Shown here: piece by piece, positions 1-32,000 of the stretch
Layout: the number at the start of each line of letters is the position of its first letter
Position numbering within the stretch: the first letter of the stretch is position 1
Assembly: GCA_016699205.1 (NCBI GenBank)
Contig: CP064964.1
Coordinates: 690,001 to 722,000 of the forward strand
DNA length: 32,000 bases
Direction of reading: 5' to 3'
Origin: Candidatus Saccharimonadota bacterium
GTDB taxonomy: Bacteria; Patescibacteriota; Patescibacteriia; 2-12-FULL-60-25
Program-made: the position numbers and the translations under genes
Notes under the pieces: generated by a model
Told to the model about the DNA's origin: nothing
Seen by the model: only the letters and a program-made list of their open reading frames with translations
Database searches by the model: none

Positions 1-3000
1 GGCAAGCAGATCGCCGTACATAATGGGATTACAGCCATTTATGACGGTGAACTTATTACCTCGTCTCAGCTTGTCTATAATATTTCTGACCCGGTGGTTC
101 CGGTAAATATTGCAAATATTCTTGCTGCAAATGATGTAGGAGATCTTGTATTTAAAAATGATTACCTTTACCAGGTTGGCGCAACGATTAACGTGTACGA
201 CATATCAAGTCCATCAAGTCTTGAGCTCGTTGCGACATCTACTGGTAATGCGCCTTATGCCGCTTTTCTCTCAGGTGGTTATCTCTATGTTACTCGAGAT
301 GCGAGATTGGCTATTTATGATATTTCTGATGCTACGCGTCTAACTGAACTAGGGACCGCGCAGCTCCCGTGTACTCTTTGTCTTGTTGGCAGCAACCAGA
401 CGAATGGCTTGTATGTGAAAGAGCGCTATGCATACATGACGGATATTGGAACCGATAATTTTTATATTATCGATGTAAGTGATCCGTATTCACCGACGCA
501 TACTTCCTATATTTCGGGTTTTAGTAATCCTCAAGGTGTCGTTGCAGAAGGGAACTATGCTTATATGGTTGAAAGCGGCTCCAATGAACTTACTATCATT
601 AACATCGCCTCTTCAACGGAGCCTTTTGTTGCTCGTTCCGTGCCATCGAGTCAGTCTGCACCTACTGAGGTCGCACTTTCAGGCAACTATCTCTATGTCG
701 GAGGCTCGACAGGAGTAGCGGTTTTTGATGTTTCAAGCTCCACTAATCCATTCTTAGTGACAACGCTTGCATCGGGTAGTGTTCAAGATATGCAGGTTGA
801 GGGCAATCAGTTACATGTTGGTACAGCAAGCGCCTATTTCATCTATGAGATGCCAAGTATTACTGCCCCCGCCATGCTCGTCGGTTCCGTCCAGGCAGGC
901 ACAGGTTTGATTGAAAATGACTTCACGATCGGCAATCAGCTGTATGTCGGTGGAGGCATTCATGCCGGAGGCAGCATCATGGCACGCGGTTCCATCAGTG
1001 CCTCTGATATCGATGTTTCCGGATTTGGTTCCGCAACAGCCGTACGTACCGTCCGTGTTGCCAGCCAATCAGTATATGCCGCCGGCGACTATGTCTATAC
1101 GACGAATGATGCGAGTACGCGCGTCCATCAGATTTCTATTGCCAACCCAGAGTTCGCAACCAATACGGCGGCTGGCGTGCTTTCCTCTGCAAGCGGACGC
1201 GACTTGTTTGTGGCTGGCGGCTATCTCTATGTCGCTCAAGGCACCAACGGCCTTGCGATCTTCAGTACGGAGAATGCTACCGGCGTTCTCAGACAGATCA
1301 GTACAACCACCGGTCTTGGAACGGCTCATGAGGTATTTGTCTCCGGCCGCTATGCATATATTGCTGCGCTTGGTACGGGTGTGGAAGTGGTTGATGTCGG
1401 CAATCCGTATACTCCTGTCCTGAAGGAGACCTTTGATGGCAGCGGTACGAATTCCTCCCAAGGCGTTTATCTCCAGGACCGCTATCTCTATGTCGGTGAT
1501 GGTGCTGACGGTTTGCGTATTCTTGATGCCTCGGATCCGGTCGATCTCCGCCAGATCGGTATTCTTAATACGGCCGGTTCTGCAGAAAAGGTGTTCGTGT
1601 CAGAAGGCATCGCTTATGTCACGGATGATACCAACGGTCTTGTGATCGTCGATGTCTCCAACCCGGCAAGCCCTCGACTGCTCTCAACGGTTCCCCCGAT
1701 TTCTAGTGGAAATATTTCCAATGTCACGAAAGCAGGTGACTATCTGTATGTGACATCGGATACGGGTTTGGGCAGCGTTGATAACTTCCGTGTCTTTGAT
1801 GTTTCGAGTTCCACGCGTCCGGTTCTTGTGTGGGGCTTCAATGGTCCGGGGTCTCCGGCTGGGGTGGATGTGAAGGGACGCTATGCGTATGTCGGTGATG
1901 GCGAGCTCTTGCATGTGATCCGTTTACCGGGTGTTGACGCTCCTTCTGCGAATATCGGCTCTTTGTTTACGGGTCAATTGAATGTGGCCGAAGGTGCTGA
2001 TATCGGCAGCTATCTCAATGTGAAGACGGGGCTCAGTGTCGGCAATGGCGGTATTCAGGTTCAGGGTCCTTCCACGATCACTGGTTCTTCCACGGATGCT
2101 ATCCTCCGCGTTCGCAATGCCTACAACTCAAGTACCACGCCATATACGGCATGGGGTATCTTGGTTGATTCGATTGCTGTTTCACCTTCTTTCAACGTTC
2201 CTCCAGCTAACCGTGATTCTTGGTCGATGTATATCGATTATTCTTCTTCATCCAACCGTGGCGGTCTCTGTGTTGATGATGCAATCACTGGCGGCGGTTG
2301 TCCGATTTCCAACATTGGCGGCCGCTCGATCATGACGGATGCAGGTATCACGGCGAATGCCTTTGACTTGGCTGAGCGTTACTCGGTATCTGGTACGGCT
2401 GAAGGCGGAGATCTCCTTGTTCTTGAAACATCGACATCTACGATGGTTACGAAGCATTCGGGCACGATGTATGATCCGAAACTCATCGGTATCGTCTCCT
2501 TGAATCCTGGATTTGAACTCGGCTGGTTCAATCCTTCCAGTACCGATGTCGCTGTTGCCCTTACGGGCCGCGTTCCGACCAAGATCTCGATGAACAATGG
2601 TCCGGTTCAGATTGGCGATCCTCTTACGTCTTCCGATGTCCCTGGCTATGCCATGAAGGCGACGAAGCCGGGTATGATTATTGGTCACGCGCTTCAGAGC
2701 GTGTCTGCTACGGGTACGGCTGAAGTATTTGTTGCTGTCGGGTATTGGGCGGGATCTATTTTAGCAACGGATGGCACAATTACCACGATTCATGACGATC
2801 TCACGATCACCGCTTCCGTATCTGCTACTGATTTAAACCCGACTTCCGATTCATGGGGCCTTACTTTCCGTGGTGAGGCTTGGGATGCATCTTCAACATC
2901 GGTTGTAGCCTCATCTTTTACGCTGTTGACGGATATTCTTTCTGCAACAACTTCGCGCTTTAGTATTCGGTCAACATCAGGAACGGATTTGCTTTCGATC

Positions 3001-4065
3001 GACCAGGTAGGAAATGCCTCTGTTGCAGGTAGTTTGTCAGTTGCAGGTAAGTTTTATCCTTCCTCTAAAGGCGGGGGGCTACAAGATGATTGGTATGTAT
3101 TTGTCGATGATACATCATCGACGGCTGCATATATTTCAACCAATGCAGAAGGTTGGCAGAGTATGGATACGTATGATTTTGCGGAGCGCTATTACTCACC
3201 GGATTCACTTGAGCCGGGTGATGTGGTCATCGTTTCCGATTCAGGACGCATGCATGTACAGCGCTCAATGAACGATAAGGCTATGGTATTGGGTATCGTA
3301 TCGACTCGTCCTGCGTTTATTGCGGGACGTCCGGCAACATCGACATATCCAATCGCGCTTTCTGGCCGTGTACCGACCAAGGTTTCTGGTATGAACGGTG
3401 CTGTTAAGGCAGGTGATCCGTTGGCTCCGACATCGATTCCTGGAGTTGTTGCTAAGGCAATTCATACAGGACCGATCGTTGGTTTGGCCTTGGAAGATTA
3501 CGATCAGACGAATGTCGGTAGTATTGAGGTGTTTGTGAATCCGGGTTGGTGGACCAATCAAGCCGAGACAAATCAGGAAACGATTATCAATAATACGGTT
3601 ATTAATAACGTTACTTCAGGTGTGACGCGTCGCGGTGTCGGTATGATCGTTGCTGGCTCAAAGCGCGTACATATCAGCTTTGACTCGATCGGCGCCTATC
3701 CGTTTGTACAGGTCACACCGCGTGGCTTGATTCAGGGTAATTGGGGTACGGATGGATATAGCGATACGGGTTTCGATATCTTGATGTCAGCTGAACAGAC
3801 ATTCGATGCTTACTTCTCATGGCAGGTGGAGCCGTTACAGGGAAGTGATCGATTGAATTTATCGGACGGCACATCTGCAGACATTGATCCTGTGACGGGT
3901 TTACCTTTTGGTTTTACGACACCAACAACGACGGAATCGATTATTGAGGAGTCTCCGATGACGACTTCGACTGAAGCTTTGTCGGGAAGCGAATCGACCT
4001 CCACTGATTCTGTTACTGGGTCAACAGATTCAGAGGCATCCGCAACATCAAGTGAAGCGATCTAG
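1..4065 (+). CDS. Giant surface/secreted repeat protein, 5'-truncated by the window edge. It has at least 12 LVIVD-type beta-propeller repeats, the conserved C-terminal cassette and a Ser/Thr/Glu-rich tail.
   Basis: The ORF track gives 94..4065, but frame 1 is open from nt 1 (GKQIAVHNGITAIYDGEL...), so the gene enters from upstream. It has recurrent G-x-YAYV...GL-x-I/V-x-DVS-x-P-x-x-P units, e.g. GLVIVDVSNPASPRL at 1636-1680. The last ~600 aa (from ~2260) are paralogous to 10151-11745. Confidence 0.85.
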   Translation, partial: GKQIAVHNGITAIYDGELITSSQLVYNISDPVVPVNIANILAANDVGDLVFKNDYLYQVGATINVYDISSPSSLELVATSTGNAPYAAFLSGGYLYVTRDARLAIYDISDATRLTELGTAQLPCTLCLVGSNQTNGLYVKERYAYMTDIGTDNFYIIDVSDPYSPTHTSYISGFSNPQGVVAEGNYAYMVESGSNELTIINIASSTEPFVARSVPSSQSAPTEVALSGNYLYVGGSTGVAVFDVSSSTNPFLVTTLASGSVQDMQVEGNQLHVGTASAYFIYEMPSITAPAMLVGSVQAGTGLIENDFTIGNQLYVGGGIHAGGSIMARGSISASDIDVSGFGSATAVRTVRVASQSVYAAGDYVYTTNDASTRVHQISIANPEFATNTAAGVLSSASGRDLFVAGGYLYVAQGTNGLAIFSTENATGVLRQISTTTGLGTAHEVFVSGRYAYIAALGTGVEVVDVGNPYTPVLKETFDGSGTNSSQGVYLQDRYLYVGDGADGLRILDASDPVDLRQIGILNTAGSAEKVFVSEGIAYVTDDTNGLVIVDVSNPASPRLLSTVPPISSGNISNVTKAGDYLYVTSDTGLGSVDNFRVFDVSSSTRPVLVWGFNGPGSPAGVDVKGRYAYVGDGELLHVIRLPGVDAPSANIGSLFTGQLNVAEGADIGSYLNVKTGLSVGNGGIQVQGPSTITGSSTDAILRVRNAYNSSTTPYTAWGILVDSIAVSPSFNVPPANRDSWSMYIDYSSSSNRGGLCVDDAITGGGCPISNIGGRSIMTDAGITANAFDLAERYSVSGTAEGGDLLVLETSTSTMVTKHSGTMYDPKLIGIVSLNPGFELGWFNPSSTDVAVALTGRVPTKISMNNGPVQIGDPLTSSDVPGYAMKATKPGMIIGHALQSVSATGTAEVFVAVGYWAGSILATDGTITTIHDDLTITASVSATDLNPTSDSWGLTFRGEAWDASSTSVVASSFTLLTDILSATTSRFSIRSTSGTDLLSIDQVGNASVAGSLSVAGKFYPSSKGGGLQDDWYVFVDDTSSTAAYISTNAEGWQSMDTYDFAERYYSPDSLEPGDVVIVSDSGRMHVQRSMNDKAMVLGIVSTRPAFIAGRPATSTYPIALSGRVPTKVSGMNGAVKAGDPLAPTSIPGVVAKAIHTGPIVGLALEDYDQTNVGSIEVFVNPGWWTNQAETNQETIINNTVINNVTSGVTRRGVGMIVAGSKRVHISFDSIGAYPFVQVTPRGLIQGNWGTDGYSDTGFDILMSAEQTFDAYFSWQVEPLQGSDRLNLSDGTSADIDPVTGLPFGFTTPTTTESIIEESPMTTSTEALSGSESTSTDSVTGSTDSEASATSSEAI

Positions 4066-4241
4066 TCTGGGTAGTTTGAAATTGCGTGTACACAGTTGGA
4101 CACAGGTTATCCACATAGTGAAGATAATATAGGTAACGTAGAAAATTATCGTTTACCTTTTGTTTTAGCTAACTTTCGTCTCATTGATTAATTAATCATA
4201 CAATTGAAGTAGGCTAAGAGTTCACACTTTTGGTCATCGAC

Positions 4242-7200
4242 ATGCCCCGTTCCCTTCGTCCTTTTTTGATCGCTCTCACCCTCCTTCTCGGTGGGTTGTT
4301 TCTGTCTTCCTCGGCTGTCTTGGCTGCTCCTCAAATCAACAATCAGATCAACTATCAAGCTCGCCTCATGGATAGCTCGGGCTTCCCAGTGGCTGATGGA
4401 AACTACTCCGTCTATCTTTCGTTATACGACGCATCGACAGCAGGTACTCGTCTTTGGACAGCGACCGGTACCTTGGCGACTCCAACGCCGCTCACCGTGA
4501 ATGTCCAGAATGGTCTCTTCACCGTTCTTCTTGGCGATACGTCTGCTGCAGGGGGAAGTCAGAACACGCTCGATACCGTGAACTGGAACTCCGACCAGCT
4601 CTACCTTGGCGTCACTATCAACGCTGATGCTGAAATGAGCCCTCGAAAGCGCTTTGCTTCTGCTCCTCAGGCTTTCAATGCCAGACAATTGCAGGGGATG
4701 TATGCCTCGAGTACGGCATCGGGGGGGCAAACACTCTTCACCCTCAATCAAACCCAGAACGATGCCGCTACGGGAACCCGTTCCACTCTCGATGTTCGAT
4801 CCAATGGAACCTCTAACTCCAATGACTTCTTGATTCGAGGCATCAATGATGCAAACGCGGTCGTCTTTTCCATCAATCGCCAAGGATCAGTCACGTCTAC
4901 CAATGTTTTTGTCAGTGGCCTGACAAGTTCCACCAACCTGAACGCCAACATCGCTTCCTTTGCGACCGCAACCGTTGCCGGACAGGGGATTTGTCTCTCC
5001 AATGGACTGTTCTGTTCCACGGGATCAGTCGCTGAAGCCGATACGCTTCAGACCGTATCCAATCGCGGAAGCTTTACCACCACCACCCTTACCTTGTTTG
5101 GCGGGCTTACAGCTTCCAACATCACAGCGACGGGTACTCTTAACGTGACGGGAGTCTCTACTCTTGCTGGAGTTACGTTTACGAATGCGACGGCGACAAG
5201 CGTTACAAGTACCAATGTGTTTGGTGTAAATGGTGCCTTTACAAATCTGACAGTGGATAGTCTGGGTGTCGTTGGCATCACATGGACGAACGCGACAGGT
5301 ACGAACACCACTTCAACAAATCTTTTTGCTTCGAATCTTTTGTTTTCGAATGCCGCTGGTGGAACACTGCTTGCGACGACGGTTTCTACAACCAACCTTA
5401 CTGTTACCGGTCAGCTCGTCTGTTTGGCTGATGGAACGAATTGTCCGTCAGGAACCTCGCCGAATCTCCAGACGGTGACGAATGCCGGCAATACGACCAC
5501 CAACGCGATCCAGTTTGCTGGAGGCACCTCGACGGGAAGCTTTGTTTTTAATGCGACCGCGACCGTCAGCGGAACGCTTGTCTCATTGTCGGTTACTACA
5601 ACTGATCTTTTCGCGAATAACGCTTTTTTTGCAACAGCAACCGTTTCCGGTCAGGCCGTTTGTCTTGCAAATGGTGTTGGTTGTCCAATCGGTACCGTGC
5701 TTAACGATACGCTTCAATCTGTCACGGCTCGCGGTTCCTTTACGACCACCACCGCCCAGTTCTTTGGCGGGTTTGTGGCTGCAAGCTCGAGTGTGACGGG
5801 GACGTTGAATGTTGCGGGAAGCGCTAACCTGCTTCAGAACGCCTATGTTGGTACTTCTACATATTCTGGAGGTCTAAACTCGCTGTTTGCTGCAGACGGC
5901 AATGATTTATTTGTTGCAGGAAGCATTGGTTCGGTTTCATCGATCTATACGAATGGGTCGTTTGTCGCCGGTAGCTCGTCAACTATCTATGCCGATGGTT
6001 CAATTACAAAGACAAACGGAATACTTGAAATTCAAGCTTTTAGCTCGCTTACAGGAGATTATGGTGATCTAGGTTTGCGAGCTGGCGATGGGATCGTTGG
6101 TTTAGAGGATGGTGGCGCTGCATTTATGACGGCTGGCGACGGCGCTTCTGGTGGTGATGGTGGTTGGGCGCAGGTTTTTGCTGGAAATAGCGGTACATCG
6201 AGCGGTGATCTCGCGGGAACGGCCGCCTTGGTAGGTGGCAGCGGTGTTGGTCTTGGTGATGGCGGAGATGTGTTGCTTCAATCTGGCGGTGCAAATAATG
6301 GTGTTGCAGGGGACATTCAGCTTAATGCTGGAAGTGATAGTACTGGCTTTGATCAATCAGGGTCTATCTATCTTCGCCCGGGCATTTCTTCTGCTGCCAG
6401 TTCCTTGAATGATGCTGCTACGTTTGTGATGATTCAAGATGCAAATAATACAGACATCACGGCACAGTTGCGTTTTGGTGAGCTTGCAGGTTCTAACGAT
6501 GATTTTGTTGGTTTTAGAGCTGCAAATACTCTTGCATCAAGTACGATTTGGATTCTGCCGCAGTTTACCGGTGCATCCGGTACTGTGATTGCGACGGATG
6601 GAAATAATCAACTCTATTTCTCAAGCGTCTGTCTCACGGATGGCACCAATTGTCCGGCTTCTTCTGGCCTCGACACCCTCCAATCGGTCACGGCTCGCGG
6701 CAGCTTCACGACCACTACGGCCCAGTTCTTTGGTGGATTCGTCGCAGCTTCATCCTCGGTCACAGGTACCTTTGTCGTCGTCGGTTCTACCTCGCTCCGC
6801 AATGTCGACTTCACAACGGCTACCGGTACTTCGGTCACCACGACTAACCTCTTTGCGACATTGGGTGGCTTTACGACCGCTACGGCAACCAATGCGAATA
6901 TCAACATTCTCTCTGCGGCAACCGGTACGGTTTCTAACCTCAACTTCCGCAATGCGACTGGTACGTTCCTGTTTGCCTCAACAGGTACGTTCGCAACAGT
7001 CACTTCATCGTTCTTGTATGCCAATACGGCTAACTTTGCCACAGCTACCGTTTCCGGTGTCGGTATCTGTTTGAGCAATGGCGTTGGCTGTCCGGCAAGC
7101 GGTTCCTCTAATGACACCCTCCAGTCGGTCACCGCACGCGGCAGCTTCACGACTACCACGGCCCAGTTCTTTGGCGGCTTTGTGGCAGCTTCCTCTTCTG

Positions 7201-10200
7201 TCACAGGAACCTTTGCTGTTGCCGGAACAAGCACCCTTTTGCGCGATGTCTATGTCGGTACCTCTACCTACGATGTTTTCCTGAACTCCGACTTTGTCCT
7301 CGATGGCAATGATCTGTTTGCCGCCGACAATATTGGTTCGGTTTCCTCGATCTTCTCCAATGGCATGCTTGTTACCGGAGAAACCGGTCCTACCTTGTTT
7401 GGAGACGGATTCATCAATCAGACCGATGGCGCGCTCGTTATTTCGGCTGACAGCGCATTCCTGACCCAGCCTTCCATCAGCATTATCGCCGGTGATGTTA
7501 CTTCTGGTCTTGCCGGTGACGTGAATATCCTGGCTGGCAACGGTCTTGGCGGAAACCCAGCTGGAAATATCTATCTCACGCCTGGTGACTCCCTTGGACA
7601 GCCGGGACATCTCTATCTCAATGCTGCAGGCACTTCCAATCAACCGCAATTCCGCTTTGAATCCATCGGTGGAGGCATGGTGAGCTTAGAGGCTCCGAAT
7701 ACCGCTAACACCGAGAACTTTGTCCTTCCATTTGCGGATGGCGCTTCTTCTACCGTCATTGGTACCAATGGCTTCGGAGGTCTCACCTTTGTCTCTGTTT
7801 GTTTGACGGATGGCACCAACTGTCCGGCTTCTTCTGGTGTAGCTGACCTTAACTGGACCTTCAACCTCGCTGGAGATTTTGCGCGAAACGCGACTGCAAC
7901 GACCGATATCGCTATCGGCTCTTCTACCCTAGGCAATGCTCCGTTTGTTTTCCTTAACAATACAACCACTTCACGCTTCCTGATCGGTCAGAACTCCTCG
8001 ACCGGAGCCGGAGCTGATCTCGTGATTGGGGCCACGACGGCTAGCGGCATGAACACCGCCTTCCAGCTCACGGGCGATGATCTCTTTGTGGCTGGCAATA
8101 TCGGGTCTGCTTCCAGCGTGTATACCAATGGCGCTTTTATTGCTGGACCTGGATCGACCCATTACGGCAATGGTTATATCAACAAGAATGATGGATCGCT
8201 GACGCTCTCAGCAAGCCTTGGTATTGTTGCTTCAAGTCGCCTTGATGCTCGCTATCTAAATCGCTGGTTTCTTTCGCCGCTCTTGAAGACGGCTGTGAAT
8301 GGCGGCAAGAGTGTTCGTGTTCCTGTCGGTAACTCTCCTACAAACGCTGCTTTTGATGGCAGCCATATGTGGGTTGTGAATGCTGCTTCTAACAACGTTT
8401 CCAAGATTGATATTACGACCAATACCGTTGTTGCGACGACGACGGTTGGAACAAATCCTGTTGATATTGCTTTTGACGGTACGTACATGTGGGTGGTCAA
8501 CCAATCTTTTGGCAACGTTTCCAAGATTGATATTACGACCAATACCGTTGTTGCGACGACGACGGTAGGAGCAGGTCCTAATGCTGTTGCCTTTGATGGA
8601 ACACACATGTGGGTAGCTAACACAGGCTCTAACAACGTTTCCAAGATTGATATTACGACCAATACCGTTGTTGCGACGACGACGGTTGGAACAGGTCCTA
8701 GCGGCATTGCGTTTGATGGCACCCATATGTGGGTTGCTAATACTACTTCCGCTAATGCTAACAAGATTGAGATCGTAAGTAATACCGTTGTTGCGACGAC
8801 GACGGTAGGAACTGGTGCTTTAGGTATCGCGTTTGATGGCAGCCATATGTGGGTTGCGAATCAAACACAAGATACCATCTCTAAAATTGATATCACGGCT
8901 AATACCGTTGTTGCGACGATGACTGGAACGTCTCCTAATAGTCTCGCGTTTGATGGCACCCATATGTGGGTGACGAAGGGTATCGCAGCTGATGTTATAA
9001 AGATTGATGTTAATACCAACGCTGCTGTTGTCGTTACATCAACAAATGGAGTAGCTGCAAACGGCATTGCGTTTGATGGCACCCATATGTGGGTGACGAA
9101 CGGTGGTAACAATAATGTCATCAAGCTTCCTGTTGGTGGTGGGAATGGAGCAGATATGAACTTTGGCGTGAACCTCGTTCCTACGTCAAATGACACTTTC
9201 GATCTTGGTACGTCTGCGCTTGAATTTAGAAATGGTTTCTTTAGCGGAACCGTCTCTACGACCAATGTTACCGTCGGAGGATTCAATGTTTGTCTCTCTA
9301 ACGGTACGAATTGTCCAGCTTCAGGTACAGAGACGCTGCTTACGGTGTCGAATCGAGGCGCATTAGCGACAAGTACTCTTACGCTCTTTGGCGGGTTTGT
9401 AGCCGCAAGCTCAAGCGTAACCGGGACGTTGAGTGTGGGAGGGGCGCTCAATGTGACAGGAACCGTGAATATCTTGTTACCATCGACTTCAACGCCATTT
9501 TATATTGACGCTCCTGCTCCAACCGATTTTGAACTGTCACAGTTATTGTCGATTTCTACGACGGGATCGGAAGGATTTTTAATCGGTAATTTCAATCTCT
9601 TTGGTTCGGTTAATGCTACGCTGTTAAATTTTACGAAAGATTTGAATGATCCGGTCAATGCTGCCGGTTCGAGAATCTCCTATTATAACGAGTTCAATCA
9701 GATGTCTTTTGGAGTGAATGCCTCTGGTTCAAACGCAACGGTCTTAGAGTTAACTGATAATGATGCCATGTTAAACGGCTTCGGAGCGGAAGCAGCCATG
9801 ACGATCCGTAAATATACGGATACAAGAACGTCCTCGATGATTCATTTGTGGAACTTGGGTTCAAATTCCGGAGAAGTCACGGTTAATGTTGGTTCTAGTG
9901 ATCCAAATGATGTCGTGAATGCACAAATTGGAAGTATTTATTTCCGTCAAAACAGTACCGCTTCCGGCACGCAGGCTTATCTCAATAAGGGGTCGGCGAC
10001 AAGTTGGTATGGCATCGCAACATTAGACATGCTTCCTTCGTCATCGACATTCTCACAAACGCGGACATTCCTCGCGAACCGCACCACGAGCACCCTTGCT
10101 GAACCAAGTAATTTTACGATGACGATCGGTTACTCTTCTGCCACGACTTTTGGAGGTTTGTGTATCGATGATACGTTTAGCGGTACAGGCTGTCCTACGA

Positions 10201-10889
10201 CAAATATTAATGGGGCTTCGATTATGGCGGACGGACCCATCTTGGCAAATGCGTTTGATATTGCTGAATTTTATTCCGTTACAGGTACGGCTGATGCGGG
10301 GGACGTGCTTGTTCTTGATGCATCAAGCACAGCTACTGTTAAGCAGAGCGGCGGTGTTGCCTATGATTCCAAGGTCATCGGTGTTGTCTCTACCGCTCCG
10401 GGATTTGTTCTAGGCTGGTCTGGTGGAACGCGCGTTGCCCTTGCTGGTCGAGTGCCAGTAAAAGTTTCGATGAACAATGGACCGATTCAAGTTGGGGACG
10501 CATTGGTTTCATCGGATGTTCCTGGATATGCCATGAAGGCCACGCGGCCAGGAATGGTGCTTGGCTATGCGCTGGAAAGCGCGTCTGCGACCGGAACGGC
10601 TGAGTTGTTTGTTAATGTAGGTTATTGGGCTGGCATGGCTCTTGCGTCAGATGGATCGATACAGGTTGATGATAGCGGTAATGTATCTGTGATGAATGAT
10701 CTTCATGTTGGAGGAAGATTGTTTCCGAGTTTGCGAGGAGGGGGAATACAAAATCAGTGGTATTTGTTTGTGAATGCCGATGATCCTACCTCGACTTATA
10801 TTTCCACAAATGCCGATGGTTTCCAGAGCATGGATACCTATGACTTTGCCGAACGTTATTATTCACCGGATGAGCTTGGAACCAGGTGA
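4242..10889 (+). CDS. Giant secreted fibre/propeller protein, main part. It is interrupted by a 1-nt frameshift at ~10872 and continues in 10873..11745.
   Basis: ATG at 4242 (the ORF track starts at an upstream TTG, 4230). Signal peptide MPRSLRPFLIALTLLLGGLFLSSSAVLA/AP. T/S/N/G-rich segments are punctuated 7 times by C-L-x-x-G-x-x-C-P. Seven 40-aa blades (consensus core FDG[ST][HY]MWV, flanked by N-V-S-K-I-D-I-T-T-N-T-V-V-A in the central blades) lie at 8310-9140. The C-terminal cassette homologous to 2260-4065 starts at ~10151. Confidence 0.85.
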   Translation: MPRSLRPFLIALTLLLGGLFLSSSAVLAAPQINNQINYQARLMDSSGFPVADGNYSVYLSLYDASTAGTRLWTATGTLATPTPLTVNVQNGLFTVLLGDTSAAGGSQNTLDTVNWNSDQLYLGVTINADAEMSPRKRFASAPQAFNARQLQGMYASSTASGGQTLFTLNQTQNDAATGTRSTLDVRSNGTSNSNDFLIRGINDANAVVFSINRQGSVTSTNVFVSGLTSSTNLNANIASFATATVAGQGICLSNGLFCSTGSVAEADTLQTVSNRGSFTTTTLTLFGGLTASNITATGTLNVTGVSTLAGVTFTNATATSVTSTNVFGVNGAFTNLTVDSLGVVGITWTNATGTNTTSTNLFASNLLFSNAAGGTLLATTVSTTNLTVTGQLVCLADGTNCPSGTSPNLQTVTNAGNTTTNAIQFAGGTSTGSFVFNATATVSGTLVSLSVTTTDLFANNAFFATATVSGQAVCLANGVGCPIGTVLNDTLQSVTARGSFTTTTAQFFGGFVAASSSVTGTLNVAGSANLLQNAYVGTSTYSGGLNSLFAADGNDLFVAGSIGSVSSIYTNGSFVAGSSSTIYADGSITKTNGILEIQAFSSLTGDYGDLGLRAGDGIVGLEDGGAAFMTAGDGASGGDGGWAQVFAGNSGTSSGDLAGTAALVGGSGVGLGDGGDVLLQSGGANNGVAGDIQLNAGSDSTGFDQSGSIYLRPGISSAASSLNDAATFVMIQDANNTDITAQLRFGELAGSNDDFVGFRAANTLASSTIWILPQFTGASGTVIATDGNNQLYFSSVCLTDGTNCPASSGLDTLQSVTARGSFTTTTAQFFGGFVAASSSVTGTFVVVGSTSLRNVDFTTATGTSVTTTNLFATLGGFTTATATNANINILSAATGTVSNLNFRNATGTFLFASTGTFATVTSSFLYANTANFATATVSGVGICLSNGVGCPASGSSNDTLQSVTARGSFTTTTAQFFGGFVAASSSVTGTFAVAGTSTLLRDVYVGTSTYDVFLNSDFVLDGNDLFAADNIGSVSSIFSNGMLVTGETGPTLFGDGFINQTDGALVISADSAFLTQPSISIIAGDVTSGLAGDVNILAGNGLGGNPAGNIYLTPGDSLGQPGHLYLNAAGTSNQPQFRFESIGGGMVSLEAPNTANTENFVLPFADGASSTVIGTNGFGGLTFVSVCLTDGTNCPASSGVADLNWTFNLAGDFARNATATTDIAIGSSTLGNAPFVFLNNTTTSRFLIGQNSSTGAGADLVIGATTASGMNTAFQLTGDDLFVAGNIGSASSVYTNGAFIAGPGSTHYGNGYINKNDGSLTLSASLGIVASSRLDARYLNRWFLSPLLKTAVNGGKSVRVPVGNSPTNAAFDGSHMWVVNAASNNVSKIDITTNTVVATTTVGTNPVDIAFDGTYMWVVNQSFGNVSKIDITTNTVVATTTVGAGPNAVAFDGTHMWVANTGSNNVSKIDITTNTVVATTTVGTGPSGIAFDGTHMWVANTTSANANKIEIVSNTVVATTTVGTGALGIAFDGSHMWVANQTQDTISKIDITANTVVATMTGTSPNSLAFDGTHMWVTKGIAADVIKIDVNTNAAVVVTSTNGVAANGIAFDGTHMWVTNGGNNNVIKLPVGGGNGADMNFGVNLVPTSNDTFDLGTSALEFRNGFFSGTVSTTNVTVGGFNVCLSNGTNCPASGTETLLTVSNRGALATSTLTLFGGFVAASSSVTGTLSVGGALNVTGTVNILLPSTSTPFYIDAPAPTDFELSQLLSISTTGSEGFLIGNFNLFGSVNATLLNFTKDLNDPVNAAGSRISYYNEFNQMSFGVNASGSNATVLELTDNDAMLNGFGAEAAMTIRKYTDTRTSSMIHLWNLGSNSGEVTVNVGSSDPNDVVNAQIGSIYFRQNSTASGTQAYLNKGSATSWYGIATLDMLPSSSTFSQTRTFLANRTTSTLAEPSNFTMTIGYSSATTFGGLCIDDTFSGTGCPTTNINGASIMADGPILANAFDIAEFYSVTGTADAGDVLVLDASSTATVKQSGGVAYDSKVIGVVSTAPGFVLGWSGGTRVALAGRVPVKVSMNNGPIQVGDALVSSDVPGYAMKATRPGMVLGYALESASATGTAELFVNVGYWAGMALASDGSIQVDDSGNVSVMNDLHVGGRLFPSLRGGGIQNQWYLFVNADDPTSTYISTNADGFQSMDTYDFAERYYSPDELGTR
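8394..8806 (+). repeat. In-frame 120-bp-period tandem repeat (propeller blades) with a perfectly identical 53-bp core
   Basis: aacgtttccaagattgatattacgaccaataccgttgttgcgacgacgacggt occurs identically at 8394-8446, 8514-8566 and 8634-8686. A 26-bp sub-core (aataccgttgttgcgacgacgacggt) recurs at 8781-8806, with a degenerate copy at ~8901. Confidence 0.95.
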
Positions 10890-11745
10890 TTTGGTCGTTG
10901 TCTCTGATCATGGCCGCACCCATGTACAGCGCTCGTTGAATGAAGATGATATGTTGCTCGGTATTGTATCGACACGCCCGGCATTTATTGCGGGACGTCC
11001 GGCGACATCGACGTATCCTATTGCTCTTTCTGGCCGTGTTCCGACCAAGGTTTCCAGCATGAACGGCGCGATTAAGGCTGGTGATCCGTTGGCTCCGACA
11101 TCGATTCCGGGTGTCGCGGCTAAGGCGGTCCGTTCTGGTCCTGTTGTCGGTTTGGCGCTTGAGGATTTTGATGGTGCGGAGATCAGCAAGATTGAAGTGT
11201 TTGTGAATCCGAATTATTGGGTGAATGAGCAGGAAGTCGCGGAGCAAGAGGATCCAGAGGTCTCTTCTGAGATCGTTGTCAGCCAGGGTAAGCAGGGATT
11301 TGCGACGATTAGCGCAGGCGCCAAGAAGGTTCGTATCGAGTTCCCGACACTTAACGCCTATCCGAATGTGCAAGTTACGCCGCGTGGGTCTACGGGCGGG
11401 GCTTGGTGGACGGATGGATATTCTGACTCGGGTTTTGAGATCATTATGCAAGAAACCCAGGATCATGACGTCGTGTTTGCCTGGCGCGTAGAAGCTACGA
11501 CGGGAAGGGATGTTATGCGAATGTCGGACGGTACGTATGCGACGGTTGATCCGTTAACCGGTATGCCGACCGATTGGGTTACGACGAGTACCGAACCGAT
11601 CGTAGATGAGCCGGAGCCACCTGCATCGCCGACCACGACCGAGCCGATCATCGAAACTCCCGAGGAAATGCCAGAAGTAGAGGAAGAATTTATCTCTGAG
11701 GGAGAAATACCTGTTGTTAGCCCCACATCGACAGAGGCTTCTTAG
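10873..11745 (+). CDS. C-terminal continuation of the giant protein in the +1 frame: second D-F-A-E-R-Y module, lectin-like terminal domain and acidic/Pro/Thr tail.
   Basis: ORF track 10774..11745. Only the part from 10873 (SLEPGDLVVVSDHGRTHVQRS...) is collinear with protein 1 (SLEPGDVVIVSDSGRMHVQRS...). The two DNA stretches 3286-3450 and 10955-11120 are highly similar by eye. The first 33 codons of the listed ORF are out-of-frame overlap. Confidence 0.8.
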   Translation, partial: SLEPGDLVVVSDHGRTHVQRSLNEDDMLLGIVSTRPAFIAGRPATSTYPIALSGRVPTKVSSMNGAIKAGDPLAPTSIPGVAAKAVRSGPVVGLALEDFDGAEISKIEVFVNPNYWVNEQEVAEQEDPEVSSEIVVSQGKQGFATISAGAKKVRIEFPTLNAYPNVQVTPRGSTGGAWWTDGYSDSGFEIIMQETQDHDVVFAWRVEATTGRDVMRMSDGTYATVDPLTGMPTDWVTTSTEPIVDEPEPPASPTTTEPIIETPEEMPEVEEEFISEGEIPVVSPTSTEAS

Positions 11746-11826
11746 CTGCGTGAGCGTGCTATACTTGTTGAACATTATGCACATGCGTATTACACGTGTG
11801 TTATACTCCAATCCAAATAGCACATT

Positions 11827-14298
11827 ATGAGCACTATTTTTTCTCGTTTCGAAGGCTCGCCTAGCGCGAGCAACCCGGAGCCCCTTAAATCAATGCCGGG
11901 TGTTTCAAAAGTTCTTAATACGATCATCGACGTTTGTCTTCATGGCGCCGTCTTTTTGATCCCGTTGTTTTTTAGCTCGCTTACGATCGACGTACTTGAG
12001 TTGAACAAGCAGACCATCCTCGTCATTTTGGCGACGGTAGCCGGTGTGGCTTGGTTGGGTAAGGCTTTGGCCGACAAGCAGTTTACGATTGTCCGAAGCT
12101 GGATTCACTTGGTAGCCGTCCTCTTTGGTCTTGGTTACCTGCTCGTCTCCCTTCTTTCCGGTGACCGCTATCTCTCGATGGTTGGTACGCTTGGACAGAT
12201 GCCGTGGGCTTTTTCTACGGTTGCAGCTTTGGTGGTGTTTTACGTCGTTTCCGTTCACCGCATCCGCCAGACCTCGCAGGTTTACGACTTTGTTTTCAGC
12301 TTCCTGCTTAGCTCGCTTATCGCTGGTGTTTACGGATTGCTGCAGATGTTCGGTATCTTCTTGATTCCGGTCGCTGCTTCCCAGGTAAAGACCTTTACGA
12401 GCGTTGGTAGCGTCTTCAGCTTTGCCGTTTACATGACGATTCCGCTTATCATTGCTTCTAGCCTTGCTTTCCATGGCTGCCGAAACAATGTCTGCTTGCT
12501 CGGCTCTCAGAAAATGAGCGGGCAGGTTGCTCGTGGAATGGTATGGGCCACGATCGCTGTTTCCTTGATCTCTTTGATCATTGTCGACTACTGGGTCGCT
12601 TGGGCTGCATTGCTTTTTGGAACCTTGCTCACGGTTGTTATCGGCTACTTGCGTACGCGTCAGATTGGTTCTCCGGCCAAGCTCGCTATTCCGGGTGTCT
12701 TGATCGCGGTTTCGGTTTTGCTCTTGTTCTTCCGCACGCCGATCAACTTGAACTTGCCGTCTGAAGTCTCGCCGTCCGCCATGGCTTCCATGAACATTGC
12801 CAAGGAGGCGTTGCGTGAGATGCCGGTGTTTGGTTCTGGTCCGGGTACGTGGATTTACGACTATGCCAAGTATCGCGTACAGATGGTGAACCTTTCACCG
12901 TTCTGGAATGTCCGCTTTGATCGTGGTTTCTCGTTCTTCCTTACCTTGCTCGCTACGACGGGTATCGTTGGTGCCGCCCTTTGGCTCCTCCTTATCATCT
13001 CGGCCATCGTAAAGAGCGCTGGTCACTTGATGAGCGAGCGTAATGATGATGTTTGGTATGCCTACCTTATCGTCTTCACGGGTTGGTTGACCTTGGTGTT
13101 TGTTTCCTTCTTCTACAACTACAACATGGCGCATGTGTTTGCGCTGTGGCTCTTGTTCTCCTTGCTTGGTTCGTTGGTTGGCCGCAACACGATGACTTGG
13201 GATGCACGTAAGAGCACGTATGCTTACGGTATTCTCTCGGTCGTGTTCGTGGTCGCTTTGATCGGCGGTATCTCGGTCACTTGGATCTCTGGTCAGCGCT
13301 ATGTTGCGGATGCTGCATTCACGGGTGCTGTGAATGACTTCCGCGCCGGAAAGCCAGTGGATGAGATCATCGTCAAGATTCAGAAGGCGAGCTCGCTTAA
13401 CCCGATGCTCGACATGTACATGCGTAACTTGTCGCAGGCTCACTTGATCAAGGCGGCTAACTTGATTCAGGCTGGTGCGTCTGCAGAACAGGTTCCGGCC
13501 ATTCAGAATGAAATCAAGATGGCTGTCGACATGGGTTTGAACGCCACCAAGCTTGCCCCGGCAAACGTCGACAACTGGTCTAACCTCGGTTTGATCTACC
13601 AGAGTGTCGCGAGCTTTACCCGTGGTGCTGATGAATTTGCGATCAAGAACTACGAGGAAGCTACGATGCGTGAACCGCAGAACCCGGTCTTCTTGAACGA
13701 AGTCGGTAAGCTTTACTTGCTCCGCTCGGATGCCTATCGCACACAGTTGAATGCTGGTGATGCTGCCGCCCGCGCCGAGACTCAGAAGAACGTGAATGAC
13801 AACTTGGCTCTTGGCGAGCAGAAGCTTAAGGCTGCTATTGCAGCCAAGCCTGACTATCTTCCAGCCCGCTATCACCTCGGTATTGTTTACGAGCGCCAGG
13901 GACGCGTGAAGGATGCGATCACGGAGCTTGAGAATGTCTTGCGTATCAACAATAAGGATCTCGGAGTCGCTTTTGAACTCTCGATTCTTTACTACCGCAA
14001 CAATCAAAAGAACGAATCGCTTGAGCTCATGCAGCAAGTCTCGACGATCGAACCTTCCAACGTGAATGCCCGCTGGTATCTCTCGGCAATGCTCGAGGAA
14101 CGCGGCCAGTATCAGGATGCTTTGAATCAGATCAAGCCGTTGGCAGAACAGTATCCGGGTAATGCCGCGATCCAGCAGCGTTTGAACGCTTTGACGACAG
14201 CCGTCAACGCCAACTTGCGCCCGGAGACGCGTAACTTGCCAGAGCCGATCCGTGAAGAAATCAACAGCCAGTCCGACATCAACCCGGTTCGTCAGTAA
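11827..14298 (+). CDS. Polytopic membrane protein with a Wzy_C/O-antigen-ligase-like core fused to C-terminal TPR repeats
   Basis: An 823-aa ORF with about 12 hydrophobic segments. The loop GSGPGTWIYDYAKY...RFDRGFSFFLTLLATTGIVGAALWLLLI resembles the Wzy_C family by eye. The C-terminal ~330 aa have TPR-like A/Y/L periodicity (ARYHLGIVYERQGRVKDAITELENVLRIN...). Confidence 0.6.
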   Translation: MSTIFSRFEGSPSASNPEPLKSMPGVSKVLNTIIDVCLHGAVFLIPLFFSSLTIDVLELNKQTILVILATVAGVAWLGKALADKQFTIVRSWIHLVAVLFGLGYLLVSLLSGDRYLSMVGTLGQMPWAFSTVAALVVFYVVSVHRIRQTSQVYDFVFSFLLSSLIAGVYGLLQMFGIFLIPVAASQVKTFTSVGSVFSFAVYMTIPLIIASSLAFHGCRNNVCLLGSQKMSGQVARGMVWATIAVSLISLIIVDYWVAWAALLFGTLLTVVIGYLRTRQIGSPAKLAIPGVLIAVSVLLLFFRTPINLNLPSEVSPSAMASMNIAKEALREMPVFGSGPGTWIYDYAKYRVQMVNLSPFWNVRFDRGFSFFLTLLATTGIVGAALWLLLIISAIVKSAGHLMSERNDDVWYAYLIVFTGWLTLVFVSFFYNYNMAHVFALWLLFSLLGSLVGRNTMTWDARKSTYAYGILSVVFVVALIGGISVTWISGQRYVADAAFTGAVNDFRAGKPVDEIIVKIQKASSLNPMLDMYMRNLSQAHLIKAANLIQAGASAEQVPAIQNEIKMAVDMGLNATKLAPANVDNWSNLGLIYQSVASFTRGADEFAIKNYEEATMREPQNPVFLNEVGKLYLLRSDAYRTQLNAGDAAARAETQKNVNDNLALGEQKLKAAIAAKPDYLPARYHLGIVYERQGRVKDAITELENVLRINNKDLGVAFELSILYYRNNQKNESLELMQQVSTIEPSNVNARWYLSAMLEERGQYQDALNQIKPLAEQYPGNAAIQQRLNALTTAVNANLRPETRNLPEPIREEINSQSDINPVRQ

Positions 14299-14306
14299 AA
14301 AAAACC

Positions 14307-15086
14307 ATGTTTGACCCCCGCAATCTTCTCAAGCGCCTCAATCGCTTGATTGAATCCTTCGTTCCCGAATCGTGGACGCAGGGCGGGCATGAGCAACGCC
14401 GGCCGTCTCCGCAGGAGATGCGCCGGCTTCTGCTTTCCGAAGCGAAAACAATCAGCAAGCTTCTTGACTCCGCTTTTAGCGGACATGGTTCTTTGTTGAA
14501 AGAGTTGATTGAGGATTTATCTAAAAAGCCAGACGGAATACTTGCAGAACGTTGGGACGTTGTTTGTCAGGAGCTCCTTTCAGTTAGACGAGCACTTTAT
14601 CGCCTCATTTTGGCCCGTCAGAGTCGTTCTGAATTGTTAAATGAGTGGAATGACTGGGAGAGGCATGCGCAAGTTTCTAAGGGCGATAAAAGTCTCGTAC
14701 GTTTTGAGCGGCAAGAAATGCTCGCTTCGGAATTACGTTTGAGAGGCATCGAGTTGCCTCGAGCTACCTCACTCAAGGAAGAAAACGAGTCTGCACCAAC
14801 TCCAGTTGCGAGCGTTGAAATTTCAACGGTATCTGTTGAACCTCCTATCGTTGAAAAAGATGAAGCCGTGAGTTTGGCGGATGATTGGGAGCCGATGTGG
14901 CTTTCGCAGGCTGATGAGGCAGCGGATTTTTGGGAGAGCGTGGTTACAGGTGCAGATGCTCCGCATTTGTCTGCTGGGCAATCGATGCGTTTGGCAAAAG
15001 GATTCCGGATGGCACAAGGGAATCGTAAGCAGGCAGATCGGGTACGGGGGATTCGTCGTTATCGACTTTCCGCGTTTGGTGCCTAG
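14307..15086 (+). CDS. Hypothetical protein (259 aa, charged/helical, no recognised domain)
   Basis: A long ORF starting 8 nt after the upstream stop, on the same strand. Its composition is typical of a real protein, but no motif was recognised. Confidence 0.5.
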   Translation: MFDPRNLLKRLNRLIESFVPESWTQGGHEQRRPSPQEMRRLLLSEAKTISKLLDSAFSGHGSLLKELIEDLSKKPDGILAERWDVVCQELLSVRRALYRLILARQSRSELLNEWNDWERHAQVSKGDKSLVRFERQEMLASELRLRGIELPRATSLKEENESAPTPVASVEISTVSVEPPIVEKDEAVSLADDWEPMWLSQADEAADFWESVVTGADAPHLSAGQSMRLAKGFRMAQGNRKQADRVRGIRRYRLSAFGA

Positions 15087-15170
15087 GGATTGACGGAAGG
15101 AGCGCGTTTTGGCATTATTTTCCTGCTCCTGGGCCCGTATCGTTATCACGATCCGGTCCCTCGTCACTCG

Positions 15171-15199
15171 GTAACAAGAAGATTACTTCTTGTTACACT
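15171..15199 (+). promoter_or_regulatory. Possible tRNA-Ala promoter (GTAACA-N17-TACACT) embedded in a perfect 11-bp-stem inverted repeat
   Basis: GTAACAAGAAG-ATTA-CTTCTTGTTAC spans 15171-15196. The -10-like TACACT at 15194-15199 ends 9 nt before the tRNA 5' end. Confidence 0.25.
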
Positions 15200-15208
15200 C
15201 GTTTCCTC

Positions 15209-15284
15209 GGGCCCTTAGCTCAGCTGGTAGAGCGCTTCCATGGCATGGAAGAGGTCAACGGTTCGATCCCGTTAGGGTCCACCA
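15209..15284 (+). tRNA. tRNA-Ala (anticodon GGC), CCA encoded
   Basis: Hand-folded cloverleaf. The acceptor GGGCCCT/AGGGTCC contains the G3:U70 alanine identity pair. D arm GCTC-AGCTGGTA-GAGC. Anticodon arm CTTCC-ATGGCAT-GGAAG (U33, GGC, A37). T arm AACGG-TTCGATC-CCGTT. Discriminator A followed by CCA. Confidence 0.93.
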
Positions 15285-15285
15285 C

Positions 15286-15323
15286 ACAAAACTCCCACCG
15301 AAAGGTGGGAGTTTTGTTGTTTT
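15286..15323. terminator. Bidirectional intrinsic terminator between convergent units
   Basis: ACAAAACTCCCACC-GAAA-GGTGGGAGTTTTGT is followed by TGTTTT on the + strand and preceded by an A-run (a U-run on the - strand). It sits between the tRNA 3' end and the stop of the 15322..15633 gene. Confidence 0.8.
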
Positions 15324-15633
15324 AGTGTTTTGACATGGCTTCTTTTAGCTCTTCTTCGGAGGCTTCAGGGCCACTCAGAATTGGGATGTTTTGGTTTTTC
15401 CAATAGGGGAGCGTGTTCAATGTTTTTCGGGCGAGGCGAGTCGCAAGATCGAGGTCGACCGTAACGGGTAGTCCCGAGAAATAAGTGACGTTTTGTTTGA
15501 AGATTTCTTCTGGGCTTTTCACTTTTCCGTGCAGGATGTCATAGCCGCAGATCCAGCCATCTTTGGTTTTCAGACCGACGTCACCGGAATAGGAAACGCT
15601 GATCGGTAAGCCGCAGGTGATGCAGATGTCCAT
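15322..15633 (-). CDS. Small hypothetical protein (103 aa), last gene of the arsR operon
   Basis: The ORF starts 6 nt after the upstream SRPBCC stop and ends at the terminator. No recognised domain. Confidence 0.5.
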   Translation of the reverse strand: MDICITCGLPISVSYSGDVGLKTKDGWICGYDILHGKVKSPEEIFKQNVTYFSGLPVTVDLDLATRLARKTLNTLPYWKNQNIPILSGPEASEEELKEAMSKH

Positions 15634-15639
15634 GGGACG

Positions 15640-16116
15640 CTACAGAATTGCCTCCATCTTATCGAGCGATTGCATCCAACCAGCGCTTGTTTGTTCCTGC
15701 ATATCGCCCTCTGGCAGGCCTTCATGCGTAAGGGTCATTTTTGTCTTACCGTCCATATCTTCCAGCTTGATCGTCACAATACCTTCACCCCAGTCGCCAC
15801 CGCTCATTCCGTAGGCTGATGCTGGGACGACATTTCCTTCTGCGTCTGAGAAGTTATCCGTGTAAACGAGTTTTTCCAGTGGAATAATTTCCTTCAATTC
15901 TCCGGTGGTCCAGAAATCGCCGATCTTACCGTCTGGTCCTGCGCCACGCATACACCAGTGATATTTACCTCCAACTTTGAAATCCATTTTGATAATAGGT
16001 GCCGTGAAATCCTTTGGACCCCACCATTTTTTGAGCATCTCGACATCGGTCCAGGCTTTCCAAACGAGTTCACGCGGGGCATCAAAAATGCGGGTTATGA
16101 CGAGCGGTTTAGCCAT
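15640..16116 (-). CDS. SRPBCC superfamily protein (AHSA1/Aha1-like START-fold domain)
   Basis: The N-terminus ITRIFDAPRELVWKAWTDVEMLKKWWGPKDFT and overall length (158 aa) are typical of Aha1-domain SRPBCC proteins, which are commonly encoded next to ArsR regulators. Confidence 0.8.
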   Translation of the reverse strand: MAKPLVITRIFDAPRELVWKAWTDVEMLKKWWGPKDFTAPIIKMDFKVGGKYHWCMRGAGPDGKIGDFWTTGELKEIIPLEKLVYTDNFSDAEGNVVPASAYGMSGGDWGEGIVTIKLEDMDGKTKMTLTHEGLPEGDMQEQTSAGWMQSLDKMEAIL

Positions 16117-16155
16117 ATGTTTTTTGTTGCTAGGATCAAGAATTATTGAATGAGA

Positions 16156-16567
16156 TTAGGAGCATTCCAAGTATTCTCCGAGGTGCTTAAGCATCAAGCC
16201 CCAGCCCTCGCGCTGTTGTTCTGCGCTGTTCTCGTCTTCCAGAGTGAGTGTAAGTGAGACCTTGGTTTTACCGCCTTCATCACTGAGAACAATCGTGACA
16301 GGTCGGCCATCTGCGATGGTGTAGACGATGCGTTCTGGCTCAACGAGCTCGTTGTAGACACCCTCAAAATCAAAGTCGTTTTTTCCATCAGGGGATTTGA
16401 AGCCGATTTTGAATTTTCCACCGTTGCGTGCATCGGACTCGGCATAAGGCGTAGTCCGATTCATCGGCGTGATGCCAATGAACCAGGTCTTTTGGATCGA
16501 GCATCGCCTTGTAGACGCGTTCGCGCGGAGCATGGATGACGCGTTCAATGAGAATGGTTTGGGGCAT
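16156..16567 (-). pseudogene. Second SRPBCC/AHSA1-like gene, split by a 1-nt frameshift near an A4/T4 run (~16490-16493)
   Basis: ATG at 16567 gives MPQTILIERVIHAPRERVYKAMLDPKDLVHW..., a canonical family N-terminus that runs to a stop at 16388. The rest of the domain (..ITPMNRTTPYAESDARNGGKFKIGFKSPDGK...QQREGWGLMLKHLGEYL) is in the ORF-track frame 16156..16548. Removing one A from GATCCAAAAGACC fuses them. Confidence 0.7.
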
Positions 16568-16568
16568 A

Positions 16569-16922
16569 TTATTTTTTGCGAGAGGAGACGTAGTTCTTTT
16601 GTTCCTTAAGTAAATAAGCTTCTAATCGGTCAAAGCGATCATTCCAGATGCGTTCGTAGTCCTGGAGATGATGTGTTGCCTGCAGAATGGTTGTTGGTGC
16701 GAGCTGTACGACCTGCTGTTTGCCGCGACGATGCTTGAGAATAAGTTTGGCTTTCTCTAGTACGCCGAGATGCTTGGAAATTGCGGCAAATGTCAGGTCG
16801 TATGCTTTGGCGATCTCACCGATGGATAGCTCTTTTTTGGCGACTCGACGCAAAATATCCCGTCGCGTTGGATCGGCGAGAGAGCTGAAGATCGAGTCGA
16901 GTAGGAGAGCTTGTTCAACCAT
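16569..16922 (-). CDS. ArsR/SmtB-family winged-helix transcriptional regulator
   Basis: LADPTRRDILRRVAKKELSIGEIAKAYDLTFAAISKHLGVLEKAKLI matches the ArsR HTH signature. The stop lies 1 nt before the next ATG, suggesting a coupled operon. Confidence 0.85.
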   Translation of the reverse strand: MVEQALLLDSIFSSLADPTRRDILRRVAKKELSIGEIAKAYDLTFAAISKHLGVLEKAKLILKHRRGKQQVVQLAPTTILQATHHLQDYERIWNDRFDRLEAYLLKEQKNYVSSRKK

Positions 16923-16949
16923 GTAGTTGAATGATAGTAAAGCGAGGAG

Positions 16950-16959
16950 ATGACGTCAT
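16950..16959. promoter_or_regulatory. Perfect 10-bp palindrome ATGACGTCAT upstream of arsR (candidate operator)
   Basis: The palindrome lies 28-37 nt upstream of the arsR ATG, between the upstream terminator and the gene. ArsR-family repressors usually bind inverted repeats in their own promoters. Confidence 0.35.
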
Positions 16960-16963
16960 AGGT

Positions 16964-16993
16964 ATAGAAAAACCCGCGTGAAGGCGGGTTTTT
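16964..16993 (-). terminator. Intrinsic terminator of the M23 peptidase gene
   Basis: The - strand reads AAAAACCCGC-CTTCAC-GCGGGTTTTTCT, starting ~10 nt after the stop at 17003. Confidence 0.8.
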
Positions 16994-17002
16994 CTTGATC
17001 GA

Positions 17003-18445
17003 TTAACGGATGTAGGGGAGCGGGTTCACGCGCTTGTTTGCGATGTAGATTTCGTAGTGCAAGTGCGTACCAGTTGAGCGGCCTGTTGTGCCGACCATGG
17101 CGATGACTTCTCCGCGCTTTACGGTGTCGCCGACCTTCACGTACATCTTTGAAGCGTGGGCGTAACGCGTTTTATTGCCGTTACCGTGATTGACGATGAT
17201 CTGGAGACCGTAGCCGCCGCTATTCCAGCCAGCTGTTTCTACGACTCCGTCAGCCGAGGCGTAAATCGGATCGACGTAATCACCTTCAAGGTCGAGACCT
17301 GTGTGTTTCCAGCCGTAATATTGGTTAATGATGCGCTGCTTGGTTGGCCAGAGGAATTTCGTTTTTGCTTTTGAATCTTCCTCTTCGGCATCGGCTATGT
17401 CGGTTGGTTTCGTGCGTGAGTCCTGTTGGCCGGTCAGTTCCTGATAAACGTCGACAGCTTTGTTTGCGATACGGGCGATCGGTACATCGGGACGGATATT
17501 GTTGGCTGCTGGTTTGCGGATTGCGATCGGTGTGTTGATTTCCGGAGGTGTTCCATCAGGAATCATGATTTCTTCACCGATGGCGAGCGTTGCGCCTTCT
17601 GAAAGCTTGTTAAAGGCATTGATTTCTTCCTCGCTTGCATCGTATGTGCTGGCGATTTTCTTGAGGGTGTCGCCTTTCTTAATGGTATGAAGAACACCTG
17701 AAACCGGAGGGATCTTCAAGCTTGATCCTGGGCGAATGGTTGAGCGAACGGTTAAATTATTGGCCCAAAGAATGGTTCCAACGTTCACGCCAAAGCGTCG
17801 GGCGATCGTACTGATGGTGTCGCCGTCCTGAACGGAGTACTGCTCAGTTTTGGTGCGGGCAACGATGACTTCCGATGGCTCGCCCGGATGCTCGGATCCT
17901 GGTAAAGCGGCAATAGAGCCTGGGACGGTCAAATCGGCGATAGGTTCATCTCCAATGTCGCCGTAGTCAAAGTCGATCGAAGGAAGAGCTTCAATGGTTT
18001 CTGCGCCCAAATAGCGGGCGTCCTTGGCTGCTAATTCCGGATGGACGTCTTCCTCTACGAGGGTTTCACGGCCATCGCTAACGATGGAGTAGAGCAAGCT
18101 GCGCTGTCCCGCATCGAGGGCGGTGGCGCTCTTGGTTTGGAATTGGGTGGCAATGGTTACGATACCGACGCCGGCTACAACGATATGGAAGACGTAGCGG
18201 TTAGAGACAAAGACAAACGCGACACCACGCACGGAAGAAAAGATTTTTCCGAAGCGCAAACGCAGCACGGTGACCACGCGATAAGCGGGAAGAAAGAGGT
18301 AACGCGTTCCAATACGGCCAAGAGCCGTCGCGAATGGTTGAGCGGGCTTCCAAAGGCGTCCGATCAGGCGACGAAATGCAGACAACCCACGCAAGGTTGC
18401 GAGGGCAGTTTTGGCCAGGACGAGCTTTATTTTTTGTGTCAACAC
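17003..18445 (-). CDS. Membrane-anchored LysM-domain M23 family metallopeptidase (peptidoglycan endopeptidase)
   Basis: There are two LysM motifs (YSVQDGDTISTIARRFGVNVGTILWANNL; HTIKKGDTLKKIASTYDASEEEINAFNKL). The M23 catalytic motifs are HTGLDL...YAHASKMYVKVGDTVKRGEVIAMVGTTGRSTGTHLHYEI. The N-terminus has hydrophobic segments. Confidence 0.9.
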   Translation of the reverse strand: MLTQKIKLVLAKTALATLRGLSAFRRLIGRLWKPAQPFATALGRIGTRYLFLPAYRVVTVLRLRFGKIFSSVRGVAFVFVSNRYVFHIVVAGVGIVTIATQFQTKSATALDAGQRSLLYSIVSDGRETLVEEDVHPELAAKDARYLGAETIEALPSIDFDYGDIGDEPIADLTVPGSIAALPGSEHPGEPSEVIVARTKTEQYSVQDGDTISTIARRFGVNVGTILWANNLTVRSTIRPGSSLKIPPVSGVLHTIKKGDTLKKIASTYDASEEEINAFNKLSEGATLAIGEEIMIPDGTPPEINTPIAIRKPAANNIRPDVPIARIANKAVDVYQELTGQQDSRTKPTDIADAEEEDSKAKTKFLWPTKQRIINQYYGWKHTGLDLEGDYVDPIYASADGVVETAGWNSGGYGLQIIVNHGNGNKTRYAHASKMYVKVGDTVKRGEVIAMVGTTGRSTGTHLHYEIYIANKRVNPLPYIR

Positions 18446-18544
18446 AGCTAAATAAAATCTTTACTGGAGTCTACGTACTTTAGCAGAATCGGGGGTGGGA
18501 GTCAATCAAGATGGCATGTTTTGAAATGAGCGGTTCGGAAGCTG

Positions 18545-20062
18545 TCAAGTGGATGGATCGTGGCGATAATTGAGTGATTCGGCGACGTGCAAAGAGCGGA
18601 TTTTGTCTTCGCCGGCGAGGTCGGCGATGGTGCGGGAGACTTTGAGGAGTCGGAAGTAGGAACGGGCACTTAAACGATGAGCATCGACGGCATGACGGAG
18701 GAGGGTTTTGGCTTCCGGCTCGAGATCAATGTAACGACGGACATGATCAGAGCCTAGCTCGGCATTGGTTTTGCAGCCGATGGATTTCCAGCGGGCTGTT
18801 TGGAGGTCGCGGGCCGCCTGTACTCTGCTACGTACGCTTGCGCTGTCTTCTTGCGCGGCGATATCCGTGAGCTCGGTTGTTGGGACTTTGGGAACTTCAA
18901 GGAAGAGATCAATGCGATCTAGCAAGGGTCCGCTGAGTTTTTTCTGATAGCGGGAAAGCTGCATAGCCGAGCATGTGCAGGCACGATCAGGGTCGGTGGC
19001 GTAGCCGCAGGGGCAGGGGTTCATCGCTCCGACAAGGGCGACACGCGCCGGAAAAGAGAGCGTACCGTGGGCGCGGCTGACGGTGATCGTCCCATCCTCT
19101 AACGGTTGACGGAGGCTTTCTAATACAGCTCGAGGAAATTCCAGAAATTCATCAAGAAAAAGCACGCCTCGATGCGCGAGCGAGATTTCACCTGGTTTAG
19201 GAATGGAGCCGCCACCTACGAGTGAGGCAGTGCTCGCGGTGTGGTGCGGGGAACGAAAAGGCCGATTACAGATAATGCCGTCATTGGGTAAGAGTCCGGC
19301 TACGGAATGAATACGTGTTACTTCAAGCGCTTCTTCTACTGTTAAGCCTGGAAGAATGCCTGGAAATGCGCGGGCGAGCAGTGTTTTTCCAGAGCCGGGC
19401 GGGCCTTGCATGAGAATGTTGTGACCACCGGCTGCAGCGATTTCTAATGCGCGACGAGCCTGCGCCTGTCCGCGGATGGCTGAAAAATCAGGTCCTTGAA
19501 ATGGGAGGCCGATGGAATCGGAAACATTTCTTGGTGGGGTGACGGGAAGGGTGTCTCCTTTGAGATGGTTTATAACTTCCGAGAGATATCGCGCGGAATA
19601 GACGTTTAGCCCATGAATTAAAGCGGCTTCATTCGCATTTTCTGATGGCAAGATTATTGAATGAAATCCGGAGCTTTTAGCGAGTATGGCAAAAGAGAGG
19701 GCACCGGAGATTGGACGGATTGAGCCATCGAGACCGAGCTCTCCTGCAAAAAGAATGCCTTTTAGCAGTTCTTCATTGAGCAATCCTTCTGCTGCAATGA
19801 TCGAGATGGCGATGGGTAGATCAAAAGGTGTCCCGGTTTTACGTAAGTCGGCGGGAGCAAGATTAATTATGACTCGGGTGCGTGGGAAGCTTACGCCAGC
19901 GTGCTTGAGGGCGCTTTTGACTCGTTCGCGCGCTTCCTGCACGGCGGTGTCTGGTAAGCCGACGATAAGGAAAGCTCCCAATCCTGGTGAAATATCGGTT
20001 TCTGCTTGTACGGGATGAGCTTCAAGACCGAGGACAGATGCCGTGTGTATGAGCGAGGCCAT
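18545..20062 (-). CDS. comM: YifB/ComM-family Mg-chelatase-like AAA+ ATPase
   Basis: The N-terminal Lon-like domain (VLGLEAHPVQAETDISPGLGAFLIVGLPDTAVQEARERVKSAL), Walker A MQGPPGSGKT, LFLDEFLEF and the C-terminal RSYFRLLKVSRTIADLAG are all typical. Length is 505 aa. Confidence 0.9.
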   Translation of the reverse strand: MASLIHTASVLGLEAHPVQAETDISPGLGAFLIVGLPDTAVQEARERVKSALKHAGVSFPRTRVIINLAPADLRKTGTPFDLPIAISIIAAEGLLNEELLKGILFAGELGLDGSIRPISGALSFAILAKSSGFHSIILPSENANEAALIHGLNVYSARYLSEVINHLKGDTLPVTPPRNVSDSIGLPFQGPDFSAIRGQAQARRALEIAAAGGHNILMQGPPGSGKTLLARAFPGILPGLTVEEALEVTRIHSVAGLLPNDGIICNRPFRSPHHTASTASLVGGGSIPKPGEISLAHRGVLFLDEFLEFPRAVLESLRQPLEDGTITVSRAHGTLSFPARVALVGAMNPCPCGYATDPDRACTCSAMQLSRYQKKLSGPLLDRIDLFLEVPKVPTTELTDIAAQEDSASVRSRVQAARDLQTARWKSIGCKTNAELGSDHVRRYIDLEPEAKTLLRHAVDAHRLSARSYFRLLKVSRTIADLAGEDKIRSLHVAESLNYRHDPST

Positions 20063-20093
20063 ATATACCCCGTTCCAGTTTTTTCTGAGATTG

Positions 20094-20549
20094 TCAAGCC
20101 TTAGGCTTCCAAAAAAGATAACGGATCAGTCCGAGAAGAATCGCGCCATCAGCAAGATTTACCGCGGATCGGCCCCAGAGGAGTAACCAGTCGCGGACAA
20201 AGCCAAGCGCTACACGATCGAACAAGTTTCCAATTACTCCACCAATGAAGATGCCTAGAAAAATAGCGTGTCGCGTGTCGCGTGCTGCGTGTCGCGTGAG
20301 TAGCTCGTAAATAGCCCAGATCAATGCTCCGATCGCGATAACGAGCATCAACCAATAGGGGACGGGGAGATTAAAACTGATGCCAAAATTCCGATGATCT
20401 GTAAAACGGATCAGGCCCAAAAGCCATGATCCGTTCATCAATGCTTCATTTGCAAACAGGGTCGACTTGAGCCATTGGTCGAGAACAAATGTAGAACCTG
20501 CGGCCAAGAGGGCGAAACCTAGATCTCTTGGGTGAGCGTTTTCTTGCAT
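20094..20549 (-). CDS. lspA: Lipoprotein signal peptidase II
   Basis: Four TM segments, with NFGISFNL and GGVIGNLFDRVALGFVRDWL motifs characteristic of LspA. Confidence 0.8.
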   Translation of the reverse strand: MQENAHPRDLGFALLAAGSTFVLDQWLKSTLFANEALMNGSWLLGLIRFTDHRNFGISFNLPVPYWLMLVIAIGALIWAIYELLTRHAARDTRHAIFLGIFIGGVIGNLFDRVALGFVRDWLLLWGRSAVNLADGAILLGLIRYLFWKPKA

Positions 20550-20890
20550 TCGATACAGGATGAAGAGGTCGGGCGGGCAATCAGGCGTTTTTCGTCGATT
20601 GGTTTGCCGCAGTATTTACAGATGCCGTATTTACCGGCTTCGATGGCTTTTAAGGCTTTGATGGTGTCGTTTAGTTCATCTTCCAACTTTTCACCAAGCG
20701 AGATTTCATCAGCGAGAGTGGTGACTTCCGAGGCATTGTCGTCATCGGAGTTGCCGCCAGATTCCGGGAAATCAGGGGTTTTTGGATTTTTTGAGTCTGG
20801 ATGAAAACCCATTTCTTTTAAGTCTTGCTCAAGACGAGTCTTGGCCTCCATCAGCTGTGTTTTGATCTCCTCGAGAGTCGCGGCATTCAT
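20519..20890 (-). CDS. DksA/TraR-family C4 zinc-finger protein
   Basis: A C-terminal CKYCGKPIDEKRLIARPTSSSCIECK follows a coiled-coil region. The likely start is the ATG at 20890 (MNAATLEE...) rather than the ORF-track start at 20938. The gene overlaps the lspA start by 31 nt. Confidence 0.8.
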   Translation of the reverse strand: MNAATLEEIKTQLMEAKTRLEQDLKEMGFHPDSKNPKTPDFPESGGNSDDDNASEVTTLADEISLGEKLEDELNDTIKALKAIEAGKYGICKYCGKPIDEKRLIARPTSSSCIECKKTLTQEI

Positions 20891-20980
20891 ATGGGAACAG
20901 TCTAGCAAAAATAGAGAAAAACGTAAAGAAAAAGGCACTTTTATGAAACTTTATTAATAATCGTCAATTATTTTAGGAAT

Positions 20981-21507
20981 TTTAAAAGGACCGCAGTGGC
21001 ACCCTTAATGCATAAGCAATGTGGTGATGCGGTCCTTGGACCGTGATTCGCAGGTCGTTCCCGCGGCGTAAGGAGCTCGGAGAGCTCAACTTATTTGTCG
21101 CAGCAAGTCTGACACAGCATGTGGATCTCGGTCCGGAGACTACTCCCTCTACCTGGTCCTGGCAGAGCCCTAGATGCACCGAAGTGCAAAAAATTAAGGT
21201 TGCCGATAAAGGACATTTGATTTGGTTTTTGATTTCCATGAGCCACGAAGTGGCCGATGGACCAAGTGGAGGAATGGAATCGACATTCGTACGAGACGAA
21301 GGTCGGTCCTGAGGGTAGTTTGAAGGTGCGAGGTTTTAACTGACGCTGATGGGAGTGGTTACCCTGGTGATCATCCGCATTTGGCGGAATCCGTAAAAAG
21401 AAAGAGCGAAACCGGATCGCGACGAGGCGTTTAGCCTGGATGTGACGTTCCGGTAAAAGAACGGGAAAGAGAAGGTGCGAGACTCGCGGTGAGTCACTAC
21501 TAGTATA
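20981..21507 (-). ncRNA. Candidate ~515-nt structured noncoding RNA of unknown class. Strand assignment is probable, not proven.
   Basis: It lies in a 708-bp gap (20939-21645) with no credible ORF. An extended -10, TGGTATACT, sits at 21502-21510 on the - strand. Many hairpins are present, including a cUUCGg tetraloop on the - strand at 21175-21188. A long terminal hairpin (20988-21035) is followed by TTTT. I found no match to RNase P, tmRNA, SRP or 6S signatures. Confidence 0.45.
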
Positions 21508-21645
21508 CCACAAAGGCGGAATAATTCTTGTGCTGGGGAAGAAATGTAAAATTTCTTATAAAAATGCAGCTTTTTTTGCTTGAATCGGGTTTGATTTTGG
21601 ATGGGGATTTATCCTTCAAACTGTGTATTGCTTGTGGATAACCTA

Positions 21646-22797
21646 TTATTCGAAGCAAATTGCGAGGCGGCCGTTCTGGGAGAAGGCTTGAAGACTCGGT
21701 AGAGAGATTCCGAGCATGTCGTGCAAGGCGTTTTTAGAGAGTCGGAGCCATGGATAGCCCATGCTGCAGGGCGCAACATTGCTTTGATCCAAGGTGGTGC
21801 TCGCGTTGGATACGAGAATGAACCGCGGAGAAAGATCGATCCATTGGCCGCGGTCATTTTGTCTGCGTCCAAACAGATCGGTGCTGGTTGAGGCGGTTGG
21901 GAGGAGGCGTTCGTAGGAGACGGTTCCGTCAGGGAGGGTGAGGGCGCGGCGTTCTGTTACGCCCATGAGTCCGAGGACGCGAGCGGCGAGCTCTTGATCG
22001 AGAGGATCGCTGAAGCCGATGTATCGACCTTCGATGAGACGGTCTTTATCAAGCCAGACGGCATAGCGTTCAATAGGCGGGAGGGGTTTCCATTGGCTGC
22101 GGTCGGGTAAATTGGCGGCATCAAGAAAAAGATCGCCGGGGAGCGTGTCCCAAGCAACTCGTCCGAGAGATAGGGCGATGTCACCGGCGGGTAGCGGCGT
22201 TGTTTGCGGGGGAAGGGTAAGATCGCTATCGAAACCACGTCCATTCCAGCGGAAAAGGATTTTGGTCGAGGTTGAGGCGACTTCCAAGCCGAGCCATTTC
22301 TCGATAGCTGAGCTCTCTACTTCCATGACTGGCTGCTTGGCGAGACCGCGCCAGGAGAGGGCGCTTGAGTAGCGGAAGGTCTTGGTTTCATTTCCGATTT
22401 CTCCATTTCTTGCGACGAGTCCGGCTGTGTATCGTTGATTGCTTTTACGATCGAGCCAACGAGGTTGTATGGTGAAAGCAGCGCCTGAAGTTGTGATACC
22501 GCAGATAATTGGCCAGTCGGAATCGCTGGAGAGAGCGTCTTGGCAGATGGCAGGGATTTTCTCTTGAAAAGCTGCAGGGAGCATCTGTTTGGATGCTTTA
22601 GGTGAAATGACGCCGATGATGGCTGTATCGATAGGGATCGGAATAGGTCTGGAAAGCAGGTACCACATGCCTCCAAAAAAGAGGGCGAGTCCGAGCAGGA
22701 TACCGAGTGCCGAGAGATTCCAGAAATTCCAACGACGGCCATGGCCTTCTGCCATGATGATATTGCTTTCGCGATTCAGGATGATTTCTACGGACAT
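21646..22797 (-). CDS. Hypothetical protein with a single N-terminal transmembrane anchor (383 aa)
   Basis: A long ORF with one hydrophobic segment, WNLSALGILLGLALFFGGMWYLL. No recognised domain. An alternative start is at 22755. Confidence 0.55.
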   Translation of the reverse strand: MSVEIILNRESNIIMAEGHGRRWNFWNLSALGILLGLALFFGGMWYLLSRPIPIPIDTAIIGVISPKASKQMLPAAFQEKIPAICQDALSSDSDWPIICGITTSGAAFTIQPRWLDRKSNQRYTAGLVARNGEIGNETKTFRYSSALSWRGLAKQPVMEVESSAIEKWLGLEVASTSTKILFRWNGRGFDSDLTLPPQTTPLPAGDIALSLGRVAWDTLPGDLFLDAANLPDRSQWKPLPPIERYAVWLDKDRLIEGRYIGFSDPLDQELAARVLGLMGVTERRALTLPDGTVSYERLLPTASTSTDLFGRRQNDRGQWIDLSPRFILVSNASTTLDQSNVAPCSMGYPWLRLSKNALHDMLGISLPSLQAFSQNGRLAICFE

Positions 22798-22836
22798 GCA
22801 GTTGCGGAAAGGGTATCGGAAAACGGGCGGATATGG

Positions 22837-22864
22837 AAACCCCGCCGGTTTGGCGGGGTTTTTC
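22837..22864. terminator. GC-rich hairpin terminator downstream of pnp
   Basis: AAACCCCGCC-GGTTT-GGCGGGGTTTTT, 11 nt after the pnp stop. The A-run and T-run flanks make it look bidirectional. Confidence 0.7.
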
Positions 22865-22874
22865 TGCGGATGTT

Positions 22875-25066
22875 TTATTTACGAGGGCCTTTGCCATCGC
22901 GCAGCGGTTTATTGTCTTTTTCCGACGGGACGTAGTCTGGATCGAGGCGTTTCATTGAGAGATTGATGCGGCCTTGGCCATCGATTTCATACACGACGAC
23001 TTTGACCGTGTCTCCGATGTTTACGACGTCTTCCACTTTTTCCGTGCGGCCTTGGGCGAGCTCGGAGATGTGTACGAGGCCATCGACTTTGGGGAGGATG
23101 TTTACGAATGCGCCAAATGGCATGATGCGGACAACCTCTCCTTCAAAAGTTTCACCAACGGCGACTTCACGTGTCAGTTCTTTGATCCACTCGACGGCGC
23201 GGCGCATGGAATCGGCGTTGTTGGATGTGACCATGACAAGACCGTCGTCCTCAATATCGATTTCTACTTTGAGGGCATCGATAATGCCGTTGATCATTTT
23301 GCCGCCTGGGCCGATGACATCGCGGATTTTGTCCGGATTGATGCGGAAGGACTCGATACGCGGGGCGAATGGCGACATTTCCGAGCGGGGAGCGGCGATC
23401 GCCTTTTTCATCTCATCGAGAATTTGGATACGTGCGGTTTTGGCGCGTTCAAGGGTTTCTGTCACGACATTCCAGGGGAGGCCGGACGTTTTTGTGTCGA
23501 GCTGAATAGCGGTAATGCCATTACGGGTTCCGGCGATTTTGAAATCCATGCCGCCGTTTCCATCTTCCAAATCCTGAAGGTCGGTGATGACTTGGTAGCG
23601 TCCGGCTTTTTCATCGGAAGCCATACCCATAGCGATACCAGCGACAGGTTCTTTGATCGGAACGCCAGCGTCGAGAAGAGCGAGGGTGGAGCCACAGGTT
23701 GCGCCCATTGAAGAAGATCCGTTGGAGCCGAGAACTTCTGATACAACGCGGACGGTGTATGGGAAGTCTTCTTTTGCCGGGAGAACCGGCATGATGGCGC
23801 GCTCGGCGAGGGCACCGTGACCGATTTCACGACGGCCAGGGCCGCGGCTGCCCTTGGTTTCTCCGACGGCGTAGCTTGGGAAATTGTAGTGGTGGAAGTA
23901 GCGCTTGGTACCTTGGAATTCCATGGTGTCGAGCGTCTGCTCCATGCCCGGGGAGCCGAGCGTTACGCTCGAGAGCACCTGGGTAGAACCGCGTTCAAAC
24001 AAGCCGGATCCATGCGTGCGCGGAATCAAGCCGACGATAGCTCCGAGTGAGCGGATTTCATCGAGCGCGCGGCCATCGGCGCGGCGCTTTTCATCCAGGA
24101 TCATTTTGGTGACTTCGGAATCGACGAATTCTTCCAAAATAGACTCGGCCTTTTTACGATCGTCCTTGGAGATGCCGAGCGCGCTCAAGTTTTCTGCGAG
24201 CTCTTTCTTTAAGCGAGCAACACCGGCTTTGCGGTCGGCTTTGGTTGCGAGCGGTTCAGAAAAGAGAATGCCGCGCTTGGTCTCAAGGAAAGTCCAAGCG
24301 TTCTTTTGAATTTCAGCGATGGCTGCTTTTTTGGCAGCGTCTTCTTCATTTTTTGGCTTGGTTGGATCGAGCTTGGTTTTTCCGACTTCCTTGGCAACTC
24401 TGTTGATCAAATCGATGACGGGGCTCAATTGCTCGCTGGCGATTTTCATCGCTTCAAGCATTTCGGATTCTGTGAGTTGGCTTGCGGCAGCTTCAACCAT
24501 GATTGTCTTGTCCGAGGTACCGGCAACGACCAAGTCGAGATCGCCAAGATTGGTTTCTGCGTAGCTTGGCTGGACGATGAATTTTCCTTCTACGCGTCCG
24601 ATGCGGACCGCGGCGATCGGGCCATGCCATGGGATGTCGGAGATGGCGAGTGCGCAGGCGGCACCGATTAAACCTGGGACGTCGGCGTCATTGGTTCCGT
24701 CATGGGAAAAGACGGTCGTGACGATGGCGACTTCATTGTAGAGATGATCCGGAAAGAGGGGGCGGACAGCGCGGTCGATGAGGCGGCCGGAAAGAATGGC
24801 TTCGTCGGTAGCGCGGCCTTCACGCTTGATGAAGCGCGAGCCTTTGATGCGGCCGGCGGCGTACATGCGCTCCTCGTAGTCGACCATGAGCGGGAAGTGG
24901 CTCATGTCTTCTTTGGCTTCACCGAGAACGGCGGTACATAAGACGACCGTGTCGCCGTAGCGGACGGTACAAGAGCCATTGGCTTGTTTGGCGAGCTGGC
25001 CGACGCCGATCGTGAGGTGCGCCCGGCCCAATCGATGGAGAATTCTTTGGCTGGTTTGATGGCCAT
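22875..25066 (-). CDS. pnp: Polynucleotide phosphorylase; the N-terminal 16-17 codons are in a different frame (1-nt frameshift near 25012-25022)
   Basis: The ORF track 22875..25031 (TTG start) contains two RNase PH domains plus KH and S1 (GETFEGEVVRIMPFGAFVNIL). ATG at 25066 encodes MAIKPAKEFSIDWAGRT in the -1 frame. This fuses with ..LTIGVGQLAKQANGSCTVRYGDT to give a canonical PNPase N-terminus if one C is added in CGCACCTCACG. Confidence 0.9.
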
Positions 25067-25212
25067 AAATGAAAGAGGGTTTGGGTAGTTAGTGCGGCTG
25101 CGCGATCATGGAATTGATGAATCCCTTCAATGTGGGGATCGACAATTTCACGATACAAACGCGAGACTCTCTGTATCATAAAGTCTCGCGTTTGCCTAGT
25201 ATTTTCAGGGTT

Positions 25213-25830
25213 TTAGTGCGTGATGCGGATTCTGGACGAGGCATTGTCTTCTGGAGGCGATTCACGGCGGGCGCCTTTGCGTCGCGATGGTTTTTCCGTC
25301 TCTTCTTTCTCTGCTTTTCGGCGGCCGCGATATCCGATGAGGAATCGATCCGGTTCCGAGGAAAGATCCATGAAAGCGTCGGCGACTTCACGCAGACGGG
25401 CATTGGTGGATTCGGCAAAAGCGGCGACCTCGCAGATGACGCCATGCGCTTTTAAATATTCGACGAGGGGCACAAAGTCGCCGTCGCCTGTCGCAAGAAC
25501 AATGACATCGACTTTGCTGGCGATGGAGATGGCGTCGACAGCCATGCCGACGTCCCAGTCGGCTTTTTTAGCGCCGCTTGAAAATTCTTGGACATCTTTG
25601 ATTTTGAGCTCGATGCCGCTGGATAGGAGGGCTTCAAAGAAAGCGGATTCATCACCACCCTTGGATTTGGCGACATAGGCGATGGCGCGGCTCATCATGC
25701 GCGAGCCGACAACGGCTTCTACAAGTGCAGAAAAAGAAACTTTGGAGTTAAAAACATGTTTGGCGCTGTGATACATGTTTTGCGTGTCGATAAAAACAGC
25801 GACACGCTGGTCTGGGCGTTGGATCATCAT
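25213..25830 (-). CDS. NYN-domain (LabA/DUF88-like) putative ribonuclease with a basic C-terminal tail
   Basis: VAVFIDTQNMYHS...AKKADWDVGMAVDAISIASKVDVIVLATGDGDFVPLVEYLKAHG matches the NYN/LabA-like PIN-fold signature. The tail is RGRRKAEKEETEKPSRRKGARR. Confidence 0.8.
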   Translation of the reverse strand: MMIQRPDQRVAVFIDTQNMYHSAKHVFNSKVSFSALVEAVVGSRMMSRAIAYVAKSKGGDESAFFEALLSSGIELKIKDVQEFSSGAKKADWDVGMAVDAISIASKVDVIVLATGDGDFVPLVEYLKAHGVICEVAAFAESTNARLREVADAFMDLSSEPDRFLIGYRGRRKAEKEETEKPSRRKGARRESPPEDNASSRIRITH

Positions 25831-25951
25831 AAGGGCAGTGGTCAGTTTTCAGTGGTCAGTTGTTAGTGACCAGCAAAACCAAGAAAGGGAAGTAAAAAAG
25901 AGAAACGTCAGAAAAAGGCTGGGACTGACGTGTTAAATTAGCTGTAACACC

Positions 25952-25980
25952 AGTATATCAAAATATTGAGGCTCTGTAAA
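25952..25980 (-). promoter_or_regulatory. Sigma70-type promoter for the NYN-pnp unit (TTTACA-N17-TATACT, with TG extension)
   Basis: The - strand reads TTTACAGAGCCTCAATATTTTGATATACT, located between the rpsO terminator and the NYN gene. Confidence 0.55.
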
Positions 25981-25991
25981 ATTTGGCTTGG

Positions 25992-26020
25992 ATAAAACAA
26001 AACGCCCCTTTCGGGGCGTT
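25992..26020 (-). terminator. Intrinsic terminator of rpsO
   Basis: The - strand reads AACGCCCC-GAAA-GGGGCGTTTTGTTTTAT, beginning 4 nt after the TAA at 26025-26027. Confidence 0.85.
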
Positions 26021-26024
26021 TATG

Positions 26025-26285
26025 TTAGACTTTGAGCTTGGCCATCAAATCGTCGTAGGCTTTGGCGTCCTCGCGCTTGAGGTATTTCATCAGGCGGCGG
26101 CGCTCGCCAACTTTCTTGATCAAACCACGGCGGGACGAGTTGTCCTTCTTGTGGCTCTTCAAGTGCTCCGTGAGCTCTTTGACCTCCTCGGTCAAAATGG
26201 CGATCTGGACTTGCGGGGAGCCGGTGTCGGTCGCATGGGTCTTAAATTTTTCAATAATCCGCTTCTTCTTGTCTGGGTTCAACAT
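26025..26285 (-). CDS. rpsO: 30S ribosomal protein S15
   Basis: DTGSPQVQIAILTEEVKELTEHLKSHKKDNSSRRGLIKKVGERRRLMKYLK is the S15 signature. Length is 86 aa. Confidence 0.95.
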   Translation of the reverse strand: MLNPDKKKRIIEKFKTHATDTGSPQVQIAILTEEVKELTEHLKSHKKDNSSRRGLIKKVGERRRLMKYLKREDAKAYDDLMAKLKV

Positions 26286-26400
26286 AGCTTGTCGGCGTCT
26301 TTCGGCCCCAAGCGATCCTTGCGAATCAACTTCGGGCCGGAAGGGCCGGGTTCACGTTTCCGTTAGCAAAGCCAACGGGACGCAGTAAGTTAGTGGTGAA

Positions 26401-26429
26401 AGGCTAGCAAACGAAGTAAAAAAAGTCAA
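26401..26429 (-). promoter_or_regulatory. Candidate rpsO promoter (TTGACT-N17-TAGCCT) giving a ~110-nt structured leader
   Basis: The - strand reads TTGACTTTTTTTACTTCGTTTGCTAGCCT. The leader 26286-26394 contains several hairpins (e.g. CCGTT..AACGG, GGCCC..GGGCC). S15 genes are commonly autoregulated through leader structures. Confidence 0.4.
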
Positions 26430-26445
26430 TAAAACGGCTCTTCTA

Positions 26446-26474
26446 TTGACAAAATGTCATTTTTTAGGTATATT
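26446..26474 (+). promoter_or_regulatory. Near-consensus sigma70 promoter (TTGACA-N17-TATATT) overlapped by the palindrome TGACAAAATGTCA
   Basis: TTGACA at 26446-26451, a 17-nt spacer, and TATATT at 26469-26474. The inverted repeat TGACA-AAA-TGTCA spans 26447-26459. It is divergent from the rpsO promoter. Confidence 0.65.
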
Positions 26475-26625
26475 TCTTCGTTAGTTGTTCCTTATAACTT
26501 GGCCTTAATTTGTTGGAAGTGGTCCTAGGTAGCTGGTTGATGAGCGCGGATGGTCCGCGAGCGCAACGAGTATTTCTGACGGAACACGGTTCACGGCGCC
26601 AATGCTGTGACGGGAGGGTGTCACT

Positions 26626-27174
26626 ATGGCACAGAAGAAGTTGGCGAGTCGCTCCGTGCGTAAGGAGGTGTCTGCAAAGGTGGAGGAGCCGAAAATTGTC
26701 GGCACGACCTTCACGGTCTTGGTTACTTACGCCAAGCTCCCCGGGATCGAAGCGCTGCACGAGAAGTTCCCGGGCAGGGAGGTCCCGCTCCTCTACGACG
26801 GTCGCACGTGGACCCGTCACGCGTCCTGCGCCACGATCGATGAAACCCCTGGCGAGCGCGAGTTCATCGTAGCGGATATCCCCGCTGAGTTCCGCAAGCA
26901 GCGGGTCTGCTCGATCGAGAATACGCTTGCCGAGTACTTGGATCGCCTCGGCTACCGGTACGCGATCGAGACGGAAGCCGTCGAGTTCGCCGACGCTCAG
27001 TCCGACGTCCTGCGCGAGAATTGGATCTTCGCTCTTGGCTCGTCGGCGTCCTATCGCGTCGACCGGCAGGTGGCTGAGCTGGACGCGCTTCCTGGCGGCA
27101 GCGTTCTGGGGGGCTATTATGTCGTCAACTTTGTGTACAGCGCTCGCTTGCTCCTCGTCCGCAAGTCCGCCTAA
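26626..27174 (+). CDS. Orphan hypothetical protein (182 aa) in a compositionally atypical GC-rich segment
   Basis: ATG is preceded by GGGAGGG, about 8 nt upstream. A hand count gives 64 G+C in 26701-26800 versus 50 in 27301-27400. Third codon positions are GC-rich. No recognised domain. Confidence 0.6.
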   Translation: MAQKKLASRSVRKEVSAKVEEPKIVGTTFTVLVTYAKLPGIEALHEKFPGREVPLLYDGRTWTRHASCATIDETPGEREFIVADIPAEFRKQRVCSIENTLAEYLDRLGYRYAIETEAVEFADAQSDVLRENWIFALGSSASYRVDRQVAELDALPGGSVLGGYYVVNFVYSARLLLVRKSA

Positions 27175-27203
27175 GGCTCACAGGTAAGATTTAACTCTCA
27201 TTC

Positions 27204-27240
27204 GGCCCCTGATGTTACTGTCAGGGGTCGTTTGAATTTA
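27204..27240 (+). terminator. Hairpin terminator after the GC-rich orphan gene
   Basis: GGCCCCTGA-TGTTACTG-TCAGGGGTC is followed by GTTTGAATTTATT. Confidence 0.55.
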
Positions 27241-27274
27241 TTGAGAGAAAACAGTAAGGTTTAGTCCTATATAT

Positions 27275-30223
27275 ATGTCTAAACGTCCCGTTCACGAGAT
27301 TGAAAAGAAATGGCAGGAGCGCTGGGAACAAGACGGCGTTTATCGAGCTGATGATACGGGTAAGGCCGAGAAGTTTTACGGGCTTATCGAGTTTCCGTAC
27401 CCGTCCGGTGAGGGATTGCATGTAGGTCATCCGCGCTCCTATACGGCTATTGATGCAGTAACCAGAAAACAGCGAATGTTGGGCAAAAATGTTCTTTATC
27501 CGATTGGTTGGGATGCTTTTGGATTACCGACGGAAAATTTTGCCATCAAGAACAAGATCAAGCCGCAGGAGGCGACCAAGAAGAATATCGGTAACTTTAC
27601 TCGCCAGCTGAAGTCGATTGGTTTTGGATTTGATTGGTCTCGCGAGGTCGATACAACGGATCCGAAATACTACAAATGGACACAGTGGCAGTTTTTGAAG
27701 TTTTTCAATTCTTTTTACGATGAGGTTGAGCAGCGTGCGCGTCCTATCGAGGAATTGCCGCCGCATTTGAATAAGGACGAACATCGCATGGCTTTCAAGA
27801 TGGCATCGACTATCAACTGGTGCCCGCGCTGCAAGATCGGCTTGGCCAATGAAGAGGCCCAAGGGGGAGTTTGCGAGCGTTGCGGGAATCCGGTCGAGAA
27901 ACGCGAGAAGGCGCAGTGGATGATTCGCATTACAAAATATGCGGAACGTCTCTTGAAAGATTTGGATACGGTCGACTACTTGGAGAAAATTAAAGCGCAG
28001 CAGATTAATTGGATTGGGAAGAGTGAAGGAGCGTATGTAGATTTTAATATTTCTGGCTCCAAAAATCCATTCGATAAGGTTACGGTGTTCACGACGCGCC
28101 CCGATACATTGTTTGGTGCGACGTATTTGGTGATGGCACCGGAGCATCCACTGGTTGCGACGTGGTTGAAGGAGGGGGATATAAAGAATCAAGATGAGGT
28201 TCAGGCATATCAATCAACAACGGCAGGCAAAAGCGAGATGGAGCGTACAGCAGAGGGCAAGGAAAAAACTGGATGTGTACTCAAGGGAATCGAGGCGGTG
28301 AACCCGGCAAATGGGGAGAAAATTTCCATTTGGATTTCCGATTATGTGTTGGCCGGATATGGAACCGGAGCGATCATGGCCGTGCCGGCGCATGATGAAC
28401 GTGATCATGAGTTCGCTAAAAAGTTTGGATTGCCGATCAAGTATGTCGTAGCGCCTATCGTGGTTGATAAGGAAAATGCGCATCGTGAAGGAAAGAAGAC
28501 TGTGACACGACCGACCGTTCACGCGGTTATTCGAAATCCAAGAACCGGTGAAATTCTTTGCATGCGCTGGAAGCATCGTCCGGTAACAACATTTGTGATT
28601 GGCGGAATGGAAGCGGGTGAGGATTTAATCGAGGCGGCAAAACGAGAAGTGAAAGAAGAGACCGGTTATACGGATTTGAAATTCGTCGGCGTTCTTGGCG
28701 GACCAATGCGTGCCGATTATTTTGCTGGGCACAAAGATGAAAATCGTATCGCTTATGTCACGGCTGTGATGTTTGACTTGGTAAGCGATGACAAGGGGGT
28801 TGTGCCATCGTCGGAAACAGATACGCATGAGCCGGTTTGGATCCCGCTCGACAAGATCTCAGCTGAGCCTTTGCCGCCATTGGAACGCGACTATCTCTTG
28901 CCGCGCATCAAGGATGAAAATGCTTCACTTTTTTCTGGTGAGGGAGAGGCGATCAACTCCGGTTTCCTCGATGGATTACCGACATGGAAGGCAAAAGATG
29001 ACATGACTTCTTGGCTTAATGAACAGAAGAAAGGCCAGAAAGCGATAACCTACAAATTGCGTGATTGGGTGTTTTCTCGCCAGCGTTATTGGGGTGAGCC
29101 GATTCCGATCGTGATCTGTAAAAAGTGCGGCTATGTTCCGGTTCCAGAAAAAGAGCTGCCGTTGATGCTGCCGGATGTCGAGGCATATGAGCCGTCTGAT
29201 TCTGGCGAGTCACCGCTTGCGGCTATTCGTGATTGGGTTGAGGTTGATTGTCCATCGTGCGGAGAAAAGGCTGAACGTGAAACCGATACGATGCCTAACT
29301 GGGCTGGTTCCAGTTGGTACTTTTTGCGCTATTGCGATCCGCATAATGATACGGAGTTCGCATCGGCAGAGAAGTTGAAATATTGGATGCCGGTGAATTT
29401 GTACAACGGCGGCATGGAGCATACGACGCTTCACCTGTTGTATTCCCGATTCTGGTACAAGTTTTTGTGGGATTTGAGAGTTATTCCGGAAGAGTGTGGA
29501 AGCGAGCCGTATGCCAAGCGTCGATCGCATGGACTGATTCTTGCGCAAGGCGGGGAGAAGATGTCCAAGTCCAAAGGGAATGTGGTGAATCCGGATGATG
29601 TTGTCGGTGAATACGGCGCCGATGTGTTCCGTGTGTACGAAATGTTCATGGGGCCTTTTGATCAGCCGGTACCTTGGGATACGAATGGTATTGAAGGCGT
29701 ACGTAAATTCCTCGAGAAAGTCTGGGGTTTATTGGTTGAGGGTAAATCTATCGAGGCGAGTGATGAGCTAGAAACGATTTATCATCAGAGTGTAAAGAAA
29801 GTCACCGATGGAATCGATCAATTGCATTTCAACACCTGTGTTTCGCAGATGATGATTTTGACGAATGCTTTTGCGGATGCGGGCGGTGTACCGGTATCGA
29901 TGAAGCATGGCTATCTGCAGATCCTCGCTCCGTTTGCGCCGCATATGACGGAGGAGCTTTGGTCGATTATGGGGGAGAAGGGATCGATTCATCGATCTGG
30001 TTGGCCGGCTTATGATTCTTCCAAATTAACGGCTGCTACTTTTGAACTTGTTGTTCAAGTGAATGGTAAGGTGCGCGGTAAGATCATCGTTGATTCATCT
30101 ATTGATGAAGCTGGAGCCAAGGCTGCGGCATTATCGGATGAGAATGTGAAGAAGTATTTGGAAGGTAAAGAACCTAAGCAGGTGAGATATATTGCCGGTA
30201 AATTGTTAAGTATTGTTGTATGA
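27275..30223 (+). CDS. leuS: Leucyl-tRNA synthetase carrying an inserted Nudix hydrolase domain (982 aa)
   Basis: HIGH motif (GLHVGHPRSY), KMSKS (GEKMSKSKGN), CP1 editing-domain end AVPAHDERDHEFAKKFGLPI, and YKLRDWVFSRQRYWGEPIPIV. About 160 extra residues lie between LPIKYVV and GEAINSGFLDGL. They include a perfect Nudix box, GGMEAGEDLIEAAKREVKEETGY (28601-28669). Confidence 0.93.
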   Translation: MSKRPVHEIEKKWQERWEQDGVYRADDTGKAEKFYGLIEFPYPSGEGLHVGHPRSYTAIDAVTRKQRMLGKNVLYPIGWDAFGLPTENFAIKNKIKPQEATKKNIGNFTRQLKSIGFGFDWSREVDTTDPKYYKWTQWQFLKFFNSFYDEVEQRARPIEELPPHLNKDEHRMAFKMASTINWCPRCKIGLANEEAQGGVCERCGNPVEKREKAQWMIRITKYAERLLKDLDTVDYLEKIKAQQINWIGKSEGAYVDFNISGSKNPFDKVTVFTTRPDTLFGATYLVMAPEHPLVATWLKEGDIKNQDEVQAYQSTTAGKSEMERTAEGKEKTGCVLKGIEAVNPANGEKISIWISDYVLAGYGTGAIMAVPAHDERDHEFAKKFGLPIKYVVAPIVVDKENAHREGKKTVTRPTVHAVIRNPRTGEILCMRWKHRPVTTFVIGGMEAGEDLIEAAKREVKEETGYTDLKFVGVLGGPMRADYFAGHKDENRIAYVTAVMFDLVSDDKGVVPSSETDTHEPVWIPLDKISAEPLPPLERDYLLPRIKDENASLFSGEGEAINSGFLDGLPTWKAKDDMTSWLNEQKKGQKAITYKLRDWVFSRQRYWGEPIPIVICKKCGYVPVPEKELPLMLPDVEAYEPSDSGESPLAAIRDWVEVDCPSCGEKAERETDTMPNWAGSSWYFLRYCDPHNDTEFASAEKLKYWMPVNLYNGGMEHTTLHLLYSRFWYKFLWDLRVIPEECGSEPYAKRRSHGLILAQGGEKMSKSKGNVVNPDDVVGEYGADVFRVYEMFMGPFDQPVPWDTNGIEGVRKFLEKVWGLLVEGKSIEASDELETIYHQSVKKVTDGIDQLHFNTCVSQMMILTNAFADAGGVPVSMKHGYLQILAPFAPHMTEELWSIMGEKGSIHRSGWPAYDSSKLTAATFELVVQVNGKVRGKIIVDSSIDEAGAKAAALSDENVKKYLEGKEPKQVRYIAGKLLSIVV

Positions 30224-31086
30224 AGCCGGTAAGAAAAGTCGTGATTCCGGTGGCAGGCTTTGGCACGCGGTTTTTGCCGGCGACCAAGGCGATGCCCAAG
30301 GAAATGTTGCCGATTATCGATAAGCCGGTGATTCAATATATTGTTGAAGAAGCGGTAGCATCAGGAATTACCGATGTTATTTTGGTGACAAGCCATACCA
30401 AGCGCCCTGTCGAGGATCACTTTGATGAGAGCCCGATGCTGGAGAGTTGGCTTACGAGTCAGGGTAAGCAGCGCGCATTGGAGGAGATCAAAGAGATTTC
30501 TAAGCTTGCGAATTTTGTGTACGTGCGTCAGAAAGGCCCGTATGGAAATGCGACGCCGATCATGAATGCACGGCATGTGATCGGAGATGAGCCGTTTGCC
30601 GTATTGTTTGGTGATGATGTATTTGATTCTGAGCGTCCGCGCTTGCGACAATTGCTGGATGTTTACGAAAAGTATGGCGATCCAGTGTTAACGGCGATCA
30701 AAACGGATGATGAAGGAACAAAGAAGTATGGAGTGATTGATCCAGGCTCGAATGTCGGAGAACGTGTTTGTCAGATTAAGGGGGTGGTTGAGAAGCCAGG
30801 GCCTGAAAAGGCGCCATCGAGACTGGCGAGTGTTGGCGGATATATTCTGACGCCGGATATCTTTGAGCAGATCGAGCAATTGAAGCCTGGCGTTGGGGGA
30901 GAGTATGTTTTATTGGATGCGATCTCGCTTCTTATGAAAAAACGGGCGGTGTATGCGTGTGAAATCGAGGGAGAATATCATGATACAGGTACCAAGATCG
31001 GATGGTTGAAAGCCAATTTGGCCTATGCGCTGAAACGTGATGATTTAGGCAAAGAGACGCGCGACATGCTAAAATCGATTCGTTAA
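30220..31086 (+). CDS. galU: UTP--glucose-1-phosphate uridylyltransferase
   Basis: KVVIPVAGFGTRFLPATKAMPKEMLPIIDKPVIQYIVEEAVASGI is a canonical GalU N-terminus. There is an ATGA start/stop overlap with leuS. Confidence 0.92.
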   Translation: MKPVRKVVIPVAGFGTRFLPATKAMPKEMLPIIDKPVIQYIVEEAVASGITDVILVTSHTKRPVEDHFDESPMLESWLTSQGKQRALEEIKEISKLANFVYVRQKGPYGNATPIMNARHVIGDEPFAVLFGDDVFDSERPRLRQLLDVYEKYGDPVLTAIKTDDEGTKKYGVIDPGSNVGERVCQIKGVVEKPGPEKAPSRLASVGGYILTPDIFEQIEQLKPGVGGEYVLLDAISLLMKKRAVYACEIEGEYHDTGTKIGWLKANLAYALKRDDLGKETRDMLKSIR

Positions 31087-31100
31087 CGCGAATCGATTTT

Positions 31101-32000
31101 ATGAATCACAAAATCAAAAAGCTCATTGCCGTCGTGGCGCTTGTCGCTCTTTCCGGCCAAGGCTGCACCAGAGCGCCTTCTGCCGATGCTGTCCGCGCGT
31201 CACAGCCAGTGACTTTGAAGGTCTGGGGAGTTGTTGATGATGTTGATGTCTATCAGGATTTGCTGGCGGCTTATCGTGTGACGCATCCGAATGTTCAGGT
31301 CGAGTATCGCCGTTTTCGCTTGGAAGAATATAAAGATCAATTGTTGAATGCCCTAGCAGAGGATCGCGGACCTGATGTCTTTTTGATTCATAACACATGG
31401 ACGAGCGAGTATCTGACAAAGATTGTTCCGATGCCGCGCACCACGAGAACCGCCTATCGCACCGTTACGGGAACTATTAAGAAGGAGCTGACATGGGAAT
31501 TGCGTACAGAGCCGACGCTCGCGCTTATCGATTTCAAGAATCAGTACGCCGATGTCGTTCAGCATGATTTACTGCGTACGATTGATGTTTCCACGGATAC
31601 CAACGTGAAGGACTTTCAAGAGAAGATCATGGGCGTACCAGTTGGTGTTGATACGATGGCTCTCTACTACAATAAGGATTTGTTGAATGCGGCCGGTATT
31701 CCGACGCCGCCGGAGAACTGGGCCCAATTTTCTGATCAGGTGAAGCGATTGACCAAGCTCGACAGCCAGGGAAATGTTACGCAATCGGCGGCGGGTATTG
31801 GTACAGCAAACAATGTCGAGCGGGCAACCGACTTGGTGTCTTTGCTCATGATCCAGAATGGTCAGACGATGGAGGATGATGCGGGCTATCCGATTTTCCA
31901 TAAGATTCCTGCGGCATTGAGCCGTGATAATCCGCCTTCCTTTCAAGCGCTGGAGTTTTATACGGACTTCGCTAACCCTAATAAGGACGTTTATACCTGG
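31101..32000 (+). CDS. ABC-transporter extracellular solute-binding lipoprotein (family-1/sugar type), 3'-truncated by the window edge
   Basis: This gene is not in the ORF track because no stop is reached. My own translation from ATG 31101 is open for 300 codons: MNHKIKKLIAVVALVALSGQGCTRAP... (signal peptide plus Cys) ...LKVWGVVDDVDVYQDLLAAYRVTHPNVQVEY...GVDTMALYYNKDLLNAAGIPTPPENW. That pattern is typical of SBP_bac_1 proteins. Confidence 0.75.
   Translation, partial: MNHKIKKLIAVVALVALSGQGCTRAPSADAVRASQPVTLKVWGVVDDVDVYQDLLAAYRVTHPNVQVEYRRFRLEEYKDQLLNALAEDRGPDVFLIHNTWTSEYLTKIVPMPRTTRTAYRTVTGTIKKELTWELRTEPTLALIDFKNQYADVVQHDLLRTIDVSTDTNVKDFQEKIMGVPVGVDTMALYYNKDLLNAAGIPTPPENWAQFSDQVKRLTKLDSQGNVTQSAAGIGTANNVERATDLVSLLMIQNGQTMEDDAGYPIFHKIPAALSRDNPPSFQALEFYTDFANPNKDVYTW

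What the first reader, a model, noticed from the sequence alone, without database searches (positions are those of the whole stretch)
1..11745. Tandem giant surface proteins: different beta-propeller/fibre 'heads' on a shared C-terminal cassette
Two adjacent same-strand genes occupy 11.7 kb, more than a third of the window; one exceeds 1350 aa and is truncated, the other is about 2500 aa. Their N-terminal parts are unrelated. Protein 1 is LVIVD-type propeller repeats. Protein 2 has a signal peptide, T/S/N-rich fibre segments and a 7-blade 40-aa-repeat propeller.

The last 530-600 aa are clearly paralogous (2260-4065 versus 10151-11745). Highly similar DNA stretches, e.g. 3286-3450 versus 10955-11120, show this directly. 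A constant module combined with swappable binding modules is the logic of polymorphic adhesins and phage receptor-binding proteins. In a reduced-genome organism, the locus is a strong candidate for the host or partner attachment apparatus.
Basis: partly seen in the sequence, partly recalled or inferred. Interest (0 to 1): 0.7.

Follow-up and report, generated by a model that had tools for sequence, protein, structure and literature searches.

The report
Modular surface fibres with phage-type chaperone
Two neighbouring giant secreted proteins of a small-genome Uhrbacteria (CPR) bacterium share a C-terminal end related to the folding module that phage tail spikes cut off after assembly, so they are probably trimeric surface fibres with exchangeable binding parts; the second gene is broken by one extra base.

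Summary
Gene 1 (1-4065, open at the 5' end) and gene 2 (4242-11745) are adjacent on the same strand. Their last ~550-620 aa are paralogous (58-60% identity, E 1e-119). Correction: gene 2 is not one intact ORF, because a single extra G at 10878 splits it. Five related sequences from four relatives, and the gene 1 paralog, lack that G.

The cassette contains two copies of a ~150-aa beta domain, then a ~100-aa beta-sandwich and an acidic Ser/Thr-rich tail. The repeated domain is homologous to the C-terminal autochaperone of phage phi29 tail-spike protein gp12 (Peptidase_G2 type). A conserved D-x-A-E motif aligns with the first residues of the gp12 fragment released by self-cleavage.

Across 77 related loci (Ca. 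Uhrbacteria/Patescibacteria), 36 of 37 complete homologues also share gene 2's N-terminal domain. Only the middle varies, from 0 to about 2,800 aa of propellers and fibre modules. Close relatives carry different middles at the same locus.

So "constant part plus swappable binders" is right, but both ends are constant. The cassette is more likely an assembly module than a base. A role in host attachment was not tested. A membrane/TPR protein, weakly similar to O-antigen ligase, is a conserved downstream neighbour.

The parts
1..4065 (+). Gene 1 (5'-truncated by the window; 1354 aa visible): LVIVD propeller region plus cassette 1
   Evidence: Open frame from base 1 to the stop. LVIVD PF08309 E 1e-52.
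1..1920 (+). LVIVD-repeat beta-propeller region of gene 1 (variable 'middle' module)
   Evidence: Pfam LVIVD, 5 matched stretches, and Beta_propel PF09826. Only 24-32% identical to the LVIVD blocks of close relatives.
2206..4065 (+). Cassette 1, about 620 aa: C-x9-C loop, domain A copy 1, about 115-aa linker (includes ~70 aa absent from gene 2), domain A copy 2, beta-sandwich, acidic Ser/Thr tail
   Evidence: BLASTP against gene 2. AF2 model with three confident beta domains at model residues 50-180, 325-450 and 475-570.
2332..2772 (+). Domain A copy 1 of gene 1 (gp12-type autochaperone-like beta domain); D-L-A-E motif at 2365-2376
   Evidence: HMM of the domain, E 1e-51. Motif position.
3121..3582 (+). 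Domain A copy 2 of gene 1; D-F-A-E motif at 3175-3186
   Evidence: HMM E 9e-68. The family profile hits phi29 gp12 at its released C-terminal fragment.
3622..3921 (+). C-terminal ~100-aa beta-sandwich of gene 1 (family unassigned), followed by a disordered acidic Ser/Thr tail to 4062
   Evidence: pLDDT 82-93 in the model. Conserved in 46 homologues. No PDB or Pfam match.
4242..11745 (+). Gene 2 (2500 aa from ATG 4242, or 2504 aa from TTG 4230, if one base is removed): signal peptide, conserved N-domain, fibre modules, 7-blade propeller, cassette 2. As sequenced it is interrupted by a +1 frameshift.
   Evidence: ORFs 4230-10889 and 10774-11745. Reconstruction.
4242..4325 (+). Predicted Sec signal peptide (MPRSLRPFLIALTLLLGGLFLSSSAVLA)
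   Evidence: Read from the sequence. Helix 7-23 in the model. No predictor was run.
4335..5249 (+). Family-wide conserved N-terminal domain ('P2N'); confident beta-sandwich at 4341-4664
   Evidence: 45-58% identical to the N-termini of ~930-1040-aa homologues. Present in 36 of 37 complete homologues. Model pLDDT 83-97, mostly above 90, for residues 38-145.
4990..8300 (+). Thr/Ser/Asn/Gly-rich fibre modules punctuated by V-C-L-x-[DN]-G-x-x-C-P loops, plus Gly-rich segments
   Evidence: Every Cys in P2 lies in one of 8 C-x6-9-C pairs. DNA repeat families D4, D6 and D7.
8310..9130 (+). Seven-bladed YncE/YVTN-type beta-propeller (40-aa blades)
   Evidence: 7 copies at 117-123 nt spacing. PF21783 and TIGR02276 above their cut-offs.
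10098..11745 (+). Cassette 2 (paralog of 2206-4065, without the ~70-aa segment)
   Evidence: BLASTP 58-60%. 72-78% identical to the cassettes of relatives.
10218..10652 (+). Domain A copy 1 of gene 2; D-I-A-E motif at 10257-10268
   Evidence: HMM E 1e-53. Motif.
10788..11244 (+). Domain A copy 2 of gene 2, split by the frameshift; D-F-A-E motif at 10842-10853
   Evidence: Two HMM pieces in different frames: 10788-10877 and 10867-11244.
10878..10879 (+). One extra G (either of these two G bases), giving a +1 frameshift and a premature TGA at 10887-10889
   Evidence: Sequence. Alignment with the gene 1 paralog and relatives L048, L083, L084 and L018, all of which lack it.
11290..11580 (+). C-terminal beta-sandwich of gene 2, followed by an acidic/Pro-rich tail to 11742
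   Evidence: HMM of the domain.
11827..14298 (+). Conserved downstream neighbour: polytopic membrane protein (about 550 aa) with C-terminal TPR repeats; weak O-antigen-ligase (Wzy_C) signal
   Evidence: TPR families. Lies within 1.5 kb downstream of the cassette gene in 51 of 72 loci. 3 of 18 homologues hit PF04932 at best E 8e-4. JGI names two homologues 'TPR/O-antigen ligase'.
14307..15086 (+). Conserved 259-aa gene after the TPR gene; charged, with no family match. Any link to the fibres is unknown.
   Evidence: No Pfam or NCBIfam hit. Homologue in the same position in L002, L048, L051 and others.

Best explanation
The two genes belong to a large Patescibacteria (mainly Ca. Uhrbacteria) family of Sec-exported, modular cell-surface fibre proteins. 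The family is built like phage tail fibres, in three parts.

1. A conserved N-terminal beta-sandwich domain follows the signal peptide. I infer that it is the cell-proximal docking end.
2. A freely exchangeable middle is made of Cys-loop-punctuated Thr/Ser/Asn-rich shaft modules and beta-propellers (LVIVD in gene 1, a 7-blade YVTN type in gene 2). I infer that this part does the binding.
3. A conserved C-terminal cassette contains two copies of a domain homologous to the phi29 gp12 (Peptidase_G2-type) intramolecular autochaperone. I infer that it nucleates folding and trimerisation from the C-terminus. It may then cut itself off in front of the conserved Asp of D-x-A-E.

Shown here: the paralogy, the homology to gp12, the conserved motif, constant ends with a variable middle, module exchange between close relatives, and chromosomal (non-prophage) context.

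Inferred only: trimer formation, self-cleavage, which end faces the cell, and a role in attachment to a host or partner.

Gene 2 as sequenced is frameshifted nine codons after its second D-F-A-E motif. Either the assembly has a one-base error, or this copy makes a 2215-aa protein (from ATG 4242) that lacks the second chaperone domain and the terminal sandwich.
For: Paralogy and duplication:
- Cassette paralogy, E 1e-119.
- Internal duplication, with four domain copies in the window.

Homology to gp12:
- The profile of the domain (A1) hits phi29 gp12. 3gqh_A, the 163-aa released C-terminal fragment, starts at residue 1 = D of DFAEYF, aligned to the family's D-x-A-E (E 6e-5). Full-length 6qz9_A aligns at 688-744 (E 7e-5). 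The tailspike chaperone domain of Dpo31 (28nb) also hits, at E 0.012.
- Pfam Peptidase_G2 scores above its gathering score at the start of the same domain in relatives P0048, P0050 and P0053.
- AF2 gives three confident beta domains.
- Foldseek against BFVD returns 79 hits at E<=1e-3. The second-ranked and clearest is 'Preneck appendage protein' (E 1.5e-10, TM 0.67); many tail-fibre proteins and DUF2190 also match.
- Foldseek against PDB returns phage trimeric cement proteins, the phi29 gp8.5 base and gp12 3suc.
- D-x-[AG]-E is present in 150 of 155 domain copies, and D, A and E are each >=90% conserved.
- In many distant relatives the domain is the very last thing in the protein. One carries a phage tail Collar domain and others carry Peptidase_S74.

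Export:
- N-terminal signal peptide; all 16 Cys of P2 lie in C-x6-9-C pairs; no transmembrane segment or LPXTG motif.

Architecture:
- 37 complete ORFs span 935-3811 aa, and 36 of them have the N-domain.
- Representatives reach 6814 aa with the two copies near the C-terminus.
- Module swaps occur among relatives whose TPR neighbour is 85-88% identical.

Context:
- Neighbouring genes are housekeeping genes, and PHROGs gave only two weak hits (E 9e-5 and 0.004), both to the C-terminal fragment of gene 2.

General logic of such chaperone domains: PMC4690869 and PMC8326128.
Against: - The window's own proteins do not hit Peptidase_G2 or any Pfam model over the cassette, even at E<=10. The link rests on a family profile with modest E-values and on fold matches.
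- gp12 has one chaperone domain at the extreme C-terminus. Here there are two, followed by a further conserved domain, which would be wasteful if everything is discarded.
- The residue before the Asp is Phe or Tyr here (Tyr, Phe or Ala in 118 of the 150 family copies) but Ser in gp12.
- As I recall the gp12 paper (Xiang et al. 2009, not readable here), release of its chaperone needs ATP, which is not available outside the cell.
- The top PDB fold matches are capsid cement proteins, which are never cleaved.
- No multimer prediction was possible. The monomer models are poor outside the globular domains (pTM 0.32 and 0.39).
- The N-domain gave only generic beta-sandwich matches, so 'anchor' is only an analogy.
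Confidence: 0.55

Rival explanations
1. One reading: the C-terminal cassette is the permanent constant base or anchor of a polymorphic adhesin, and the N-terminal parts are interchangeable binding heads.
For: The cassette is more conserved than the propellers. It ends in a conserved beta-sandwich and a long tail that could contact the envelope.
Against: The N-terminal domain is also constant, in 36 of 37 complete homologues. The cassette has no transmembrane segment, no LPXTG motif and no known wall-binding domain. Its repeated domain is homologous to a module that sits at the distal C-terminal end of phage spikes and is removed.
Confidence: 0.12
2. The repeated domain is a permanent, uncleaved trimerisation or 'cement'-type beta-tulip domain. 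The cassette stays on the mature fibre, and its terminal beta-sandwich acts as a distal tip domain (possibly carbohydrate-binding).
For: The best PDB fold matches are uncleaved capsid cement and decoration trimers and DUF2190. Weak Phage_cement_2 hits occur in relatives. Two copies plus a conserved extra domain make more sense if they are retained. ATP-dependent release cannot work outside the cell.
Against: The D-x-A-E motif that marks the gp12 cleavage point is kept in 150 of 155 copies. Sequence-level matches are to gp12 rather than to cement proteins.
Confidence: 0.25
3. The genes are phage or prophage tail-fibre genes, or a recent phage-derived island, rather than cellular surface proteins.
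For: Fold and profile matches are almost all to phage proteins.
Against: Gene 2 has a Sec signal peptide. PHROGs gave only two weak hits (E 9e-5 and 0.004) to the C-terminal fragment of gene 2, and there are no other phage genes in the 32 kb. The position next to the same TPR gene is conserved in 51 of 72 loci across Uhrbacteria and related Patescibacteria, amid housekeeping genes.
Confidence: 0.03
4. Gene 2 is a pseudogene in this genome, so only gene 1 is a working fibre.
For: A one-base insertion unique to this sequence gives a premature stop.
Against: There are no further stops or indels downstream. The downstream 289 codons still match relatives across the whole cassette at 72-78%, so any inactivation is very recent. 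A single-base assembly error is equally likely. The truncated product would still keep one chaperone domain.
Confidence: 0.3

Closest known systems
Phage phi29 gp12 pre-neck appendage (tail spike) C-terminal autochaperone; MEROPS/Pfam Peptidase_G2 (PF11962); PDB 3gqh, 3suc, 6qz9
   Same: Homologous beta domain at the C-terminal end of a fibrous protein. The D-F-A-E motif sits at the position where the released gp12 fragment begins. G-V-[IV]-S and L-x-G-[RQ]-[VI] motifs are shared. The fold matches. One conserved C-terminal module serves many different N-terminal parts.
   Different: The protein is cellular and Sec-exported, not a virion protein. The domain is duplicated and followed by another domain and a disordered tail. 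Phe or Tyr precedes the Asp instead of Ser. The window proteins score below Pfam's threshold. Cleavage and trimerisation are untested. ATP-dependent release is not possible outside the cell.
Endosialidase-type intramolecular chaperone domain (Peptidase_S74, PF13884) of phage tail fibres and spikes (K1F endoNF, T5 pb1, GA-1 gp12) and of MyRF
   Same: The same logic: a C-terminal module conserved across otherwise unrelated fibres drives trimer folding and is then auto-released (PMC4690869, PMC8326128). Some distant relatives of the cassette domain also carry PF13884.
   Different: The fold and catalytic motif differ (Ser-Lys dyad, helical/tentacle body). There is no PF13884 hit in the window proteins.
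Phage capsid cement/decoration trimers (DUF2190 / Phage_cement_2; Pam3, HFTV1, TW1, BB1) and the phi29 head-fibre gp8.5 base
   Same: Best PDB fold matches to the repeated domain (TM 0.4-0.68 normalised to the target). DUF2190 matches in BFVD with TM 0.76.
   Different: These are small capsid-bound proteins. They are not part of fibres, are not cleaved, and show no significant sequence match apart from weak Phage_cement_2 hits in two relatives.
Giant surface proteins of CPR bacteria proposed to mediate host attachment (e.g. Vampirococcus lugosii, PMC8080830)
   Same: Reduced-genome CPR organism. Very large predicted surface proteins with interaction domains, including propellers. The same functional guess.
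   Different: That work lists WD40, PKD, integrin and similar domains and describes no phage-type C-terminal chaperone cassette or constant-ends architecture.
LVIVD-repeat and YVTN-repeat cell-surface proteins of archaea and bacteria (PF08309; TIGR02276; PMC2447325)
   Same: Gene 1 and gene 2 carry these repeats above the curated thresholds.
   Different: Here they are interchangeable inserts within a larger fibre framework.

Membership tests
Peptidase_G2 / phi29 gp12-type intramolecular autochaperone domain | Match to Pfam PF11962 at or above the gathering score | tested here: not met
   There is no Pfam hit on any cassette piece of the window, even at E<=10. Relatives P0048, P0050 and P0053 score 34-37 bits against a cut-off of 25, at the start of the same domain.
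Peptidase_G2 / phi29 gp12-type intramolecular autochaperone domain | Detectable sequence homology to the gp12 C-terminal domain | tested here: met
   Profile A1 against PDB: 3gqh_A E 6e-5, 6qz9_A E 7e-5, 3suc_A E 1e-3. 8h2i_cU matches the same kind of domain at E 8.5e-6.
Peptidase_G2 / phi29 gp12-type intramolecular autochaperone domain | Same fold as the gp12 C-terminal 'barrel' | tested here: met
   BFVD 'Preneck appendage protein' E 1.5e-10, TM 0.67, and 'preneck appendage protein barrel' E 1.2e-9. 3suc is rank 20 in PDB at E 0.027.
Peptidase_G2 / phi29 gp12-type intramolecular autochaperone domain | Conserved Asp and Glu (D-x-x-E) at the cleavage point. Their catalytic role in gp12 is recalled from Xiang et al. 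2009 and MEROPS G2, not verified here. | tested here: met
   D-[LIF]-A-E is present in all four window copies. It occurs in 150 of 155 family copies and aligns with residue 1 of the released fragment 3gqh.
Peptidase_G2 / phi29 gp12-type intramolecular autochaperone domain | Single domain at the extreme C-terminus of a trimeric spike or fibre | tested here: not met
   In the window proteins the domain occurs twice and is followed by about 160-170 more residues. Many distant relatives do end with it.
Peptidase_G2 / phi29 gp12-type intramolecular autochaperone domain | Autoproteolytic release after trimerisation | not testable with these tools
   This needs biochemistry or proteomics.
Peptidase_S74 (endosialidase-type chaperone) | PF13884 match with the Ser-Lys motif | tested here: not met
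   No hit in the window proteins.
LVIVD-repeat beta-propeller proteins | PF08309 above the gathering score | tested here: met
   Gene 1 scores 175.5 bits against a cut-off of 20.2.
YncE/YVTN beta-propeller | PF21783 or TIGR02276 above the cut-off, with seven ~40-aa blades | tested here: met
   44 bits against 27.1, and 69.4 bits against 27.85. Seven 120-nt units.
Sortase-anchored (LPXTG) or membrane-anchored adhesins | C-terminal LPXTG motif, or a hydrophobic anchor | tested here: not met
   There is no LP.[TSA]G motif and no hydrophobic stretch. The tails are acidic and Ser/Thr/Pro-rich.
Phage/prophage tail fibre | Encoded among virion genes; no secretion signal | tested here: not met
   Gene 2 has a signal peptide. 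Neighbours are housekeeping genes and synteny is conserved. PHROGs gave only two weak hits, E 9e-5 and 0.004.
O-antigen ligase / Wzy_C superfamily (for the downstream TPR membrane protein) | PF04932 match | tested here: inconclusive
   The window protein has no hit. 3 of 18 homologues hit at best E 8e-4. A profile search against PDB found nothing.

The most novel reading that the evidence does not exclude
Uhrbacteria and related CPR bacteria have taken over the phage tail-spike assembly device, here as a tandem pair of gp12-type self-cleaving autochaperones. They use it to build, outside the cell and without ATP, a family of trimeric attachment fibres. The propeller and shaft modules of these fibres are shuffled between tandem paralogs and between strains. 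The fibres are matured or glycosylated with help from the co-encoded Wzy_C-like/TPR membrane protein. The two D-x-A-E sites would give a two-step maturation that uncovers the distal tip.
Probability: 0.2. Interest if true: 0.75.

Novelty: new variant of a known kind. Interest (0 to 1): 0.55.

Why it matters
How CPR/Patescibacteria cells recognise and hold on to partners is largely unknown, and their largest genes are mostly annotated as 'hypothetical'.

This locus defines a large family. The repeated domain alone finds 11,561 cluster representatives at E<=1e-3, 275 of them at E<=1e-30, in proteins up to 6.8 kaa.

The family has clear architectural rules: a constant N-domain, a shuffled middle, and a constant double phage-type chaperone cassette. 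It also has a conserved membrane-protein neighbour.

Three practical consequences follow:
- The cassette and N-domain can serve as markers to find such fibres in MAGs.
- The propellers are identified as the parts to examine for specificity.
- The cleavage hypothesis can be tested directly by mutating D-x-A-E.

The family would also be an example of a phage spike-assembly module used by cells. Xiang et al. (2009) raised this possibility for bacterial adhesins (recalled from the abstract; not readable here).

Tried and rejected
- **Direct family searches on the cassette.** Pfam, NCBIfam and PHROGs gave nothing useful. A single-sequence PDB search gave nothing.
- **H-type lectin idea.** I suspected the last beta-sandwich was an H-type lectin, from its pattern and from the source name of hit P0093. 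A profile search against PDB and Pfam on 19 members do not support this. Only one weak K1-lyase_C hit appeared (E 0.012).
- **N-domain.** Its model gave only generic Ig/macroglobulin/prealbumin-like matches at E>0.02. A homology search with it returned 5 fragments. My recollection that similar 'INYQG' N-domains head tail-fibre-like proteins in other phyla is therefore untested.
- **Programmed +1 frameshifting at 10878.** Considered and judged unlikely. CTT-G is not a good slippery site, no stop or rare codon is placed as in prfB, and all relatives encode the region in one frame.
- **Recent gene conversion between the two cassettes.** Rejected. Identity is 62% overall, the longest identical run is 29 nt, and the 87% peak coincides with the most conserved protein core.
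- **Exact-pattern scan of metagenome contigs for the frameshift site.** No match. The near-identical contig L082 (94.8% nt) stops 205 nt short of the site.
- **Literature.** Searches for Peptidase_G2, for gp12 catalytic residues, and for Patescibacteria plus tail fibre or chaperone found no description of this family. The key gp12 paper (PMC2692858) is not held.
- **Promoter and terminator scans.** Uninformative between the genes.
- **Membrane half of the TPR neighbour.** No PDB match.

Full report
**1. Observation**

Frame 1 of the + strand is open from base 1 to a stop at 4063-4065 (1354 aa, 5' end outside the window). A second gene on the same strand begins at ATG 4242 (TTG 4230 in the ORF list).

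Gene 1 carries LVIVD repeats (PF08309, E 1e-52). Gene 2 carries a YncE/YVTN-type propeller made of seven 120-nt units at 8310-9130. Gene 2 starts with a typical signal peptide.

BLASTP between the two proteins matches only their C-terminal parts:
- P1 736-927 to P2 1957-2144: 60% identity.
- P1 998-1322 to P2 2144-2470: 58% identity, E 1e-119.

The paralogy is therefore real and far beyond chance.

One thing was missed: gene 2 is split into ORFs 4230-10889 and 10774-11745. The cause is one extra G in CTT-G-GAA at 10878. The in-window paralog and relatives L048, L083, L084 and L018 all lack it. No independent copy of this exact genome covering the site was found. An assembly error and a very recent truncating mutation therefore cannot be told apart.

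**2. Anatomy of the cassette**

An HMM built from the hits finds exactly four copies of a ~150-aa domain in the window, two per gene:
- Gene 1: 2332-2772 and 3121-3582.
- Gene 2: 10218-10652 and 10788-11244.

An AlphaFold2 model of the gene 1 cassette has three confident all-beta domains: the two copies and a ~100-aa terminal sandwich. They are joined by low-confidence linkers, and the last 45 aa are a disordered acidic Ser/Thr tail.

**3. Identity of the repeated domain**

Direct Pfam, NCBIfam, PHROGs and PDB searches with the window sequences gave nothing. Four other lines of evidence converge on phage phi29 gp12.

- *Profile against PDB.* A profile of 35 diverse copies (A1) hits the pre-neck appendage (tail-spike) protein gp12.
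  - 3gqh_A, the 163-aa C-terminal fragment released by self-processing, aligns from its first residue (D of DFAEYFES) to the family's nearly invariant D-x-A-E (E 6e-5).
  - Full-length gp12 (6qz9_A) aligns at 688-744, which places that Asp at residue 692.
  - A tailspike 'chaperone domain D4' (28nb) also appears, at E 0.012.
- *Pfam in relatives.* Peptidase_G2 (PF11962) scores above its cut-off on the start of the same domain in P0048, P0050 and P0053.
- *Fold, viral library.* The model matches predicted viral structures named 'Preneck appendage protein' (E 1.5e-10, TM 0.67). It also matches many tail-fibre proteins and DUF2190.
- *Fold, PDB.* The model matches trimeric capsid cement proteins, the phi29 gp8.5 base and gp12 (3suc).

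D-x-[AG]-E is present in 150 of 155 copies of the domain. In many distant relatives the domain ends the protein. Some of those relatives carry a phage tail Collar domain or Peptidase_S74 upstream.

The terminal sandwich could not be assigned to a family.

**4. The family and the locus in other genomes**

Homologues are almost all from Ca. Uhrbacteria and other Patescibacteria MAGs. Many TPA records titled 'uncultured Gammaproteobacteria' share the same synteny and look mislabelled. The source genome itself is not in the genome collection. The nearest relatives have the neighbouring TPR gene at 85-99% protein identity.

A module map of 77 loci shows the following:
- 37 complete ORFs range from 935 to 3811 aa.
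- 36 of the 37 begin with the domain found at the N-terminus of gene 2.
- The shortest are simply N-domain plus cassette.
- The extra length is LVIVD blocks, YVTN propellers and Cys-loop fibre modules.
- Representatives elsewhere reach 6814 aa.

The constant parts are therefore both ends, and the middle is what varies.

Close relatives show exchange at the same locus:
- *L048* (TPR 85% identical). The gene at the position of gene 2 matches P2 966-1422 at 69% and the cassette at 76%. It has about 790 aa of LVIVD repeats where gene 2 has the rest of its propeller.
- *JAIOPK010000017.1* (TPR 88% identical). This contig has three tandem family genes with different, reordered middles.

Tandem or multiple copies per genome are common.

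The gene after the last fibre gene is a polytopic membrane protein with C-terminal TPR repeats in 51 of 72 loci. Its membrane half has only a weak O-antigen-ligase signal.

The rest of the window is ordinary chromosomal content:
- PNPase
- LeuRS
- LspA
- DksA-type protein
- M23/LysM peptidase
- ComM-like ATPase
- NYN-domain protein
- ArsR-family regulator
- sugar nucleotidyltransferase

PHROGs gave only two weak hits, both to the C-terminal fragment of gene 2.

**5. Most likely mechanism**

The proteins are exported by Sec. This rests on the signal peptide and on the fact that every Cys of P2 lies in one of eight C-x6-9-C pairs, with no anchor motif.

By homology with gp12, and by the general logic of C-terminal intramolecular chaperones (PMC4690869; PMC8326128), the cassette most likely nucleates trimer folding from the C-terminus. 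It may then cut itself off before the Asp of D-x-A-E.

By analogy with phage fibres, the conserved N-domain would be the proximal docking end, and the propellers would be the exchangeable binding parts.

| Status | Points |
|---|---|
| Shown | homology; motif conservation; constant ends with a variable middle; module exchange; cellular context |
| Inferred | trimer formation; self-cleavage; orientation; function in partner attachment |

Points against a full equivalence with gp12:
- The window proteins score below Pfam's threshold.
- There are two copies, followed by an extra conserved domain.
- Phe or Tyr precedes the Asp instead of Ser.
- The ATP-dependent release recalled for gp12 could not operate outside the cell.
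- The closest solved folds are uncleaved cement proteins.

A permanent, uncleaved trimerisation module is therefore a serious rival (0.25).

**6. Comparison with what is known, and novelty**

The locus works like a phage fibre with a C-terminal autochaperone. It meets some defining features of the Peptidase_G2 family (sequence homology, fold, motif) and fails others (Pfam threshold, single terminal copy). Processing is untested.

Giant CPR surface proteins have been proposed as attachment factors (PMC8080830). My searches found no description of this cassette or architecture.

I rate it a new variant of a known kind, of moderate interest.

Noticed in passing
window 27275-30223 (+): The leucyl-tRNA synthetase (982 aa) contains a NUDIX domain (PF00293, E 4e-15) at residues 411-537. 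This lies between the editing domain and the rest of the catalytic core, which is an unusual insertion.
   Followed up: no
window 11827-14298 (+), and the same position in 51 of 72 related loci: A ~820-aa protein is the conserved downstream neighbour of the fibre gene(s). It has a ~550-aa polytopic membrane half and C-terminal TPR repeats. The membrane half has no family match in the window protein. 3 of 18 homologues hit Wzy_C (O-antigen ligase) weakly, and JGI labels two homologues 'O-antigen ligase'. It may glycosylate, anchor or assemble the Ser/Thr-rich fibres.
   Followed up: partly
window 10878-10889: A single extra G creates a +1 frameshift and a premature TGA in gene 2, nine codons after its second D-F-A-E motif. 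If real, the product would keep one chaperone domain and lose the second one and the terminal sandwich.
   Followed up: yes
P2 residues 255-1695 (window about 4990-9320); also P1 757-767 and P2 1978-1988: All cysteines of gene 2 occur as eight C-x6-9-C pairs. Seven are in a recurring V-C-L-x-[DN]-G-x-x-C-P motif that marks the borders of fibre modules, often followed by ...TLQ[ST]V[ST].RG.FTTTT..FFGG.... One more opens each cassette. These look like disulphide-closed loops at module junctions.
   Followed up: partly
Loci L008-L081: Dozens of TPA MAG records titled 'uncultured Gammaproteobacteria bacterium' carry this Patescibacteria-type fibre/TPR locus with the same synteny. The record titles are probably wrong.
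   Followed up: no
L002 5914-7511, compared with window 15100-17000: Between the conserved 255/259-aa gene and the M23/LysM peptidase gene, the relative L002 has a cNMP-binding + CAP12/PCTIR TIR-domain gene (defence-like) plus a further 230-aa gene without a family match. The window instead has an ArsR-type regulator, two AHSA1/SRPBCC genes and a 103-aa ORF without a family match on the minus strand. This is a small variable island.
   Followed up: no
L001 6825-9887; L003 2991-6443: In more distant relatives the gene upstream of the fibre gene is another large protein (1020-1150 aa; in L001 it has fn3 and CarboxypepD_reg domains). It lacks the cassette and has no similarity to genes 1 or 2. 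The locus seems to collect large surface proteins of different kinds.
   Followed up: partly
window 8348-8947: The propeller blades of gene 2 are 70-80% identical to each other at the DNA level over 240-nt units. This suggests recent internal duplication or homogenisation of blades.
   Followed up: no

Follow-up and report, generated by a model that had tools for sequence, protein, structure and literature searches.

A candidate new class of large structured RNA encoded upstream of dksA-like, lspA and comM in Candidatus Uhrbacteria

To our knowledge, bacterial RNAs that exceed ~400 nt and have a dense conserved architecture are rare: rRNAs, RNase P RNA, tmRNA, group I and II introns, and orphans such as OLE, GOLLD, ROOL and HEARO. 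Nearly all such large RNAs of which we are aware proved to be ribozymes or the cores of unusual ribonucleoproteins, and we know of no large orphan RNA of this kind described for the Candidate Phyla Radiation (CPR), a huge, largely uncultured bacterial branch with genomes of ~1 Mb.

The locus described here lies in a 32,000-nt stretch of CPR DNA (the window). A preliminary description had pointed to a minus-strand, promoter-to-terminator structured RNA of ~515 nt belonging to no known class, and the claim is supported: it survived comparison with Rfam and tests of conservation, covariation and coding potential. Like OLE RNA (RF01071), GOLLD, ROOL, HEARO and raiA, the RNA is large (~0.5 kb) and has many conserved nucleotides together with covarying and long-range helices. 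As with the OLE-type orphans, it occurs in one bacterial lineage, and comparative genomics has preceded function. It also adjoins a lineage-specific membrane-protein gene, as ole adjoins oapA. However, it matches none of the models for these RNAs, its host belongs to the CPR/Patescibacteria whereas theirs are Firmicutes or phages, and its membrane neighbor is predicted to face outward and does not resemble OapA. In our view, it may well represent a new class of large bacterial RNA.

Locus, boundaries and conservation of the RNA gene

The RNA gene spans 20984..21496 on the minus strand (~513 nt, 31% C and 21% G), as delimited by alignments, nucleotide identity relative to the flanking genes, covariation and the absence of codon periodicity. 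The ORF-free gap that contains it had been noted before and is real, but its reported extent (20939-21645, 708 bp) is slightly too small: gene calls in relatives begin dksA-like at an ATG at position 20890, which extends the gap to 20891-21645 (755 nt). The gene order is pnp, a 383-aa membrane protein, the RNA, dksA-like, lspA and comM, and is common to the ~12 distinct homologues recovered. These sequence comparisons show the RNA to be fixed at this position within one Candidatus Uhrbacteria clade. A pattern scan of metagenomes returned five matches, all with the same synteny; the pattern scan of viral contigs for the RNA gave no match, and neither did blastn of phages and plasmids. The scan of our genome collection with ComM as the query returned 80 loci, mostly non-CPR, from which L001, L003 and L018 were used. 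The strongly similar family is narrow, as seen from the five metagenome matches and from the neighboring protein family of 24 clusters.

That neighbor, the 383-aa protein, is predicted to lie mostly outside the cytoplasm. AlphaFold2 models it with low to medium confidence (pLDDT 64.7), and the model has no match in the PDB at E<0.2 by Foldseek; no Pfam domain was found in the protein, and its profile search retrieved only 24 clusters among 5.8 billion proteins. Because it is predicted to be mostly extracytoplasmic and its model has no structural match, the protein is not an obvious RNA-binding partner.

At the 5' end, the extended -10 promoter TGGTATACT (21502..21510, minus strand) can be read directly and in the alignments. 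The preliminary description had placed it at these positions, and it is kept in all homologues as TGnTAyAmT at a fixed spacing, 6-7 nt upstream of the conserved block, with divergent sequence farther upstream. The start would fall at ~21496-21498. At the 3' end, a two-tier hairpin leads into a U-run (20984..21037, minus strand). The outer stem of this hairpin has 10 bp and the inner stem 4 bp; a 1-nt bulge interrupts the 5' side and a 4-nt internal loop the 3' side, and the loop measures ~24 nt. A terminal hairpin at 20988-21035 with UUUU after it had already been proposed, and it holds up well, with covariation in both its helices (16 and 17) and the same architecture recovered in L003 and L001 by the covariance model R2. 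The hairpin is both an intrinsic-terminator-like 3' end and a conserved structural module. Termination efficiency is uncertain because the U-run comprises only 3-4 U. The conserved block, defined on ~12 distinct homologues, runs a few bases past the RNA 3' end as UUUUAAAUUUCC, to about 20974, and its edges coincide with the conserved -10 and the 3' hairpin.

The strand is fixed by seven near-invariant G·U pairs, which would be A·C mismatches on the opposite strand; two cUUCGg loops also speak for the minus strand. Downstream, the dksA-like gene has its own promoter (TTTACG, 17 nt, TAGACT; 20899..20927, minus strand), read directly and conserved in relatives, and its mRNA is nearly leaderless, with the ATG at 20890 just past the promoter. 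Among relatives, neither the length nor the sequence of the spacer that leads from the RNA 3' hairpin to this promoter is constant. Because the dksA-like gene has this separate conserved promoter, the RNA can be considered its own transcription unit. We infer that the RNA is transcribed and stable, with ends as given above.

Alternatively, the RNA could act in cis, as a leader or attenuator: it would then be a structured 5' UTR of unusual length, and its terminal hairpin a regulated terminator that gates read-through into dksA-like, lspA and comM. It lies directly upstream of that operon on the same strand, its U-run is short, and the 3' region of L003 can form two mutually exclusive hairpins. 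In one relative, L081 (GCA_021413945.1), ~290 nt are missing from the 3' part of the RNA, including the 3' strands of the central helices; this deletion joins the 5' two-thirds of the RNA to the dksA start, and dksA would there use the RNA promoter. However, elsewhere a conserved promoter and a variable spacer separate the RNA from a nearly leaderless dksA-like mRNA, and L001 has an extra strong terminator and a dksA promoter of its own after the RNA. Furthermore, the RNA has 513 nt and >110 covarying or conserved pairs, while known attenuators are far smaller; no riboswitch, T-box or other cis-regulatory model of Rfam matched, and no conserved anti-terminator alternative pairing was seen in the scan for pseudoknots and alternative pairs. 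We therefore judge a leader function improbable. The L081 deletion would also mean that the RNA is dispensable, at least in this relative, unless the deletion is an assembly error. Besides this incomplete copy, those of L095 and L098 end at contig edges.

Conservation in relatives, which the preliminary description had named as a test, was borne out. Compared with the window, RNAs of the main clade are 76-99% identical at the nucleotide level, and that of the distant clade (L099) is 60% identical. The identity of the RNA is above that of the 383-aa, lspA and comM genes at every locus measured, and above that of pnp and dksA-like at all loci measured except L085 (RNA 83.1%, dksA 85.8%) and L099 (59.7% versus 59.8%). 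Judged from these identities, purifying selection is shown to act more strongly on the RNA than on the adjacent genes for PNPase, ComM, DksA-like and LspA.

This conservation is not of the kind expected from a decayed gene or an unrecognized small-protein gene, a reading prompted by the ORFs of 85-140 aa that occur in the window and by the 69-89-aa ORFs which gene callers predict in the corresponding gap of some contigs. Variable columns of the RNA are spread evenly over the three phases (99/108/103, versus 208/121/649 for pnp), so codon periodicity is absent. The longest ORF shifts frame, strand and position from homologue to homologue, frame-breaking indels of 1-2 nt are scattered through the conserved block, none of the three internal ORFs has a Pfam match, and substitutions across the helices are compensatory. 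The coding or pseudogene reading, which had been raised as a possible refutation, is hardly credible and can be considered already effectively refuted.

Secondary structure and covariation

The consensus structure was evaluated on 11 distinct sequences and contains 113 predicted base pairs, in which 98.1% of the cells are paired. Forty of the 113 pairs change on both sides, compared with 13.1 +/- 2.3 in shuffled alignments (none of 500 shuffles reached 40) and 2-4 in slid controls. RNAalifold returns 120 pairs, 35 of them compensatory, and the fold z-score of the RNA is -4.07. Covariation, the test proposed at the outset, is thus strong. These data show a modular architecture, deduced by comparison of the homologous sequences: a 5' domain, a central domain, an irregular 3' hairpin and the two-tier terminal hairpin described above.

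The 5' domain is made up of hairpins with three single-stranded copies of CGC[A/U]C[C/U]UUC between them (all features of the RNA are on the minus strand). Its first hairpin, helix 1 (GACUC-loop-GAGUC, 21481..21495), has an invariant stem and a variable loop and corresponds to a stem previously placed at 21480-21494. Helix 4 (GAUUCCGC / GCGGAUGAUC, 21369..21391), which had been noticed as a stem at 21374-21388, changes on both sides in 6/8 pairs. The stem suggested at 21446-21463 is plausible, but its register is not cleanly conserved. A 6-bp long-range pairing of 21312-21317 with 21360-21365 had also been proposed but is not supported: it is broken in L088, L092 and L099 and each of its sides belongs to another covarying helix.

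The single-stranded motif had been recognized as an 11-nt direct repeat, CTCGCACCTTC, and the repeat is genuine, with its core CGCACCTTC at 21322-21330 and 21471-21479; we found a third, degenerate copy, CGCTCTTTC, at 21400-21408. Repeat 1 (CGCACCUUC, 21471..21479) is unpaired in the consensus structure and is followed by a pyrimidine tract. Repeat 2 (21400..21408) reads CGCUCUUUC in the window, followed by UUUUUA, and CGCACCUUC in L088, L090, L098 and L099. Repeat 3 (CGCACCUUC, 21322..21330) is a nearly invariant linker into the central domain. The DNA motif CGCWCYTTC is enriched across the window (9 sites versus 1.5 expected), but the six that lie outside the RNA have no context in common. 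The idea that the CACCUUC repeats mimic an anti-Shine-Dalgarno sequence was dropped; genes in the window are without Shine-Dalgarno sequences.

The central domain (21139..21319) is the most conserved part of the RNA. It is supported by covariation and closed by ACUAC/GUAGU (21315-21319 with 21139-21143). Within it, the H7 hairpin (21276-21309) covaries and includes the element CGAC..UUCGU/ACGAA..GUCG (21281-21305) of the preliminary description. H8 is a covarying long-range helix of 15 pairs (21259-21274 with 21144-21159). Inside it lie the UUCG hairpin H9 (21241-21255), an A-rich single strand of 36 nt that is conserved (21205-21240) and a composite hairpin, H10-12 (21161-21204), which carries the second cUUCGg loop; H9 is likewise supported by covariation. 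The cUUCGg hairpin seen earlier at 21175-21188 is helix 12, and 4/5 of its pairs covary. In the case of the two-tier hairpin proposed at 21235-21261, the inner stem GGCCAC/GUGGCU covaries, while the bases assigned to the outer tier belong to H8. The distant clade displays compensatory changes in H6, H8, H9 and H12.

Alignments and covariation define the 3' domain (21038..21134) as a long irregular hairpin formed by helices 13-15. Its apical hairpin, GAGCUC-UCC-GAGCUC (21073-21087), is variable: it had been singled out before, most relatives have it and one compensatory change can be made out by eye, but it is deleted in the most distant clade (L099/L100). The scan for pseudoknots and alternative pairs found no covarying non-nested helix. 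It listed AUGGAA with UUCCAU as a possible pairing of invariant with invariant sequence and, for repeat 2, a possible alternative partner in the purine strand of helix 8.

The covariation also bears on whether the region might act as DNA, for example as a replication origin or DnaA-binding region whose conservation reflects protein-DNA contacts. A perfect DnaA-box consensus, TTATCCACA, is present at 21633-21641 beside a box-like CAATACACA; both are kept across the syntenic loci, and the box is found even in the Saccharibacteria L001 and in L003. The boxes, however, are outside the conserved block, ~120 nt upstream of it, only two perfect boxes occur in the 32 kb, and there is no GC-skew switch. 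Compensatory changes and conserved G·U pairs are the signature of an RNA and not of DNA binding. A DNA-level element is therefore already disfavored, and we consider it very improbable.

Comparison with known RNA families

We compared the locus with the 4227 covariance models of Rfam 15 on both strands, using gathering thresholds for the whole window and E<=10 for slices. The only match in the window at gathering thresholds was a tRNA-Ala at 15209-15281. Slices 20800-21800 (1001 nt) and 20980-21500 (521 nt) gave zero matches at E<=10, and no match fell inside the RNA at the homologous loci L099, L092 and L087. The RNA thus passed the Rfam check that had been called for, both in the window and in homologues. 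ARAGORN detected no tmRNA or tRNA in the gap and no tmRNA in the window. In the literature on non-coding RNA in CPR, Uhrbacteria, Saccharibacteria and TM7x, we found no description of this RNA and only a paper on diverged RNase P RNA.

RNase P RNA deserves particular attention. Like the RNA described here, bacterial RNase P RNAs, including the diverged forms of CPR, are of similar size class (350-500 nt), are conserved at housekeeping level and are encoded by an independent promoter-to-terminator gene. Their consensus comprises P1, which joins the ends, the P4 pseudoknot, CR-I (GAGGAAAGUCC, GGAAAGUCC) and CR-V (ACAGAA...GGCUUA). Our RNA, in contrast, is C-rich rather than G-rich, has no RF00010 match at E<=10 and lacks these elements. 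Its ends form local hairpins (21481-21495 and 20986-21037) with no covarying end-to-end pairing in place of P1, and its sequence contains neither P4 strands nor CR-I (GGAAAGUCC, GAGGAAAGUCC) nor CR-V. The nearest thing to an RNase P motif is CAUGGAAAUCAAAAACC, for which no conserved complementary partner exists and which L003 and L001 do not conserve.

The other housekeeping RNAs fit no better. The RNA has neither the tRNA-like domain nor the 3' CCA of tmRNA and ends in a hairpin with a U-run; ARAGORN and the Rfam tmRNA models, including permuted ones, do not match. The A-rich stretch, where a tag frame might be sought, has 1-nt indels, and where the window has UAA, half of the relatives have CAA, so no stop is conserved. 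There is no GNRA-capped hairpin as in helix 8 of SRP RNA, which also has conserved internal loops, both symmetric and asymmetric, and the Rfam SRP models are unmatched; the loops of our RNA are UUCG (twice), CUCGU, CAAAU, UAAAC and some large ones. The 6S and Ms1 RNAs are, like this RNA, stand-alone, structured and presumably abundant, and the gene here lies beside that of a DksA-like factor, which binds RNA polymerase. However, our RNA is 2-3 times longer than 6S, matches no Rfam 6S model and, in place of a ~180-nt rod whose ends form a closing stem and whose center is a large bubble, has several domains, three-way junctions and unpaired ends. The exclusion of RNase P RNA, tmRNA, SRP RNA and 6S RNA in the preliminary description therefore holds on defining features.

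An extremely diverged housekeeping RNA (RNase P RNA, tmRNA, SRP RNA or an RNA polymerase-binding 6S/Ms1-like RNA) would account for the housekeeping-level conservation, and the DksA-like neighbor gives a weak contextual hint at a 6S-like role. Furthermore, the RNase P RNAs documented in CPR bacteria by Lui et al. 2021 (PMC8172020) include diverged ones that score under the Rfam thresholds. Those RNAs are, however, still recoverable with RF00010 (PMC8172020). The search for canonical housekeeping RNAs covered the 32-kb window, and the 521-nt slice has no Rfam match at E<=10 on either strand; P1, P4 strands, CR-I, CR-V, tRNA-like domain, 3' CCA, conserved tag frame and GNRA-capped SRP motif are all missing, and multi-way junctions take the place of the long 6S-type hairpin. 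Overall, we think it unlikely that the RNA is one of these in disguise. Short resemblances to what we take to be the 16S rRNA 3' end and the tmRNA motif GGAUUCGAC have no statistical support and were discarded; the tmRNA motif is on the wrong strand.

The CsrB/RsmZ sponge RNAs also have short single-stranded motifs between hairpins, resembling the three CGCACCUUC-like copies here. Our motif, however, is pyrimidine-rich instead of GGA, is present in only three copies and accompanies a large rigid covarying core which sponge RNAs lack; we know of no CsrA-like partner in this lineage. As for OLE, RF01071 does not match and the 383-aa neighbor has neither a Pfam domain nor a structural match.

Reach of the family and proposed role

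We built two independent covariance models, R1 for the core or central domain and R2 for the 3' domain. The proposed family is defined by a core in which a long helix, 5'-UUCYUCYACU.../...AGUAGARGGA-3', surrounds two hairpins, the first of them small, and an A-rich single strand between them. Next come a hairpin that is long and irregular and, as the terminal element, a two-tier hairpin; the whole is located upstream of dksA-like, lspA and comM. All full-length Uhrbacteria members display these features. With R1, members of the main clade reach 223-239 bits; those of the distant clade, whose neighboring protein is only 39% identical, reach 158-159 bits.

Both models also give weak matches in the syntenic ORF-free gaps of L003 (Parcubacteria GW2011_GWA2_38_13; R1 14.3 bits, R2 18.6 bits) and L001 (Saccharibacteria; R1 9.7 bits, R2 12.6 bits). 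The two matches are colinear and on the right strand in each. R2 ranks best in both loci; R1 ranks best in L003 and second best in L001, where a spurious match of 12.4 bits outranks the core. The gaps have fold z-scores of -7.5 (L003) and -8.65 (L001), and the family helices can also be read directly in both, with weak agreement to the family definition. In the Moranbacteria locus L018, no family RNA was found in the gap. A reach beyond this lineage had not been anticipated in the preliminary description. We infer from the L003 and L001 sequences that other CPR phyla carry divergent homologues at this chromosomal position, and because the weak matches to both models fall in the same ORF-free gap of Parcubacteria and Saccharibacteria, the family may be CPR-wide.

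The RNA is most likely a stable, trans-acting, structured ribonucleoprotein scaffold. It would be transcribed constitutively from the minus strand and accumulate as a stable species, working in trans. A protein or nucleic-acid partner would bind at the A-rich linker and at the pyrimidine-rich repeats, which are exposed, while a rigid tertiary frame would be formed by the covarying helices, much as in OLE and other large bacterial RNAs. Taken as a whole, the explanation we favor is a stand-alone ~513-nt structured non-coding RNA gene of an undescribed family, whose product is a stable trans-acting ribonucleoprotein scaffold with homologues in other CPR phyla; we hold it to be rather probable, though well short of certain. 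A more far-reaching proposal is that the Uhrbacteria RNA is one branch of an ancient, CPR-spanning and fast-diverging RNA beside dksA-like/lspA, with a housekeeping role peculiar to these ultra-small symbionts, as an essential ribonucleoprotein scaffold or ribozyme. This we put forward tentatively, as a possibility we would not bet on.

In genomes of ~1 Mb, 0.5 kb of non-coding DNA is expensive, and an RNA whose conservation exceeds that of PNPase or ComM in genomes this small must have an important role. The R1 and R2 covariance models offer a direct route to annotation of the RNA family. If the Parcubacteria and Saccharibacteria matches are true homologues, the RNA would be a marker for the whole radiation and would be open to study in the few cultivable Saccharibacteria. 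If the CPR-wide reading is true, a lineage-defining non-coding RNA would have been overlooked by standard annotation in thousands of genomes.

Conservation and boundaries of the RNA locus

The minus-strand genes around the RNA are arranged in the order rpsO, a NYN-domain protein, PNPase (25031-22875), a 383-aa hypothetical membrane protein (22797-21646), a gap, a DksA/TraR-type zinc-finger protein, LspA, ComM and a LysM-M23 peptidase. The gap is ORF-free and 755 nt long (20891-21645), since gene calls in relatives have the dksA-like gene starting with the ATG at 20890. Only 22-24 relatives of the 383-aa protein, with 39-100% identity, were found among 5.8 billion proteins; one member of its cluster is QQR60444.1 from Candidatus Uhrbacteria, which places the window in a CPR/Parcubacteria genome. 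Their contigs gave ~12 distinct loci, all with identical gene order and a gap of ~690-760 nt, and scanning metagenomes for a conserved motif returned five further contigs of the same synteny.

Alignments of these loci display a sharply bounded conserved block, which starts 6-7 nt past a conserved TGnTAyAmT box and has as its 3′ edge a terminal hairpin followed by UUUUAAAUUUCC; spacer DNA on both flanks diverges freely. In the window, an extended -10 box, TGGTATACT, is located at 21502-21510 on the minus strand. Nucleotide identity to the homologous locus L088 is 79% for the RNA, 73% for pnp, 69% for comM, 65% for lspA and 61% for the 383-aa gene. The block is more conserved than the flanking genes throughout, the only exceptions being dksA in L085 (85.8%, versus 83.1% for the RNA) and in L099, from the most distant clade, where the two are tied at ~60%. 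The locus is a selected, structured unit running from promoter to hairpin. One relative, L081 (GCA_021413945.1, Ca. Uhrbacteria; 5610-5645), has a ~290-nt deletion. Lost with it are the dksA -35 box and one third of the RNA at its 3′ end (the 3′ domain, the terminal hairpin and the central helices' 3′ strands), so that what is left of the RNA runs directly into the dksA start codon. Either the assembly is in error here, or this is a natural loss-of-function allele and shows that the RNA can be lost.

A conserved dksA promoter, TTTACG-17-TAGACT (20927-20899, minus strand), is positioned 8 nt from the dksA ATG, and dksA would therefore have its own near-leaderless transcript. The spacer between the terminal hairpin and this promoter varies in both length and sequence. 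As judged from the sequences, the RNA is probably an independent gene and not a dksA leader. Genes in the window generally have no Shine-Dalgarno sequences, and several have a TATACT-like -10 box ~10-25 nt from the start codon (for example 20891-20927, 11797-11826 and 27245-27274), a pattern suggesting frequent use of leaderless or near-leaderless mRNAs by the source organism.

The gap also contains DnaA boxes: a perfect consensus TTATCCACA is found 5 nt past the stop codon of the 383-aa gene, with a box-like CAATACACA 2 nt beyond it, giving 11-nt phasing (21622-21641, minus strand). This pair, ~120 nt upstream of the RNA promoter, is kept in nearly all syntenic loci, and DnaA boxes are also present in L100 (6152-6172), in the Parcubacteria GW2011_GWA2_38_13 locus L003 (3716-3724) and in the Saccharibacteria locus L001 (two boxes, 4102-4125). 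Another phased array, GTGTACACA-gt-TGGACACA-gg-TTATCCACA (4085-4115, plus strand), separates two very large adjacent plus-strand ORFs of 1323 aa (94-4065) and 2219 aa (4230-10889) that make up one third of the window. Because the 32 kb contain only two perfect boxes and no GC-skew switch, the pair is probably not oriC; the boxes may mark DnaA-regulated sites.

Fold, strand and anatomy

On either strand, the gap region has a better predicted fold than shuffled sequence (z = -4.07 minus, -3.67 plus). RNAalifold predicted 120 pairs, with compensatory changes at 35, and in a 113-pair consensus of 11 distinct sequences 98.1% of cells are paired. Both sides change in 40 of the 113 pairs, versus 13.1 +/- 2.3 in column shuffles (0/500 reach 40) and 2-4 in slid controls, where partners were moved by 1-3 columns. 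The minus strand is fixed by near-invariant G·U in seven pairs, for which the opposite strand would give A·C mismatches, together with the promoter, the U-run and two C(UUCG)G loops.

We also considered whether the block is a decayed pseudogene or encodes a small protein. Variable columns are spread evenly over codon phases in the RNA (99/108/103, versus 208/121/649 in pnp), the longest ORF differs in frame and strand from homologue to homologue, and ORFs inside the RNA region have no Pfam matches; both readings were rejected for these reasons. The alignments identify the conserved block as a structured RNA on the minus strand. The preliminary description, which read 20981-21507 as a candidate for an unclassified large structured RNA and would have withdrawn this for a decayed gene or a region lacking conservation or covariation in relatives, is supported: about a dozen distinct loci keep the block at nucleotide identity above that of flanking genes, its pairs covary, and coding signal is absent by codon phase, ORF stability and Pfam.

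All elements of the RNA are on the minus strand. The 5′ domain consists of hairpin H1 (21481-21495), repeat 1, CGCACCUUC, with a pyrimidine tract (21471-21479), a variable long hairpin with the conserved tip GGC-YAARY-GCC (21425-21437), repeat 2 (21400-21408), hairpin H4 (21369-21391), hairpin H5 (21351-21364) with a variable spacer after it, and repeat 3 (21322-21330). The central domain (21139-21319) is closed by ACUAC/GUAGU and contains hairpin H7 and a helix of 15 pairs, H8 (21259-21274 with 21144-21159). Inside H8 are the UUCG hairpin H9, a conserved, A-rich single strand of 36 nt (CAUGGAAAUCAAAAACCAAAUCAAAUGUCC...) and the composite hairpin H10-12. The 3′ domain is a long irregular hairpin (21038-21134), and a two-tiered terminal hairpin (20986-21037) followed by UUUU ends the RNA.

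Most features of the preliminary description are present where it placed them, including TGGTATACT (21502-21510), the cUUCGg hairpin (21175-21188), three more hairpins (21281-21305, 21374-21388 and 21480-21494), the CTCGCACCTTC direct repeat and the terminal hairpin followed by UUUU. Two find no support in relatives: the bases given to the outer tier of a "two-tier" hairpin belong to H8, and L088, L092 and L099 break the 6 bp proposed between 21312-21317 and 21360-21365. The repeat motif CGCWCYTTC occurs at nine sites in the 32 kb versus 1.5 expected (0/100 shuffles reach 9); the six outside the RNA (417-425, 672-680, 1938-1946, 15096-15104, 28025-28033 and 31145-31153) have no obvious common context.

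Comparison with known RNA families

Searches of the whole window with Rfam 15 returned a tRNA-Ala as the sole match, and the gap, searched as 1001-nt and 521-nt slices, gave none even at E<=10. Since diverged RNase P RNAs of CPR genomes can escape Rfam thresholds (Lui et al. 2021, PMC8172020), this RNA was compared feature by feature: P1 is missing, as the ends of the RNA form local hairpins, P4, CR-I and CR-V are missing too, and RF00010 has no sub-threshold match in the RNA. The RNA also lacks the tRNA-like domain and conserved tag frame of tmRNA (ARAGORN detected no tmRNA in the window), the GNRA-capped helix 8 of SRP RNA and the rod-and-bubble architecture of 6S RNA, so the earlier exclusion of these four families holds. 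Models of OLE, GOLLD, ROOL, HEARO and raiA did not match the RNA, nor did phage, plasmid and viral-contig collections, and a literature search found no description of it. Its nearest counterparts are the orphan large RNAs, above all OLE, by likeness in kind rather than by membership.

Possible homologues and role

Among ComM loci, L001 and L003 share the order pnp, membrane protein, ORF-free gap (L001 4075-4764; L003 3684-4500), dksA-like gene, lspA and comM, with flanking genes assigned by ORF position and size and the pnp and lspA assignments provisional. Both gaps have extended -10 boxes (TGATATACT and TGGTATAAT) and fold far better than shuffles (z = -8.65 for L001, -7.51 for L003); the putative RNA regions are L001 4230-4700 and L003 3820-4215. 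With filters off, R1, a covariance model of the central domain, has its top match in L003 at 3896-4066 (14.3 bits) and its second-best match in L001 at 4345-4480 (9.7 bits), both in the gap and on the correct strand; a spurious match elsewhere in L001 scores 12.4 bits. The top matches of R2, built from the 3′ domain and overlapping the R1 region by only 8-9 nt, are just downstream of the R1 matches (L003 4104-4211, 18.6 bits, E ~3e-4; L001 4579-4647, 12.6 bits, E ~0.02). Direct reading shows H8 in all three lineages, with the core 5′-YUCUYCYACU.../...AGUAGARGR-3′ and compensatory changes at its inner end, as well as a small hairpin, a CAAAAAC-rich single strand, a second hairpin, a long irregular hairpin and a two-tier hairpin with a 4-nt 3′-side internal loop. 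Every model match is weak singly, and the syntenic gap is only 3-4% of each locus; chance is unlikely because the matches are colinear, on the right strand and inside this small gap. We lean towards regarding the two gap sequences as true, if divergent, homologues of the Uhrbacteria RNA. The Moranbacteria locus L018 has a shorter gap and no model match. In L003, the sequence that separates the putative RNA terminator from the dksA-like gene includes a long AT-rich inverted repeat of short tandem units (aaattctaaattctaaatcctaaac ... gtttagaatttagat...gtttagaatttt) at 4290-4440.

The RNA would be a stable, trans-acting molecule. The three single-stranded CGC[A/U]C[C/U]UUC linkers between hairpins and the invariant A-rich strand, held in a rigid three-way junction, are candidate surfaces for binding a partner, either protein or nucleic acid. 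Because these elements resemble such surfaces, our best guess is that the RNA serves as a ribonucleoprotein scaffold; a catalytic RNA is conceivable. The N-terminal segment of the 383-aa protein is predicted to be a single long helix preceded by basic residues, as would fit a membrane anchor that leaves most of the protein outside the cell. The AlphaFold2 model of this protein (pLDDT 64.7) has no match in the PDB, and the protein is probably not the RNA's partner. Conserved adjacency to the RNA-polymerase-binding DksA-like factor is the sole contextual hint, and a weak one, of a link to RNA polymerase. By the comparative evidence, the RNA represents a new family of large structured RNAs in CPR bacteria, which may extend much more widely than the window's own clade.

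Follow-up and report, generated by a model that had tools for sequence, protein, structure and literature searches.

The window, that is the whole stretch of 32,000 nucleotides analysed, carries at 27275..30223 (+ strand, as for the coding features given below) an unbroken leuS reading frame encoding a bacterial-type leucyl-tRNA synthetase (LeuRS) of 982 aa with a nested Nudix module. The protein scored 910.6 bits against TIGR00396 leuS_bact (profile search, cutoff 548.4), aligns with the Thermus enzyme and is identical to NCBI QQR60448.1, which the NCBI pipeline named just "class I tRNA ligase family protein". In a 58-sequence alignment the synthetic-site HIGH motif HVGH (aa 49-52; 27419..27430) was invariant at H49, G51 and H52, and the KMSKS motif (aa 762-766; 29558..29572) at K762, M763, K765 and S766. 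Likewise, the Thr-rich editing motif TTRPDT (aa 273-278; 28091..28108) was invariant at T273, T274, R275, P276 and T278, and the editing-site motif AHDERD (aa 372-377; 28388..28405) at H373, D374, R376 and D377. The full-length AF2 model matched LeuRS structures with TMt 0.75-0.82, the LeuRS scaffold being intact in the model. The gene order PNPase-NYN-S15-leuS-NTP_transferase is common to three independent assemblies (L001, L083 and the insert-free L084), with leuS occupying a syntenic slot also held by insert-free and other-cassette orthologues. As judged from sequence, the gene is the orthologous leuS of a Candidatus Uhrbacteria (Patescibacteria) genome, with synthetic and editing sites predicted to be intact.

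The Nudix module spans aa 393-552 (28451..28930), embedded in a surface loop of CP1, the editing domain, and includes an N-terminal extension, PIVVDKENAHREGKK, and C-terminal helices; its extent was set by PF00293, AF2, Foldseek and comparison with P0016 and P0135, a free-standing homologue that spans the same extent. PF00293 (NUDIX) matched aa 411-537 with 56.3 bits in context (E 4e-15, cutoff 21.1) and with 60 bits when the insert was excised. Modelled alone by AF2, the insert gave a pLDDT of 94.3 and a pTM of 0.88 (pLDDT ~90-95 in the full-length model), and a Foldseek search with this model returned 548 PDB matches at E <= 0.001, the best 50 of which were Nudix enzymes, reaching a TMt of 0.77. 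The earlier note had claimed a complete Nudix domain inside LeuRS, as an insertion of ~160 residues in a 982-aa protein, and had proposed the profile search and the AlphaFold modelling; the significant PF00293 match, the confident Nudix fold and the intact LeuRS motifs bear this out, with an insert of exactly 160 aa. Of its coordinates (28451-28936, aa 393-554) the start held and the end did not, the true module closing at 28930.

The Nudix box (GX5EX7REUXEEXGU) reads GGMEAGEDLIEAAKREVKEETGY at aa 443-465 (28601..28669), the same coordinates at which the earlier note had placed a perfect box, with Tyr instead of I/L/V at the final position in the query. Among 71 carriers of the insert, G443 and R457 were kept in 71, E449 in 69, G464 in 68 and the catalytic glutamates E458, E461 and E462, whose alignment the earlier note had made a test of its claim, in 70 each; the box was thus retained in 68-71 of the 71, against a mean identity of 41% over the whole insert, and a few family members, such as P0063, have degenerate boxes. 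Outside the box, Lys487 (28733..28735; 67/71 carriers) and Trp522 (28838..28840; 68/71) are subfamily-specific and invariant in alignment A2, Lys487 over all cassette types. Tyr482 (28718..28720) lies at the specificity-loop (X-loop) position, +17 after the box, in an aligned column with Tyr in 51 of the 71 carriers. The module is a member of a single distinct and uncharacterised subfamily, with a signature made up of the Nudix box, an X-loop Tyr, an invariant Lys in K-[DN]-x-N and an invariant Trp.

The N-terminal part of CP1 (aa 245-392; 28007..28450) matched PF13603 with 191.5 bits over profile positions 2-148 of 185, and the C-terminal part (aa 553-589, FSGEGEAINSGFLDGL...; 28931..29041) follows the insert. 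Query residues 393-553 face ~15 residues of Thermus LeuRS (1h3n 363-377), and aa 393-552 stand in for the 9-residue loop TGDASESTA of the syntenic insert-free orthologue P0016. The site had previously been taken to lie between the editing domain and the catalytic core; because the crystallised stand-alone CP1 constructs 4k47, 3pz5, 7n11, 3o0a and 8poq align over the junction, to ~aa 589, and PF13603 positions 124-185 pick up again C-terminal of the Nudix in P0144, the insert is instead placed inside CP1, ~35 residues before its end. Taken together, the LeuRS identity and the nested-Nudix architecture are close to certain.

A multiple alignment with LeuRS orthologues, another of the earlier proposals, found Nudix at this CP1 site in 71 of 121 sequences, the set being the query and its 120 closest LeuRS relatives. 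Close orthologues without the module exist, including P0016 in the same gene neighbourhood, and the module is therefore dispensable. The LeuRS-Nudix architecture is common in Patescibacteria and occurs in some Bacillota MAGs and archaeon-labelled MAGs, with host lineages having reduced genomes. The same Nudix subfamily is found in at least five LeuRS loops, with up to three copies per protein, some in tandem, and also in DPANN-type ProRS (ProRS-Nudix in five independent clusters), where it adjoins the anticodon-binding domain. Among the best 150 representative clusters, 101 were LeuRS-flanked and one was ProRS, the remainder being short free-standing forms (the subfamily also occurs as a free 160-aa protein), CP1+Nudix mini-proteins, tandem Nudix and one HGTP_anticodon fragment; none of these 150 clusters had a host other than a synthetase or a CP1-derived protein. 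The multi-domain hosts found were aminoacyl-tRNA synthetases or CP1-derived proteins only. The free-standing mini-CP1+Nudix proteins keep part of CP1, from which the Asp motif of the editing site and the Thr-rich region are lost; one such gene is flanked by CYTH and cytidylate kinase, and UDG and a further Nudix are found close by. Related LeuRS carry Ham1 (ITP/XTP pyrophosphatase family) and Ser-hydrolase domains at other loops. Overall, this one small Nudix protein has been inserted time and again into synthetases of tiny symbiotic bacteria and archaea, with several sites used and interchangeable versions. The earlier note had considered this architecture undescribed, which stands in so far as no publication describing a LeuRS-Nudix fusion was found and the large Nudix review of Srouji et al. 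nowhere mentions tRNA synthetases; the protein itself was already in public databases, generically named and with its Pfam domains precomputed.

The Nudix insert is under purifying selection: in comparison of the query with P0002, the insert had pN 0.15, pS 0.73 and omega 0.062, and the core had omega 0.054. The module behaves as a cassette, which leuS alleles gain, lose and swap among themselves. The query and one relative are 94% identical in the core and 18% in the insert with sharp DNA boundaries, and against the syntenic genome L001 a cassette-replacement tract at 28450..28950 is the only place where DNA identity falls from ~88% to 27-57% (core dN 0.036, insert dN 0.98). Divergence of the insert shows no correlation with that of the core (Spearman -0.009), and one core clade comprises six cassette types plus insert-free forms; within one cassette type, insert and core evolve at about the same slow rate. 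The GC content of the insert (0.498) is not anomalous for the gene (0.483 overall), neither a target-site duplication nor terminal inverted repeats turned up at the insert, and a search for phage homologues of the module found none. An intein or self-splicing insertion was ruled out: no Pfam match to an intein/Hint signature or homing-endonuclease domain was obtained in the protein, and the insert begins with Ala393 and ends ...NASL before Phe553, so that the intein junction residues are missing.

For the substrate, an X-loop Tyr ~17 residues past the Nudix box correlates with ApnA hydrolases (the Dunn 1999 marker, reviewed in PMC5389931), and nearly all carriers have such a Tyr at +17/+18, 65 of 68 having one at +14 to +20 after the box. 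The ADP-ribose and NADH pyrophosphatase groups of Nudix enzymes were considered and rejected on their markers, the X-loop Pro at +14 to +17 of the ADP-ribose type occurring in 0/68 carriers and a SQPWPFPQS-like motif of the NADH type being absent from the sequence. No curated Ap4A-hydrolase or RppH model reached its cutoff (RppH, NudE and the like stayed at 17-31 bits, their cutoffs being 95-259); the RppH models, with cutoffs of 116-259, gave the query module 17-21 bits and free-standing homologues at most 31, and were still the best weak NCBIfam matches. TIGR00586 (MutT) had no query match at E <= 0.01, and a Clostridial mini-CP1+Nudix protein scored 31.8 bits (cutoff 97.9). Foldseek neighbours included RppH (one entry Ap4A-bound), M. 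smegmatis MutT1, 2azw and the Aquifex Ap4A hydrolase 3i7u; the last had the highest TMt, 0.77, with MutT-type, NudC and ADPRase entries scoring similarly. Sequence matches to solved structures were marginal, the best being uncharacterised proteins.

Given the conserved box, the module is very probably a catalytically active Nudix. Synthetases are the main source of Ap4A, and Nudix enzymes cleave it asymmetrically (PMC10148737). The explanation proposed here is that the module would be an active hydrolase tethered to the synthetase, the likely substrates being Ap4A, Ap3A, Ap4N and similar nucleoside-diphosphate-X by-products, which synthetases form from aminoacyl-AMP and ATP or another NTP; asymmetric cleavage would release AMP and ATP. 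ApnA-type hydrolysis, in line with the Ap4A or adenylate clearance suggested in the earlier note, is indirectly favoured by the conserved X-loop Tyr, the presence of the same subfamily in ProRS and the restriction of hosts to synthetases; even so, that the substrate is ApnA-type and coupled to the synthetase is put forward tentatively, at somewhat less than an even chance. The variety of loops used speaks against an on-enzyme channel that depends on a specific geometry. As the module would work from many of them, its benefit would probably lie in being made in stoichiometric amounts with the source enzyme and staying close to it, with no fixed channel between active sites. Such tethering would suit minimal-genome cells with little regulation.

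Several observations run counter to the ApnA reading. The X-loop Tyr is a correlate and no proof, no curated functional model is reached and the Foldseek matches are generic (MutT, RppH, NudC, ADPRase). LeuRS, which is not known to be among the strongest Ap4A producers, is preferred as host over LysRS or PheRS, the module is dispensable, as the close orthologues that do without it indicate, and the free-standing mini-CP1+Nudix proteins are without a neighbouring synthetic site and are encoded beside CYTH and cytidylate kinase. The Ham1 and Ser-hydrolase domains of related LeuRS fit a general "hydrolase carrier" picture at least equally well.

The main rival to the Ap4A-type reading, on balance somewhat unlikely, is that the module is a passenger for nucleotide-pool sanitation, a house-cleaning enzyme of MutT-like or NTP-pyrophosphatase type whose mechanism is unconnected with leucylation, in which case a hydrolase fused, in a minimal genome, into a permissive loop of a constitutive essential protein would gain expression and resist loss. 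The carriage of Ham1 and Ser-hydrolase at other loops of sister LeuRS is in keeping with this, as are the MutT-type enzymes (2azw, M. smegmatis MutT1) among the top Foldseek matches, the setting of the mini-CP1+Nudix gene between CYTH and cytidylate kinase near UDG and another Nudix, the reduced genomes of the hosts and an insertion geometry that is not conserved. However, TIGR00586 finds no match in the query, the X-loop Tyr is an ApnA-type correlate, and hitch-hiking leaves unexplained both the synthetase/CP1-only hosts in bacteria and archaea and the repeated independent insertions.

The weak RppH matches of the module and its free-standing homologues, together with the E. coli RppH structures among the top fold matches, would also suit an RNA 5'-end enzyme, that is an RppH-like pyrophosphohydrolase or decapping activity on 5'-PPi or Np4A/NAD-type caps for which the tRNA-binding LeuRS body would recruit the RNA, possibly precursor tRNAs or transcripts that the synthetase encounters. 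The acceptor end of tRNA is bound by CP1, a part of which the mini-CP1+Nudix proteins keep. These mini-proteins, however, are without the editing-site Asp motif and Thr-rich region, the ProRS geometry differs in that the module sits beside the anticodon-binding domain, and scores of 17-31 bits fall far below the RppH cutoffs of 116-259, making an RNA 5'-end role unlikely.

The exchange data raise the question of a conflict-driven or selfish cassette, which would persist through mobility or recombination, or by shielding the synthetase from toxins or signals of nucleotide type, with an arms race and not housekeeping chemistry behind its diversity. Presence or absence that varies at a single orthologous locus, insertion at multiple sites in tandem and up to triple copies, the sharp recombination tract between syntenic genomes, and six cassette types with insert-free forms in one core clade at a Spearman of -0.009 would all suit such an element. 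Against this stand the lack of any intein/Hint signature, homing-endonuclease domain, target-site duplication, terminal inverted repeats or phage homologues in the searches made, the ordinary GC of the insert (0.498 vs 0.483), strong purifying selection on the catalytic residues and an insert about as slow as the core within a cassette type, and a selfish cassette is distinctly improbable. A non-catalytic domain, in which the Nudix fold is kept as a structural, ligand-sensing or tRNA-contacting appendage, has precedent in Nudix-fold proteins without enzymatic activity (PMC5389931) and in the degenerate boxes of a few members such as P0063, but it is highly improbable with R457, E458, E461 and E462 kept by 70-71 of the 71 carriers and by every cassette type, amid surroundings that vary. 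An assembly or annotation artefact (a chimeric contig or fused gene call), a possibility in metagenome assemblies only a priori and a concern that the earlier note had itself raised, is effectively refuted by the continuous frame, the identical protein on several contigs (up to 1.08-1.11 Mb) in NCBI, JGI, ENA and Logan, 70 further homologues with an insert at this site, the recurrence of the architecture in numerous independent assemblies and the synteny shared by three independent assemblies.

In comparison with known systems, the protein shares with T. thermophilus LeuRS (1h3n/2bte) and E. coli LeuRS (4aq7) full-length homology, HIGH, KMSKS and a CP1 with Thr-rich and Asp motifs; it differs in having a 160-aa Nudix in place of a 9-15-residue CP1 surface loop and in missing the Thermus leucine-specific segment (residues 584-636). 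The module resembles RppH/NudH, the Aquifex Ap4A hydrolase (3i7u) and MutT-type enzymes (2azw, M. smegmatis MutT1) in its Nudix fold, canonical box and size of ~130-160 aa, and its X-loop Tyr is the kind of marker tied to ApnA hydrolases. Compared with these small single-domain enzymes, it has K487, W522 and an N-terminal extension PxVDxxNPPRxGKK, reaches no curated cutoff and belongs to a subfamily mostly nested in synthetases and less often free. NadM-Nudix (NMN adenylyltransferase/ADP-ribose pyrophosphatase; NF003790, weakly matched by the query) is likewise a HIGH-superfamily nucleotidyl-transferring enzyme fused to a Nudix that acts on a nucleotide related to its own chemistry, but it is an end-to-end fusion with an NMNAT partner and an ADP-ribose-type Nudix, whereas the query is nested and without the Pro marker. 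The IleRS with a GNAT domain (NCBIfam NF040702) is a precedent for a second enzymatic activity on a class I synthetase; unlike synthetases with extra catalytic domains, the present case has a pyrophosphohydrolase nested in CP1, which is swapped as a cassette and whose copy number and site vary. Free-standing editing proteins of the AlaX/ProX/YbaK type are a precedent for editing-domain paralogues as separate proteins, whereas in the free-standing mini-CP1 the editing motifs are gone and the Nudix remains. The LysRS-Ap4A-NUDT2/ApaH/YqeK axis follows the same proposed logic, with a synthetase that makes Ap4A and a dedicated hydrolase that removes it (PMC10148737); there the hydrolase is a separate protein, whereas the LeuRS described here, with an activity predicted from its sequence, would join both in one polypeptide.

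The leuS open reading frame (27275-30223, + strand) encodes a protein of 982 aa that is a bacterial-type leucyl-tRNA synthetase (LeuRS), scoring 910.6 bits with TIGR00396 against a cutoff of 548.4. Pfam matches were found to the class I catalytic domain, the editing domain (PF13603, aa 245-400), the anticodon-binding domain and NUDIX (PF00293), the last at aa 411-537 with 56.3 bits (E 4e-15) in the full protein and 60 bits with the excised insert alone. The Nudix box, read from the + strand as GGMEAGEDLIEAAKREVKEETGY, occupies aa 443-465 (nt 28601-28669). The HVGH (aa 49-52) and KMSKS (aa 762-766) motifs, the Thr-rich editing motif TTRPDT (aa 273-278) and the editing motif AHDERD (aa 372-377), all on the + strand, are invariant in a 58-sequence family alignment. 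The AF2 model of the full-length protein has a pLDDT of 85.2 overall and about 90-95 over the Nudix domain, and its superposition on crystallised LeuRS reaches a TMt of 0.81-0.82, while the insert modelled alone (pLDDT 94.3, pTM 0.88) has the Nudix beta/alpha/beta topology with Nudix enzymes as its Foldseek matches. The claim of the earlier note that a Nudix domain resides in LeuRS is thus borne out by TIGR00396, PF00293, the Nudix box and the modelled fold.

The same note placed the module between the editing domain (CP1) and the catalytic core. Relative to Thermus LeuRS, about 15 residues (363-377) are replaced by residues 393-553 of the window LeuRS, and in the closest insert-free orthologue (P0016) a 9-residue loop, TGDASESTA, stands in for aa 393-552, the flanks in this comparison being ...LPI(K/V)xVV before and F(S/V)GEG.AINS... 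after. Crystallised CP1 constructs (4k47, 3pz5, 7n11, 3o0a, 8poq) span the junction once the insert is removed and run about 35 residues further, to about aa 589, and in a related protein (P0144) PF13603 profile positions 124-185 pick up again downstream of the Nudix domain. Deleting the insert from the window LeuRS did not extend its PF13603 match over the junction, the match still stopping at profile position 146. Since stand-alone CP1 constructs cross the junction and PF13603 resumes in P0144, the Nudix domain is nested within CP1 and the position first proposed has to be revised. Benzoxaborole antibiotics target CP1, such that a large domain in CP1 matters for inhibitor design, as well as for tRNA movement between the two sites.

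An identical protein is deposited at NCBI (QQR60448.1, from a 1.08-Mb contig) under the name 'class I tRNA ligase family protein [Candidatus Uhrbacteria bacterium]'; its lineage is in the Patescibacteria / Parcubacteria group, and its 90% cluster has further members from JGI, ENA and Logan. Among 121 aligned sequences, comprising the window LeuRS and its 120 best LeuRS relatives, 71 contain 140 aa or more of inserted sequence at this position (Q392, Q denoting residues of the window LeuRS). The gene order PNPase-NYN-S15-leuS-NTP_transferase is common to three independent assemblies (L001, L083 and L084), and in L084 an insert-free LeuRS occupies the same leuS slot, indicating that presence or absence of the insert is probably a polymorphism of an orthologous gene and not a difference between paralogues. 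With the protein in several public sources, an insert in 71/121 sequences and synteny in three assemblies, the fusion is not an artefact. Insert-free relatives are named 'leucine--tRNA ligase' by NCBI while the window protein bears only the class I family name, the nested domain apparently defeating the NCBI naming rule for LeuRS. Such a downgraded name can bias estimates of completeness and metabolism in Patescibacteria, in that LeuRS could look absent in automated reconstructions.

At its stop codon leuS overlaps the start codon of the next gene, an NTP_transferase (GalU-like), by 4 nt (30220-30223); the pair is conserved in L001, L083 and L084 and the overlap suggests translational coupling. 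Between rpsO (S15) and leuS lies an open reading frame of 182 aa (26626-27174, + strand) with 62% GC compared with 48% for leuS and with no match in Pfam. The ~840-bp segment holding it (26420-27270) is missing from the syntenic L001, and L084 has in the same slot a different 211-aa open reading frame that is 27.6% identical to it (E 0.075); the rpsO-leuS interval is probably a variable, horizontally acquired gene slot. Elsewhere in the window, open reading frames of 1323 aa with LVIVD repeats and a beta-propeller (94-4065, + strand) and of 2219 aa with a YNCE-like beta-propeller (4230-10889, + strand) probably encode giant surface proteins of the kind seen in Patescibacteria.

Within the Nudix box G443 and R457 are conserved in all 71 carriers of the insert, E458, E461 and E462 in 70, E449 in 69 and G464 in 68, with K487 (67/71) and W522 (68/71) conserved outside it. 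When all cassette types are aligned the invariant set is exactly these box residues together with K487 and W522. Mean identity to the window LeuRS among carriers is 41% for the insert and 72% for the core, that is the rest of LeuRS. Compared with P0002, which has a cassette of the same type, pN is 0.15 and pS 0.73 in the insert (omega ~0.06), the core omega being 0.054; both omega values are approximate as dS is saturated. Judged from sequence, the Nudix module is under selection as an enzyme. In one carrier, P0063 (1020 aa), the insert at the Q392 site reads RRLLTVKPTEY instead of REVKEETGY, so that no Nudix box can be recognised, and it receives no PF00293 call; it is a Nudix domain that has decayed or else another domain.

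Among 68 carriers the divergence of the insert shows no correlation with that of the core (Spearman -0.009), and six insert types occur, together with insert-free forms, in a single core clade (at least 73% identity). The carrier P0003 is 94% identical to the window LeuRS in the core and 18% in the insert, the latter nonetheless being a Nudix domain with an intact box. DNA identity to the syntenic L001 is ~88% over leuS and its neighbours and drops to 27-57% only at ~28450-28950; across this cassette replacement the core dN is 0.036 (dS 0.78) and the insert dN 0.98. Within a cassette type insert divergence roughly tracks the core, as in P0058 (core 64%, insert 57%). We infer that several old cassette types have been shuttled among leuS alleles by recombination through the conserved flanks.

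A word-indexed search with the insert alone returned one fragment, with homologues coming from whole-protein and exhaustive HMMER searches. The exhaustive search with the insert recovered 376 representative clusters (E <= 1e-3), 149 of them with E <= 1e-10. Among the best 150 of the 376 clusters, 101 are LeuRS-flanked, one is in ProRS and 33 are seemingly free-standing (<=210 aa), the rest being CP1+Nudix mini-proteins, tandem Nudix proteins, an HGTP_anticodon+Nudix fragment and fragments; no non-synthetase host was seen in these 150. The LeuRS insertion sites are Q392 and about Q233-237, each with single or tandem Nudix domains, and about Q259-268, Q613-618 and Q659. Three copies, the maximum per LeuRS, are present in P0122 and P0124, and two, in different loops or in tandem, in P0125, P0129, P0130, P0201, P0230 and L026. 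Identity is 32-42% between copies within one LeuRS but 54-67% between copies that occupy one slot in different proteins, indicating slot-specific lineages, and recent intragenic duplication was rejected as the origin of multi-copy LeuRS. The N-terminal extension PxVDxxNPPRxGKK of the window insert recurs at other LeuRS sites and in a free-standing 163-aa homologue (P0135), such that the inserted unit is a whole small Nudix protein.

In ProRS the fusion forms five independent clusters of DPANN-type enzymes, which have ~485-aa relatives without Nudix; in the carriers P0206, P0272-P0275 (641-674 aa) and P0214 the module lies between the anticodon-binding and C-terminal domains, with relatives labelled Nano-/Woesearchaeota. 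LeuRS-Nudix is found in species-representative genomes of Patescibacteria, in MAGs of Clostridia, Bacilli and Tenericutes and in archaeon-labelled MAGs, taxonomy labels being as recorded. MAGs that encode close LeuRS-Nudix relatives and are labelled 'Gammaproteobacteria', 'Methanosarcinales' or 'archaeon' include L003 (CAYZVS010000017.1), L041 and L056 and also L015, L019, L021 and L027; as the L003 insert is 77% identical to that of the window, some of these labels, at the least, probably reflect binning or taxonomy errors. In L010 (an Absconditabacterales MAG) and L025 (UBA5124) the LeuRS-Nudix has in-frame stops under table 11 with homology running past them, in L010 within the Nudix domain (...VFDLV*DERV...), which fits sense decoding of UGA in those lineages.

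Further nested enzymes were detected in sister LeuRS (P0093, P0102, P0109, P0115 and P0117, ~1360 aa; P0054-P0074, ~1150 aa; P0091; P0046), both with and without Nudix: one is a Ham1/ITPase-like module near Q257-264, and the other, located after Q618 (after Q573 in P0046), is a Ser-hydrolase / alpha-beta-hydrolase module of ~196 aa. LeuRS in these lineages is a carrier of several small putative hydrolases. In gut Clostridia MAGs, free-standing proteins of ~275-310 aa (L023, L024, L028-L030, L033, L034, L040; P0001, P0205, P0235, P0243, P0270) are homologous only to Q336-~580, comprising the C-terminal part of CP1, the Nudix domain and a LeuRS-type C-flank. They retain an intact Nudix box, have a degenerate editing motif (AHIQEH) and lack the Thr-rich region. 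The conserved neighbourhood consists of an unknown 339-aa protein, CYTH, the mini-CP1-Nudix gene and cytidylate kinase, with two copies of the mini-protein in one MAG. The 4 kb on either side of the gene contain no further LeuRS fragments, and a split LeuRS was therefore rejected as an account of these ~290-aa proteins. The free-standing form suggests that the Nudix domain could function with no synthetic site close by, and the portion of CP1 that is kept may act as a structural or ligand-binding partner.

No curated family claims the module; its strongest NCBIfam matches, all weak, are to RppH-type models and reach 17-31 bits where the cutoffs are 116-259. The best PDB sequence match of the module (phmmer) is an uncharacterised protein (E 4e-4), and neither comparison was informative about the substrate. 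Its Foldseek neighbours are generic Nudix enzymes, namely MutT-type, M. smegmatis MutT1, RppH including an Ap4A-bound entry, and NudC, with the highest TMt (0.77) to Aquifex Ap4A hydrolase. In the X-loop, the specificity loop ~17 residues past the Nudix box, the window LeuRS has Tyr482; this Tyr is at +17 in 51/71 carriers and within +14 to +20 in 65/68, the ADP-ribose-type X-loop Pro was absent in 68/68 and the NADH motif was not found. An X-loop Tyr correlates with diadenosine polyphosphate activity (Srouji et al., PMC5389931), synthetases are the main cellular source of Ap4A, which Nudix enzymes cleave asymmetrically (PMC10148737), and the synthetase hosts of the subfamily are two unrelated enzymes, class I LeuRS and class II ProRS. 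Taking together the Tyr, the source and cleavage of Ap4A and the restriction to LeuRS and ProRS, hydrolysis of ApnA-type by-products would be the best single hypothesis for the module, to be held tentatively.

A doubtful but credible alternative is that the module is a passenger with a general role in nucleotide sanitation. This is kept alive by points that weigh against ApnA hydrolysis, namely the X-loop Tyr being a correlate only, the dispensability of the module in close relatives, insertion sites that are insensitive to geometry, the Ham1 and Ser-hydrolase modules of sister LeuRS and the nucleotide-metabolism neighbours of the mini-CP1 gene. An RppH-like role at RNA 5' ends is improbable. 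Similarly improbable is a cassette that is selfish or driven by conflict, there being no convincing target-site duplication or terminal repeats at the insert, where a weak direct repeat (11/14; 28427-28440 and 28943-28956) is no better than other chance repeats of the region, and no GC anomaly, intein features or phage homologue having been found for it.

The architecture, of which the earlier note knew no description, is already public in databases, where LeuRS-Nudix proteins have precomputed Pfam domains under generic names. Nothing describing the fusion was found in searches of the literature on LeuRS/aaRS in connection with Nudix, CPR or Patescibacteria, and a comprehensive review of the Nudix clan does not mention tRNA synthetases (PMC5389931). 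Likewise, no earlier description was found of the nesting in CP1, the multi-site and multi-copy pattern, the cassette exchange or the spread to ProRS and mini-CP1 proteins. The evolution of the family is unusual, in that an essential enzyme houses up to three copies of a complete second enzyme in varied loops, alongside Ham1 and Ser-hydrolase modules, and in that ancient cassette types are apparently shuffled among near-identical genes.

Whether Ap4A is an alarmone or a damage metabolite, and how it is controlled, is still debated, and a natural synthetase-Nudix fusion provides a ready-made test case. If the module does cleave ApnA, production and destruction would be coupled in one polypeptide, an arrangement that evolution would then have chosen repeatedly. 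A broader and rather unlikely reading, covering LeuRS (five or more loops), DPANN-type ProRS and the CP1-derived mini-proteins, is that this small Nudix family is an exchangeable synthetase plug-in of ultra-small symbionts that would destroy dinucleoside polyphosphates (alarmones) or aberrant adenylates on the synthetase itself, its several ancient cassette types recombining in the manner of conflict or immunity systems. Precedents for a synthetase with an extra catalytic domain are IleRS-GNAT and NadM-Nudix.
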